Virus record (IMG/VR): IMGVR_UViG_3300006752_000035
Span: 1-54,590 of that record
Length of the DNA stretch: 54,590 nucleotides
Origin: a virus
Taxonomy: Duplodnaviria > Caudoviricetes
Reading direction: 5' to 3' (one strand)
Numbering within the stretch: position 1 is the first letter of the stretch; each line of letters begins with the position of its first letter. The translations under genes and the position numbers were made by a program. Below, piece after piece: positions 1 to 54,590 of the stretch. The notes beneath the pieces are model-generated. The model was not told the origin of the DNA. It saw nothing but the letters and a program-made list of their open reading frames with translations, and made no database searches.

Positions 1-116
1 GGATGTCAGACTACGATTATAACAAGTGGGATCGCGAAGGTGCTAATGCACATCAAGAACGAATGACAAACGGATTTAAGTTATTTGGAAAGTACTATGA
101 AAACCTCTGGGATTGA
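1..116 (+). CDS. C-terminal end of a conserved phage hypothetical protein (probably 5'-truncated)
   Basis: Frame from nt 3 reads ...GFKLFGKYYENLWD-TGA(114-116), a C-terminal motif typical of a widespread phage hypothetical family. Confidence 0.6.
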   Translation, partial: MSDYDYNKWDREGANAHQERMTNGFKLFGKYYENLWD

Positions 117-117
117 T

Positions 118-507
118 TTGGAAAATTTAGATAATACTACAACACAAGATGAATATAAAGAAGCGGCGAGCGCAACTCGTGCTCAAAGTCTTGCGATGGA
201 ATTGTCAAAAGAACGTAAGCGTTTAAAACAAGAGCTTGCCGAACTTCAAACTGAAGTTGACGACTTAACTCCTACTACTCCAACAGGCACACCAGACTGG
301 TATGTTAAATGGTTTAGTATGATAGGTGCTGTAATTGGTGTGTTCGCTCTAAGTGCAGGATTTACAATGTTTGGGCAAATAGCATATGTACTCAGCAGTT
401 GTGGATGGGTATATGTAGGTATGGCATGGAGTGACAGAGCAATCATGATAGGTAGTGCTATAAGCGGAACAGCAGTAATGATGAATATAGTAACAAGTAT
501 AACATGA
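118..507 (+). CDS. Membrane protein (N-terminal coiled coil plus 3 TM segments)
   Basis: ORF 85..507; TTG at 118 just after the upstream stop is a likelier start; hydrophobic helices follow DWYVKW. Confidence 0.65.
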   Translation: MENLDNTTTQDEYKEAASATRAQSLAMELSKERKRLKQELAELQTEVDDLTPTTPTGTPDWYVKWFSMIGAVIGVFALSAGFTMFGQIAYVLSSCGWVYVGMAWSDRAIMIGSAISGTAVMMNIVTSIT

Positions 508-938
508 AAAAATATTACATACTAGCAGGCGTGGTTTACACAGTGTTTATAGGCTTTATGGCAAGCTCTATACAACATAGAGTTACAATGGAGGAATTAA
601 GACCTCAGTATGAAGAGCAGTATTGTGAAATTGCATATGAATACACAGGCGAAGTAGACGGCGAACAATGGAATGAACTTTTTGAAATAGCAATAGAAGC
701 TCAAGAAGAACGAGACGAACTACAAGAACAAATAGACGAGGGAATAGACAAGTTATTAAAAGAAGATGGCGGCAGTGATGCTGACGCATACATTAGTTTA
801 TTCTATAACTTGTCAGACCCCATAAACTGGTTGTTTACATTTATAATTGCAACATTTATTGCCGCGTTCTATCTGGCATTTTACAGTTGCAAACTTGCAA
901 TCGAAAGACACTTTAAAGGAAATAGTAAAGACGAATGA
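504..938 (+). CDS. Hypothetical membrane protein
   Basis: ATGA overlap with upstream ORF; N- and C-terminal TM segments around an acidic middle. Confidence 0.7.
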   Translation: MKKYYILAGVVYTVFIGFMASSIQHRVTMEELRPQYEEQYCEIAYEYTGEVDGEQWNELFEIAIEAQEERDELQEQIDEGIDKLLKEDGGSDADAYISLFYNLSDPINWLFTFIIATFIAAFYLAFYSCKLAIERHFKGNSKDE

Positions 939-1090
939 AAAAAATAGCAGAATGGTTAGACATATGTAAAATGCACTGGAAAGAAATTTTTGCTCTTTCT
1001 TTTGCATTACATTTTATAATGGATTTACTAGTAATAGGACCTTTGTTCTTTTTACTAGGATACTTTTTTGGAATAGAGGCACAACACTAA
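935..1090 (+). CDS. Small membrane protein (51 aa, MKKIAEWLDICK...)
   Basis: Not in ORF track; ATGA and TAATG translational coupling on both sides. Confidence 0.65.
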   Translation: MKKIAEWLDICKMHWKEIFALSFALHFIMDLLVIGPLFFLLGYFFGIEAQH

Positions 1091-1335
1091 TGACTGACAT
1101 GTTTGAAGTAGACGACGAAGCAATTCGCAATCTTGTTATACTTGCAAAAGAAGGATCTGAGTTTGACCCTATTGATTGGGGTGATTTAAACATTACAGAA
1201 GAACAAGCCTACGTAATGATGGCAACTCATGTATTACAAATGGAAAGAAATCACTTGACAGATGGCGCAATCATTGTTAAACTACTAGTAGAGAACTTTG
1301 TATTAAACGTCAAACTATTAGGAAAGAGATCATGA
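1090..1335 (+). CDS. Hypothetical protein
   Basis: Coupled ORF in the operon, GAGG RBS upstream. Confidence 0.7.
   Translation: MTDMFEVDDEAIRNLVILAKEGSEFDPIDWGDLNITEEQAYVMMATHVLQMERNHLTDGAIIVKLLVENFVLNVKLLGKRS
1255..1283 (+). promoter_or_regulatory. Sigma70-type promoter inside ORF 1090..1335
   Basis: TTGACA-17-TAAACT with extended -10 TG. Confidence 0.5.
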
Positions 1336-1568
1336 ATCAAGATATTTACAGCACTACAGCAGAGTTGACAAATACTCGTACAGATGTTACAATAGAAGCT
1401 GAAGTAGCAGACTTAAGAGAAGAAGAGTCACTTAACGCATTTATTGCCGGTGAGAAAGTACATATGAAATGGACTGGCAGAATTTACGTAGGCAACGTAC
1501 ACGGAATGGAATTAATAACCACTGGTCCAAAATTAATTAGATCAGTTAACACAAAGGGGAGATATTAA
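1332..1568 (+). CDS. Hypothetical protein
   Basis: ATGA overlap with upstream ORF. Confidence 0.7.
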
Positions 1569-1569
1569 A

Positions 1570-2187
1570 ATGCCACTAGTACCTATGGTAGTCGAGCAAG
1601 AAGCTCGCGGAGAACGATCATACGACATTTATAGTCGTTTGATGAAAGACAGAATTATTATGCTTAATGGTCCTGTAGAAGATAACATGGCTAATTTAAT
1701 TGTAGCGCAGATGCTATACTTAGAAAGTGAAAATCCTGAGCAAACAATTAACTTATATATCAACTCGCCAGGCGGCGCCGTAACAGCAGGACTTGCTATC
1801 TACGACACAATGCAATTCATCAAGTGTGATGTTAAAACTATTGTAATGGGTCAAGCATGTTCAATGGGATCGTTCCTAGCACAAGCAGGCACAGCAGGCA
1901 AGCGTGTAGTGTTGCCAGAGTCACGCACAATGATTCATAGAGTATCAAGTGGCACACGAGGAACAAGCGGCAGCGTACACGTACAAGAGCTACAGTTTGA
2001 AGATGCTCAACGTGCATTTGAAGAGTCGAAGAAAATAAACAAGCGTCTTACAGAGCTTTATGTTAAGCATAACAGTGTAGGTAAAGGATATGACGAACTG
2101 TTTGAAACTATGAAGTTTGACACATTCCTTACAGCAGAAGAAGCTGTTGAGCATGGACTTGCTGATAAAGTTGTCGAGAGTAGATAA
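1570..2187 (+). CDS. clpP: ATP-dependent Clp protease proteolytic subunit
   Basis: [28 protein letters not shown], catalytic Ser in GQACSMGS, His in MIHR, Asp in DTFLTAEEA. Confidence 0.97.
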
Positions 2188-2378
2188 TGGAAGTAGCAAA
2201 TAAAGATCCAGGTAAGTTTCACTTTTATGTAAGCCTTGTAAAAAGTGCTGTACGTATTGTCGCAGGAGCCGCATTTATCGTAGGCGGATATTACTTAGAA
2301 GACTGGGGTACTTACATTATTCTAGGCGGTGCATTATTAATTGCCGCTGAGATATTAGGTATTTTGGAAGAACTATGA
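2187..2378 (+). CDS. Small membrane protein (HFYVSLVKS...AEILGILEEL)
   Basis: Coupled to clpP; two TM segments. Confidence 0.75.
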   Translation: MEVANKDPGKFHFYVSLVKSAVRIVAGAAFIVGGYYLEDWGTYIILGGALLIAAEILGILEEL

Positions 2379-2473
2379 AAAAACAAGACAAAAACTTATT
2401 AGTTAACTTTTCACCGTTCTTAATTGTAGCAGGAATAATGTTACTCATGTTAGTAGCATTGGAGGCAAACTAA
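2375..2473 (+). CDS. Small membrane peptide (32 aa)
   Basis: ATGA and TAATG overlaps on both sides; one TM segment. Confidence 0.55.
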   Translation: MKKQDKNLLVNFSPFLIVAGIMLLMLVALEAN

Positions 2474-2847
2474 TGAGCGCAGCCATACACAGAGTAGAAG
2501 AACTTAAACAAACTGTAGCAGACCTAAAAGGTATCCCAACTAGAGATGCTCTAATGGAAATGCTAAAGAAAGAAGTAGCAGTAGTTACATTTAAAAAACT
2601 AAATGGCGACGAACGTAAGATGCCCTGCACATTGATTCCACAGTTCCTTCCACCAGCTAAAAAAGATGATGCAATCACACAAAAGAAAGTTCGAGAAGTA
2701 TCAGACAAGGTTTGTGCTGTTTGGGCAGTTGAATCAAAAGGCTTCCGCAGTTTTAGATACGATCGTGTTACTGATGTTGAAGTTATCAACAAAGATGATT
2801 ATAAAGTAAGATTAGGAGAGTTTTGGAATGAGCAAAAAGAAGATTAA
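2473..2847 (+). CDS. SH3/Sm-like beta-barrel (WYL_2/DUF2693-like) protein
   Basis: VTFKKLNGDERKMPCTL...VWAVESKGFRSFRYDRV, a motif typical of this T4-like phage family. Confidence 0.75.
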   Translation: MSAAIHRVEELKQTVADLKGIPTRDALMEMLKKEVAVVTFKKLNGDERKMPCTLIPQFLPPAKKDDAITQKKVREVSDKVCAVWAVESKGFRSFRYDRVTDVEVINKDDYKVRLGEFWNEQKED

Positions 2848-3061
2848 TGGCGTGTCAGCAAGTTTTACATACCAGTATCCTAACTGGGATAATCAGTTTG
2901 TGAAAGCAATATTTGACCACAACGAAAAGCAACAGAAAATTGAAACTCAAAATACAATAGCCTGGATGGATTTTATCGAACAAGAGATCCAAGAAATGGA
3001 TAGTTACCCTGAAGCAGAAGCAATTATACAAAAGCTAACAGGGGTTGACGATGGTGAGTGA
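2828..3061 (+). CDS. Hypothetical protein
   Basis: GGAG RBS; part of the operon. Confidence 0.6.
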   Translation: MSKKKINGVSASFTYQYPNWDNQFVKAIFDHNEKQQKIETQNTIAWMDFIEQEIQEMDSYPEAEAIIQKLTGVDDGE

Positions 3062-3248
3062 TGATGTTATACTAGAACAGTTAATTTTAGATGACTTACG
3101 AGCTTGGGTACAATTAAACGTACTAGGTGGAGACGATATGTATGATCATTTAGACTTAGTAGAAGAAAATTTAGGCGAAGCAGCAAGAGAGAAAGAGTTA
3201 GACGAGTTAATGCAAACTTATTTTAGCGATCACATATTAAAAATATAG
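3051..3248 (+). CDS. Hypothetical acidic protein
   Basis: ORF 3045..3248; ATG at 3051 follows GGGG RBS. Confidence 0.6.
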   Translation: MVSDDVILEQLILDDLRAWVQLNVLGGDDMYDHLDLVEENLGEAAREKELDELMQTYFSDHILKI

Positions 3249-3256
3249 GAGTATAT

Positions 3257-3631
3257 ATGTTAGATTTAGATGGAATCAAAGATGGTAGGATTGAGTATTA
3301 CAAAAAGGACATTGATGATCCTTATACAGTAAATGGCTTCAACGGCACATGGGCTATTACAGAACATCGTAGAATTCCTGAAGTGTTGAGAGACTTTTTA
3401 CAATTTCATTTTGGAGTGATCCGTTTAAATAGAATTAAGATTGAAAAAATAAACGAAGCACTTAATGAGATTTGGGAAGGACCTGGATCACTTGAAAAAG
3501 TATTTAACAAACACAGAGAACTTCAGCAGTCAGGCAAAGATGTTAAAATCATGGCTAGTGATATTGCGAAAATAGTAGAAGAAGAAGAAGACCAGCCAGT
3601 TGCAGATGCAACACCTGGCTTAACTATATAA
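3257..3631 (+). CDS. Hypothetical protein
   Basis: AGGAG RBS. Confidence 0.7.
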   Translation: MLDLDGIKDGRIEYYKKDIDDPYTVNGFNGTWAITEHRRIPEVLRDFLQFHFGVIRLNRIKIEKINEALNEIWEGPGSLEKVFNKHRELQQSGKDVKIMASDIAKIVEEEEDQPVADATPGLTI

Positions 3632-3640
3632 GAGGTTACT

Positions 3641-4228
3641 ATGAACGGCTTTAGACGTTTGCAAGAACGACTTAAAGAGGAAGGTTGGTATTTAGGCTGG
3701 AATCACTATTGTTGTCAAACTTGTGCATGGATGGATGTACCTGATTACTTTGATGCTCAGTATGACGAAGAAGGATACCTGATCCGTGAAGACAAAGACG
3801 GTAATGAGATCGAATATAAAGAAGTTGATCTTAGTAAGGTACTGTTTAATCATTCGCAAGATTGCCAGTATGAGTTAGATGAAGAGTTTATGGACTTTCT
3901 TGGTGAGGATGCGGATCACGATGAGTTCTTCGAAGAGTATGAAGAAGCCCAATACGCAGAAGAATACGACAACGAAGAAGGCGCAATACTGGCAGTTTGT
4001 AAAAAGTATGGTGTGGAAGAAATCTACAACAATCAGCCTGAAGGATTATTAAGAGAAGGATCTTTTGTTTGTTACCCACCTGAACTACAAGATGAGTCAT
4101 TATTTTGTTTTGCAGGAGACAAGCCAGGTATAAAAAATCTTAAGGAAATATTACCAATTATTGAAGAATGCGGCTGTAACTGGCACTGGAACCAGAAAGG
4201 GGACAGTCGAATTAGCATTAGTTGGTAA
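3641..4228 (+). CDS. Acidic hypothetical protein with CCQTC motif (possible metal binding)
   Basis: GAGG RBS; NHYCCQTCAW; very Asp/Glu-rich. Confidence 0.75.
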   Translation: MNGFRRLQERLKEEGWYLGWNHYCCQTCAWMDVPDYFDAQYDEEGYLIREDKDGNEIEYKEVDLSKVLFNHSQDCQYELDEEFMDFLGEDADHDEFFEEYEEAQYAEEYDNEEGAILAVCKKYGVEEIYNNQPEGLLREGSFVCYPPELQDESLFCFAGDKPGIKNLKEILPIIEECGCNWHWNQKGDSRISISW

Positions 4229-4242
4229 GTACAGAGTGTTAT

Positions 4243-4318
4243 TCCGCGATAGCTCAGTTGGTAGAGCAAATGACTGTTAATCATTAGGTCCCTGGTTCGA
4301 GCCCAGGTCGCGGAGCCA
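4243..4318 (+). tRNA. tRNA-Asn(GTT)
   Basis: Full cloverleaf: acceptor TCCGCGA/TCGCGGA, anticodon arm AATGA-CTGTTAA-TCATT, TTCGAGC T-loop, encoded CCA. Confidence 0.97.
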
Positions 4319-4362
4319 CAAAGAAAGAAAGGAAATAGACAAACACACACAAGGAAACTAAA

Positions 4363-4674
4363 ATGAAAAGACTAGCAATAGCATTAACGCTGTTAGCAAC
4401 AACAGCAAACGCAACAGCAGAAGATAGGTTCGAAGGCATCAGACAACAATGGCAGACATGTGCCGCTTGTCACGGACCACAAGGACAAGGCGGTGTTGGA
4501 CCAACACTAGCTGGACAAGATGCAGAAGCAATTATACAAAAACTTATGGCTTATAAAAGAGGCGAAACTGTTGGACCAAGATCAGTAATGATGTGGAACA
4601 CAGCAAAGTCACTAACTGACGGACAGATTGGAACTATTGGAGTTTATGTCCAAGAAGGTTTTCCAAAGCAATAA
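4363..4674 (+). CDS. Secreted mono-haem class I cytochrome c (c553/c4-like)
   Basis: Signal peptide ending ANA-TA, CAACH haem motif, GPTLAGQ, distal Met in SVMM. Confidence 0.92.
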   Translation: MKRLAIALTLLATTANATAEDRFEGIRQQWQTCAACHGPQGQGGVGPTLAGQDAEAIIQKLMAYKRGETVGPRSVMMWNTAKSLTDGQIGTIGVYVQEGFPKQ

Positions 4675-4679
4675 ACATT

Positions 4680-4687
4680 TATAAATA
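4680..4687 (+). promoter_or_regulatory. T4-type late promoter TATAAATA
   Basis: Exact T4 late consensus, 5 nt before ATG 4693. Confidence 0.65.
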
Positions 4688-4692
4688 TCATT

Positions 4693-4767
4693 ATGAATAA
4701 GTGTCCAGAATGTAAGTTTGAACTAGACAGTAACGACTTTTGTCCGATCTGTAGAGTAAAAAGATAA
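4693..4767 (+). CDS. 24-aa zinc-ribbon micropeptide MNKCPECKFELDSNDFCPICRVKR
   Basis: Two CPxC motifs; directly after the late promoter; ends 1 nt before tRNA-Thr. Confidence 0.55.
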   Translation: MNKCPECKFELDSNDFCPICRVKR

Positions 4768-4768
4768 C

Positions 4769-4844
4769 GCCCTAGTAGCTCAGTTGGCAGAGCGCGACAT
4801 TTGTAATGTCGATGTCGGCGGTTCGAATCCGTCCTGGGGCTCCA
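4769..4844 (+). tRNA. tRNA-Thr(TGT)
   Basis: Acceptor GCCCTAG/CTGGGGC, anticodon arm CGACA-TTTGTAA-TGTCG, TTCGAAT T-loop, CCA. Confidence 0.96.
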
Positions 4845-4850
4845 TTTTTT

Positions 4851-4918
4851 GGAGACCGATGCTTTGGGGCTCTGGTATGAAGGCCAATAGAGAAGTTCAA
4901 CTCTTTTCGGCTCCACCA
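4851..4918 (+). ncRNA. tRNA-like element (68 nt; intact acceptor, T-arm and CCA; aberrant D and anticodon arms)
   Basis: GGAG(A)CCG/CGGCTCC-A-CCA; T-arm AGAAG-TTCAACT-CTTTT; mini D hairpin GCT-TTGG-GGC; TGGT-ATGAAG-GCCA with a 6-nt loop. Confidence 0.6.
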
Positions 4919-4927
4919 ACTTTATGG

Positions 4928-4956
4928 TTGACATCCTGTCAAACCTGTGCTAATAT
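4928..4956 (+). promoter_or_regulatory. Sigma70-type promoter
   Basis: TTGACA-17-TAATAT with extended -10 TG. Confidence 0.65.
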
Positions 4957-4989
4957 GAATTATAAGAAACAAAAAGAAAGGACCTTAAG

Positions 4990-5286
4990 ATGAGAGAATG
5001 GGTATATAATTGTTGGAATGTAGTAATGGATCACGAAACGAATCCACTAAGCAGTATTCCTGACTTTAGTACACGACATATGATTATGCAAGTCCTTGCA
5101 TGGATGTGGTGTATTGTTTTTGCTATTATAGTTGGTAGCATGTGGGCAGGTATTTTTAGCATGGTGTTACATGCATTGTTACTTGCCGCTATCGCAATCA
5201 CAGTAGCAACATTTGAAACAGCAAAACGCAAGCCCCAAGTATTTGGTGGATACAATGGCCGTGGTAAAGGTGGCGAGCATGAGTAA
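4990..5286 (+). CDS. Conserved phage membrane protein (paralog of 9039..9449)
   Basis: WNVVMD..NPLSSIPD..MQVLAWMW; two TM segments. Confidence 0.8.
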   Translation: MREWVYNCWNVVMDHETNPLSSIPDFSTRHMIMQVLAWMWCIVFAIIVGSMWAGIFSMVLHALLLAAIAITVATFETAKRKPQVFGGYNGRGKGGEHE

Positions 5287-5419
5287 TCCAAACGAACCAT
5301 ATCATAACAACGGTGCTATATTAGCATTTCTAGTTATTGCTTTTTTAATGGTAGCACTACCTGTTATTATCGGAACATCAATGGGTTGGTTTAACCTGTT
5401 TGGTATCTTGGGATTATAA
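5279..5419 (+). CDS. Small membrane protein (MSNPNEPYHNNG...)
   Basis: In-frame ATG within track ORF 5213..5419; hydrophobic. Confidence 0.6.
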   Translation: MSNPNEPYHNNGAILAFLVIAFLMVALPVIIGTSMGWFNLFGILGL

Positions 5420-5420
5420 T

Positions 5421-5573
5421 ATGTTTTATGTAGTGAATTTAAAGTCTGGAGGCATCATAGATGTCTATGACAGTTTAGGTGAAGCAAGTGAACTTGTTGA
5501 TAAACATCCAGAATGGACGATCATGATAAAATACAATGATCGATCAAGACTTAGAAACAAATATGGAAACTGA
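5421..5573 (+). CDS. Hypothetical protein (50 aa)
   Basis: Not in track; fills the gap between neighbouring genes (MFYVVNLKSGGIIDVYD...). Confidence 0.55.
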   Translation: MFYVVNLKSGGIIDVYDSLGEASELVDKHPEWTIMIKYNDRSRLRNKYGN

Positions 5574-5575
5574 AC

Positions 5576-5752
5576 ATGAGTGATAAAACATACTACTGCA
5601 CTACAAAAGGATTAGGATGGGCATTCTTGTGTATCGTCCTGTGCTTTACCGCCGTTCCAGTGTTGATGACACTTGCAATGGTTGGAACAGAAGACTATGC
5701 CAAGTATTGTAATATGGCAATCCACTTGCCGTGTTTCGGAATTGGAAAATAA
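5576..5752 (+). CDS. Small Cys-containing membrane protein (58 aa)
   Basis: MSDKTYYCTTKGLGWAFLCIVL...LPCFGIGK; tightly packed with neighbours. Confidence 0.6.
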   Translation: MSDKTYYCTTKGLGWAFLCIVLCFTAVPVLMTLAMVGTEDYAKYCNMAIHLPCFGIGK

Positions 5753-5755
5753 AGG

Positions 5756-5789
5756 TTGACAACTACTAAATAATAGTGTATTGTAAATA
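5756..5789 (+). promoter_or_regulatory. Promoter(s) of the leader/tRNA-Trp unit
   Basis: TTGACA(5756)-17-TATTGT(5779); late-type TAAATA at 5767 and 5784. Confidence 0.55.
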
Positions 5790-5818
5790 CACATAACAAG
5801 AACAAAAGGATTTTCAAC

Positions 5819-5878
5819 ATGATCAAGACTAATACAATTTATATTACAAATTGGCCACTGCAAAGGGGTATGTCTTGA
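5819..5878 (+). CDS. Putative attenuator leader peptide MIKTNTIYITNWPLQRGMS
   Basis: AAGGA SD at 5806-5810; single TGG at 5852-5854; 3' end overlaps the antiterminator strand. Confidence 0.65.
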   Translation: MIKTNTIYITNWPLQRGMS

Positions 5879-5914
5879 CATGACTTTTTAAAAAGTTATT
5901 TTAAGTAAGCCCCT
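5864..5914 (+). promoter_or_regulatory. Putative antiterminator hairpin
   Basis: AGGGGT(5864-69)/GCCCCT(5909-14), CTTGA/TTAAG and inner ATGACTTT/AAAGTTAT; mutually exclusive with the terminator. Confidence 0.6.
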
Positions 5915-5942
5915 AGCATTATTAGTGTTAGGGGCTTTTTTT
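5907..5942 (+). terminator. Rho-independent terminator immediately upstream of tRNA-Trp
   Basis: AAGCCCCTAGCAT-TATTA-GTGTTAGGGGCTT with a T7 tract at 5936-5942. Confidence 0.85.
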
Positions 5943-5944
5943 AT

Positions 5945-6018
5945 GGGTGTGAAGTGTTACGGTAGCACGTCAGTCTCCAAAACTGAAGGATAGAGTTCAA
6001 TTCTCTACACGCCCGCCA
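5945..6018 (+). tRNA. tRNA-Trp(CCA)
   Basis: Acceptor GGGTGTG/CACGCCC, anticodon arm TCAGT-CTCCAAA-ACTGA, T-arm TAGAG-TTCAATT-CTCTA, discriminator G, CCA. Confidence 0.93.
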
Positions 6019-6025
6019 AACAAGG

Positions 6026-6054
6026 TTGACATACCTATTGTTAGATTGTATAAT
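6026..6054 (+). promoter_or_regulatory. Sigma70-type promoter for tRNA-Arg
   Basis: Consensus TTGACA-17-TATAAT. Confidence 0.8.
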
Positions 6055-6063
6055 AAATTATAC

Positions 6064-6140
6064 GCGGCTGTAACTCAGCTGGATAGAGTACCTGGCTACG
6101 AACCAGGAAGTCAGGAGTTCGAATCTCTTCAGCCGCGCCA
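6064..6140 (+). tRNA. tRNA-Arg(ACG)
   Basis: Acceptor GCGGCTG/CAGCCGC, anticodon arm CCTGG-CTACGAA-CCAGG, TTCGAAT T-loop, CCA. Confidence 0.97.
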
Positions 6141-6153
6141 GTTAAATATACAC

Positions 6154-6675
6154 ATGTTCAGAACTGGATTTTACAACGACAAAGCATGTATGGTATTAAT
6201 ACCCAAGAATGCAAGTACAGCAATCTCTACATATATTGCTTGGAAACCCACCGACTATAAAGCTATCAACAGAAGAACATACATTGCTGTTTTTAGAGAT
6301 CCAGTAGACAGATGGATCAGTGGAGCAACCGAGTATCTTTGGCGTGGACAAAACTTTGACGGATTAGACATTACTACTGTGGATCTTGATCGTATACACC
6401 TAGACAAGCATACTGCTCCCCAACATACATTTATAGACATGTTAGACCCCAAAAGAACAAAGCTCTATCCGTTCGGACCTGATGTTCTCAAACAACTACA
6501 GGATGACTGGAATTGCTTCAGATCTACTGCACATATTAATATAGTAAACACTATAAACACCAATGAATCTAAGATTAAAGTTAGAGATTATGTAGTTGCT
6601 AATGCAAACTTCAATAAAATCAATGACTTTTACGCCAAAGATTTAGAGATATTTCGGTTGACAACTAGCACATAG
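6154..6675 (+). CDS. Sulfotransferase family protein (Sulfotransfer_2-like)
   Basis: IPKNASTAI (5'-PSB-like) and FRDPVDRWISG (3'-PB-like) motifs; start moved to ATG 6154, after tRNA-Arg and TAAATA. Confidence 0.75.
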   Translation: MFRTGFYNDKACMVLIPKNASTAISTYIAWKPTDYKAINRRTYIAVFRDPVDRWISGATEYLWRGQNFDGLDITTVDLDRIHLDKHTAPQHTFIDMLDPKRTKLYPFGPDVLKQLQDDWNCFRSTAHINIVNTINTNESKIKVRDYVVANANFNKINDFYAKDLEIFRLTTST

Positions 6676-6685
6676 ATGCTATAAT
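6658..6685 (+). promoter_or_regulatory. Sigma70-type promoter
   Basis: TTGACA-16-TATAAT with extended -10 TG. Confidence 0.75.
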
Positions 6686-6717
6686 AGTTATATTAATTAG
6701 GCAAAGAGGCGCATAAC

Positions 6718-7227
6718 ATGGCAAAAACTTTTGTAATAAGTGATACTCACTTTAATCACGCAAACATCTTGGAGTTTAAAGACTACCTTGGTAAGCCATG
6801 TCGTGAGTTTGATTCCGTACAGCAAATGAACGAAGCAATGATGGACAACTGGGTAAGTGTTGTTAGTCCAGAAGATACTGTTATCCACTGTGGTGATGTA
6901 TTATTTGGTAATGACAAAGTAGACTGGTTGACTGCAAACTTTGCAAAGTTACCTGGCAAGAAAAGACTTGTTATTGGTAATCACGACAATGTAAAATACC
7001 TTGCTCCGTTCTTCAAAGACATTCAATTGTGGATCGACATGCCGGGCTTTATCTTTACTCACACTCCGTTGCACGAAAGCACACTTGCTGAAAAGCATAG
7101 GTTTACAGAGCCTAAGTTAAATGTTCACGGACACATACACACTAACCCTTCACCCGAAGGACCATACAAGTGCGTTTGTGTTGAGCAGATTAACTACACT
7201 CCAATAAACATTGAGGAGTTAGTATGA
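6718..7227 (+). CDS. Calcineurin-like metallophosphoesterase
   Basis: SDTHFNH, HCGD, GNHD, THTP and HGHIH motifs. Confidence 0.92.
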   Translation: MAKTFVISDTHFNHANILEFKDYLGKPCREFDSVQQMNEAMMDNWVSVVSPEDTVIHCGDVLFGNDKVDWLTANFAKLPGKKRLVIGNHDNVKYLAPFFKDIQLWIDMPGFIFTHTPLHESTLAEKHRFTEPKLNVHGHIHTNPSPEGPYKCVCVEQINYTPINIEELV

Positions 7228-7448
7228 GCAAGTACAAAGCAAAATACCTAAAGCCTACCATCTTTAAGTCTAAGGACCATTGGATGGTAGGTGTTGTATG
7301 GCCTGTGAAAGGCAGTAAGGATAACGAATACAGCGTAGAATTGCACAACGAAGGATTTACTTGCGATTGTGCAGGCTTTACGTTTAGAGGACAATGTAAA
7401 CACACTAAACAAATTTTGGACAAAGTTCAAGGGGCTATGGCATGGTAA
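7224..7448 (+). CDS. SWIM zinc-finger protein
   Basis: YSVEL...FTCDCAGFTFRGQCKH (CxC-xn-CxH). Confidence 0.85.
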   Translation: MSKYKAKYLKPTIFKSKDHWMVGVVWPVKGSKDNEYSVELHNEGFTCDCAGFTFRGQCKHTKQILDKVQGAMAW

Positions 7449-8752
7449 GAACACAACCACAAGATATAATTGCACAGTTAGAAGCAGACAACAGCAAACT
7501 GGCTAAACAAGCAATACTAAAAGCAGCATTTGACGAAGGACTAACAGAGTTCTTTGAAGGCTTAAAAATGGCACTTGACCCACTTGTTACATTTGGTGTA
7601 AAACAAGTTCCAGAGCGTACAGATGTGCTTACAGGACAAGGACTGGCTTGGGAAACATTTGTTGAACTAGCAATGAATCTTGCAGGACGTAAACTTACAG
7701 GCCACGCCGCTCGTGATGCAATTGAACTAGCAATGAGTGTTGCTACTACTGAACAATGGAATGGATTTTATAGACGTATCTTAATTAAAGACTTGCGTTG
7801 TGGTGTAAGCGAAAAGACAGTAAACAAGGCAGCACCAGGAACGGTTCCTGTATTCACTTGTAGTCTAGCACATGACTCGGCTAAGCATGAAAAGAAAATG
7901 GTTGGCAAAAAGCAAATAGAAATTAAACTAGATGGTGTGCGTGTTATTACAATTATACGTGGCAACAAAGTAGAGATGTTTAGTCGTAACGGAAAACAGT
8001 TTCATAACTTTGGACACATCATTGCAGAGATCGAAGCAGTAATTAAAGATCATCCTGTGCCTTATCCGCTCGTATTAGACGGCGAAGTAATGAGTGCCAA
8101 CTTCCAAGACCTTATGAAGCAAGTACATCGTAAAGACGGTAAGCAATCTACTGATGCTGTACTACACTTATTTGACACTGTTCCACTAGGATGTTTTATG
8201 GATGGTAGTTGGGATAAGCCACAGAGCTTTAGAAGCCTTATTACTAAGCATTGGGTACAGGACCATGCAAGCGTCTTAGAGCACGTACAAGCGTTGGACT
8301 GGGAAGATGTTGACTTGGACACACCCGAAGGACAAGAACGCTTTGTAGCGTTAAATAAAGCGGCTGTAGACGGTGGTTACGAAGGCGTTATGATTAAGGA
8401 CGTCGATGCACCGTATGAGTGTAAGCGAACACATGCTTGGCTTAAAGCAAAACCATTTATAGAAGTAACATTGGAGGTTATTGATGTTGAAGAAGGTACT
8501 GGCCGGAATGAAGGCAGACTTGGAGCAATTGTCTGCAAAGGAATCGACGACGGTAAAGATATTTGCGTTAATGTCGGTAGTGGGTTCACTGATGTTCATA
8601 GGGACGAGTATTGGGATCATCGTAATGCTCTTGTTGGCAATCTTGTAGAAGTAAGAGCTGACGCTGTAACACAAAACCAAGACGGAACATATAGTTTACG
8701 TTTTCCGAGATTTAAAACTTTTAGAGGCTTTGAGCCCGGAGAGAAAATATAA
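7442..8752 (+). CDS. ATP-dependent DNA ligase
   Basis: KLDG adenylation motif, LDGE, EGVMIK, WLKAK, OB-fold VGSGF, LRFPRF. Confidence 0.96.
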   Translation: MVRTQPQDIIAQLEADNSKLAKQAILKAAFDEGLTEFFEGLKMALDPLVTFGVKQVPERTDVLTGQGLAWETFVELAMNLAGRKLTGHAARDAIELAMSVATTEQWNGFYRRILIKDLRCGVSEKTVNKAAPGTVPVFTCSLAHDSAKHEKKMVGKKQIEIKLDGVRVITIIRGNKVEMFSRNGKQFHNFGHIIAEIEAVIKDHPVPYPLVLDGEVMSANFQDLMKQVHRKDGKQSTDAVLHLFDTVPLGCFMDGSWDKPQSFRSLITKHWVQDHASVLEHVQALDWEDVDLDTPEGQERFVALNKAAVDGGYEGVMIKDVDAPYECKRTHAWLKAKPFIEVTLEVIDVEEGTGRNEGRLGAIVCKGIDDGKDICVNVGSGFTDVHRDEYWDHRNALVGNLVEVRADAVTQNQDGTYSLRFPRFKTFRGFEPGEKI

Positions 8753-8934
8753 TGTTTGGATTATTTAAAAAAGACCCAAAGAAAAAACTTCAAGCGCAAT
8801 ACGAAAAGTTATTGTATGAAGCAATGGTACTACAACGTAATGGCGACATTATGGGTTACTCAATGTTAACTAAAGAAGCAAATGAAGTGTATGATCAAAT
8901 TGTACAATTAACTGCCGAGGAAACAAATGGGTAA
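8752..8934 (+). CDS. Small helical protein, DUF6435-like
   Basis: MFGLFKKDPKKKLQ..YEKLL.EAM..QRNGDI resembles a family I recall from marine Gammaproteobacteria. Confidence 0.65.
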   Translation: MFGLFKKDPKKKLQAQYEKLLYEAMVLQRNGDIMGYSMLTKEANEVYDQIVQLTAEETNG

Positions 8935-9028
8935 TTTTGAACTATTATTTGTTAGTTTATTAGTTGTTACATGGGCCTCATATGGAATTCATGTAATAAA
9001 AGAATTTATTAGAAACCACGTTGATTAG
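8927..9028 (+). CDS. Small membrane peptide (33 aa)
   Basis: GAGG RBS; MGNFELLFVSLLVVTWASYGIHVIKEFIRNHVD. Confidence 0.55.
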   Translation: MGNFELLFVSLLVVTWASYGIHVIKEFIRNHVD

Positions 9029-9038
9029 GAGAAAGGAA

Positions 9039-9449
9039 ATGATACAACCAAGTTTAAAAAAGCCAAGTCTATTTAGACGAACTACAATGCGCCTTGTTGC
9101 TGGCTGGAGGCGAGTAATGGACGTCAAATACAATCCATTAAAATACATACCAGACCCAAGTTTGCAAACATATTTCATGTTGGTATTGTTTACTATATGG
9201 AGCGTGTTCTTTGGCTTCTTAGCCGCAAACTACTTAGGATTTTTTGGATACAATACTGTAGTAAGTATTATCATCCATATGGCTATTCTTGTACCACTGG
9301 CAATGACTAATGCTATCTTTGTTGATGCAGAACGTGACGGCCACAAATGGTTAAAAGAATGGAAGTCAGAACAATCAAGATACAACTTAGTTGTTAACAG
9401 ACTTAAAACTAAGAACTTAACTATTTGGAACCCTAACAAAGAGGCTTAG
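9039..9449 (+). CDS. Conserved phage membrane protein (paralog of 4990..5286)
   Basis: WRRVMD..YNPLKYIPD..MLVLFTIW; ATG 9039 follows AAGGA. Confidence 0.8.
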   Translation: MIQPSLKKPSLFRRTTMRLVAGWRRVMDVKYNPLKYIPDPSLQTYFMLVLFTIWSVFFGFLAANYLGFFGYNTVVSIIIHMAILVPLAMTNAIFVDAERDGHKWLKEWKSEQSRYNLVVNRLKTKNLTIWNPNKEA

Positions 9450-9450
9450 A

Positions 9451-9687
9451 ATGAAAAACATTATGTATTTCTTAAAATGGAACTTTACAGATATGCAACC
9501 TTATTCAAAACGAATGATAGCATATTTTGCGATTGCAATTTTAGGTACTATATTTGTTCATGAAGATTTATTCTTTCTTGCACCAATATTAATCTTCGTT
9601 GACCTTACGCAAGACATTGTTCGTTCACGTTATCAAGACTATAAGAACGAACAAAAGCAAATTTTAGACGACCTGTCTAAAAACTAA
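9451..9687 (+). CDS. Small membrane protein
   Basis: GAGG RBS; two hydrophobic segments. Confidence 0.7.
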   Translation: MKNIMYFLKWNFTDMQPYSKRMIAYFAIAILGTIFVHEDLFFLAPILIFVDLTQDIVRSRYQDYKNEQKQILDDLSKN

Positions 9688-9923
9688 TGGATCAATACGT
9701 ACTATATTCGTTTAATATGGGCGATGTAGAGGACCCCGACCTCTACGTTGCTTCGCCTATATACGAGTGGCAACAAACTCCTGAAGGCAAGTTTTGTATG
9801 GAGAACGGTGCTGACATAAAATACCACATTAGACCAGATGATTATAGCTACGGGTATAAAGTACAAATAACCGGACAGCTAGAACCTAAACATGCAACCT
9901 GGCTAATGTTAAAAAAAACTTGA
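9687..9923 (+). CDS. Conserved phage hypothetical protein
   Basis: TAATG coupling; MGDVEDPDLYVASPIYEWQQT motif. Confidence 0.75.
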   Translation: MDQYVLYSFNMGDVEDPDLYVASPIYEWQQTPEGKFCMENGADIKYHIRPDDYSYGYKVQITGQLEPKHATWLMLKKT

Positions 9924-9948
9924 CATTTGGTAATTACGACTATATACT
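9920..9948 (+). promoter_or_regulatory. Sigma70-type promoter
   Basis: TTGACA-17-TATACT. Confidence 0.7.
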
Positions 9949-9978
9949 AGTGAAATAAATTAAACGCAAGGATTAAAG

Positions 9979-11274
9979 ATGGCACTTCCAAAGACGAAAA
10001 AACGTAAAGCAACAAGAGCCGCACCTCGTATTCAACGTGGAGCAAAACTCAAAGAACCTACTTGGGATGGTTTGGAGGAGATGACAGGCGAACAAATTCA
10101 TAAGCATCGTAGACATACACACAATTGGTACTATGAACATTTTAAGCCAGCAGATTTGTATGCGTATGTTCCTAAATGGATGGAACAAAACGATTACACT
10201 AAAGAAGAAATTAAGCACATGAAGGCTGCTCCTAACAGTTGCTTGAGCATTACAGGCGGCATTGTAGCACGTATGGACATGCTAGGTGCTCCGAGATTAA
10301 ATGACAAGGAAGCGGCACATTGGGAGAGCTTGAAAGGAACAAGCGGCGATCTTAAATGTCATATTGAAGGCTTTCTAAAAGGTAAAATTAAAAAAGCTAT
10401 TGAAATTGGAAGTGAAGTAGTTGAAGTAAAAGAGAGCGAAGAAGTAAAAACCAAGAAGAAGTATGTTCCAACAATTCAAGAACGTATCCGAGATCAAGCT
10501 ATTGAAATGTCAGAGCCACTTGATGAATGGTTAGACACATGGCACACTGACGCAAAGAAATTTGATCCTAATGGTTTTGATTTTAAGGCACACTTTAGAA
10601 AAGTACAGCCTACACAAGCACATGCTCGTAAGATGCGTACATTTTGGGAAAACGAACTAATAGACTTTAAAGAGCTTGATAGATATCCAACTGCTGGACA
10701 GTTGAAGAAAATGAGCGAACATGAACAAGACATGTGGGAGCAACTTAAAGAAGGCTATGCACATCTTAAGAAATCAGAGATTGCAAAGTTTCGTAAAGCA
10801 GTTGATACAATAACTGGTGAATTAGACTTTATTATTGATCAAGCAAAAGCAACACGTAAGCCACGTAAGCCTAAACAACGTAGTGCTACTAAAGTAGTTG
10901 AGAAGCTGAAGTTTAGTAAAGCAGATAGCAAGTATTCACTAGCAAGTATTGATCCTACACTTATTGTTGGAGCAAATGAACTTTGGGTGTTTAATGTTAA
11001 GACACGTAAGCTAGGTAAGTATGTCGCAGAAAATATTGATCCTAAAGGTCTACAGCGTGACGGTACAGGACTAAGTGTTAAAGGTACAACTATTATTGGA
11101 TTTGATGAAAGTCAAAGTATTCAAAAGACTCTACGTAAACCCCCTGAGCAACTTAAAAACTTTAAATCAGCAGGTAAAGTTGCACTACGTAAGTTTTTAG
11201 ATGAGATTCCAACTACAGATACCAAGCTCAATGGGAGGTGCAACCCTGATACGGTGCTTCTAAAGGTATCTTGA
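9979..11274 (+). CDS. Large basic conserved phage protein, function unknown
   Basis: 431 aa, Lys-rich, AAGGA RBS; C-terminal LWVFNVKTRKLGKY...VKGTTI...KTLRKP motif. Confidence 0.8.
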   Translation: MALPKTKKRKATRAAPRIQRGAKLKEPTWDGLEEMTGEQIHKHRRHTHNWYYEHFKPADLYAYVPKWMEQNDYTKEEIKHMKAAPNSCLSITGGIVARMDMLGAPRLNDKEAAHWESLKGTSGDLKCHIEGFLKGKIKKAIEIGSEVVEVKESEEVKTKKKYVPTIQERIRDQAIEMSEPLDEWLDTWHTDAKKFDPNGFDFKAHFRKVQPTQAHARKMRTFWENELIDFKELDRYPTAGQLKKMSEHEQDMWEQLKEGYAHLKKSEIAKFRKAVDTITGELDFIIDQAKATRKPRKPKQRSATKVVEKLKFSKADSKYSLASIDPTLIVGANELWVFNVKTRKLGKYVAENIDPKGLQRDGTGLSVKGTTIIGFDESQSIQKTLRKPPEQLKNFKSAGKVALRKFLDEIPTTDTKLNGRCNPDTVLLKVS

Positions 11275-11285
11275 TAAATACTTGT

Positions 11286-12428
11286 ATGAAGAACAAATCA
11301 GTTGACCCGATAACATTAAAACATTCGCAAGAAGGTTTGATACAGTTAGCAGAGTTGCTAGGAGAACTAGCAAACAAGCCTAACGAAGTCAAACCCAATG
11401 TAGATGATATTCCCCAGGGCGGAATAAACGGAAGCAAAATCAACGGCGGAACAATAACTAATTTTAGTTCAGTCGGTATTAAAGATAATGCTACAAAATT
11501 AACAGTACTAGTTGATGACAATGGTATTACTACAGATAAAATAGACGTTGATTACATCGAAGGTAACACTTCAGTAAACGGCAGCTTAACTATTGACGGT
11601 GATATTACAGTACGTAAAATTTATGCAGACGAAATAGCAGGTGATCTAAGGAACAGTTCTTCAAAATCCTTAGAGTTTAGTGCTAGTGACGGAAGTGTTT
11701 ATAACAAAGGCTTGCTATGGCAAGGCAAAGGCGTAGTAACCAAACAGTTAGTATTAAAAAATAATCCTGATAGATTATGGTCAAGTGTTAGTTTTGATAT
11801 CTCAAAAGATGGTGCATATCACATAGGTGGTGAAGCAGTATTATCAGCTACAGGCTTAGGCAACAGCGTTAGAGATAGTAAGTTACGCTCAGTAGGAACA
11901 CTAGACGGACTTGATGTAGCAGGACATGTTGCATTTGGTGATGGCTTTAGATATAATGTTGAAACTGATAGACTCGGATTAGGCACAGAACAACCCAACG
12001 GCAATCTTGCAATACAAGGTTGGGCAAGTGAATTTATAATTGATGTAGACGACACTGACATAAGTGTTGGAGCATTTAGTAATTCAGGCTTGCATTTAAT
12101 CACAGACAATACACCAAGAATTAGTATCGCTAAAACAGGCAAAATTGAATTTGGCATTAGAGGATCAAACTCTGCAGACGTAAACATACACGGCAAACTA
12201 GGCGTGGGCGTAACAACAGTAGATGATGTTTCTATAGAATCTAACGGTCCAGTTAGGTTCGAAGGCAAAAAGTTTGCAGTAGCAGGTAATGTTCCAGAAG
12301 CGGGTAGCTGGAACAAAGGTGATATAGTTTGGAACTCAGACCCAAGACCAACATCATACGTTGGCTGGATTTGTGTTAAGAGTGGTACTCCAGGTGACTG
12401 GAAAACTTTTGGCGCAATTTCAGTATAA
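11286..12428 (+). CDS. Virion tail fibre/spike-like protein
   Basis: Beta-rich Gly repeats; C-terminal P.AGSW.KGDIVWNS.P...GWIC..SGTPG.W..FG.I; TAAATA-N5-ATG start. Confidence 0.7.
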   Translation: MKNKSVDPITLKHSQEGLIQLAELLGELANKPNEVKPNVDDIPQGGINGSKINGGTITNFSSVGIKDNATKLTVLVDDNGITTDKIDVDYIEGNTSVNGSLTIDGDITVRKIYADEIAGDLRNSSSKSLEFSASDGSVYNKGLLWQGKGVVTKQLVLKNNPDRLWSSVSFDISKDGAYHIGGEAVLSATGLGNSVRDSKLRSVGTLDGLDVAGHVAFGDGFRYNVETDRLGLGTEQPNGNLAIQGWASEFIIDVDDTDISVGAFSNSGLHLITDNTPRISIAKTGKIEFGIRGSNSADVNIHGKLGVGVTTVDDVSIESNGPVRFEGKKFAVAGNVPEAGSWNKGDIVWNSDPRPTSYVGWICVKSGTPGDWKTFGAISV

Positions 12429-12508
12429 TATCTTATAATATTACTCAAAGTAACCCTTAAATAAATAGTAGTACAGAGGCATAATTTGCCTGTGTAAGGG
12501 AGATAAAT

Positions 12509-12823
12509 TTGGAAAACAAATACGTAAAAGAGGCAAGATACTGGAAATATGCGGCATGGACAATGCCATTCGTCGCGTTAGCAGTTTTGGTAGGCGAAAT
12601 TATTTTAGGGCATAAACAAGAACAAGCAATCACGTCGATGATTATCATTACGACCTTTGTCACAACCAGTGTATTTTGGTGGTGGTGGTCACTAAATAAA
12701 ATTGTATACATGATAAAAAAGTCTGATGAAGTAAGAGACGATTTTATTGAAGTTAAAAAGCAATTACAAGAGATAAAAGAGAATGTGGTCAATAGGCAAC
12801 GGGCAGAGTCGAGCATCGATTGA
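12509..12823 (+). CDS. Two-TM membrane protein with C-terminal coiled coil (holin candidate)
   Basis: TTG start with GGGAG RBS; TAAATA motifs at 12458 and 12462; FWWWWS run. Confidence 0.6.
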   Translation: MENKYVKEARYWKYAAWTMPFVALAVLVGEIILGHKQEQAITSMIIITTFVTTSVFWWWWSLNKIVYMIKKSDEVRDDFIEVKKQLQEIKENVVNRQRAESSID

Positions 12824-13379
12824 TATAAATCAATTAGGCGGCCCCAAGGTAGGATGTAATGCAATTTGGCGAGATTATTCTACTGATCATCTAATATGCT
12901 GCGACAAGCGTATGATGAACGAAACCCTCAAAGGTAACGTAAATACACATTCAATAATATACACAAGAGAAGATTGGTACGACAGGTTTGCACAACCTGG
13001 TGTTCATAAGTTGCCGCCATTACCTTATAAAGGCAGTGAACGAGCAGACGAACCCTTTCATTGGGGAAGCGGACCTTATGCTGTTCTTGTTGCTTCTATG
13101 TTTGCAAAAGAAGGATATGTAAATTTAATTGGTTTTGATTTGTATAGTGATGATAAACTAGTTAACAACATATACAAAGACACGCCTAACTACTCAGTCT
13201 CATCCAAACGAGCAGTTGATCCACGCTATTGGGTACACCAAACAGCAAAGATATTCAAGTGCTTTCCTAAATTAAAATTTACTATATATCAACTAGACAA
13301 CTGGGAGTTGCCAAAAGCCTGGAATTATCCTAATGTTTCGGTTGACACAATAAGTAACATACGTTATAATAGTTTATAA
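12783..13379 (+). CDS. MptE/Maf/CstII-like Rossmann-fold protein (possible glycosyltransferase)
   Basis: SIGNGQSR, GCNAIWRD, DHLICCD, WGSGPYA and LIGFD motifs. Confidence 0.6.
   Translation: MWSIGNGQSRASIDINQLGGPKVGCNAIWRDYSTDHLICCDKRMMNETLKGNVNTHSIIYTREDWYDRFAQPGVHKLPPLPYKGSERADEPFHWGSGPYAVLVASMFAKEGYVNLIGFDLYSDDKLVNNIYKDTPNYSVSSKRAVDPRYWVHQTAKIFKCFPKLKFTIYQLDNWELPKAWNYPNVSVDTISNIRYNSL
13342..13370 (+). promoter_or_regulatory. Sigma70-type promoter for queD
   Basis: Consensus TTGACA-17-TATAAT. Confidence 0.8.
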
Positions 13380-13449
13380 CATATAGGTCTTAGCGTCAAC
13401 CCTTCTAACTCTGCCGCTCATATTAACTTATAACCTAACAGGAGATACT

Positions 13450-13899
13450 ATGGGAAAACATTTAAGCACAAAACATTACGGACACAATATTGGACTGTCA
13501 GCAGTCTTTAGACAACCTAATGCAGATCATTCACACTGTCATTTATTACATGGCTACAGTTTAGCGTTTACATTTACATTCGGATGTGATGAGCTAGATA
13601 ATAAAAACTGGGCAGTCGACTTCGGCGGACTAAAGCCGTTAAAGGCTTGGCTTGAAGATTCATTTGATCACAAGGTAGCAGTTGATGCAAACGATCCGCA
13701 TATGGATACACTAAAAGATCTTGAAGCAAAAGGTTTAGCAGAGCTACGTATCTTTGATGGTGTTGGTGCAGAGAAATTTGCTGAACACGCATTTAACTTT
13801 GCAGACAAACTTATACGTGAAGCAACAGACAATCGTTGTTATTGCGTAAGAGCAGAATGTGCAGAACACGGAGCAAACTCGGCAATCTACGAGGTGTAA
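13450..13899 (+). CDS. queD: 6-carboxy-5,6,7,8-tetrahydropterin / 6-pyruvoyl-tetrahydropterin synthase (T-fold)
   Basis: HSHCHLLHGYS, VDFGGLK, FDHK, GAEKFA and AEHGANSA motifs; AGGAG RBS. Confidence 0.88.
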   Translation: MGKHLSTKHYGHNIGLSAVFRQPNADHSHCHLLHGYSLAFTFTFGCDELDNKNWAVDFGGLKPLKAWLEDSFDHKVAVDANDPHMDTLKDLEAKGLAELRIFDGVGAEKFAEHAFNFADKLIREATDNRCYCVRAECAEHGANSAIYEV

Positions 13900-14613
13900 A
13901 TGCAAGACCGTTGGTTCGTATGTCTAAAACACGGAACTAAGTATGATGCAGAGTATGTGAATATTCTGCATTCTATGTTTAAACGACATGCGCCTAGTGA
14001 TGTTCGGTTTGCTTGTTATACTGATGATAGCAATGGGCTCGATAATGATATAGAAGCATTTGACCTACCGTCAGTTGGCAACGTAAAAGGATGGTGGTAC
14101 AAGCCTCTGTTCTTTAGTCCACACTTGCCTACACAAGGTACAATACTATATTCTGATTTAGACGTTATAATTTTTAAAGATATTAGTAAGTTCTTTGATG
14201 TTCACCCAGACAAGTTTTGTATACTGCGAGACTTTACAAGAAAGATGCGTCCGGACTGGAAAAAGTTTAACAGCAGTATATTTAGACTTGAAGTAGGAAG
14301 TCAATCTTATATCTACGAAAATTTTATAGAAAATCCTAAGATGCACATTAAGAAGTATCACGGAGACCAAGACTACATTTACGATCAAGTTGTACAAGCA
14401 AACCATCCTTTTCAATACTATCCTGACAAGTGGGCCGAGAGCTATAAGTGGGAAATGCGCAATATGGCACACATAACTAGAATGAACGGAGTACGAAACT
14501 TTGTTGAAAAAGGACAACCTCATATACACAAAGACACAAGCATTGCAGTATTTCATGGACAGCCAAATCCAAAAGATTGTATCGATGATTGGGTTATAGA
14601 AAATTGGCGTTGA
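13900..14613 (+). CDS. GT-A fold glycosyltransferase (GT8-like)
   Basis: CLKHGTKY, WWYKP, DLDV (DxD), FNSSI, GDQDYI and VFHGQPNP motifs. Confidence 0.8.
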   Translation: MQDRWFVCLKHGTKYDAEYVNILHSMFKRHAPSDVRFACYTDDSNGLDNDIEAFDLPSVGNVKGWWYKPLFFSPHLPTQGTILYSDLDVIIFKDISKFFDVHPDKFCILRDFTRKMRPDWKKFNSSIFRLEVGSQSYIYENFIENPKMHIKKYHGDQDYIYDQVVQANHPFQYYPDKWAESYKWEMRNMAHITRMNGVRNFVEKGQPHIHKDTSIAVFHGQPNPKDCIDDWVIENWR

Positions 14614-14638
14614 CAAACACGTATATACATGCTATAAT
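14610..14638 (+). promoter_or_regulatory. Sigma70-type promoter
   Basis: TTGACA-17-TATAAT with extended -10 TG. Confidence 0.8.
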
Positions 14639-14668
14639 GTTTACACAATACAAACTTAGGCACACATT

Positions 14669-15811
14669 ATGATGAACGATTTAAAATTTACTACCTGCGG
14701 CGATTATCTTGCAGACCTAGAACCTACACAGCGAATAGGTTTTGCATGTAAGTACATGTACCCCGATCAAACACAAAAGAAGAAAGTACTAGAAGAAATA
14801 CAACGCCCGCTAAATACTCGTAGCACAACAGTACAGTGGCTTAACAGACAGACACGTGATGTTGCTGAAGAACGCTTATGGGACATCATGGTCCATAACA
14901 TTGCGTCATACAAAAGGTTGATTGAATATGTGGGATCTCTTCCAGCTGAACTTAGGATGGTTCGACTCGGTTCTGATGTACTTCCTGTTTATACCCAGCG
15001 GGATTGGAGTTATTTTTGGCGTAAGCCTGACGTGGTGGAATATGCGGAAAGAACGTTTGCAGAAGTCGGTGCCACGGCAAGAGCCCTCGATGTTAGACTC
15101 TCGATGCACCCAGGCCAATTTACAGTCCTTGCTTCAGATAGTGAAGAAATAGTTGAGAGGAGCATAGAAGAATTTGAATATCACACCGATGTCATCCGCT
15201 ATATGGGATACGGCAAAACCTTCCAAGACTTTAAATGCAATGTACACATATCAGGTCGTAGAGGTCCACAAGGGATCAAAGACGCCCTTAAGAGACTCAC
15301 GCCCGAAGCGAGAAACGTCATCACAATCGAAAACGACGAAAACAAGTGGGGACTCGACAGCAGCCTTGAACTTGCAGACGACCTCGCACTTGTGCTTGAC
15401 ATACACCATCACTGGTGCCGTGAAGGTGAATACATACAGCCCACCGACGATAGATTTGCTCGCGTAATAGACAGCTGGCGTGGTGTTCGACCTGCAATAC
15501 ATTATTCATACAGCCGCAACGAACATTTGCCCGCAGGCTATGAACACAACACTATGCCTAATATGGCACAACTATTAGAAGACGGTTACAAGAAAGCAAA
15601 ACTTAGAGCGCACAGTGATTACTATCCTAACCAGCTAGTTAACGATTGGGCATTGAGCTTTTTGCCATATACAGATATCATGTGTGAATCTAAATGCAAA
15701 AATCTTGCAAGCATTGACCTGTATAAATACAAAGAGGAGTTAAAACATTATGAGTTATTTGAACAAAATGTACGGGCGTCAGTCCAAGAACACAGCGCCA
15801 GCATCGGATAA
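14669..15811 (+). CDS. uvsE: UV DNA damage endonuclease (UVDE)
   Basis: RIGFACK, RLGSD, RLSMHPGQF, NVHISG, IEND, LDIHHH, AHSD and MCESKCK motifs. Confidence 0.93.
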   Translation: MMNDLKFTTCGDYLADLEPTQRIGFACKYMYPDQTQKKKVLEEIQRPLNTRSTTVQWLNRQTRDVAEERLWDIMVHNIASYKRLIEYVGSLPAELRMVRLGSDVLPVYTQRDWSYFWRKPDVVEYAERTFAEVGATARALDVRLSMHPGQFTVLASDSEEIVERSIEEFEYHTDVIRYMGYGKTFQDFKCNVHISGRRGPQGIKDALKRLTPEARNVITIENDENKWGLDSSLELADDLALVLDIHHHWCREGEYIQPTDDRFARVIDSWRGVRPAIHYSYSRNEHLPAGYEHNTMPNMAQLLEDGYKKAKLRAHSDYYPNQLVNDWALSFLPYTDIMCESKCKNLASIDLYKYKEELKHYELFEQNVRASVQEHSASIG

Positions 15812-16034
15812 AAACCCTAATCGCATCACAGGCGGTTTAAGAGCTCAAGGTGTTGATACTATTACTATGCTAGGTGAAGATGGTTCTTCAACGGACCTGC
15901 CTACTCTTGCATATGTAAGATCTTTGGAAGAGCAGTCAAAAAAACAGCGAGCCGCTTTAACCGTCCTAGAACGTAAGCTGACTCGCCAAGAATCTGTAAT
16001 TAATCAATTACAGACTGCTATTATGCGCTCTTAA
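15750..16034 (+). CDS. Late hypothetical protein with C-terminal coiled coil
   Basis: TATAAATA at 15722 and GAGGAG RBS, both inside the uvsE 3' end. Confidence 0.75.
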   Translation: MSYLNKMYGRQSKNTAPASDKNPNRITGGLRAQGVDTITMLGEDGSSTDLPTLAYVRSLEEQSKKQRAALTVLERKLTRQESVINQLQTAIMRS

Positions 16035-16311
16035 GTCTACTTAAAATTTCACTCTTAGAAAGACTTGCATTGGCTTTAACGCCACGTTGCTTTGCCTCTT
16101 TAAGAAGTTGAGTCTTATTCAACTTGTCAAAATCGCACCCTTTACCAGAAGCTTTCTTTTTAGTAGCCTTCTTAGTTGAAGTCTTCTTTGTAGAAGCTTT
16201 AGTAGAGGTTTTCTTTTTAGCTTTAGGTGCTGGTGCTGGCTCGGCCATTACTTCTTCAATAACAGCTGGAACAGATCCATAACCTAAAATGCTTTTTAAC
16301 CATTTTATCAT
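16021..16311 (-). CDS. Histone-like K/T/A-rich protein with C-terminal Rho-N/HeH-like helical domain
   Basis: KKTSTK repeats; FDKLNKTQLLKEAKQRGV...SKSEILSRL; AGGAGG RBS; TAAATA on minus strand at 16339-16334. Confidence 0.75.
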   Translation of the reverse strand: MIKWLKSILGYGSVPAVIEEVMAEPAPAPKAKKKTSTKASTKKTSTKKATKKKASGKGCDFDKLNKTQLLKEAKQRGVKANASLSKSEILSRLKSA

Positions 16312-16367
16312 AATTTCCTCCTATAGGAACATATATTTACTAAATATGATACAACAGGAGACTAAAG

Positions 16368-16535
16368 ATGGTTAAAAAATTTATTATGGATAGACTAGGT
16401 GAACGTACTACACTTGACGGTGCTGTATTAATTGGTGCTGGTGTTGCGTTCTTAATCTTTAAGCCTATTGCAAGTATAGTAGCATATGCCGCTATTGCAT
16501 ATGGTGCATGGACTTTATTCAAAAAAGAAAAGTAA
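16368..16535 (+). CDS. Small membrane protein (55 aa, MVKKFIMDRLGERTTLDGAVLIGAG...)
   Basis: Not in track; TAAATA at 16341 and AGGAG RBS. Confidence 0.75.
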   Translation: MVKKFIMDRLGERTTLDGAVLIGAGVAFLIFKPIASIVAYAAIAYGAWTLFKKEK

Positions 16536-16823
16536 TTACATTTTACTTATAGGGAGATCAGAACTAGCAGGCAAGTTCCAAACTTTTTTGCGTTCTACTC
16601 CCTTTTTTTGTGCAAATTTTTTACTATCGCAGTTCTTACATACGTGAAAATAGTTATTATTTAAACGCTTGGGATCAATGCTTCCTCTAGGACGTTCAAA
16701 CTCTGTATCACAATTATCGCATCTAAACACACATATAGTCATATCGCGCTTGTAGGCGTGTTCCTTGCCGGTTTTGCTTTTACGAACATGCCGGGTTTGC
16801 TTTTTAAATTCTTTTATAAACAT
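16536..16823 (-). CDS. Basic zinc-finger protein (CDNC...CKNC)
   Basis: Two CxxC motifs; TAAATA-N5-ATG on minus strand. Confidence 0.75.
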   Translation of the reverse strand: MFIKEFKKQTRHVRKSKTGKEHAYKRDMTICVFRCDNCDTEFERPRGSIDPKRLNNNYFHVCKNCDSKKFAQKKGVERKKVWNLPASSDLPISKM

Positions 16824-16886
16824 AACTATATTTACATTAAGATTATAAAATTATAAACTAAATACATACATAAGATAGGAAAGTTA

Positions 16887-17264
16887 ATGAATTTAGTAAC
16901 ACTTACTCCAGCAGCAGATCAGCAAGTTAGCATTTTATGCAACGAAAATGATTGTTTTGCTATTAGTTTAGATGTAAAAGGAGGAGGTTGTGCAGGATTC
17001 GAGTATGAATGGGGTACAGCAACACAAGAAGATTTGAAAGCAGATGACTTTTTAGTTGAATGTGATCAAGGAAACTTTATTGTAACCGGACATAGTTTAA
17101 TGTTTCTAGCAGGATCAGAAATAGATTATGTAAAATCTATAATAGGATCAACATTTGAGATTAAAAATCCTAACGCCCAAAGTAGTTGTGGTTGCGGTGT
17201 TAGTATAAACTTTGATATAGACAACCTGGCGCAAGAGCCAGATCGTATAATGGAGCTAAAATAA
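16887..17264 (+). CDS. iscA: HesB/IscA-family Fe-S cluster A-type carrier
   Basis: GGGCAGFEY, IDY and NPNAQSSCGCG motifs. Confidence 0.92.
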   Translation: MNLVTLTPAADQQVSILCNENDCFAISLDVKGGGCAGFEYEWGTATQEDLKADDFLVECDQGNFIVTGHSLMFLAGSEIDYVKSIIGSTFEIKNPNAQSSCGCGVSINFDIDNLAQEPDRIMELK

Positions 17265-17265
17265 A

Positions 17266-20200
17266 ATGGCAAGACAAGAAGTAGACATCGGCGTTGAAGG
17301 TAATGACGGAACCGGTGATAGCGTTCGCGAGTCGTTTCGTAAAGTCAACGAAAACTTCAGAGAGATATATGCAGTTGTAGGTAAAGGTGGACAGATTAGT
17401 TTTACCAGCCTAGCTGACACACCTGAAAGTTTAGATGAGTTTGAAGGTGGTGGAATTAAAGCATTTATTCCAGCAGTAAAGCAAGATGCTACTGGCATCA
17501 CTATACTAGAACTTGCATCAGACTCCAGCGAAGCAGAGGCAGATCAAGGAACTGTTGACACTATAGGGTTTGATGTATCAACTCCAGGTAAACTTATACT
17601 TAAAATTGCCAATGTTACAATAATTAAAGATCCAGCACCAGTACTTGGTGGACCGTTAAATGCAGCAGGACAAGTTATTGCAAACGTTGACACCAATAAC
17701 ATTACATCGTTTAACAATGTACACGGTACAGCGTTATCAATAGATGACATTGTGATTGATAAGAAGTTTGCTGACAAGGCATACATTCCACGACAGGCAC
17801 CCGGCGAAACAATTAATGTTCCGGATGAACCAACTGGTGCAACACAGTATGAATTTACATTTAGTATTTTAACAGGTGACAACAGAATCAATGTTACTGC
17901 ACATGGTCTATCTCGAGGATCTGACGGCGCACCTTACGTATTTAAAACTGAAGGTGCTGGGCTTAATTGGCAGAGAACTATATTTGATGCAGATGCAGGA
18001 CAATTTGTTACACAAAGTTCAATTGATACCGACGAAGACGGCAATCCTTTATACGATGCAATTTTAAATAACACAACAATTTATATTGGTGTTCTTGACG
18101 AAAACAACTTAGGTATGTGGTTAGCGGCAGAAGATGCACTACTAGCTGATCCTGCTGAAAGAGAAAGACTTAGACTTAAACTATCATTAATTGATTCAGT
18201 AGAATTAAAACTACTTGATGCAAACTATGATTCATCGTTAGAAGGATTCTTCCTACGTCAACAGGTTATGCCTCGTGAAAGTATTGTTAGACGCCAAGGC
18301 GATAGAATGACAGGTCCGTTAGTATTGCATGACCATCCAGGTGATCTTGCAGGTGCAGGTGCGCCAAACGGCGATGATGACTTACAAGCAGTTTCAAAAT
18401 TATATGTTGATAGTCAGTCACAAGAATCAAGTGCAAACATTTTTGTTAGTACTGTAGGTGACGATGATCAAAGAGTTGCGCCTCCAGGTAAAGAAGGTAG
18501 CTCATTAGCATATGCATATAGAACTGTAGGTGCAGCAGCAAGAAAAGCTGAAGCGGTACAAATTGCATCATCATTTGAACCAGGGCCATACTTACAGGAC
18601 ATTATTAGTTCTAGAACTATTGATCCATCTGCTCCGCCAGTGATTGAAAAATCAAGAGTACTATCCGGAGGCATCAGTGTTGGTGCTGACGGCAATAGAC
18701 TGAATACCAAAACAATTATTGATGCTAACTTAGATTTTATTATAGCAGAAACATTAGCATGGGCACAGAATCAAATTGTTACTAAGGAAACATCTAATCT
18801 TTCTGATATATCAGTAAACTGGACCGGTCGTGTTATTGACACAAAAATTGCTGAAGAAGATTTGCGCAATGGAATAAATGCAGCAACATTAGATTATCTA
18901 AGTAGTGGCTCAGCTAACTTCTTATCAAATAGAACAGCAATTGAATATTTCCAAGATGAGTACAGTAAATCACAAGCAGGTTTAGTTAGAGAAGTATACG
19001 CAACTTTACTACAGTACACATCGCAAGTTGTTGCTAGTGTTATCATAAACAGTGTAATACCATCAAATGAAAGATATCAAAATATTTACGATCAAGAAAT
19101 TATTACTTTTAATTCAGATCAACCAGGATTGGCTGATGTTGCAGCGTTAACATCTACTTCACCGATTGCAGGTACTGGTGGTACACTTCAAATACAACGT
19201 GCTATTATTGCAGGCGGCGTGTTTAGTGCTAGTGATGTACCAGCAACTGGCCAACGCTATGTTATGTTCTTCTCAAATACTGTTAGCGGCACAACTGAAC
19301 GTGGATTTGTAGATGCTGGTGATCCGCAAAACAGAGATTTAAGAGTAGGTAAAATTATTAGAGGTAAAACTTCTGGAGCATTAGGTAGAATTATATCGTA
19401 TGCTACTGGTAATGATACAATTAACAATCCAGGTTCAGGCGGTAATAAAGATAAAGTTGAATTAGAATTATTAAAACCGATAGAGTTTATTATAGGTGAA
19501 AACCTTGAATATGGTAACATTGTAAACGAACGTAATGTTACTATTAAGATCGAAACTGGTACGTATTACGAAGATTATCCAATCAGAGTTCCAACTAACG
19601 TATCACTAGTAGGTGACGAATTTAGACGAGTAATTATTAGACCAAATCGTAGAACATCTCAATCGCCGTGGGCAGGAACTTACTTCTATAGAGATAAAGA
19701 GTTTGACGGACTAACAGGTTCAGCTACTACAAGCATTACAGGAATAGCTGATGCAAACTTGCCAGTATCTGGTGAAGCATATACTAATCCGCTTACAGGC
19801 GAAGTTGACGGCTTCTTTGGTAGACACTATCTAGTTAAGCCTGGATCGCCAAAGAACGTTGATAGACAAGGGCAACTTGCATTTGTCAACCCTGGCAATT
19901 ATGTAAATGCTGCTACACTAATTGAAAAGAATAAAGAGTTTATTAAAGAAGAAACTATTGCGTTTATTGAATATCGTATTGCAAACGGTGGCTTTGTAGA
20001 CTTTAACGGAGTATTTAATCCGCAGTTTAATGTTAACGACGAAGCTAAAAGTAGATATAGAAATTATGTAGCAGATATTGTAGATGCAGTAACTAAAGAT
20101 TTACGTGAAGGCGAAAATCTCAATGTACTATCACAACAAGCTCAAATATATTTTGAAATACAAGAACGTCCAGACGAAGATGGAGTATTAGCTGGCGTAT

Positions 20201-23200
20201 TAGTTAACTTGAAACAGATGATGCAGGACATGGTCATTAACGTTGCGTGGGATGATCCATTTGCAGCTCAATATCGTGGTGCAAGTCATCCTGATCAATA
20301 CATAAATGCTCAGCTGATTGCTGAAGATGGCATAACAGGCGACTCTGGTATTTTAGATAATCAAATCTCATTAATAGATTTTGCTATTGAACCAAATGTT
20401 ACTACTGACGAAACTAATTATAACTGTGCAAAATTATCAACTGATGTTGATGTATTCTTAATGAACGATGCAACAATTTTGCGTAACATGACTGTACAAG
20501 GTCATGGTGGATTTATGTGTGTGCTTGATCCAGAAGGACAAATCCTTACTAAATCTCCATACATACAAACAGGTTCAAGTTTCTCACAGTCACTAAACAG
20601 GCAAGCATTTAGAGGTGGTATGTTTGTTGATGCGTTCTGTGCTAACACTCCGGTAAGAGTAACACAAAAAGAAAGTAACTTTAGATTAAGAATTGAAGGT
20701 GATAAAGACTCAGGACTTTATATTAGAAAGCCACAAACACCATGTCCGTTTTATATTGACGGTATTAGATATCAAGTTAATGATATTATTGAATATGACC
20801 GTGGTGGTATTAACGGCCCTGCAACTGCTACACTTGTACTAGATGTACGTTCAGGTAAAATTAATCCAAATAATTTTAGTGAGTTCTTAGGATTTGAGCC
20901 AGATCCAACTAATACTGTATTGTATCCAAATGGATATGCTGTTACACTACAAACTGCTGGTAACAGATCACAGTTAGGTAATGACTTTACACAAGTTAAC
21001 GATATGGGTTACGGTCTTGTTACTATCAACGGTGGCTTATCAGAAATGGTTAGTATGTTTACATACTATTGTCATACTGCATACTATGCAGGTAATGGTG
21101 GCCAAATACGTTCAGTATCAGGATCAAACGCAAATGGTACATATGGTTTAGTTGCAGAAGGTTCAGATCCAAACGAAGTACCTGATGATGTTAACATGGT
21201 TAATGACATGGTGCAAGGCGCACTTACATTCTCCGCATCCGTTGTTATAACACTAACTGATAATTTAGTAGTAGCATCAGGAGACACAATAACATGTACA
21301 AACAATACAGGTTCTGGTACAGCAATATTCCCTACAGAAGGTAATCAGTTATTCTTAAAAGATGTTACAGGAACATTTGCTGTTGCCGAAGATATTATTT
21401 TAAATGGTGCAACACAAACAGGCATCGAAATTGATATACTTGATACTTCAGGTTATGAAAACATAGAAGAAAAATTATCAATATTCTTTTATGATAACGA
21501 ACATGTACCTACTAACAAAGGCGAACTTGAATACTATCACGCAGATGGTGGCACACCGCTAGGTAGGATTGCACGATATGAATTAGCAAGTGTTGAAATT
21601 GTTGACGGACTTACTGTTGATGGTTATGCTATTGACTTTTCAGACTTAGGCACAGCTGGTTCACCAACTGCAACGGGCTCTGCTTCTTATGTAACTCGTA
21701 ACACTGCTGATGGAGAAACAGATCCACTGACTGCTGTTACCCAAGCAAAAGTAACTATTACTAAAGCTAGAGAACAAGGCGGAATTTATAAAGTAGGCAT
21801 ATTTGCTTCTGAGGATGGCGAACACTATAAAGTTGGCGATACTATGGTAATCAAAGGATCGAAACTAGGTGGCAGCGACGGCACACACGATGCAACAGTT
21901 ACAGTTACATCGATCAATCAGCAACGATTTGCAGATGATAACTTAAATGACAATATTGATACAGGTAGTATTAGAACTTTAAGTATTACAGGTACTATTA
22001 ATGTAATTGCTGATTATACACCATTACGCAGCGGACAAGTTTATAAGGCTAACTTTAGTACAGCAAATGATACATTTGACAATGACGGTATATTACAAGA
22101 TATTCCAAATGGTCAACCTATAAACATTAGACAAAATAATACACATACATTTGGTGAGATTGAAAGTACTGGTGACTTAACTATACGACCAAGTACAGCA
22201 ATTAACTTTAACGAAGATTTAGAATATACATATAGATCAATTAGCTTTGGCTCTAATGACCCAGTCGGTAACCAGTTAGACATAGACGAGTCATTAGTTG
22301 GCTTTGATGCAAGTTACGACTTTGTAAGATTAAACGTAGCAAAAGAAAGAATTAACCTTACAGCAGCAGACTTTGATGCAGCGCAGTTAGCCGTACCGAT
22401 TGGTGCAGGCACAACTATTGGTAACACAACTGGTGATACTACAATTGCTGTTAACAAATTAAGTGAAATTAGAGATATATGGAGAATTAATAATAACTTC
22501 TTAACCGACGGAAACTTTAGACCAGGTGGATTAACTGACGGATTTAGAACATTCGATTTTACTGGTGAACTTCCAAAAATTATAATGTGGAATGGTAAGA
22601 AGCATTATGTGTACAACTATAGAGAAATAGTTGAAAACGATCAAGGAACTGCATTCAATGATAAAAGAAAAATATATGACGAGAATCATTTATTTGCATT
22701 AGTTGATCTAAAAGAAATTACCGAAGTAGAATTAAACTTTGATGAGATTAACGTAAATGGATCTGATGTTCCTTTAACAACTACATTCCCAAGAGTAGTA
22801 GATTATGCAGGCGGCATTTCAGAAGCAAGAATACGTCAAAGTAACAATAAAACTGCTTGGGGACAGGTTAAAATTGCAGGTGATAAAGCACAAGAGATTA
22901 AACTTTATGAGTGGAGTGGCGTTGACTTTAACACCACTGGCTTCTTAGAAGTTTGGGAAGGTGGAGCAGCAGACCCAGATCCAGCAACAGGTTCTTGGAC
23001 ACAGATGCTAGACCAAAATGGTGATCCTATAATACCACGCAGTGTACAGCGCAATAGAGAAACCAATATTACAAGTCAAGCAGTAGGTCTTGTAAGACCA
23101 TTAACACAAACATTCTCAGGAACTATTACATTACGTGCAGGTCTACAAGATGGATCAGCGGGAACTATTACAATTGATATTTCAACATGTAGAGCTACAT

Positions 23201-26200
23201 CACATGACTTCCTTGATATTGGTACAGGATCATTTAACAGTAGTAACTATCCAAATGTTATTTTAGGTTTCCCAGCAGCACAACCATTGCAGGAAAATGA
23301 AGTACAAGAACGTAACAAAGGTAGAGTGTTTTATGTAAGTACAGACCAAGACGGTTTCTTCCGTGTAGGTAGATTCTTTACAGTTGACCAAGGTACAGGT
23401 ACAGTTACATTTGCGGCAAGTATTGCATTGTCAGATGTTGATGGTATTGGATTTAAACGTGGTGTTGTTGTAACAGAATTTAGTACAGATAGTGCTATGA
23501 GTGATAATGCTGACGACACTGTTCCAGTTGAATCAGCAGTACGAGGTTATGTAAATAGACGTTTGGGTTATGACCAAGCAGGTAACACAGTTCCAAATCC
23601 ATTAGGACCATCAGTACTAACACAAAATGGTGCTGTTCCTATGTTGGGCAATTTGAAAATGAATGGTAACACCATTGAAAACATTGCACCAGTTGACATT
23701 AACAGTACTCCTGGAACTACAGCAGTTAACAGAGACTACGTTGATTTACAAACTCAAGAATATGCAACAGCAACAGGACTTAGAGATGTGCAAAATACTG
23801 GAGCATCTGGAAATGAGTTCTTAGGATTTACAAATACTAAAATAGTTTATATCTCAGCTGAAGTAGGTGAAGTTGGTGCTAATGCATCATTTGCAATTGG
23901 TGAATATTTAACAGACAGCACTGGATCTCAAAACTTTGGTAAAATTGTAGGCAACTATTCTAAGTTAGATATTTCAATAGGCAATGTTCTAGTAGTAACT
24001 TATGAAACTGGTCCAGATCTTTATGACGAAGTTAAGCCAGGTGAAGCACCAACATTAATATATGATGGCGATGCAACACTTGATGTAAACGGCAATGTAA
24101 CAGGTATTAGTACAGGTGTTAGTAGAAATAGTTTTGTTGTAGCAGGTCCATATCCTGAAATAATTAATATTTCACAGGAACCATTTGCTGCTGGCTTACC
24201 AGTAAGTGATATTACACTAACAACCCGTAGATTAGAAAATGACGATGATGATACTAACACAGTATTAGATGTTCCAACAGCATACTTTGATATGCAAATT
24301 AATCCAGAAGTAATAATAGATGCTGATGTTAATGCAGCAGCTGATATTCAACAGTCTAAATTATACTTACAAGAAGCAAATAACTACGCAACTGTACTTA
24401 CAAGTATAACAGAAGAAAATGCTATTGACGTAGTAGAAGGTTATGAGTACATAATTACTGATTTAGGAAGCACTACTAATGCAAACTGGAACATCATAGC
24501 AGGCACAACTAGCGTCACTTATACAATTGGTTCAGTATTTACAGCAGACGAACATGGTGTTGCTGGATCGGGTAAAGTAAAACGAACTTTGTCTGTTACA
24601 CCAACTCCAGTTAATTCTGAATCAAGACAAAATAACCAAGCAACATTAGGATTGTCAGCATTTGATATAGCACACTTTAAAGTAACTAGAGGTTATGTAG
24701 AATTAAAAGACAACGGTATTACTTTAGATAAAATTAAGAAAATTGGTATTGATACTGTACTAGGTAATTCTTCAGCTAGTACAGCTAATGTAGCAGAAGT
24801 AACATTTAATACAGTAGTTAACGAAGGTGGCGGTTTACTACACACAGACTTTAACTCTGTTGACGTTAATGGTGATGTAGCATCGCCAGCTGATTATACT
24901 ACCCAAGGTATTTTCCAAAGAAACGGTTCTGAATCTTATAAGATTGTTCCGTTTACAACACAGGGTGCTAAGAATTCATTAGTAAAAACTGATGTAAATA
25001 ACGGCATAACAGCAGACTCTTATAAAATTGGAACTGGTACTACACCAACAGTGCTTACAACAACTACAGCTGACGGGTTAAAACTTACTAACATACAAGA
25101 CGGTGTTATATTAACAGCAGCTGGCGGCATGTCAGACGATGGATTTGGACCTGATGTTAAAATACCAGGTAACGTAAACATTGGTAGAATGGGAGATCCA
25201 GTTGTCATTGCAGTTACAGCATTAGTAGTAGGTACTAGGTATGAAATTACTGATACAGGTACTACTACTTGGAATGATTGTGTTGCAACAGCTGATGAAA
25301 GAGCTAACAACGCTGCATGGAAAGTTGGCGATACTTTTGTAGCAGACGCAACAACTACAGGAACTGGTAAAGTACAGGTAGCTGATAGTTTTACTCGAAG
25401 CATATTACAAGTTGCTTCGGTTACAGCATCAACTAGCCCATATGTAGCAGCTGACTGGATGTATGCTTCGTTTATCGAATCACCAAGAGAAAAAGGATTA
25501 GCAAGTACAGGTATATCACTTGGATACGGTTCAGGTCAAAGTACCACAGGCGGCATTGCTTTTGTTGTTGCTGACGGTGATAACGATACTATAAAGATTC
25601 CGTTTACCTTTAATGTTACTGGCATGACGCCAGACACAACTAGTGCTTACGATTTAGGCGCTCCGTCTTTAACATATAAAACACTTTATATTGATGACGT
25701 TGTTATAACTAATAGTTTACAAACAGGCGATGGCACTACCGTAACCGATAACAGTGGTGCAGTAGATCAATTATATTATGTTAACGCTAAAGGTAGTACT
25801 AACTGGAATGTAAAAGTTGGTATTCCGACAGCAAATGTTGAGTCAGGCGACTTAGTTAGAGTTATAAGCACAGGCGGCAACGGTTCGGGTACGCTTACTT
25901 CATACAAAATAATACATGATTACGAAACAGGTGACATGTGGAATGAAGGTGATGCACTTGTAGGTGGCAATGTAATTGCAAACAACTATCTTAACAGAGG
26001 TTCAGATGGAACAAACACTGTTGGTACTGCAACTAAAAAGTTCGAAGCAATGTATGCTACTACATTCCATGGTACAGCAACACAAGCTCAGTATGCTGAC
26101 TTGGCAGAAAATTACTTAGGCGATGCGGCTCATGAGCCAGGCACAGTATTAGTATTTGGCGGTGAACATGAAGTTACTGTTACTAATTCTAAAGGCGATC

Positions 26201-26472
26201 ATAGAGTTGCAGGCATTGTATCAACTAATCCAGCACACTTAATGAATAGTGCATTAGAAGGTGACCATGTAGTTGCAGTTGCATTACAAGGTAGAGTTCC
26301 TTGTAAAGTAATTGGTAAAGTAGAAAAAGGTGATATGCTAGTAACTAGTGCAATACCAGGTTATGCTATGGTAGATAATAATCCAGGCGTAGGTAGAGTA
26401 TTAGGTAAAGCAGTTAGCACCAAAGACAGTGCCGAACACGGCATTGTTGAAGTAGTCGTAGGAAGAGTCTAA
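17266..26472 (+). CDS. Giant tail fibre/spike: gp9/gp10-type N-terminus, pectin-lyase-like segments, C-terminal intramolecular-chaperone (peptidase G2-like) domain
   Basis: IGVEGNDGTGDSVRESFRKVNENF; GDRMTGPL..AVSKLYVD; GTYYEDYPIRVP.NVSLVGDEFRR; YADLAENY...VALQGRVPCKV. Confidence 0.85.
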   Translation: MARQEVDIGVEGNDGTGDSVRESFRKVNENFREIYAVVGKGGQISFTSLADTPESLDEFEGGGIKAFIPAVKQDATGITILELASDSSEAEADQGTVDTIGFDVSTPGKLILKIANVTIIKDPAPVLGGPLNAAGQVIANVDTNNITSFNNVHGTALSIDDIVIDKKFADKAYIPRQAPGETINVPDEPTGATQYEFTFSILTGDNRINVTAHGLSRGSDGAPYVFKTEGAGLNWQRTIFDADAGQFVTQSSIDTDEDGNPLYDAILNNTTIYIGVLDENNLGMWLAAEDALLADPAERERLRLKLSLIDSVELKLLDANYDSSLEGFFLRQQVMPRESIVRRQGDRMTGPLVLHDHPGDLAGAGAPNGDDDLQAVSKLYVDSQSQESSANIFVSTVGDDDQRVAPPGKEGSSLAYAYRTVGAAARKAEAVQIASSFEPGPYLQDIISSRTIDPSAPPVIEKSRVLSGGISVGADGNRLNTKTIIDANLDFIIAETLAWAQNQIVTKETSNLSDISVNWTGRVIDTKIAEEDLRNGINAATLDYLSSGSANFLSNRTAIEYFQDEYSKSQAGLVREVYATLLQYTSQVVASVIINSVIPSNERYQNIYDQEIITFNSDQPGLADVAALTSTSPIAGTGGTLQIQRAIIAGGVFSASDVPATGQRYVMFFSNTVSGTTERGFVDAGDPQNRDLRVGKIIRGKTSGALGRIISYATGNDTINNPGSGGNKDKVELELLKPIEFIIGENLEYGNIVNERNVTIKIETGTYYEDYPIRVPTNVSLVGDEFRRVIIRPNRRTSQSPWAGTYFYRDKEFDGLTGSATTSITGIADANLPVSGEAYTNPLTGEVDGFFGRHYLVKPGSPKNVDRQGQLAFVNPGNYVNAATLIEKNKEFIKEETIAFIEYRIANGGFVDFNGVFNPQFNVNDEAKSRYRNYVADIVDAVTKDLREGENLNVLSQQAQIYFEIQERPDEDGVLAGVLVNLKQMMQDMVINVAWDDPFAAQYRGASHPDQYINAQLIAEDGITGDSGILDNQISLIDFAIEPNVTTDETNYNCAKLSTDVDVFLMNDATILRNMTVQGHGGFMCVLDPEGQILTKSPYIQTGSSFSQSLNRQAFRGGMFVDAFCANTPVRVTQKESNFRLRIEGDKDSGLYIRKPQTPCPFYIDGIRYQVNDIIEYDRGGINGPATATLVLDVRSGKINPNNFSEFLGFEPDPTNTVLYPNGYAVTLQTAGNRSQLGNDFTQVNDMGYGLVTINGGLSEMVSMFTYYCHTAYYAGNGGQIRSVSGSNANGTYGLVAEGSDPNEVPDDVNMVNDMVQGALTFSASVVITLTDNLVVASGDTITCTNNTGSGTAIFPTEGNQLFLKDVTGTFAVAEDIILNGATQTGIEIDILDTSGYENIEEKLSIFFYDNEHVPTNKGELEYYHADGGTPLGRIARYELASVEIVDGLTVDGYAIDFSDLGTAGSPTATGSASYVTRNTADGETDPLTAVTQAKVTITKAREQGGIYKVGIFASEDGEHYKVGDTMVIKGSKLGGSDGTHDATVTVTSINQQRFADDNLNDNIDTGSIRTLSITGTINVIADYTPLRSGQVYKANFSTANDTFDNDGILQDIPNGQPINIRQNNTHTFGEIESTGDLTIRPSTAINFNEDLEYTYRSISFGSNDPVGNQLDIDESLVGFDASYDFVRLNVAKERINLTAADFDAAQLAVPIGAGTTIGNTTGDTTIAVNKLSEIRDIWRINNNFLTDGNFRPGGLTDGFRTFDFTGELPKIIMWNGKKHYVYNYREIVENDQGTAFNDKRKIYDENHLFALVDLKEITEVELNFDEINVNGSDVPLTTTFPRVVDYAGGISEARIRQSNNKTAWGQVKIAGDKAQEIKLYEWSGVDFNTTGFLEVWEGGAADPDPATGSWTQMLDQNGDPIIPRSVQRNRETNITSQAVGLVRPLTQTFSGTITLRAGLQDGSAGTITIDISTCRATSHDFLDIGTGSFNSSNYPNVILGFPAAQPLQENEVQERNKGRVFYVSTDQDGFFRVGRFFTVDQGTGTVTFAASIALSDVDGIGFKRGVVVTEFSTDSAMSDNADDTVPVESAVRGYVNRRLGYDQAGNTVPNPLGPSVLTQNGAVPMLGNLKMNGNTIENIAPVDINSTPGTTAVNRDYVDLQTQEYATATGLRDVQNTGASGNEFLGFTNTKIVYISAEVGEVGANASFAIGEYLTDSTGSQNFGKIVGNYSKLDISIGNVLVVTYETGPDLYDEVKPGEAPTLIYDGDATLDVNGNVTGISTGVSRNSFVVAGPYPEIINISQEPFAAGLPVSDITLTTRRLENDDDDTNTVLDVPTAYFDMQINPEVIIDADVNAAADIQQSKLYLQEANNYATVLTSITEENAIDVVEGYEYIITDLGSTTNANWNIIAGTTSVTYTIGSVFTADEHGVAGSGKVKRTLSVTPTPVNSESRQNNQATLGLSAFDIAHFKVTRGYVELKDNGITLDKIKKIGIDTVLGNSSASTANVAEVTFNTVVNEGGGLLHTDFNSVDVNGDVASPADYTTQGIFQRNGSESYKIVPFTTQGAKNSLVKTDVNNGITADSYKIGTGTTPTVLTTTTADGLKLTNIQDGVILTAAGGMSDDGFGPDVKIPGNVNIGRMGDPVVIAVTALVVGTRYEITDTGTTTWNDCVATADERANNAAWKVGDTFVADATTTGTGKVQVADSFTRSILQVASVTASTSPYVAADWMYASFIESPREKGLASTGISLGYGSGQSTTGGIAFVVADGDNDTIKIPFTFNVTGMTPDTTSAYDLGAPSLTYKTLYIDDVVITNSLQTGDGTTVTDNSGAVDQLYYVNAKGSTNWNVKVGIPTANVESGDLVRVISTGGNGSGTLTSYKIIHDYETGDMWNEGDALVGGNVIANNYLNRGSDGTNTVGTATKKFEAMYATTFHGTATQAQYADLAENYLGDAAHEPGTVLVFGGEHEVTVTNSKGDHRVAGIVSTNPAHLMNSALEGDHVVAVALQGRVPCKVIGKVEKGDMLVTSAIPGYAMVDNNPGVGRVLGKAVSTKDSAEHGIVEVVVGRV

Positions 26473-26624
26473 TGTCAGAAAAACTAAAAAAACAAGGCAA
26501 AAGTTTTGTACACGAACAAGGAAAGAGGACGACAGTAATTGCAAATCGAGGTCCTCGTTTGCAAGTAAAGATTAATGGAAACCCTAAAGGTTCAGTTTCC
26601 GATAAATATAAAAAACAGGATTAA
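26472..26624 (+). CDS. Small basic hypothetical protein (50 aa)
   Basis: TAATG coupling to the giant gene; fills the intergenic gap. Confidence 0.5.
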   Translation: MSEKLKKQGKSFVHEQGKRTTVIANRGPRLQVKINGNPKGSVSDKYKKQD

Positions 26625-26629
26625 TTCGA

Positions 26630-29600
26630 ATGGCAAATAGATATCCAATTATAGTAGATACCACAAACGGAAACCAATTTCGTGAATTACCCGAGGGTGA
26701 TAATCTTTTATTAACTGGCAGTAACATTGTTAATGCATTAAATATTAGTGTAATTGGCACAGTAGAAGCACAAAAAATAGTAATTCAAGGTGTTGAATTT
26801 ACAGGTGAATATGATGATTTATTAAACAAACCTGTAATACCAAGTAGCATTTTAGAACTAGGTGTGTTAGACGGTGCAGTTGGACAAGTACTTACAACTA
26901 ATGGTTCTGGAATAATTAGTTTCCAAAACATACCTGCACAAGATCCTGTACTAGGTGGCGCACTAAGTGGAACTGCTGGCAATGCAACAATTAACAATAA
27001 TACAATTACTGTTAATGAACTAGACGTTGTTGAAGGAACTTCGGGACAAGTATTAGCAACTGACGGAAACGGCAACTTACAGTTTATAACAATGACAGGA
27101 GGTAGTGGCGGCACTGGCGGCGCATCTAACTTCTTACAACTTCTTGGTACTATCGGATTAGGCCAAATACAAGATGACTTTCTTACTCCTGCCAAACTCA
27201 AAGACAACTCACAAACACCAACAGCAGGACAATACCTTACAGTAGATACTAACGGTGATTTTGAATATTTAGATCTTCCAGAGGGCGGCGCAGTAAGTTA
27301 TGACGACTTAACAGACAAGCCAATTATACCAACTACACTATTGGGCTTAGGCATTGCTGACGGCAACGATGGCGATTACCTAACAACTAACGGTGATGGT
27401 ACATTTGCATTTAGTGAGCTAAATCAGATTGCTTCGATAAACTTTACTGGTACAACAATATCGTCAGTATCAGATAATACAAATGTTACTATTAATCCAA
27501 AAGGAACTGGCTATCTTACAATACAAGGCAACAATGCACTTGTAATTCCAGTAGGTGACGTAAGTCAACGTGGAACAATACCACAAGGTGGTATTAGGTT
27601 TAACACAGACACAAGTGCATTTGAAGGATTTGACGGAACATACTGGGGTAGCTTAGGTGGCGTTAAAGACGCTGACCAAGATACATATATTACAACAGAA
27701 GAATCTGCAGGTAGTGACGAAGATACATTTAAGTTTTTCACAGGTGGACAACAAAGTGCTACATTAAGTAATACGCTACTTGATATTGCTCAAGGCGTTG
27801 ATGTTAAAATTAACAGTACGCAAACAGCACTTGACTTTGACAGCGGTGCTTTAAGTGTAGATGGTGGCGTAAGCATTAGAGGTAACCTACTTGTTAGTGG
27901 ATCAATTGATGTTGACCAAACATTTGATACTAGTGCAATAGTTAATACTAGTACACTAGCAGATACATTAACTAACGTTGTTACCATTAACGCTAACGAC
28001 ATGTCTTATTTTAAAGCAAATCAATATGTAAGATTGTTTAACGCAAGTCCTAGTGAACTTGACGAGAACGACCAACCAAGCATACCATTAGATCAGTTAA
28101 CAAATAATTTATCACTATCTGTACAATCCGTAGGTTTTGGTGATCCAGCAAGTGGTGACGAAGTTGTGTTTGATTATCGTATAGCGCAGATGGACATGGA
28201 CAATGGTAAAATTAGTGAAGCAACAATAAGTGCTATTGTTGAAGTTCCTAGCGCAGCATTACTTAATTTTAATAACAACAATAACATTCAATTAACAGTG
28301 TCAAGACAAAGTGCTAACCATGCAATTATAGTATATAGAAAGGTTGCTGCTGAGGTACAACATAAAATAGTTTATGTATTAGGTCCTAAAGAATTACAAG
28401 CAAGTTTAAGTAATATACAATGGACTGACTATTATGATTTTGACAGAGTAGATTGGGCAGGAAAAGACTTTACAAATGCGTTTACAGATACTAGTGGAAT
28501 AGTACACCTTCCATTAACTCCTCCAGCAAATCCAGTATTTGGTTGGCATGATTCACGCATTACAAGTATTAACCTTGACGATAATCAAATTGTATTAGAC
28601 GATAGTTTTGTATCAAGTTCAGCTACTTCCACAATAGTTATTGATGATACAGTTAATGTACAAACTCAGATAACACAAGCAAAAGCTCAAAACAGAAATA
28701 GTGTTGAATTAGAAAATAGAACTTATTATATTAAGCAACTAATTATACCTACAGACTTTACATTTTACGGACAAGGAGACCAAACACAATTAATTAAGAC
28801 TCCTTGGTCAATGAATAGATTTACAGCAAGTAATTCAATGTTAGTACTAGACGAAGACAATTACACTACCTTTAAAAACGTAAGTATAAAGAATCTTAGA
28901 CTAGACGGAAACTTTGTAAATCAATTCCTTGCATCAGACATTGTAAACAATTATTTAAACTATGCTATACACATATACGGTAAAGATATATTATTTGAAA
29001 ATCTTGAAATTGAAAATGTTATTGGCGGCGGAATTTATTCATATGATAGCTCTATTACTGAAGACCTTACAGTTTTAAACTGTGAAATAACAAACGGTAC
29101 ATTATCATATGTACATGAAGAATACGGACCAGTATATTTTGATGAGACTCGAAATGTTAAAATTGCACACAATACTTTTAGAAGTTTTCCAGGTGCAGTA
29201 AGTATTGGTGCAGTATCAAAAGGAATAGTTAGTCCTAACGTAGTTGATAACTGTGGTAGTGGTATTTTTGCATATGGTGCAAGTAAAATTATTCTTACAC
29301 CAAATATTATATTAGGTGCTGCTAGTGAGTTTATACAAAATCCAGATGTATTAAATTCAGAGTATGATCAAGTAAATATACAGATAGAACAAAATGTAGA
29401 TTATAACAGTACACAGTATGTGTATCAAGAAAACGGACAGTTTTTTGATTTTACAGCAAACCAAGGAAGACTTACATTGTTCATTAATGAACTAATAAAA
29501 ACTAATAATGTTGAAGAATTATCAACAGATTATTCAAATGATATTGTAGGTAATCCGTATGGTGAGTTTATACAGTCGGACGCAGACTTAGCTGTTGGTA

Positions 29601-30028
29601 ATTTTAAATTTAGATTGGCACAAGCTAAAGTAAACGATTTACTTGGTAGAGCTAATTTTAGCACACTACAAACTGCAAATCCAAATTCACAAGGACTAGT
29701 TTATAGAGTTGTTACAACAGAGTACGTTTATAATGGCACAGCCGACATTATAGGCGAAGGAACACAACAGCCAGGAGGACCATTTATAGTAACATTAAAT
29801 GATATATCTGGACTTTCGGTAGGTACAATTATTAGACTGAACAATCACGGAACAACACCGCCCAATGCTACACAGGACGGTGAGATAACTGCAATAAATA
29901 CTATTAACAAGACTATAAGTATTGACTTTGGTAACACTTTTGGTGATATCGTAGAAGTTGCAGAAGGTGCTACCGGAACAGTACTAATACAAAATAATTT
30001 TGTAGTCGTCAAAGGGAAAATTAACTAA
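26630..30028 (+). CDS. Tail fibre with repeats and C-terminal right-handed beta-helix (pectin-lyase-like)
   Basis: YDDL..KP.IP and GQVLTT.G.G repeats; IRFNTDTSAFEG; beta-helix pattern VSIKNLRLDGN...; TAAATA at 26603. Confidence 0.8.
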   Translation: MANRYPIIVDTTNGNQFRELPEGDNLLLTGSNIVNALNISVIGTVEAQKIVIQGVEFTGEYDDLLNKPVIPSSILELGVLDGAVGQVLTTNGSGIISFQNIPAQDPVLGGALSGTAGNATINNNTITVNELDVVEGTSGQVLATDGNGNLQFITMTGGSGGTGGASNFLQLLGTIGLGQIQDDFLTPAKLKDNSQTPTAGQYLTVDTNGDFEYLDLPEGGAVSYDDLTDKPIIPTTLLGLGIADGNDGDYLTTNGDGTFAFSELNQIASINFTGTTISSVSDNTNVTINPKGTGYLTIQGNNALVIPVGDVSQRGTIPQGGIRFNTDTSAFEGFDGTYWGSLGGVKDADQDTYITTEESAGSDEDTFKFFTGGQQSATLSNTLLDIAQGVDVKINSTQTALDFDSGALSVDGGVSIRGNLLVSGSIDVDQTFDTSAIVNTSTLADTLTNVVTINANDMSYFKANQYVRLFNASPSELDENDQPSIPLDQLTNNLSLSVQSVGFGDPASGDEVVFDYRIAQMDMDNGKISEATISAIVEVPSAALLNFNNNNNIQLTVSRQSANHAIIVYRKVAAEVQHKIVYVLGPKELQASLSNIQWTDYYDFDRVDWAGKDFTNAFTDTSGIVHLPLTPPANPVFGWHDSRITSINLDDNQIVLDDSFVSSSATSTIVIDDTVNVQTQITQAKAQNRNSVELENRTYYIKQLIIPTDFTFYGQGDQTQLIKTPWSMNRFTASNSMLVLDEDNYTTFKNVSIKNLRLDGNFVNQFLASDIVNNYLNYAIHIYGKDILFENLEIENVIGGGIYSYDSSITEDLTVLNCEITNGTLSYVHEEYGPVYFDETRNVKIAHNTFRSFPGAVSIGAVSKGIVSPNVVDNCGSGIFAYGASKIILTPNIILGAASEFIQNPDVLNSEYDQVNIQIEQNVDYNSTQYVYQENGQFFDFTANQGRLTLFINELIKTNNVEELSTDYSNDIVGNPYGEFIQSDADLAVGNFKFRLAQAKVNDLLGRANFSTLQTANPNSQGLVYRVVTTEYVYNGTADIIGEGTQQPGGPFIVTLNDISGLSVGTIIRLNNHGTTPPNATQDGEITAINTINKTISIDFGNTFGDIVEVAEGATGTVLIQNNFVVVKGKIN

Positions 30029-33000
30029 TGTCTAGCTTGAACAATATAAACAATAACGCATCAGTAGTAAACGTAGGTCGAACAACACCAGTTACTCCAG
30101 GAGCACAACCTGCTGCTAAGAGTATTCCAGTTGTTGTTGCAACAGACCAAACAGCTATTCCTGTTGTAGAACAAAATAAAATACAATCAGAAGTTGCACT
30201 ATCATTACTTGGTATACCAAGGTCAGAAGTTGCACTAGGTATATTTGCTGACGTTAACACATACGATGTTAACCCAACAGAATGGTCCACAGAGCCAGCA
30301 GAGTATAGTGAGCTTTCACCTACACTTCCGCAATATACAGGTATAGGCGGAACGTTAGGTTGGGGTATTAAACACTTACCTGAGGAATCAGGTGCAATGG
30401 TTACTGCTCCACCAGATGAAACTGCTATCCTAACTTCTAAACGTTTTTTCCGTTATCAGCCAGGACGTGTTTCCGCTGCTACATTTGGTATTAAAAGTTC
30501 AAGCTACCAAGGTGAAGTATTAGGAACTGAACAACGTCCGCAAGTACGTAACCCAGGTGTAAACAAGTACGGTATTTTTGATAAGTTTGATGGTTACTAT
30601 TGGGAAACAAGCGACACAGGCCAAGGCGATCAATTCCGTGTTGTAAGACGTACACAGTCTATTATTAGAGTTAACCCACTTCCGTTTGGTAACCAAGCAG
30701 GTGAGCAGTTAGAAGATCATGCACTAGGTGGCAAGCCGCCAGCACAAGAAGCAAGTGATTACAACCAGTTTCCAACTGCTACAAAGTATTTGAATGAAAA
30801 TAGATTTGATCTTATTGCAAAGTCTGTTATACAAAACGAAGCAGTTAAATGTCATAGAGATGTTGGTTACTTCCTTGACGGTGCAGCATTTGACATTACA
30901 CTAGGAACAAATTATAACGCAGTATTCCAAGGTTTAGCAGAAGCAAACTCAAATGAGTATCAAGATGATAACACACTTCCAGTAGAAGTTACTACTGCAA
31001 TAACTAACACAAGAACAGAAGTAAAAGGACTTGACGATGTTAACACTGTTGGCGATGCAGCAGTTGATGTTTACTTTGATAAAATAGAAGCAATATGTGT
31101 TGATGCAGGTACAAAAGTAGACTATAGTTCAGCAACACAAACAGAACAAATAAACTTCTTAAAAGGTATTACATACACTAACCCAACTAGTGGCGCAACA
31201 GCAGGACAGATTGCAGCTAAAGATGCAATACTTGCTAACTTAGACTTCTTAACAGAAGAAGTAAACGTTTTCATTAATAACTATTATTCGTCGCACACAG
31301 GACAAATTGAAGCAAAGTGTGAAAGAGATGTATTGTTTGCTGTACAAGCAGTTGCATATGATATTTTATACGGCGGCAACAGTGCTACACATGATGCGGC
31401 ACGTTTCTTCTTTTACGATGGATTTGGAAAAAGTGATCAAACATTAGCAGTAACAGATCAAACAGTTTTAGCATACAAGCACTTGAAAGGTGTAATTGAC
31501 GATGTTATACTAGGACAAGCATATGCTCCGCAAGCACGTTGTACAAGAGATTTAGAATATATCCTAGAAGGTGTTGGATACGACATGACACTAGGCACAA
31601 ACTACCATGCTACATTCTTAGGACTAGCAGAGTCTAACAGTTCTGAATATCCAGAAGACAGTTCAGCAACAGTTAGTTCAGCAGACGGAAATGTTACAGC
31701 ACCGTGGGCTAGAGTTGTTGGTGCAATTAATGAAACAGAAACACAAGCAAAGCAACTAGTAGCACTTTCTGGAGGTAACGATCCAGCAGCAATTGCAGCA
31801 ATTGATACGTTCTATGATAATTTAAGAGCAATATCAGTTAATAACAACACAAGAGTTGAATACTATTCAACAACACAGCAAAAGCAAATTAATTTCTTAA
31901 AAGGTATTACATTTACAAATCCAACAAGTGGACGTACAGCAAGTCAACTAGCCGCTAAAGATAAGATTCAAGCAAACTACGACTTCTTAGCAGCAGAAAT
32001 TAATGCATGGGTAGCACAAGAGTATCCAAACTCAAAACACCCAGTTGCAAAATGTACACGTGACGTATTATTCATAGCAAACGCAGTTGCACATGATATG
32101 TGTTACGGTGGTAACTTTGCTACTGTAGAAGCAACAGAGTTCTTCTTCTACGAAGACTTTGCTCAAACATCAGACATACATAAAAATCAAACAGTTGCAG
32201 CATACGAAAGACTAGTAGAAATTATTGGTGATATTGTTGAAGGTACTGCAATTACACGCTCATTTGGTAATACCGAAGTACAAGTTACTTCAGGAACAGA
32301 TGCAGATATAGCAGAAGGAGCAGCAGTAGAAGCTCTTGTACAAATTGTTGTAGATGCTATTGATGCAGATAATGACACAGGCTTACCAGCAGTTGTTAAC
32401 CCAGATACGTCATGGGCGGATTCAGGATTAACAACTGCTAAGGGTTCAATTGATAGTGGCGCAAACGGCTTGGCGACAGCTGCAAGTACTAATGCATATG
32501 CTGGCTATACACAAAACAGTGAATCACAAAATACATCAAACACTGCTACTATTGCTGAAGCTAAAAAAGCAACAGACTTAATGGCAATCATACTAGGTGT
32601 TATCAAAGAAGGCGACATTATTAAGAGTTTGCCAGGTAACAGAGATGTACCAGACAGAAGCTGGAGAGGCGCAGGCGACTTAACTACGGCTGCTGATGCA
32701 ATTATAGAAGCAAAGCAAACAATACTTGACACAGTTGCTCCGATTACGTTATCTAGCACAGACGATGTTAAATGTTTGCGTGACTTAGAATTTGCAATAG
32801 ATGCATACATAGATGATTTAAGATGGGGCGGCAACGCACACACAATTACTAATGCTACTACATACCAGACTGCTGTACTTGCAGACGCAGAACGTGAAGG
32901 TGAAACACATTACTATTTCCGTTATGTACTAAGAGACGCTTTATATAAAATTGACGAGCAAGAAGCTAGAGATAAACTAGCAGAATTAGCAGGATATCAT

Positions 33001-35799
33001 ATACAAGCAACAACAGCAAATGGTACTCCAGGAAGTAAGTATCCTCCACAAGCAGGGCCAGACGGTACTACAGGTGCTATAACACAAGCACAGGTTGCAG
33101 CAGCAACTTACGGGCAGAAAGCTAAAATTGATACAATCTTTAGTGTATATAATAAGTATATGGGCTACTTAATTAGTCAAAGTTTAGTATATGATGCAGC
33201 AGACTATGTAAATGCAGAAAAAGGATTTTCATATGCAGATGCACAAGCATACGAAGATATTCTTAAGTTTAAGTGTTTACGTGATGTTAAGTATGTTGTA
33301 AATGGTTATGCTAGTGATTTACAGTACGGTGGTAATGCAGCAACAACTTACAATGCTAAAAAATATTACTCCGATGGAGAAATTAAAGTTTATTCACAAA
33401 CTAATGATAGTGGCGTAGTTGCAGAAGTTGACAGACACAAATACTTATTATGGTTGTTAACAGGACAGCAACCAGGTACAGTATTTTCTGGTAGTAATCC
33501 AACATTTACATTAGCTAACTATACGGACGTATGTACACTCTTTGGATTAAGCGATACACAGAAAACAAGAATTACAGACCTAGCAAAAATTATTGTTAAT
33601 AACTTTACAACTGAGTACACTGGCGCAGTAGAATTTGGCAGCGCAGGACAGTTTGGTGATTTAGTTATTTTACGTGACGGATTAATAATGGTTCACGGAG
33701 CAGTATATGATCCATCATTATTGAAGAAAAAGGTTAAGGCTGTCGCAAAACTAGATGTAGATAATAATGCTATTGCGTATGCAGGAGAAGCAGTTATTAT
33801 AGGTTCTTACGTAAACTACTATGGCGATTGCCCAGACTTAATTGATGGTAAGACATACTTTGTTGCAAATGTAACAGGACCTAAGGGAACTGTAATACAA
33901 TTAAGAGATCCAACAGTAGCAGGATTTAACGAGTTTGATGTTAATCCTGATGATGATGTTATTGATATTACAGCAACCGGCGATGGACCGCATTACATTG
34001 AAACTCCAGTTCCATTCATTGTACCAAAAGAATACGAAGATGTTGACCCGGCTTGGCCATTAGGTACTAGACGTTATGACGGTATGTTCCCATACTTGTA
34101 TACTGATACAGGAACATTGCCTGCAGATGCTAACTCTGTTACAGCAGGATTTATTGATACTGCTATTGATACAGTATCAGATCCGTCTAATCTAAGAACA
34201 CAAATTGACGCTATCAACTTTAAATATAAAACATGGTGTCGTGATAATGTAGATCCAACGTACTATTCAGTATACGAATACAGAGTAGGTAGAACACGTT
34301 TTAGTGGCGATGCTCTAGACGGATTGACACGTACAGCAGTTTACTCAGATAATGTACTTGACAAACGTGCAGGTTCTGTATTTAGAAACGGTGATGTAGC
34401 AGCAGAACAAACATCAGTTTGGGACTTTGACTTTAGTAAGGTTACCATGCTTAAAGTTGAATTTAGTTGGTATGGTGCTGTTGGTGCATTGTTCTTAGCA
34501 TATGTTCCAGTAGCTAACGGAGATGCACGTTGGGTAAGAGTACACCATTTACGTTGTTCAAATCAGTTGAAGATATCTTCATTAGGTAATGCTACACTTC
34601 CAATTACATATCTAGTATATGGTGGCGGAAGTGAAAATAGATTTGGAACTCCAAATGCAAACAGACTTGCTAACCCATACGGTGGCTATTCAGAGTTCCT
34701 TGTTAAGTATGGTGCTTCTTACTATATTGACGGTGGTGATAGAGGTACAGTAAGATTGTTTAATCATAGTTCAGATACACCAACTGACGTATACGGTTCA
34801 AAATATAGACTAGGTGTTGATAGTGCTAATGCTACTGATCCAGTATCACCTTACATTACAATTACAAACCTTGATCCAGACACTACAGGTAATGCATCAC
34901 CAGAAATAAGCACTTTTTATGTAGGCGCACAAATTATTACTGGTAACTCGCAAGACCAAAATGTTAAAGTTATTTGGATAGATCAAGCAACTAGCAAACT
35001 ATATTTAAATAAGCCAATTAGCCAAGTTAATGCACTCAGCATTATTGTTAATAGACCAGCATTAATATACGGATTAAAAACTAAAGACAACATTGTATCA
35101 GGTGATGGCGATGATGTACGTAACCGTGTACAGGTATATCCAACACGTTTAAGTGTCGGATCATCAGGTTCTGTAAATGCTAAACTAACATTATTAAAAA
35201 CACCAATATTCCAACCTAGTGTTCAAACAGTTGGAACAATAAGTGTTACAGCAGAATCAGATATAAATGTTAGCTATCAACTTCCAATAGACAATATAAC
35301 GTACTTAAAAGAAAACGGTAACTTTGTATATGGATGGTTCTTAGCAAGTCTTAATGGCAGTGAAACATTATTTAATGTGTTAGGTAGACTAGAAAAAGAA
35401 AATGACGCATATCATTTTTATCCAACAGAAATATATAACGGTACTTTGGTTATTGCTAGTGGCGCAACATTCTTAAAAGATGGAGTGTTTGATCCACAAG
35501 GTAATACACTACTTCCAAATGAAACTACATTTGAAAAAGAACGTTTAAGTTCTGTAGAAGTAGCACTTACATCACAAACACCAATTCCAGGAACTGGTAT
35601 ATCGTTAGCAAGTTACTATATTGCACCAGGTGCAGAAGAATTTGATTTAGCAACATATTTTGATTATAATAAGGAGTATATAAGTTATCCACTTACAGAC
35701 GAGATTGCAACGCTTTGGTTAGCAACATACAGTAGCCAAACAAATACTGCAAGTGAACAGGTTTCGTTAAGTGCCAGCTTTACATGGGAGGAGCAATAA
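30028..35799 (+). CDS. Large virion protein with six (K/R)CxRD helical repeats; paralog of 35803..39258
   Basis: Shares LLGIPR.EV, SK..RYQPGR, KVTM.K.EF.WYGA.GA and KYGAS.YIDGGD with the next gene. Confidence 0.8.
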   Translation: MSSLNNINNNASVVNVGRTTPVTPGAQPAAKSIPVVVATDQTAIPVVEQNKIQSEVALSLLGIPRSEVALGIFADVNTYDVNPTEWSTEPAEYSELSPTLPQYTGIGGTLGWGIKHLPEESGAMVTAPPDETAILTSKRFFRYQPGRVSAATFGIKSSSYQGEVLGTEQRPQVRNPGVNKYGIFDKFDGYYWETSDTGQGDQFRVVRRTQSIIRVNPLPFGNQAGEQLEDHALGGKPPAQEASDYNQFPTATKYLNENRFDLIAKSVIQNEAVKCHRDVGYFLDGAAFDITLGTNYNAVFQGLAEANSNEYQDDNTLPVEVTTAITNTRTEVKGLDDVNTVGDAAVDVYFDKIEAICVDAGTKVDYSSATQTEQINFLKGITYTNPTSGATAGQIAAKDAILANLDFLTEEVNVFINNYYSSHTGQIEAKCERDVLFAVQAVAYDILYGGNSATHDAARFFFYDGFGKSDQTLAVTDQTVLAYKHLKGVIDDVILGQAYAPQARCTRDLEYILEGVGYDMTLGTNYHATFLGLAESNSSEYPEDSSATVSSADGNVTAPWARVVGAINETETQAKQLVALSGGNDPAAIAAIDTFYDNLRAISVNNNTRVEYYSTTQQKQINFLKGITFTNPTSGRTASQLAAKDKIQANYDFLAAEINAWVAQEYPNSKHPVAKCTRDVLFIANAVAHDMCYGGNFATVEATEFFFYEDFAQTSDIHKNQTVAAYERLVEIIGDIVEGTAITRSFGNTEVQVTSGTDADIAEGAAVEALVQIVVDAIDADNDTGLPAVVNPDTSWADSGLTTAKGSIDSGANGLATAASTNAYAGYTQNSESQNTSNTATIAEAKKATDLMAIILGVIKEGDIIKSLPGNRDVPDRSWRGAGDLTTAADAIIEAKQTILDTVAPITLSSTDDVKCLRDLEFAIDAYIDDLRWGGNAHTITNATTYQTAVLADAEREGETHYYFRYVLRDALYKIDEQEARDKLAELAGYHIQATTANGTPGSKYPPQAGPDGTTGAITQAQVAAATYGQKAKIDTIFSVYNKYMGYLISQSLVYDAADYVNAEKGFSYADAQAYEDILKFKCLRDVKYVVNGYASDLQYGGNAATTYNAKKYYSDGEIKVYSQTNDSGVVAEVDRHKYLLWLLTGQQPGTVFSGSNPTFTLANYTDVCTLFGLSDTQKTRITDLAKIIVNNFTTEYTGAVEFGSAGQFGDLVILRDGLIMVHGAVYDPSLLKKKVKAVAKLDVDNNAIAYAGEAVIIGSYVNYYGDCPDLIDGKTYFVANVTGPKGTVIQLRDPTVAGFNEFDVNPDDDVIDITATGDGPHYIETPVPFIVPKEYEDVDPAWPLGTRRYDGMFPYLYTDTGTLPADANSVTAGFIDTAIDTVSDPSNLRTQIDAINFKYKTWCRDNVDPTYYSVYEYRVGRTRFSGDALDGLTRTAVYSDNVLDKRAGSVFRNGDVAAEQTSVWDFDFSKVTMLKVEFSWYGAVGALFLAYVPVANGDARWVRVHHLRCSNQLKISSLGNATLPITYLVYGGGSENRFGTPNANRLANPYGGYSEFLVKYGASYYIDGGDRGTVRLFNHSSDTPTDVYGSKYRLGVDSANATDPVSPYITITNLDPDTTGNASPEISTFYVGAQIITGNSQDQNVKVIWIDQATSKLYLNKPISQVNALSIIVNRPALIYGLKTKDNIVSGDGDDVRNRVQVYPTRLSVGSSGSVNAKLTLLKTPIFQPSVQTVGTISVTAESDINVSYQLPIDNITYLKENGNFVYGWFLASLNGSETLFNVLGRLEKENDAYHFYPTEIYNGTLVIASGATFLKDGVFDPQGNTLLPNETTFEKERLSSVEVALTSQTPIPGTGISLASYYIAPGAEEFDLATYFDYNKEYISYPLTDEIATLWLATYSSQTNTASEQVSLSASFTWEEQ

Positions 35800-35802
35800 T
35801 CC

Positions 35803-38800
35803 ATGCCTCAAATTAAGATAGGTCATGACATTATACCGATACCAACGGTTAAGACACTTGTTCCTCTTTACGATATTGTTCAAGGTGTTCCGTTACGAGA
35901 CAGTAACGGAAACATTCTTGTAACTGAAGAAGAAGGTCCGGTTGAAGCGTTATCCAAAGCAGAAAACTCGTTAAGTGTAGTTGTAAATAACGAAGCCGAA
36001 ACCACAGCGTTAGGTATTGAAGAAATATTTGCTGAAAGTTCAGAAGTTAGTACAACACTATTAGGCATACCAAGAGCCGAAGTTCAATTAAGTTTATTTT
36101 CAGATGTATCAACATACGGACGTAATCCAGAAGAATGGGAATTCTATCAGTTCAATGGCGTAAGTGGTAGGCCACCAGGTTGGTATAGACGTAATAATAG
36201 AATCTATGGAGATCACTATTACACACGTTTAGTTGAAAATATTAACGAGCAAGCTCTAACTATTGAAAGTTTTCCAGTAGCATATACTTCACCAAGTGGT
36301 CCAAAATTTCCTAACTATAATGTCCAGCAATGGAATAGATATGTAAAATTTATTGAACTAGGAAACATAATGTGGCAAGAGTTTATATCACAGTATCCAG
36401 ACTTCACTAAAGAAACTTTCTTAGATCCTACATTAGTTTACGAACAAGATAATGAAATTATGTATCCAGAAGATGATGAGCAACTTGGATATGATCTTGT
36501 AGAAACGTGGTGCCAGGCTTGGATGCAAATGCGAGACAGTTTGTTATTACATCCTGCTACAGGCAAGCCTATTAAATTTCCTAGTGGTTATGATGCAACA
36601 AATACTCGTCCGGGAGCAACTAGTACTAATAAGTATTACGGTCAATTAACAAGTAAAAAAGCATATCGATATCAGCCAGGGCGTATATCAGGATTTACAT
36701 ACGGATTCCGTTGTTCACGTGATGAAGCATCATTAGAAAACATTGTAGAATGGGGCATTGGTAATCCAACAGATCAATACGTATTTCAAATCAGAGGTCC
36801 ACAGTTTAACATTGTAAGAAGATCAACTGTAAGATTACCAGACGAAGTTTTAAGTAATATGGGTTTTCAACCCGAAGATCAAAAAGTTGTAGCATCTAGA
36901 GAACCGTTTGTTGATGATGAGTTTTTTGAATTAGTTATTCAACGAGAATTTTTTAATGGTGATCCATTAAACGGTAACGGCCTAAGTGGTTACTTACTTG
37001 ATCCAACTAAAGTTACTATGTATAAAATTGAATTTGGTTGGTATGGAGCAATTGGTGCTAAGTTTTATGCTTATGTTCCAGTACAAAATGGTGATGCACG
37101 TTGGGTACTTATTCATACAATAGTAATTGAAAATCAATTAGGCGAACCGTGCTTACAAGATCCTTACTTTAAATTTTTGTACTTACAAGATATAAATGAT
37201 ACTTCAAGTGTTAGAACACCGCAATACTTGTATAAGTATGGTGCTTCGTGTTACATTGATGGTGGCGACAACTCAGCTGGTAAGTTTTATACGTATTCTG
37301 CAGAAGATAAACCAGTTAACTCTGCAAGAGACAACAGTATTTTAGGAGTGTATCCTAAACAAGTTATTAAAAACTCAGACGGATATGAAAAACCTAATAA
37401 GAAAAATGTTTATCCTGTAGATTTAAAAGTTGATGCACAACAGCTAACACAATTAGAAGTTAGAGAAATTGACGGATGCCCGGGCTTTGGACATCATTAT
37501 TCACCAAGTTTAAAAGCAAAACAGTCTGGACAAATTAGAAGTATTAATATTGACTCGTCTGGACAAAACTTTACTATTAATCCACAAGACGCAGTAGCAA
37601 TAACAGGAATTACCAAAGACAGTTATGCAACAGTAACTACAGCAACAGCACATGGGTATTTCTCGCAACAAAAAGTTACTATTGAAAACGTAGTTGGAAT
37701 GACCGAAGTTAACGACTACGAGTTTTATGTATATGTGTTTAGCGATACTACATATGGTCTTTATACTGATTCTAACTTAACTATTCCAGTTGACAGTAGT
37801 TTATATGGCACATACGTAAGCGGCGGTGATTCATTAGGTAATCCTATACTTAGAGCTATTGACGATGATGCTAAACTCATCAACGAAGGTATTTGGAGTA
37901 CATATGTTAATGCACAAGGTGAAGACGGCGGAACATTCCAAAGACGAGGACTAGAAGGAACCTATATTAAATCACCAGATGTGCTTCCACAAGAAGTAAG
38001 AATTTACGGTGGCACCGAAGGTGTAGTTGAATTAACTACTGTTGACAAAACGGCAGTTAGATTTTCAACATATTATAATGCTATAGCCGGCGCAACATAT
38101 CCTATTACAGGTAATGCATTTGATGTTAACTATTTAAATCCTGTTAACAGAGAAAGTACAGGACAATGGTGCGAATATTTAATAGGTGTAACAGAGAAAA
38201 AACCAATATTAGTATCTGAACAAAATCCACAAGGTACTCCAATTGAAAAATTAAAATTCCAAAGAAAAGATGGAGTAACAAACGACGATCCAAATTTACA
38301 AGATGTATTGTTTATAGAATTTACCCACTCTTCTATATACCGAGATAGAGACGGTAATGAACAGGCAGAAGGCGATTCGCCAGCAGGTGTGAAATTAGAT
38401 CTTGATTATAGACTTCCAAGACCTGCAGGAGCAGATAGTGGCGTTTGTAGCGGAGTGTCTATTGTAATTGAAGATAGGCTTGCATATGATGTTGGCTATA
38501 CAACCGCAAATCCAATTACTGGTGCCACAGACGGGCATTATATTATTTGGGAAAGTGAGCCAAGTGCATTGCTAGGTAACTTTAGTCTTATAGGCGGCGA
38601 GTTTGGTATTGACGATACATCTAGTGGTTTGTTCTTTACAGGCGAAATAAACAGCTACATAGCAAACGTACAAAGTCAAGCATTAGCATACTATGCTCCA
38701 ATTACTGGTGATCCTCAAAGCGCATCATTTACATTAAAATTGAGTCCAATTAGAATTCAAGATAGAGCAACTACAGGTGACCCTGTTAAGAACGAAATTA

Positions 38801-39258
38801 AATTACAAATTTTTAGTTTCCAACCCAAGCCATTATATTGCACTATATGGCTACGAGATAATGCTGATGTAAATAACATTACTATCACAGAATATATTAA
38901 TAGCACTACTAGAGCGTTTAGTCCAGAGTGGCTTACTAACGACGGTGTTGATGTTGTTACATCTGGAAGCTCACTAACTAATGTGCCTGCTGCAAATTAT
39001 CTTGAAAAAGAAAGATTGGCTAGTACTAGTGTTGATATACAAAATGTTCAACCTTTGCGACCAGGTACACTAAAAGATACTATATATGTTGCTCCGAATA
39101 AAAGTAATTCGTTTAAACTTGATAGCGTTTATGGACCAGATAGAACAACCATTTCGCCAGGAGTGTTAAATACAACAGCAACTTTCGTTACAGCAAGAAG
39201 TTTAGAAAATAATGATGAAAATCTTGTAAGCGTAAGTATTACAACTAAGGAAGCATAA
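35803..39258 (+). CDS. Large virion protein, paralog of the upstream gene, with an FCCH-like beta insert
   Basis: Shared motifs as above; ITGITK..ATVTTATAHG...VTIENVVGMTEVN module. Confidence 0.8.
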   Translation: MPQIKIGHDIIPIPTVKTLVPLYDIVQGVPLRDSNGNILVTEEEGPVEALSKAENSLSVVVNNEAETTALGIEEIFAESSEVSTTLLGIPRAEVQLSLFSDVSTYGRNPEEWEFYQFNGVSGRPPGWYRRNNRIYGDHYYTRLVENINEQALTIESFPVAYTSPSGPKFPNYNVQQWNRYVKFIELGNIMWQEFISQYPDFTKETFLDPTLVYEQDNEIMYPEDDEQLGYDLVETWCQAWMQMRDSLLLHPATGKPIKFPSGYDATNTRPGATSTNKYYGQLTSKKAYRYQPGRISGFTYGFRCSRDEASLENIVEWGIGNPTDQYVFQIRGPQFNIVRRSTVRLPDEVLSNMGFQPEDQKVVASREPFVDDEFFELVIQREFFNGDPLNGNGLSGYLLDPTKVTMYKIEFGWYGAIGAKFYAYVPVQNGDARWVLIHTIVIENQLGEPCLQDPYFKFLYLQDINDTSSVRTPQYLYKYGASCYIDGGDNSAGKFYTYSAEDKPVNSARDNSILGVYPKQVIKNSDGYEKPNKKNVYPVDLKVDAQQLTQLEVREIDGCPGFGHHYSPSLKAKQSGQIRSINIDSSGQNFTINPQDAVAITGITKDSYATVTTATAHGYFSQQKVTIENVVGMTEVNDYEFYVYVFSDTTYGLYTDSNLTIPVDSSLYGTYVSGGDSLGNPILRAIDDDAKLINEGIWSTYVNAQGEDGGTFQRRGLEGTYIKSPDVLPQEVRIYGGTEGVVELTTVDKTAVRFSTYYNAIAGATYPITGNAFDVNYLNPVNRESTGQWCEYLIGVTEKKPILVSEQNPQGTPIEKLKFQRKDGVTNDDPNLQDVLFIEFTHSSIYRDRDGNEQAEGDSPAGVKLDLDYRLPRPAGADSGVCSGVSIVIEDRLAYDVGYTTANPITGATDGHYIIWESEPSALLGNFSLIGGEFGIDDTSSGLFFTGEINSYIANVQSQALAYYAPITGDPQSASFTLKLSPIRIQDRATTGDPVKNEIKLQIFSFQPKPLYCTIWLRDNADVNNITITEYINSTTRAFSPEWLTNDGVDVVTSGSSLTNVPAANYLEKERLASTSVDIQNVQPLRPGTLKDTIYVAPNKSNSFKLDSVYGPDRTTISPGVLNTTATFVTARSLENNDENLVSVSITTKEA

Positions 39259-39262
39259 ACAG

Positions 39263-42157
39263 ATGGCAATCCAAGGCGATTTAAAATTTGGTCTTAACGT
39301 AAACCGTAACTTAGCGGATGTAGTCAATAGTACCGAAGCACTATCAAATATTGGTGTAGACATAAAAGACTTAGATGTTATTCGTGACGCTGCTGGTACA
39401 TTAGGTATTACCTCAGACGATGTTAGAGCATTAAGCGGGTTGAATGTTTCTCTACAAACGTACTTAACTAAATTATACACTGATACGCAACAATATGCAA
39501 GTATTATTGAACAAACAGCAGGTACCACAGAACCACTAAAAGGAAACCTAACAATTAACGGACAGTTAGGTGCATCTAGTATTAAATATCAGTACATTGA
39601 TAATGAAGACGATACAACATTAAAATATGCAGATATTTCTACCAGTCGTATATCTAGTTGGAGCTCACCAGACAGTCCTAACTCTACTGAAATTAGTCCG
39701 ATTTTCTACGGTGGCGCAGTTGAAATAGACGGACCAGTAATAACAGGTGAAATTGAATTATTAGAACCTGCTATTGAAGTAAGATTTAGAGACTCAGAAG
39801 TACCAACACATAAAATTGAAGTAGAAGTTAACGGTAGTACTATATACTTTTATGCTATGAAAGGCATTCCGCTAGTATTCAAAGGATTCTTTAGAAACTT
39901 TAATAGTGATCTAAGACTAAATTCAGCAGGCGCAGTTAGTTGGAGAGTTGTAAATAATACAGCATCCTACTTAACTAGAGAATATGAAAACGTAGGCGGG
40001 TCAAATACAACTAGAAGTTATTTAAGATATCGTGATACTAGGGCATCTAGTAAAGATATTGAAATTTATCATAATCCAAATAACATTCGTACATTGCCGC
40101 TAAATGCAGTTGGAATAGAAAAATTACCTCTTGCAAGTTTAGAAGGTCTACAGTATCTATACATATATAGAAACTTAATTAAGACAATGCCAGACTTTAC
40201 TGTCTTTTCACCTAATCTGTTGTTACTAGATATACGTGAAAATAACTTAACATTAAGTGCAGACGCAAATTTAAGATCGTTTAATCAAGCAGTGGTTGAC
40301 AGCATTCCTAAGTCTGTAACTGAAATACGTTTTGGAAATACTTTTAATGGTTCTATAACAGGAAATCTTCGTCCAGATACTATTACTGACGGTAATCTTA
40401 TTTTAGGTAGACAATATACTGTAATAAGCATAAACGACGATCAAGGAGGAGCCGACTCTAATTTTGTAAATGTTGGCGCTGGTTCAAGTGCGTTATATCA
40501 AATATTTACAGCAACAGGTACAGATGCAGGCGGCACTGGAACTGTTGCAGATATGACAACAGGACTACCGAAACTAGTAACAATGAATTTAAATAGTCAT
40601 AGTAGAGGCGGCCCGAGAACATTCTTTGGTAGAGATAGTTTGGACCCAGATGGTAACTTACCTGAGGTACATATTACTTGTAAAAATTATTATGCATATA
40701 GAAATGCTTTTGATACGCTTCCTGAAAGTATAATGGCACTACCAAATTTAAGAATTATAAACATTTATGCTAATAGCATATCACAGGGAAATTTTAGAAT
40801 TGACAGTGACGATATAGACTATGTCAATATTGGTAATAATCAAAGTATTAATAATCCAAACCTAACAGGTAAAGAGAAGATAAGAAACTTTTATAATCAC
40901 TACAGTCGAGGAGAAGGGTTAGAGGACAACGGACTTCTGTATACACAAGCTGGTGATTATAAATTTACTAACTGTAGTAGTTTACAAAGAATTTATTGCT
41001 ATAGTAATAGATTTTACGGTCCAGTAAGTAAATTTAGCGGCAACAATGCTCTTTACCAATTTGAGTCACGTTATAGTCGTATAACAGGTGGCAGATTAAT
41101 TACTGCAAATCAAATGGAAGACGGCAAAGAGTATTATATCTGGTTCAATCCAGAACTTCAAACAGACGATATTATATTAAATCAATATTATGAAATTGTT
41201 GCAAACGATGATTTTGACTTTACAACATTAGGCGCACTTAATAATAATGTAGGAACAACATTTGAAGCTACGTCAATTACTGCTTCAGTCGCAGCAATTG
41301 CTAGAGTAAGATTAGATTTTACTTCAGTTGGTGCTACAACTAATGTTAAATATTCTACATTTACAGCAGACTTGACTAATAATTTTATTAATAATTCTTT
41401 TGCAAAAGTAGTAGACAAGCAATATGTACTATTTGACGATCTATTTGACGACTGTAAGGATACTATGCAATATTTTAGAATGAGTAGTTCTAGTTTATTC
41501 AATGCTCCATTACATCCTGATTTGTTTAGTAAAACATATAATATGCGTGGTATGGAAATACGTAGCTTCAACAGAGGAGTATCAGGTAATATTCCAAGTC
41601 TTGCATCAATGCAACGTTTAAGATACATTGTATTTTTACAGAATAACTTTACAGGACCAGTTCCGAGTTTGTTTAATAACCCTAGTGTTTATTATGTTCA
41701 TTTGTATCAAAATTTACTTACTGGCAGTGTGCCTCAAATTGAAAGTACTGAGCTAAGATATCTATACTTACATCGTAATCAATTAACTGGATTCAACGGG
41801 CTTAATTGTCCAAATATACTAAGAGTGTTTATAAGTTATAATCAAATAACTGGTAATGTGCCTGACATGAATAACTTAGAAAAATGTTATGACTTGTATA
41901 TGAATAATAACTTATTCAGTGGTTACACAGTCGGCGCAATTGTTGGTATGAGAGGATTGAGAAGATTAGATTTAAGTAATAATCCAACATTAACAGGACA
42001 ATCAGTAAATGACATTATTAGTGATGCTGTCCTAAATTATGAAAACAATCCAAGAGGCGGTGTGAGTATTAACTTAGCAAACACTGCAACAGTAACAGGC
42101 GAAGCTGTAGAACAATTGGAGTTCTTAAGAGCAGCTGGCTGGAATATAAGGAACTAA
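39263..42157 (+). CDS. Leucine-rich-repeat virion protein
   Basis: LxxLxLxxN repeats such as LQNNFTGPVP, LYQNLLTGSVP, SYNQITGNVP, LDLSNNPTLTG; N-terminal NLADV..ALSNIG. Confidence 0.85.
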   Translation: MAIQGDLKFGLNVNRNLADVVNSTEALSNIGVDIKDLDVIRDAAGTLGITSDDVRALSGLNVSLQTYLTKLYTDTQQYASIIEQTAGTTEPLKGNLTINGQLGASSIKYQYIDNEDDTTLKYADISTSRISSWSSPDSPNSTEISPIFYGGAVEIDGPVITGEIELLEPAIEVRFRDSEVPTHKIEVEVNGSTIYFYAMKGIPLVFKGFFRNFNSDLRLNSAGAVSWRVVNNTASYLTREYENVGGSNTTRSYLRYRDTRASSKDIEIYHNPNNIRTLPLNAVGIEKLPLASLEGLQYLYIYRNLIKTMPDFTVFSPNLLLLDIRENNLTLSADANLRSFNQAVVDSIPKSVTEIRFGNTFNGSITGNLRPDTITDGNLILGRQYTVISINDDQGGADSNFVNVGAGSSALYQIFTATGTDAGGTGTVADMTTGLPKLVTMNLNSHSRGGPRTFFGRDSLDPDGNLPEVHITCKNYYAYRNAFDTLPESIMALPNLRIINIYANSISQGNFRIDSDDIDYVNIGNNQSINNPNLTGKEKIRNFYNHYSRGEGLEDNGLLYTQAGDYKFTNCSSLQRIYCYSNRFYGPVSKFSGNNALYQFESRYSRITGGRLITANQMEDGKEYYIWFNPELQTDDIILNQYYEIVANDDFDFTTLGALNNNVGTTFEATSITASVAAIARVRLDFTSVGATTNVKYSTFTADLTNNFINNSFAKVVDKQYVLFDDLFDDCKDTMQYFRMSSSSLFNAPLHPDLFSKTYNMRGMEIRSFNRGVSGNIPSLASMQRLRYIVFLQNNFTGPVPSLFNNPSVYYVHLYQNLLTGSVPQIESTELRYLYLHRNQLTGFNGLNCPNILRVFISYNQITGNVPDMNNLEKCYDLYMNNNLFSGYTVGAIVGMRGLRRLDLSNNPTLTGQSVNDIISDAVLNYENNPRGGVSINLANTATVTGEAVEQLEFLRAAGWNIRN

Positions 42158-42158
42158 T

Positions 42159-43157
42159 ATGGCTGGTGCATTACAAGGGTTTGTTAGATCAGGAAACTTA
42201 ATTGAAAACACACAAGATAGATCGGCGCTAAACAACTTAGGCGAGGCGCCAATTGCTGATGATATTTCATTGTTTATTAACAATAACTCAAACGAATCAA
42301 TCTTAGAAATAAGTGCTAGTGAATACGATAGGATTAGCGGATTAGTTACTATTGTTAATACATCACAAGAATTAGCAAGACTACGAAGTGCAGTATTTAC
42401 TAATGCTGATCCAATACGTATTGAATATCTTGATGGTACAATTATTAAGCAAGCGTGTTTTGTTAGAGATAGTGACGGAGAAACACAGTTTGGATTTTCA
42501 AACAATGTTGAAGGCACTGACGATTTTACTTTTAGACCCGAAGCTGATTTTAGAGTTGTTCGATCAGATAAAGTTGTATTAGAAAACCTTACATTCTTAG
42601 GTGTAGAGCAATCTACCTCAAGTTTCAGCACTGGGTTAACTGATGGTAGTGGAGCAGATAGCGGGGGTGATTTTGGTATTACAGGTGATTATGCTTCAAA
42701 CTTTGAAGAAATTTATCAGTATCTTGATGTTGCGAAATACCAAGCAACAAGAAAATTTGTTAGCGATGAGGACGTTGCAACAGATGACAACTTTGAGCTA
42801 GAAGGTGTATTTACTATTAGAGATCCGGGCAATACTATTGTTGAAGAAGGTCTAAGTGCTGTAAGTCCGGGATTGTATATTACTAATCCGGAAAGTCCGT
42901 TATTTAATATTCAAAAGATCTTAGCATTCTCAGATACATTTAATCCTTGGGAGCAAGTTAATGACGGTACTTACGATTTACTACAGACTAGATCACTAAG
43001 TGTAACTGCCGGCGATTTAATACTCAATCAAGGTTTTGATGTACAGGGAGTTAGTACAATAAGTGCTACAGGTAATGTTGATAGTAATAACTTTACACAC
43101 AAAGTTCCGTTTAATCTAAACGGTGTAACATACTTCCTTTGTTTATCTAATACTTAA
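42159..43157 (+). CDS. Putative virion protein
   Basis: N-terminal GF.RSGNL.E...ALNNLG motif shared with neighbours. Confidence 0.75.
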   Translation: MAGALQGFVRSGNLIENTQDRSALNNLGEAPIADDISLFINNNSNESILEISASEYDRISGLVTIVNTSQELARLRSAVFTNADPIRIEYLDGTIIKQACFVRDSDGETQFGFSNNVEGTDDFTFRPEADFRVVRSDKVVLENLTFLGVEQSTSSFSTGLTDGSGADSGGDFGITGDYASNFEEIYQYLDVAKYQATRKFVSDEDVATDDNFELEGVFTIRDPGNTIVEEGLSAVSPGLYITNPESPLFNIQKILAFSDTFNPWEQVNDGTYDLLQTRSLSVTAGDLILNQGFDVQGVSTISATGNVDSNNFTHKVPFNLNGVTYFLCLSNT

Positions 43158-45484
43158 CTTCCATTAGTAGTACCTAAAATGTAAAACTGTGAATTCTGTA
43201 CTTTTACTGGAAATTTATCAGTGAAAGAAAATGTTCCTGAAGACGGAAGCTCTACAATATTGCTAGCCGATTGTACAGTAAAACTAAGTACCCTTAATAT
43301 AGGATCGTCATCATTTGGGTCAGTTGATCCAGCAAGTTTTAGACCTACTACTGAGCCGCCTCCGTCTGTTGTGCGCAGACCAGCTGGCGTTCCAATAAAC
43401 GGTGGTGCAGTATTTAACGGTATAACACACGCTTCTTTATTTTGTACAGTATTACTTGGACAAATTACAACTGTTGTACCAGCTACCATATCACCAATAG
43501 GATTACCATTAGCATCTGTTGAACGTATATTTTTACTTACTCTAATAGTATTAGCTGGATAGCCAGATGGATTTATTTCAGTAACAACTGTAAGTGTTCC
43601 AGGATCATATTGATCAACTGTTTCAATAAATGGACTACTTTGTATAACATTACCGATTCCTATATCGTCTACGTTATTAAGAGTTATATAGTCTTGTCCA
43701 CTTAGTGACGTAGCATTAACTTCTTTACCTATTACGCCTATACAATAATTATCAAGAGCATGATTACTTAAACCTACATCTCTATAGATATAGATTCTCT
43801 CAAGTGAGCTAATATTAAGATCAATGCTAGTTGTAAATTGTGTATTTCCTAATACCTCTGTTACACGTATGTAAACAGACCCACTATAAGTTTCTGTAAC
43901 AACAACATCGCCTACTCTTATATTAGCATTACTATTAACAGATACTGTATTGCCTGTACTTGTACAAAGATCACTTGCAGCATATCCTCGATGGTCAATA
44001 AATTTTATATCAAGAGAAGCATCTGATTCAGCCATATCTTTAACAATTACAATGCTATTCCTGGCAATATCAATAACTTCTGACACAGCGTCTGGTAAAC
44101 TATTAGCAAATACAATGTTTCCGATTTCAATATCATCAGTATACGGAGAAGTAGTAGATACCGATAGTACTTCACTATCTTCTAAAGTGCTATATCTATA
44201 CTCTGCTCTTAAGATATCAGCATAAACTAGTGGCGGTGTATAACGCATAGCAAGAGGAGAAATACTAGCAAACTCATTATACTGAGTACTGTTGATAGGA
44301 TCTTCAGGTCCTATTATTCCGCCGCCTGCTAATAGTCTTTTATCATAGAATCCTTTAAAACTATCGTCGGTATTAATCTCGCCAACTTCTGTATACAAAT
44401 ACCAGTATGGAAAACTGCCGCTGCCTGGTCTTTGTAGGGTTGATAAATTAGCATCCAACACTTTGTTAAAATAATTTGTTTCCTCACCGGGCCACCATAA
44501 CGTTATTCTAATTTTTCTTGGGACATACTTCTCTAGATTAGTTAATGGTATGGTTAATCTATATTCTTCGCCGCCTATATTTTCTGCGTTACTAAGGTCT
44601 AATCTTGAATCTTCAGGTAAAGTTACATTTTGATTTAAAAACATAGCATTACTGCCTGCGCTGTTGACATATAACCCTGCTTCAATTTCGGTTTGTAGTA
44701 TTGCTGCACCGTTGTTGTCGAACGCAGCAGTAACTTTGTCGCCGTTTGCTACAGTTTTCGCTTCTTGCCTAGTAAGGTTAACTCTATCATCATCACTAGT
44801 TCCGTCTGTTGCAAAAACTCTTCTTTCTTGTTTATACACATTTTTTTTAATTTCGTAAGTGCCTTCTGCATTTCCAAATTCAAGAATAAAAAGACCAGTT
44901 ACTCCGACATTAATTGTTGATGTACCGCTCGAGTCAGGTACATAAAAGCCCTCCCATTGTATAGCACCATTAGCACCATCTAGGCCTTCGTCTAGTTTGT
45001 TTGAAAATTCAAACAATCCAGTAGTCCAGTATTTCTTACGTACATTTGGGTTTCCAAATACTACATCTGATCCTCTAGAGTTGATATTTAAATTATCGTT
45101 AATTTGATCCCATTCATAAAAATCAGCAAATAGACCATCACCACCATTAAAGAACGGTGGATCACTAGTAGTAGCAGTAATAGTATCTAACTGATTCTTA
45201 ACTGTAATAAGAGGTATTGCTACTTCTTCTACAATTTCTGATGTTTCCGGATCTAGATATGCATTTTTTACTGCTAAGTTTGCCATCTTTCCTATATCAG
45301 CATTTGTTACTGTTGAATTTGCAATACCCTTAATAGCATCTAAATCTCCCCCACCGAAGGTCTGTCCTTCGTCAGTAACAACAAGGTTGTTAAGTAAGTT
45401 GTTTAATGCATCTTCAGGGTTATTTACGTCTGCAAGATTTAGGTCTCGTCTAAGCCCTATATTGTTAAATGATGGTCGTGCCAT
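43154..45484 (-). CDS. Putative virion protein with PA14-like domain, on the opposite strand
   Basis: GLFADFY...AIQWEGFYVPDSSG PA14-like pattern; N-terminal GLRRDLNLADV..ALNNL; AGGAG RBS. Confidence 0.75.
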   Translation of the reverse strand: MARPSFNNIGLRRDLNLADVNNPEDALNNLLNNLVVTDEGQTFGGGDLDAIKGIANSTVTNADIGKMANLAVKNAYLDPETSEIVEEVAIPLITVKNQLDTITATTSDPPFFNGGDGLFADFYEWDQINDNLNINSRGSDVVFGNPNVRKKYWTTGLFEFSNKLDEGLDGANGAIQWEGFYVPDSSGTSTINVGVTGLFILEFGNAEGTYEIKKNVYKQERRVFATDGTSDDDRVNLTRQEAKTVANGDKVTAAFDNNGAAILQTEIEAGLYVNSAGSNAMFLNQNVTLPEDSRLDLSNAENIGGEEYRLTIPLTNLEKYVPRKIRITLWWPGEETNYFNKVLDANLSTLQRPGSGSFPYWYLYTEVGEINTDDSFKGFYDKRLLAGGGIIGPEDPINSTQYNEFASISPLAMRYTPPLVYADILRAEYRYSTLEDSEVLSVSTTSPYTDDIEIGNIVFANSLPDAVSEVIDIARNSIVIVKDMAESDASLDIKFIDHRGYAASDLCTSTGNTVSVNSNANIRVGDVVVTETYSGSVYIRVTEVLGNTQFTTSIDLNISSLERIYIYRDVGLSNHALDNYCIGVIGKEVNATSLSGQDYITLNNVDDIGIGNVIQSSPFIETVDQYDPGTLTVVTEINPSGYPANTIRVSKNIRSTDANGNPIGDMVAGTTVVICPSNTVQNKEACVIPLNTAPPFIGTPAGLRTTDGGGSVVGLKLAGSTDPNDDDPILRVLSFTVQSASNIVELPSSGTFSFTDKFPVKVQNSQFYILGTTNGS

Positions 45485-45503
45485 GAATCTCTCCTGTATA
45501 AAC

Positions 45504-45522
45504 TATTTATCTTAGATAAATA
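45504..45522. promoter_or_regulatory. Palindromic pair of divergent late promoters
   Basis: TATTTATCT-T-AGATAAATA, a 9-bp inverted repeat giving TAAATA on both strands. Confidence 0.7.
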
Positions 45523-45546
45523 CATATAACAAATAGGAAGAAGTCC

Positions 45547-46230
45547 ATGGCAATAGAATTAATTAACATTGGTAGAATAGCAAACGACGGTACTGGAGAC
45601 GATTTGCGTGAAGCCTTTACTAAAGTCAATCGTAGTTTAGAAGACCTAGATTTACGTATTGATGATAATACTGAAGGTTTAAATGTAGGCGCAGGCGCTG
45701 AAGTTTTTAAACGAAGAAATGGGTATGACTTAGAATTTAGAACTATTGTAAGTGGTGCTAATGCGGTAGTTACCGAAAATACTAATACAGTTACAGTAGC
45801 AGTTGATCCAACTCTTGCTGACAGAGATGTAATTGCAGATGCAGGCGCAATGACAGTACCTGCAAGGCAAGGTATTAGAGTTATGGGTGAACAGGGTATT
45901 ACAACATCAGTAGACCAAGCAAGTAATTCACTTTTAATATCAGGAAATGCTTCATTATCAACAGATACAAATCCTACGCTGACTTCGACACTAAACGGTA
46001 ACCAAAACGATATTGTAAATATTGATCTTATGACAGCAAATAATGTTGCTTCGTTAGTACATAATATTGATATTAGAGATCATGAAGGTTTTTTCGAAGA
46101 TTTTGATCTCGGAGAGGTAAGGGGAGCAGGCATTAGGTCATTCCTTGACTACTTTAGATATTATATTGATATCGAGTTTGGAACAGTAGATAACCCAATA
46201 GGGCCAGACTTAGACTTTGGCGCATTTTAA
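45547..46230 (+). CDS. Baseplate/tail protein with T4 gp9/gp10-type N-terminus
   Basis: INIGRIANDGTGDDLREAFTKVN. Confidence 0.8.
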   Translation: MAIELINIGRIANDGTGDDLREAFTKVNRSLEDLDLRIDDNTEGLNVGAGAEVFKRRNGYDLEFRTIVSGANAVVTENTNTVTVAVDPTLADRDVIADAGAMTVPARQGIRVMGEQGITTSVDQASNSLLISGNASLSTDTNPTLTSTLNGNQNDIVNIDLMTANNVASLVHNIDIRDHEGFFEDFDLGEVRGAGIRSFLDYFRYYIDIEFGTVDNPIGPDLDFGAF

Positions 46231-46264
46231 ACCTAGGTTGTCTATCTAAAAGGAAAAAGTTTAT

Positions 46265-49200
46265 ATGGTAAATCTTTGGAACGTACCTAACAATCACACT
46301 ATAACACTTGCTGAAAGAATTAGACTAGATCCGGGTGATTTAACATTACCTGTATTACCAGAAACAACTAGTATATCAGTAATTGCAGGTAAACTGCCCA
46401 GCGGGTTAAGAGTTGAAGGTCTTGACATTAGAGGAACACCATTTGAAGAAGCAACTACTACTGAATATAAAATAGTATTTAGAGCATCTAGTCCAAATGG
46501 ATTTACTGATCGTACTATTATATTTTTAGTAGGAGACGAAGACGAACCGTTTTGGGTTACTAATCCAGACTTACTAGCAGTAGGTAGAGGTAATAGTTAT
46601 TTTATTCTTGATAATGAATTTATTGATTATCAATTAATAGCACAAGATCCAGATGTTAGTGCAGGACAACCATTAGAGTATTATGTGCGTCCAGGAGACG
46701 GCAATCTTCCTCCAGGAATTGAACTTACAAAAGAAGGAAGACTAGTTGGTGTAGTTGAGCCTTTACTAGCACTAGATAAACGTGCTGAATCAGGTGGCTG
46801 GGATACATCACCGTACGATGTATATCCGTCAGACTTTGCTATAAAAAGTGATAATGGTTGGGATAGTTTCTTTTACGATACATTTACTTTTGACTTCAAT
46901 TATAAAGCACAGACACCAAAAAAATTAAATAGATATTATGAGTTTAGAGTAACAGTTAATGACGGTTATACTCAAACTCCTCCGCAGCGTATATTTAGAA
47001 TATATGTAGTAGGCGATGATTTTTTACGTTCAGACAACTCCATACTAAAAGTTTCAACAGGTATTTTTAGAGCTGATAACACAAACGTTAGACAACCTGT
47101 ATGGTTAACACCTGCAGACTTAGGCTACAAACGTGCTAATAATAATATTATGATATACTTAGATGTATATGATTCTAATACATTAGACGGTAAAGTACTA
47201 TATAATTTAGAAGATTTTAATGATGACGGTACTCCAAGTGTTATTCCGCCAGGAACAAAGATTGATACTATATCAGGAGAAATTGGCGGCACTATAGGAT
47301 ACCAACCTGCAATAACAAAAGAATATAAATTTACAGTAAATGCAACTAGATTTTCACTTGATATAGACTATGCGTTTGTTACTGGTACAATTTACGAAGA
47401 CGTAATGTCTGGTAATAGATCGTTTCAAATTTATAAACTTCCGTTAACTGTACAAGATGGAATAACACTTAATGACGGAATTGAAGATCTTGCTGTCCTA
47501 CGAGGATTAAGATTATCAATAGAAGGTCGATCGTATCAAGTTGAAGCAGTTGATGGAACAAATGAAGACTTTGATATCATAACACTTACTACACCTTTAG
47601 AATCTAAAATTGAATTTGTAGTAGCTGAAGCACAGTCATTAGAAACATACTATGTGTATGCTGAACGTATAAACTTTATTGCAGCTCAAAACTTTATAGG
47701 TAAAACACTACGTTTTGCTCCAGGAAATAGTGGCGAAAGATATAGTGTAAAACAAATTATAGATTATGTAGAGTGGGAAATAAGAAGTCCTAGTAGTAGT
47801 ATTGAGATTAATCTTGCAGCCGCAGATGTATCTCCATTAATAGGAGGCCTTGTTGAATCAAGACCGGATAAGATTAGAAGAGTATTTAAATTAAATGATG
47901 ACAATACTTTAGATCCTTGGCCAGTATCTGTAACTGCTGCTGATGCAGACCTTATAAGATTTAAAGCCCCTAAGAGCTTACTTACAAGCGAATATAAGAT
48001 CAAAGATATATTTGTTCCAGCATCAGATGGTGAAGACGATTTAAAATTTACACTAATTAGCGACGATCTTAGTGTTGTTAAGTTTAACGAAAACTTCCAA
48101 AACGGACGACAATGGAACGTAGGACAACGTGTAGGACTAGCATTATTTTCAGATGACTTCTTTGAGAAATCAATTGTTAGTACAGCAAATACCGATATAA
48201 CAAATCCTGCTACTGCTAAAACATTTAGTCTAAAAATACTTGGAGAAGTTGATAGTACAATTGAATGGTTATCTCCAGCAGACTTAGGTACAATTACAGC
48301 AAACTTTATTAGTACTCTTAGAGTTGTTGCAGCAACAACAGTTCCTGATGCAAGATTAGTTTATACACTAGAAAGCGGATCTTTGCCTAATGGATTAACA
48401 CTTGCTTATAATGGTGAAATTATTGGTAAAGTGTCGCAGTTTGGTACTTTAGACAACTTAGGCTTAACAACGTTTGACAGTGCTGATTTTTCATTAGACG
48501 ACAGTAGTACTAGTATTGATAGACGTAAGCGATTTACTATTAAAGCAGCAGATAGATTTGGATACAGTGCAATTACACAGGAGTTTACTGTCTTAATTAA
48601 CGATGAAGACGATACACTATATAGTAACTTGTATATGCGTCCTATGTTAGCACCTTCAATGCGAGATCAGTATAGAAGATTTATTAGTAATCCTCTTATA
48701 TTTCCTCCTAATACAATATATAGAGCTGCTGACAAGAACTTTGGTATACAACCAACAATTAACATGCTGGCATATGCAGGTATCGAAACTAAACAAATAG
48801 ACGAATTTGTTGCTGCTACTGCTAAAAATCATAGACGTAAACAGTATCAAACTGGTGCTGTAAAAGTTGCTAAGGCTAAAGAGCCAGGAACAACTGATGT
48901 AGTATACGAGGTTGTATATTTAGAAGTAATTGATCCTCAAGAACCTAAACAAGGAAAAGTGTCAGAGTTTGTAGTAGCAACTCCAGATCCAGCAATAACT
49001 GTTGACAGTGTAGGTATTGAAGCTAAAGATGATAGTACTGCACAAGACACTGGTGCTAATACTGTTCCAGTCGACGGAAGATTTAGGGACCAATACGTTG
49101 TAGTAGATGGCAACGAGTCAATGACAGTTAGAACACGAGATGGAACGCCTTTACAGCAACTTATTGACAACGACGATATTGATATTACACTACGAGACGG

Positions 49201-49654
49201 AACAACAGAAGTAAACATTGATGTTGATATTTCAGATGCTGAGCCGCTTAGACAGAGATTTAGAGATACTATTTCTAATAATGTTAAAGCAGATACTGAT
49301 GCTGTAATATTAAATTCATCAAACGAATTAAGATACTTTATTAGTAACATTACTAATATGCGAGAAAAACTAGAACAAGTAGGAAAAAGTCAAAATAAAT
49401 TTTTACCGTTGTGGATGAGAACTCCTCAAGATAATACAATACAAGAATTAGGTTATACATTAGCTATACCGTTAGCGTATTGTAAAGAAGGACAAGCAGA
49501 GCAAGTAAAACTTAATATTCAAAATGCCTTGAAAAAAGGTGAATTTGACTTTAAACAATTAAATTTAGATATTGATAGATATGTATTAGATAGCGCCATA
49601 GGTATAAACGAAGAGCGTTACATAGTGTTTCATAATTATATCTTTAATGTTTAA
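46265..49654 (+). CDS. Baseplate wedge-like protein with putative Ig/cadherin-like domains
   Basis: Repeated G.LP.G(L/I).L...G.I.G motifs (GKLPSGL, GNLPPGI, IPPGT, GSLPNGL); C-terminal LPLWMRTPQ. Confidence 0.7.
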   Translation: MVNLWNVPNNHTITLAERIRLDPGDLTLPVLPETTSISVIAGKLPSGLRVEGLDIRGTPFEEATTTEYKIVFRASSPNGFTDRTIIFLVGDEDEPFWVTNPDLLAVGRGNSYFILDNEFIDYQLIAQDPDVSAGQPLEYYVRPGDGNLPPGIELTKEGRLVGVVEPLLALDKRAESGGWDTSPYDVYPSDFAIKSDNGWDSFFYDTFTFDFNYKAQTPKKLNRYYEFRVTVNDGYTQTPPQRIFRIYVVGDDFLRSDNSILKVSTGIFRADNTNVRQPVWLTPADLGYKRANNNIMIYLDVYDSNTLDGKVLYNLEDFNDDGTPSVIPPGTKIDTISGEIGGTIGYQPAITKEYKFTVNATRFSLDIDYAFVTGTIYEDVMSGNRSFQIYKLPLTVQDGITLNDGIEDLAVLRGLRLSIEGRSYQVEAVDGTNEDFDIITLTTPLESKIEFVVAEAQSLETYYVYAERINFIAAQNFIGKTLRFAPGNSGERYSVKQIIDYVEWEIRSPSSSIEINLAAADVSPLIGGLVESRPDKIRRVFKLNDDNTLDPWPVSVTAADADLIRFKAPKSLLTSEYKIKDIFVPASDGEDDLKFTLISDDLSVVKFNENFQNGRQWNVGQRVGLALFSDDFFEKSIVSTANTDITNPATAKTFSLKILGEVDSTIEWLSPADLGTITANFISTLRVVAATTVPDARLVYTLESGSLPNGLTLAYNGEIIGKVSQFGTLDNLGLTTFDSADFSLDDSSTSIDRRKRFTIKAADRFGYSAITQEFTVLINDEDDTLYSNLYMRPMLAPSMRDQYRRFISNPLIFPPNTIYRAADKNFGIQPTINMLAYAGIETKQIDEFVAATAKNHRRKQYQTGAVKVAKAKEPGTTDVVYEVVYLEVIDPQEPKQGKVSEFVVATPDPAITVDSVGIEAKDDSTAQDTGANTVPVDGRFRDQYVVVDGNESMTVRTRDGTPLQQLIDNDDIDITLRDGTTEVNIDVDISDAEPLRQRFRDTISNNVKADTDAVILNSSNELRYFISNITNMREKLEQVGKSQNKFLPLWMRTPQDNTIQELGYTLAIPLAYCKEGQAEQVKLNIQNALKKGEFDFKQLNLDIDRYVLDSAIGINEERYIVFHNYIFNV

Positions 49655-49689
49655 ATACGCTAAATAATACATAATGGAGAAGATACAAA

Positions 49690-50301
49690 ATGGCCAGTAA
49701 CATTACAAGTTTAACAATAGATAACGAATATCCTGTGGCAGGCGTCGATAACGATAGCCAAGGATTTCGCGATAACTTTACAATTATTAAAGATAGTTTA
49801 GCAGCAGCAAAAGCTGAAGTTGAAGATTTACAAACAAAAGTACTTTTAAAATCTGCACTAACAGGCGACGATACTTTACTAGAAGACATTAACAACATGT
49901 CCGGCGGTACTATATCACAAGTTAATGTATTACAAGGTACCGAAACAGTACTAGTTAGTGACGGCGTTTCATCTCCACAAAACATTAGTTTTGGAAACGG
50001 ACACTACCAAGCAGTATCATTAACAGGCGACATTACACTTACACTTTCAGAATGGCCAGACGAAGGGTATGCTAAAATGCGCATTGAATTATCAAGTGAT
50101 TCGGCTTCAACAAGAACCATTACACTATTAAGTGAAAACTCCGGAGAGTTTAAAGTATTAGCATCAGACAGTTGGGCGCAGGTAACTGCTAGTTCACTGG
50201 AAGTTACCGTACCAAATTCAACTGATCCAGTAATTATCGACTTTTGGACACGAGACGGTGGTAACAAAGTGTTTAGTAAGCTACTTGGACAGTTTACATA
50301 A
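49690..50301 (+). CDS. Conserved virion protein
   Basis: MASNI...YPVAGVDNDSQGFRDNF; TAAATA at 49652 and 49661; GGAG RBS. Confidence 0.75.
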   Translation: MASNITSLTIDNEYPVAGVDNDSQGFRDNFTIIKDSLAAAKAEVEDLQTKVLLKSALTGDDTLLEDINNMSGGTISQVNVLQGTETVLVSDGVSSPQNISFGNGHYQAVSLTGDITLTLSEWPDEGYAKMRIELSSDSASTRTITLLSENSGEFKVLASDSWAQVTASSLEVTVPNSTDPVIIDFWTRDGGNKVFSKLLGQFT

Positions 50302-50303
50302 TA

Positions 50304-50537
50304 ATGTTTAACCCGCTTGTTGATAGTTTAACTGATTTAAGTGACAGCGATTTAGAACAAAAAACCATTGAGCTAAGTCGCAAATACTGGATGACCAGCA
50401 ACCCACAATTACAATCCCAAATAAATACTATTCTGTTTATGTATCAGGACGAACTTAGCGCACGTAGAGCACAATCAATGCAAAAAAGTTCCGATGATCA
50501 GCAAAATGGACTTGACAATTTAATCAATATCAGTTAA
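50304..50537 (+). CDS. Hypothetical protein
   Basis: Directly follows the upstream gene; helical. Confidence 0.7.
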   Translation: MFNPLVDSLTDLSDSDLEQKTIELSRKYWMTSNPQLQSQINTILFMYQDELSARRAQSMQKSSDDQQNGLDNLINIS

Positions 50538-50540
50538 AAT
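50512..50540 (+). promoter_or_regulatory. Sigma70-type promoter, probably giving a leaderless transcript
   Basis: TTGACA-17-TAAAAT; ATG 50547 is 6 nt downstream with no SD. Confidence 0.65.
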
Positions 50541-50546
50541 AACTGT

Positions 50547-51077
50547 ATGCTTATGAAAACAGACGAACTCGGTATCCCACGATTTACAAATAAAGACTTA
50601 GTTGATATGATCTATTCAGGTCATGTTGACAAGTGTCATGTAGTATTGTGTGAACAATCAGACGATGTAGACAAGTTTAATGCTGTTATGGAAGAACAGG
50701 GTTTTGACACGCTACAGAAGTATATTCCATTAGATGTAGATCAAAAGACTTTTGACGGTGTATGTCAAAGTGAATGGTTTATGCCTGATGAATACAAAGA
50801 CATTAATGTATACAAATATGTACTAGGTAAAGCAGAAACACCCTGCCCACAACACGTACAAGATCGTATATGGGAAGAACTACAAGAATATAAAAAACGT
50901 GATATGCATAACTTATTACGCTATATGATCTATCTTGTAGACTTTATGCGTGAGAATGATATTGTTTGGGGAGTAGGCAGAGGATCAAGTGTTGCTAGTT
51001 ATGTACTATATTTAATAGGTGTACATAAGATAAATTCAATCCAGTTTGACCTGGATTGGCGTGAGTTCCTTAGATAA
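50547..51077 (+). CDS. DNA polymerase III alpha (DnaE)-like N-terminal/palm fragment (split family-C polymerase)
   Basis: RIWEEL...YLVDFMRENDIVWGVGRGSSVASYVLYLIGVHKINSIQFDLDWREFL matches the DnaE GRGS..S.V.Y.LGI..DP....L..ERFL motif. Confidence 0.85.
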   Translation: MLMKTDELGIPRFTNKDLVDMIYSGHVDKCHVVLCEQSDDVDKFNAVMEEQGFDTLQKYIPLDVDQKTFDGVCQSEWFMPDEYKDINVYKYVLGKAETPCPQHVQDRIWEELQEYKKRDMHNLLRYMIYLVDFMRENDIVWGVGRGSSVASYVLYLIGVHKINSIQFDLDWREFLR

Positions 51078-51107
51078 ATACGTACATAATTCATTAGGAG
51101 AATTAAT

Positions 51108-51524
51108 ATGGCACAAAAAATGAAAGGTCAAAAGACCTATACATCAATGCAAGGTAAGAAAATTGATATGGACTTACTACGCAAAAAGAACGAACTAACA
51201 CCAGCAGTAGGCAATGTCCGTGTAAACGCTCGTGGCGATGAACTAGGCGCAGGTGGAAAAATTATTAAAAAACGTGAAGACGTTGTTAAAGACTATTACA
51301 ACAATTCATCAAGACCCGTTGCAGACGAGCCAAGTCATTTAGAAACAGCAGTAGCAACTCCAGCACCAGTTGTTGCAGAAACTACAAAGACAAAAACAAG
51401 TTCTAAAAAGACATCAAAAGCTCAACAGAAAGTAGAAGCTACAGAGTTATCTAAAGAAGAACAAGAGATGTTCGACGAGTGGGTCGAAGATGAAGACGGC
51501 AACTTTGCAAAAAAGGATAGTTAA
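51108..51524 (+). CDS. Conserved late hypothetical protein
   Basis: TAAATA at 51075; AGGAG RBS; YTSMQGKKIDM...AVGNVRVNARGDELGAGG. Confidence 0.8.
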   Translation: MAQKMKGQKTYTSMQGKKIDMDLLRKKNELTPAVGNVRVNARGDELGAGGKIIKKREDVVKDYYNNSSRPVADEPSHLETAVATPAPVVAETTKTKTSSKKTSKAQQKVEATELSKEEQEMFDEWVEDEDGNFAKKDS

Positions 51525-51529
51525 AAGAA

Positions 51530-51910
51530 ATGAAATCATTCGACGGTGATGCAAATCCTGTTGGCAATCGTGTATTCGTAAAAGAGATGCACTTTGGCGA
51601 ACAAAAAACGAAAAGTGGTCTAATTATTATGGACGACGATGGTAAAACTCGAGGCATTTATCCTCGATGGTCACAAGTACATGCTAAAGGACCTGAAAAC
51701 AATGACCCATATAATGTTGGTGATTGGATTTTAGTAGAGCATGGACGATGGACTCACGCATTTAAGGTCAACGATATTGAACTTAGAATGGCAGAAGCAG
51801 AAGCAGTAATTGGTTGGGCAGACGAACGTCCAAACAGTGTTCAAATTGGTGCAGAGTATGGCGATGGTGAACACGCTACTATTGACCCAAGTTCATTTAT
51901 TAATCAATAA
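51530..51910 (+). CDS. groES: Co-chaperonin GroES-like protein
   Basis: PVGNRVFV, mobile loop EQKTKSGLII, V.AKGP, VGDWILV. Confidence 0.8.
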   Translation: MKSFDGDANPVGNRVFVKEMHFGEQKTKSGLIIMDDDGKTRGIYPRWSQVHAKGPENNDPYNVGDWILVEHGRWTHAFKVNDIELRMAEAEAVIGWADERPNSVQIGAEYGDGEHATIDPSSFINQ

Positions 51911-51919
51911 GAGGTAGAC

Positions 51920-52345
51920 ATGGGCGTACATTACGGACCAACAGCAGAAACTAGAGAACAAAATAATGTAAATGTAGAAGTAACTCCATTTGCAGATCAA
52001 CAATCCTTTATGGAAGCATGTGATCAAACAACACAGCAGTATAATTCAGATCAGTATGACTTGTATTTGAATCTTATTGATGAAGAAGTAGAAGAACTAA
52101 AAGAAGCACTTGAAGCACACGATCGTGTAGAACAACTAGATGCATTAATTGACATTCTAGTTGTTACAATTGGTGCTATACACTCCGGCGGATTCGACGG
52201 CGAAGGTGCATGGAAGGAAGTAATGAGTACAAACTTTGCTAAAGTTGACTCATTTACAGGTAAAGTTACCAAAAGAGAAGATGGTAAAGTACTAAAGCCT
52301 GCAGGCTGGCAAGCACCTAAACTTAGACCACACGTAAAAGCCTAA
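51920..52345 (+). CDS. MazG-like all-alpha NTP pyrophosphohydrolase
   Basis: LIDEEVEEL, DALIDILVV and NFAK...REDGKVLKP motifs. Confidence 0.88.
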   Translation: MGVHYGPTAETREQNNVNVEVTPFADQQSFMEACDQTTQQYNSDQYDLYLNLIDEEVEELKEALEAHDRVEQLDALIDILVVTIGAIHSGGFDGEGAWKEVMSTNFAKVDSFTGKVTKREDGKVLKPAGWQAPKLRPHVKA

Positions 52346-52363
52346 AAAAACATTAAAAAACAC

Positions 52364-52392
52364 TTGACATAAAGTCTCTCTTATGCTATTAT
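52364..52392 (+). promoter_or_regulatory. Sigma70-type promoter
   Basis: TTGACA-17-TATTAT with extended -10 TG and an upstream A-tract. Confidence 0.75.
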
Positions 52393-52428
52393 AATACAGT
52401 AAGTATAATATTAGGCAAGAGAGGCTTT

Positions 52429-53013
52429 ATGATGAAAAAAACAATGTTAGTGGACGCAGATGGCGTTCTATTTAATTGGGAATATGCGTTCAATTTATAT
52501 ATGGAAGAGCATGGTTTCGAAGAAACACCCGATGCTCGACTAAAATATTCAATAGGTGAGCGTTACAATATTTCCAACAACCAAGGACATACAATGGTCC
52601 GGCACTTTAACGAAAGTGCTATGATTGGTTTCTTACCAGCATTACGTGATGCAGTAGAATATATTACAAAACTTGCCGACGAAGGTTGGGAGTTTAAGTG
52701 TATTACAAGCCTCAGCACAAACAAGTATGCACAAGACTTACGTCAAAAGAACTTAGATAAAGTATTTGGAGAAGGTACATTTACTGAACTTATTTGTTTA
52801 GCAACAGGTGCCGATAAAGACAAAATATTAAGACAGTTCGAAGGCAGCAACCTTTGGTGGGTTGAAGATAAAGTAGAAAATGCAACAGCAGGTGCAAACG
52901 TTGGTTTACGTCCGCTAGTTATGGAACATGGTTACAACATGGACGATGATACTTGGCCAAGAGTAAAGAACTGGAGTGAGATTTACGATATCGTAACAGG
53001 GGAATCTATATGA
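52429..53013 (+). CDS. HAD-superfamily hydrolase (5'-nucleotidase / T4 gp30.2-like)
   Basis: LVDADGVL (DxDG), ITS, K, WVEDK and HGYN motifs. Confidence 0.85.
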   Translation: MMKKTMLVDADGVLFNWEYAFNLYMEEHGFEETPDARLKYSIGERYNISNNQGHTMVRHFNESAMIGFLPALRDAVEYITKLADEGWEFKCITSLSTNKYAQDLRQKNLDKVFGEGTFTELICLATGADKDKILRQFEGSNLWWVEDKVENATAGANVGLRPLVMEHGYNMDDDTWPRVKNWSEIYDIVTGESI

Positions 53014-53171
53014 AATTACCAACACAATTGTCAGGACTAGGTACTACCGGTTTAACTGGTATTACTTTGATGACGTTGCATATTACAGGATACTTAACAG
53101 GATGGGCATGGCCTTTGCTGTATGTATTCTTGATTATTTCGGGTATTGGACAAGAAAATAGGAGAGGCTAA
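53010..53171 (+). CDS. Small membrane protein (53 aa)
   Basis: ATGA coupling; MKLPTQLSGLGTTGLTGITLMTLHITGYLTGWAWPLLY... Confidence 0.6.
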   Translation: MKLPTQLSGLGTTGLTGITLMTLHITGYLTGWAWPLLYVFLIISGIGQENRRG

Positions 53172-53714
53172 ATGGCGCAAATTCATGGTATGATTGACTT
53201 AGAGACACTAGATACACAACCTAGTTGCACTGTACTAAGTCTCGGAGCAGTAAAGTTTAACGCTTTAAATGATAGTGAACCTCATTCAGAGATGTATTTT
53301 AAGATTTGTGTAGACGACCAAGATCGTTTGGGTCGAACCACAAGTGATGATACAATTGAATGGTGGAGTAAACAAGATCCTAAAGCATTAGATGAAGCAT
53401 TTGACCAAACAGGTGCAATTAGTGTAGAAGAAGCACTACGTCGAATTACCAAATGGATGGTAGGAGTCGATGTATTATGGGGCCACGGATATGGCTTTGA
53501 TATTACAATTTTAGAAAATATGTTTAAGATGGGCGAGAAACCTACACCTTGGCACTTTTGGCAAGTTAAAGATAGTAGGACTTTATTTACTATGTGTGAA
53601 AAAGATCCTCGTAAAGTTCTTCAACAACAAGATTTACATAATGCACTTGCTGATGCATATTTCCAAGCAAGAGGCGTACAATTAGCATACAAACAATTAG
53701 GAATTTTAAAATGA
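53172..53714 (+). CDS. DEDD 3'-5' exonuclease (DexA / RNase AS-like)
   Basis: MIDLETL, WGHG.GFD, DSRT and HNALADA motifs. Confidence 0.88.
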   Translation: MAQIHGMIDLETLDTQPSCTVLSLGAVKFNALNDSEPHSEMYFKICVDDQDRLGRTTSDDTIEWWSKQDPKALDEAFDQTGAISVEEALRRITKWMVGVDVLWGHGYGFDITILENMFKMGEKPTPWHFWQVKDSRTLFTMCEKDPRKVLQQQDLHNALADAYFQARGVQLAYKQLGILK

Positions 53715-53878
53715 TGGCACAGCAAAACAAAGTAGGTAACGCTACTAAAGAAGAAATACAAGAATATTTAGACAAAGGTGGTAAAATTACAGTGTGTGAA
53801 CCCGGAGCACGTACTGAAAACATTAGTTTTAAAGGTGGCTTCTACGGTAAAAAGACAAAAAAAGATGATGAGGAATGA
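53711..53878 (+). CDS. SutA-like RNA-polymerase-binding small protein (55 aa)
   Basis: EEIQEYLDKGGKITVCEPG resembles the SutA RNAP-binding core (FL..GG.I); not in track. Confidence 0.55.
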   Translation: MMAQQNKVGNATKEEIQEYLDKGGKITVCEPGARTENISFKGGFYGKKTKKDDEE

Positions 53879-54039
53879 TACGCTGGTATGACATTGTGTC
53901 AGCTGTATCATGTTCTTATCTTATTATGTATTTCTTCTTTACAGTTCCTATTATAGGTGCTATAATAGCATATGTAATATACGAATACTTATGGGGACAG
54001 ATGTACTGTCAATATAGATTAATGCAGGAGAACAAATGA
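53875..54039 (+). CDS. Small membrane protein (54 aa)
   Basis: ATGA coupling at both ends; MIRWYDIVSAV... Confidence 0.6.
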   Translation: MIRWYDIVSAVSCSYLIMYFFFTVPIIGAIIAYVIYEYLWGQMYCQYRLMQENK

Positions 54040-54590
54040 AAGAATTATGGGTAGAAAAGTATCGTCCTAACACAGTAAATGGTTACGTATTTAGAGATGA
54101 CGCACAACGTAGTCAAGTAAATACTTGGATTAAAGAAAAAACTATTCCGCATTTGCTGTTTAGTGGTAATGCAGGTATTGGTAAAACAACACTTGCTAAA
54201 CTATTGTTTAATGAACTTGAAATAAATGAGTTAGATATACTTGAAATAAACGCATCACGAACAAACTCAGTAGACGATGTGCGTGATAAAATTGTAAACT
54301 TTGTACAGATGATCCCATTTGGGGACTTTAAGGTTGTATTACTTGATGAGGCAGACTACTTATCTCCAAACGCTCAGGCAGCGTTGCGGGGTGTTATGGA
54401 AGAGTATCATACTACTGCTCGTTTCATTCTTACTTGTAACTATCCAAATCGTGTTATACCCGCTTTGCATAGTAGGTGTCAAGGTTTCCACATTGCTAGG
54501 ATTGACCAAACTGAATTTACAGCTAGAGTCGCTGAAATCCTTATTAATGAAGGTGTTACTCCTGATTTGGATACGCTCGATACCTATGTA
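54036..54590 (+). CDS. Sliding-clamp loader AAA+ subunit (T4 gp44 / RFC-small-like), 3'-truncated
   Basis: LWVEKYRP, Walker A GNAGIGKTT, INAS, Walker B LLDEAD, FILTCNY, SRC. Confidence 0.93.
   Translation, partial: MKELWVEKYRPNTVNGYVFRDDAQRSQVNTWIKEKTIPHLLFSGNAGIGKTTLAKLLFNELEINELDILEINASRTNSVDDVRDKIVNFVQMIPFGDFKVVLLDEADYLSPNAQAALRGVMEEYHTTARFILTCNYPNRVIPALHSRCQGFHIARIDQTEFTARVAEILINEGVTPDLDTLDTYV

Follow-up and report, generated by a model that had tools for sequence, protein, structure and literature searches.

Why should a phage place a strong intrinsic transcription terminator directly in front of one of its own tRNA genes? The question is raised by a short segment of a 54,590-nucleotide stretch of DNA (the window; IMG/VR virus record IMGVR_UViG_3300006752_000035, Caudoviricetes) in which a promoter, a small open reading frame with one Trp codon and a terminator precede the gene for tRNA-Trp. 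Phage tRNAs are usually treated as constitutive codon-usage helpers or as decoys against tRNA-targeting defences, and in T4, T5, KVP40 and other large phages the tRNA clusters are found among the early genes, transcribed by the host polymerase from consensus promoters. A very different form of control is known from E. coli trpL, where a short translated leader containing Trp codons is followed by an RNA of four segments with mutually exclusive folds, the stop codon of the leader being part of the antiterminator strand. Here we argue that the segment is quite likely a ribosome-mediated (trpL-type) transcription attenuator in a marine phage whose regulated product is the cognate tRNA, and that this tRNA is probably switched on only when decoding is slow. 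The trpL-type reading had been put forward in an initial annotation of the locus and is supported by a conserved TGG, by the position of the stop codon, by covariation and by a constant link to tRNA-Trp, as described in what follows.

Results and Discussion

Architecture of the Leader Unit

All features are on the + strand and are numbered from the first letter of the window. The unit starts with a sigma-70-type promoter (5756-5784; TTGACA at 5756-5761, a spacer of 17 nt and TATTGT at 5779-5784) that matches the consensus at 10 of 12 positions, and of the 117 distinct family members, described below, that have at least 90 nt of upstream sequence, 109 carry a promoter-like site at the same position. 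The Shine-Dalgarno sequence AAGGA (5806-5810) is located 8 nt 5' of the ATG, with relatives carrying a purine-rich AGGA or GGAA at the same place. The leader itself, MIKTNTIYITNWPLQRGMS, comprises 19 codons and a TGA (5819-5878), and its single TGG, the putative control codon, is codon 12 (5852-5854), the T and G of which are invariant columns of the alignment; TGG makes up 1.08% of the 13,315 codons in the long ORFs of the window. An intrinsic terminator follows (5907-5942), with a 14-bp stem including 6 G-C pairs (5907-5937), a 3-nt loop and a T7 run; the first 12 kb contain 8 terminator-like sites, among which this one stands out as the strongest by a wide margin. Its T run ends 2 nt before the proposed regulated gene, tRNA-Trp with anticodon CCA (5945-6018; found by ARAGORN and scoring 57.8 bits with the Rfam tRNA model). 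The next gene, tRNA-Arg (6064-6140), has a perfect promoter (12/12, 6026-6054) on its 5' side, as had been noted previously, and indeed each element of the unit anatomy first described was recovered base for base. The complete element is about 190 nt long and would use host polymerase and ribosomes. It contains several features expected of this class of regulators, namely a short promoter-proximal ORF with a Shine-Dalgarno sequence, a cognate control codon, an intrinsic terminator and an antiterminator that shares a strand with it.

The antiterminator, which had been claimed to be mutually exclusive with the terminator, is predicted by ViennaRNA with exactly the same pairs when the RNA begins 12 nt past the first base of TGG and the 3' arm of the terminator is absent. 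This fold has an energy of -20.0 kcal/mol, a value that 1 of 200 shuffled sequences reached, and consists of pairs between 5864-5869 and 5909-5914 and between 5874-5878 and 5901-5905 that enclose an inner hairpin (5880-5899), kept in both states in the predicted folds. The 5' strand, region 2 (AGGGGU...CUUGA, 5864-5882), includes the stop codon, and the 3' strand, region 3 (5901-5914), overlaps the 5' arm of the terminator. The leader region as a whole (5790-5945) folds with -39.5 kcal/mol, compared with -24.5 ± 3.9 kcal/mol for shuffled sequences (z = -3.86; 0/200). In the minimum free energy (MFE) fold there is, in addition, a conserved helix between the start codon and the stop-codon region that was absent from the earlier description. 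The 5' strand of this helix, P0, runs from 5818 to 5829, comprising the start codon and codons 2-4, and pairs with 5872-5882, so that its 3' strand is included in region 2.

The manner in which these elements would operate can be outlined as follows. Host RNA polymerase would start at the promoter at 5756 and a ribosome would load on the nascent RNA at the 19-codon leader. A ribosome that reaches the stop codon is expected to cover region 2, leaving region 3 to pair with region 4, the remaining arm of the terminator, such that transcription would halt 2 nt before tRNA-Trp. A ribosome that stalls with its A site at TGG, or at a codon shortly before it, would instead leave region 2 free to form a hairpin of about -20 kcal/mol with region 3 before region 4 is transcribed, thereby blocking the terminator and allowing polymerase to enter tRNA-Trp, with the tRNA then released by RNase P. 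The additional phage tRNA-Trp would speed the decoding of TGG and turn the unit off, giving a negative feedback on decoding capacity. Once the ribosome has gone, or if it never arrived, P0 most likely captures region 2, favouring termination. We infer from the sequence the stalling of the ribosome, the kinetic choice between folds and the physiological trigger, with read-through expected upon scarcity of Trp-tRNA.

Homologous Leaders

Viral contigs were searched with a motif derived from the leader alone (15-mer scan), without selection for tRNA genes, yielding 98 loci of which 63 are distinct; a separate metagenome scan provided 108 usable loci that represent 84 distinct sequences, and 57 of these had not been recovered from the viral contigs. 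The arrangement is thus conserved in over 100 distinct homologous loci, which rules out that it arose by chance. Two candidates, L205 and L236, were rejected since they share only the 15-mer, inside coding DNA, and lack the promoter, the family terminator and a tRNA. A blastn search of 50,697 phage records with both the locus and the leader alone gave no homologue, with matches limited to tRNA-Arg-like pieces, and a weak 58-nt match in a Felixounavirus (E = 0.01) is located between genes, on the other strand and with no tRNA nearby, and was put down to chance. The 23-nt leader motif had 0 matches in cellular genomes (genome_contigs collection). Searches with two proteins of the window (tblastn) returned only distant matches, 26-36% identical, to SPO1-like, PA5oct-like and phiM12-like phages, and a search with the downstream ORF recovered one 99%-identical contig, which begins inside the hairpin. 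Among the contigs of four metatranscriptome runs none spans any of the leader segment 5752-5927.

Loss of the leader ORF or of its Trp codon in homologous loci had been named at the outset as a finding that would count against attenuation, and both are retained throughout. The ORF is kept in 63/63 distinct viral-contig members and 84/84 distinct metagenome members, and an in-frame TGG is present in all of these leaders (63/63 and 84/84), even though the ORF finder did not demand one. Among the 63 distinct viral-contig leaders one TGG is found in 57, two in 5 and three in 1, always at codon 10-13 and 9-19 nt 5' of region 2, and the codons that flank TGG vary from leader to leader. Most leaders therefore carry only one Trp codon, compared with two in E. 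coli trpL. The stop codon (TGA in 40, TAA in 16, TAG in 7) is held in place relative to the RNA structure, at +11 or +12 from the start of region 2 in 61 of 63 members and at -2 in the other 2. Three frameshifted variants, read by eye, retain TGG, and variants with a shifted frame acquire a new stop in or beside region 2. In 113 of 120 cases the insertions and deletions between two RNA-structure anchors keep to multiples of 3 nt. Apart from Trp, conservation of the peptide is limited to codons that are paired in the RNA (1-4 and the last 3-4), with the middle variable.

Compensatory changes in the relatives support all three of the predicted structures, the terminator, the antiterminator and the helix P0 between the start codon and the stop region. 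L027 was left out of the alignment (A2), as it contains an N. In the terminator state 91.4% of the cells are paired, compared with 26-57% when the pairs are slid, and 34 cells are changed on both sides versus 8.6 ± 2.4 expected (0/500). Across 62 sequences the terminator stem, with a family mean of -18.6 kcal/mol, shows 97.6% pairing, and at 4 of its pairs both bases have changed. Corresponding values for the antiterminator are 88.3% paired, 37-59% when slid, and 16 double-change cells versus 6.9 ± 1.9 (0/500), and the duplex at its base is more stable with its own partner (-11.37 kcal/mol) than with swapped partners (-11.15 kcal/mol, 0/300). The P0 duplex has a mean of -13.0 kcal/mol with its own partner and -10.2 ± 0.24 kcal/mol with swapped ones (0/300), and even the A or G of the start codon covaries with its U or C partner (A-U in 46, G-C in 16). 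The 5-bp core of the inner hairpin (5883-5887:5892-5896) is 89.9% paired over 62 sequences, and L087 and L058 have a different self-complementary sequence in its place. Covariation support is absent for a small predicted hairpin, UGGCC:GGGG (own -7.08, swapped -7.30; the own pairing is equalled or surpassed by 299 of 300 swaps).

Energies computed for the 63 distinct members are informative as to how such a switch would have to work. For an RNA that starts at TGG+12 and does not yet contain region 4 the antiterminator is predicted in 63/63, with a mean of -20.6 kcal/mol, and placing the ribosome at the stop codon reduces the mean antiterminator energy to -1.0 kcal/mol. With a ribosome at the Trp site of the complete leader the terminator is nevertheless favoured in 61/63, by a mean of 6.7 kcal/mol. 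As equilibrium favours the terminator the switch must be a kinetic one, in which the antiterminator could act only if it has formed first, as is usual for attenuators. When no ribosome is present and region 4 has not been made, the antiterminator already represents the MFE fold in 54/63, so that termination on an untranslated leader would have to rest on kinetics, with P0 presumably forming first.

Downstream tRNA Genes and Leader Codons

In every member whose contig reaches that far, tRNA-Trp is the first gene past the terminator. Among the first 50 terminator-bearing loci of the leader-only scan ARAGORN places tRNA-Trp first in 49, and in the 50th, L203, a Trp-like gene was recognised by eye; in the metagenome set it is first in 82/84, the contig ending in the other 2. 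Two very different types of tRNA-Trp gene, of 74 nt and of 84-88 nt, are found behind the same leader. Conversely, over the first 120 loci a terminator lies directly upstream of 19/119 tRNA-Trp genes and of 2/774 other tRNA genes, and the only two others, tRNA-Gly in L071 and tRNA-Pro in L114, were set aside because they are located behind another tRNA without a leader ORF. The distance between T run and tRNA is <30 nt in 52 of the 63 distinct viral-contig members, with an insert of 72-96 nt in 11. In most relatives other tRNA genes begin 0-12 nt after tRNA-Trp, and the attenuator thus heads a tRNA operon, of up to six genes with tRNA-Trp first. The Trp-specific control proposed in the initial annotation consequently holds for this window and not for most relatives, where the element precedes an operon.

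The leader codons that shortly precede TGG correlate with the tRNA content of the operon. In 54 leader/operon pairs there are 153 cognate matches, compared with 98.6 ± 7.2 for permuted pairs (0/20,000) and 117.9 ± 5.8 when permutation is confined to clades (0/20,000), and a replicate with 46 new metagenome pairs gave 119 versus 90.7 ± 5.5 (0/10,000; 2/10,000 within clades). Loci with short downstream sequence were left out, the limit being <300 nt in the first test and <400 nt in the replicate and in the analysis by codon position. The latter localizes the signal to codons 5 to W-1 (z = 9.3; 7.2 within clades), with no echo in codons 2-4. The codons upstream of TGG that follow the operon are those for Cys, Ile (ATA), Gln, Ser, Tyr and Gly; Pro codons and the corresponding tRNA are not associated (27/46 vs 34/54). 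The correspondence, a statistical association, is imperfect, as an Ile-type tRNA is missing from the operon in 6 of 20 ATA-rich leaders and Cys and Pro codons also occur in the leaders of Trp-only units, and it is weak in a conservative test: with phylogenetically independent pairs, 1-7 per trait, no trait reaches significance, and in the pooled set about 8 pairs agree in direction with about 1 against.

In the mechanism outlined above, the codons upstream of TGG in relatives would echo the operon tRNAs as they do in multi-amino-acid leaders. The leader might then be a programmable, multi-channel meter of decoding capacity, with codons 5-12 written to match the phage's own tRNAs, a tentative reading to which we would give slightly less than even chances. 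Trp would be the constant entry, with Cys, Ile (AUA), Gln, Ser, Tyr and Gly joining it according to the operon. If true, the phage would make its own tRNAs only when the host supply of exactly those species fails, possibly upon host tRNA decay after infection, through tRNA-cleaving defence nucleases or by a mismatch in codon usage. These would be the first tRNA genes under codon-specific feedback, and the family would be a naturally occurring case of coevolution between sensor codons and cargo genes.

Alternative Explanations

An improbable alternative, though the best of those considered, is a general sensor of translation progress in which TGG is just one slow codon and where host shut-off, ribosome-targeting toxins or antibiotics, EF-P-dependent pausing at Pro-Pro or global loss of tRNA could each be the cause of slow translation. 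The geometry does predict read-through for a stall anywhere from about codon 5 to codon 12, W-P-P is common in leaders, the antiterminator is the MFE fold of most members in the absence of a ribosome, and EF-P is reportedly linked to ribosome/terminator coupling (PMC5021804). Nevertheless, TGG never changes although the codons beside it are free to do so, Pro-Pro is absent from the window and from the L063 and L075 types, and tRNA-Trp is always the first gene; nor does a sensor of this kind predict leader codons that follow the tRNA content of the operon.

It is less probable still that the unit is an independent gene which, like rnTrpL/peTrpL, serves to express a terminated RNA of roughly 150 nt or the peptide of 19 residues, with the tRNAs made only by constitutive leak through the terminator. 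The unit is a complete transcription unit, and RNAs derived from attenuators as well as leader peptides are reported to have functions in trans (PMC6614838; 10.1101/606483). Yet conservation of the peptide is, apart from Trp, confined to the codons that pair in the RNA, the gap of <30 nt between T run and tRNA in most members is too short for a separate tRNA promoter, and a plain terminator has no need of an exclusive antiterminator conserved with compensatory changes. A function in trans could of course exist alongside attenuation.

We regard as very unlikely that a phage or host protein, such as a timed antitermination factor or an RNA-binding protein, overcomes the terminator and that the leader ORF is incidental. 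Phages commonly use antitermination, and a protein might bind here, but the conserved reading frame, the stop position, the TGG and the indels in multiples of 3 would be left without explanation, as would the covariation of the start codon in P0 and the codon echo. Finally, that tRNA-Trp is transcribed from a promoter-like site at 5875-5902 (TTGACA, 16 nt, TATTTT; 10/12), with a start near 5909 and the hairpin a 5' processing or stability element, is barely credible, given that its TTGAC belongs to the stop codon and to the P0 and antiterminator pairing, that for the variants TTAAC and CTAGTG it is the pairing partner that has changed to match, with no -35 box kept, that the -10-like TATTTT is missing in L016, L058, L087 and L239, all of which keep the structure, and that a transcript from 5909 would still hold nearly the whole terminator. 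An internal start in the hairpin, which had been recognised beforehand as incompatible with attenuation, is therefore unlikely, the site not being conserved in members that keep the pairing.

Relation to Known Attenuators

The preferred reading, attenuation by a translating ribosome, places the element close to E. coli trpL, with which it has in common the Trp control codon, the exclusive antiterminator and terminator and the stop codon in the antiterminator strand. The helix P0, which in the phage uses the start codon itself, may correspond to the 1:2 helix of trpL that competes with the antiterminator. In contrast to trpL it is phage-borne and its product is tRNA-Trp, together with other tRNAs in relatives, rather than the enzymes of Trp biosynthesis. 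With a tRNA as product, what the feedback would adjust is the capacity for decoding and not the supply of the amino acid. There is no relationship to trpL in sequence or in Rfam; an Rfam scan gave no leader family at the gathering score, the best being Thr_leader with 22.2 bits versus 55, and Trp_leader is not among the matches listed. The genes downstream, all tRNAs, set the element apart from the leaders of amino-acid biosynthetic operons (Trp_leader, Thr_leader, His_leader) in general. The thr, ilvGMEDA and ilvBN leaders of enterobacteria contain control codons for several amino acids, with one terminator integrating the signals, and the phage leaders likewise combine codons for several amino acids, although here the set appears to shift with the tRNA gene content of each phage.

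Control of a component of the decoding machinery is itself well established, since attenuation of pheST (pheM leader) and T-boxes regulate aminoacyl-tRNA synthetase genes according to the supply of cognate charged tRNA, T-boxes binding uncharged tRNA directly with no need of a ribosome. The phage element is similarly proposed to respond to cognate charged tRNA, but it controls tRNA genes and not synthetases, and no T-box was matched in Rfam even at E values up to 10. With the tRNA clusters of T4, T5 and KVP40 it shares phage-encoded tRNAs and consensus promoters; a full-text literature search found no codon-sensing leader described for phage tRNA clusters (T4, T5, KVP40, others). The earlier statement that an attenuator of a phage tRNA gene has not been described stands as far as Rfam, the 50,697 phage records, the genome_contigs collection and the full-text literature are concerned. 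What is new is attenuation whose regulated products are the cognate tRNAs themselves, the attenuator of relatives heading a tRNA operon. If correct, some phages gauge how fast decoding proceeds and produce tRNAs as they are needed, and classical attenuation is extended from amino-acid supply to tRNA supply. Such an element would amount to a compact, portable and re-programmable sensor of individual tRNA species, and would lead to predictions on the timing of host tRNA pool failure during marine infection.

A similar solution may have been arrived at more than once. A pattern scan for relatives of the type seen in L003 gave 15 stretches, 14 of which are chance occurrences in coding DNA, and L003 stays a singleton. 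It is an independent analogue, with an unrelated 37-codon leader that contains one TGG and is followed by a terminator and tRNA-Trp, and its antiterminator, GGAGGG/CCCUCC, has a predicted energy of -20.4 kcal/mol.

Anatomy of the unit

The window is a 54.6-kb fragment belonging to the record of an uncultured virus, with a completeness rated at about 15%. At least 12 studies of seawater and marine metagenomes have DNA runs that contain most of the locus, and the virus is therefore assigned as a marine phage. Four tRNA genes are called by ARAGORN, for Asn(GUU) (4243-4318), Thr(UGU) (4769-4844), Trp (5945-6018) and Arg (6064-6140). The element under study is situated between tRNA-Trp and a small ORF that terminates at 5752; it comprises a promoter (TTGACA, 17 nt, TATTGT; 5756-5784) with 10 of 12 consensus matches, an SD site AAGGA (5806-5810), a 19-codon leader ORF, MIKTNTIYITNWPLQRGMS (5819-5878), with a single TGG at 5852, and a G+C-rich hairpin of 14 bp (5907-5937) followed by a T7 run that stops 2 nt short of tRNA-Trp. 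This hairpin is the strongest of the terminator-like sites in the first 12 kb of the window, and the fold of the leader region is much better than that of shuffled sequences (z -3.86, with 0/200 shuffles as good). The fold predicted for the free leader has four parts: a helix, P0, in which 5818-5829 (start codon plus codons 2-4) is paired to the stop-codon region (5872-5882), a small UGGCC/GGGG hairpin, an inner hairpin (5883-5896) and the terminator. In the competing antiterminator, region 2 (5864-5882), which carries a GGGG and the stop codon, pairs with region 3 (5901-5914).

Relatives and the link to tRNA-Trp

No similar locus was found in 50,697 phage records. Scanning a viral contig collection with tRNA-Trp core patterns yielded about 120 loci, in which a terminator lies directly upstream of 19 of 119 tRNA-Trp genes vs 2 of 774 other tRNA genes, and a junction pattern supplied additional viral-contig loci. 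The most important scan employed a 15-nt motif from the leader only, because it involves no selection for a tRNA. After two chance matches to this motif (L205 and L236) had been dropped, the family in viral contigs amounted to 98 loci with 63 distinct sequences. In metagenomes a 23-nt leader motif recovered at least 118 stretches, at least 108 of them usable and at least 84 distinct, with at least 57 of these new; across 185,579 bacterial and archaeal species, one genome per species, it gave 0 matches.

The association of leader with tRNA-Trp is no search artefact. tRNA-Trp is the first downstream gene (ARAGORN) in 49 of the 50 terminator-bearing loci first fetched by the leader-only scan, the 50th (L203) having a Trp-type gene whose anticodon stem is mismatched, and it is first in 82 of 84 of the metagenome matches listed, the contig ending in the other 2. 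Moreover, the same leader precedes two quite different tRNA-Trp genes, of 74 nt and of 84-88 nt. At a separate locus, L003, tRNA-Trp is preceded by an unrelated leader of 37 codons, again with one TGG, by an antiterminator (GGAGGG/CCCUCC, -20.4 kcal/mol) and by a terminator (-20.1 kcal/mol); no others of this type were found, so that it is a single example.

Several variants were seen around the gene. The 84-88-nt tRNA-Trp (loci L147, L160, L200, L234 and others) has a long variable region, and with the Rfam tRNA model the L160 copy scores only 41.5 bits and the L234 copy is uncalled at gathering. An insert of 72-96 nt separates the attenuator T run from tRNA-Trp in L018, L027, L082, L085, L108, L061/L096, L164, L177, L184, L198, L199, L207, L218, L222 and L234. 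Its fold, a long hairpin (ACTACACTA...TAGTGTAG) with a short T run at its end, could make it either a second terminator or a small mobile hairpin; none of L234, L018 and L061, all with the insert, gave an Rfam match at gathering. Another group of phages (L004-L006, L010, L015, L023, L032, L033, L037, L041, L046 and similar) carries a related tRNA-Trp with no leader or terminator that abuts, with zero spacer, a conserved coding-like sequence (...EEYIDYCHGK...) and appears to be embedded in an ORF or fused to its end.

The leader reading frame

Although our ORF finder imposed no requirement for TGG, an in-frame TGG is present in 63/63 distinct viral-contig leaders and in 84/84 distinct leaders among the metagenome matches listed, at a background of 1.08% of codons in the long ORFs of the window. 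It occupies codon 10-13 and ends 9-19 nt upstream of the GGGG of region 2; its T and G are invariant alignment columns, with the surrounding codons varying freely. Stop codons in the 63 viral-contig sequences are TGA (40), TAA (16) and TAG (7), positioned at a fixed offset within region 2 in 61, and the remaining two (L058, L087) have a shifted frame with a new TAG directly 5' of GGGG. In three further members (L265, L333, L327) region 2 has one G more or fewer, and the resulting frameshift keeps the TGG and moves the ORF stop 5-16 nt later; in all frameshifted members the stop is still in, or adjoining, region 2. The distance from start codon to region 2, both of them anchored by pairing, is 43, 46, 49, 52 or 55 in 113/120 sequences, and indels are therefore whole codons. 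A promoter-like site is found upstream of 109/117 units, and in one variant member (L343) the T run after the hairpin is degenerate.

The window's own leader (5819-5851) is rich in Thr (ACT, ACA, ACA) and Asn (AAT, AAT) codons, and the phage's tRNA-Thr(UGU) and tRNA-Asn(GUU) are not part of the attenuated unit but are located 1.1-1.7 kb upstream of it. This coincidence may be meaningless, as a KTNT motif is found family-wide and is partly bound to P0.

Alternative structures and ribosome position

In an alignment of 62 leader sequences the terminator state (P0, inner hairpin and terminator) has 91.4% of cells paired vs 26-57% when slid, with 34 double-change cells against a shuffle mean of 8.6 ± 2.4 (0/500 shuffles as high). 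Corresponding values for the antiterminator state are 88.3% vs 37-59%, and 16 double-change cells against 6.9 ± 1.9 (0/500); its covariation score was equalled by 6/500 shuffles. The first base of the start codon itself covaries with its P0 partner (A-U 46, G-C 16), and at the G-rich base of the antiterminator one lineage has changed AGGGGU to GAGGGC jointly with GCCCCU to GCCCUC. An alignment-free comparison of duplexes with their own and with swapped partners (300 swaps) agrees for P0 (-13.0 vs -10.2 ± 0.24; 0/300) and for the antiterminator base (-11.37 vs -11.15 ± 0.07; 0/300), and gives no support to the small UGGCC:GGGG hairpin, 299/300 swaps being at least as good.

A ribosome at the Trp codon was modeled by folding the RNA from 12 nt beyond the first TGG base to the terminator loop. 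In these predicted folds the antiterminator engages the 5' arm of the terminator in 63/63 cases (mean -20.6 kcal/mol), and when the ribosome is placed at the stop codon the RNA left over folds at a mean of -1.0 kcal/mol; the terminators of the family average -18.6 kcal/mol. At equilibrium the finished leader favors the terminator in 61/63 (mean margin 6.7 kcal/mol), and therefore the antiterminator must form first. In ribosome-free RNA from which the terminator 3' arm (region 4) is absent, the minimum free energy fold is already the antiterminator in 54/63, so that P0, proposed to force termination on ribosome-free leader RNA, would have to do so kinetically.

We thus consider it likely, judging from sequence comparison and predicted folds, that the element is an attenuator, mediated by the ribosome, of a phage tRNA unit headed by tRNA-Trp. 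The initial annotation, whose coordinates proved correct for every element on re-examination, had described a trpL-type attenuator that appears to switch on the phage tRNA-Trp when Trp-tRNA is limiting, and had proposed looking in homologous loci for conservation of the leader ORF and Trp codon and for covarying antiterminator pairs; conservation and covariation were both found, in support of that interpretation.

tRNA operons and leader codons

The same annotation held that control is Trp-specific. This is borne out in the window, where tRNA-Trp is alone in the unit and tRNA-Arg has its own, perfectly matching promoter (6026-6054), but not in most relatives, in which other tRNAs follow at 0-12 nt with no room for a promoter. 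tRNA-Trp is first in every such operon and is followed by up to five more genes, for example Gln-Cys, Pro-Cys, Pro-Ser-Cys, Cys-Ile(UAU), Ile(UAU)-Pro, Gly or Tyr-Cys.

The leader codons seem to echo these tRNAs. Among 54 distinct leader/operon pairs there are 153 cognate matches vs 98.6 ± 7.2 upon permutation and 117.9 ± 5.8 upon permutation within three leader clades (0/20,000 as high in each case); 46 new pairs from the metagenome matches listed give 119 vs 90.7 ± 5.5 (0/10,000) and, within clades, 105.5 ± 3.6 (2/10,000). Counting over all 100 pairs (viral-contig and listed metagenome), two or more ATA codons occur in 14/14 leaders with an Ile(UAU) or CAU-anticodon tRNA and 6/86 without, two or more Gln codons in 13/14 with tRNA-Gln and 16/86 without, and at least one Cys codon in 61/61 with tRNA-Cys and 31/39 without; for two or more Pro codons there is no association with tRNA-Pro (27/46 with, 34/54 without). 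The signal resides between codon 5 and the codon preceding TGG (z 9.3; 7.2 within clades); a ribosome stalled in this part of the leader would not cover region 2. It is absent in codons 2-4, which are engaged in P0, and weak downstream of TGG (z 3.5; 2.7 within clades). A conservative test on phylogenetically independent pairs, whose 1-7 contrasts per trait are too few, gave no significant trait; with all traits pooled, about 8 pairs agree in direction and about 1 runs the opposite way. The apparent tracking of operon tRNAs is thus a strong lead and not established, and we give slightly less than an even chance to the leader being a multi-codon meter that co-evolves with its operon.

Comparison with known systems

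In its working the unit would resemble the trp operon leader and, were the codon echo real, the multi-amino-acid leaders as well; it belongs to neither family. Biosynthetic leaders regulate biosynthetic enzymes, whereas the genes regulated here would be tRNAs. An Rfam scan of the unit gave no leader model at or above gathering and no T-box. For tRNA genes, of phage or cell, no account of control by leader-peptide attenuation was found in a literature in which subscription journals were thinly covered, and an older one may exist.

Other features of the window

Directly after tRNA-Thr, the stretch 4845-4925 has a T-arm-like GTTCAACTC, a 3' end CGGCTCCACCA and ends able to pair; it has the look of a tRNA-like element, either decayed or odd, and is called neither by ARAGORN nor by a permissive Rfam scan. 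The ORF at 4363-4674 begins like a signal peptide and contains the haem-binding motif CAACH. It matches Pfam Cytochrom_C at 27.8 bits (cut-off 21.3) and is an unusual auxiliary gene amid phage tRNA genes. Further along, the + strand (17266-26472, 30028-35799 and neighbours) carries a series of very large ORFs (3068, 1132, 1923, 1151, 964 and 1129 aa), one of which matches virion-structural and baseplate PHROGs.
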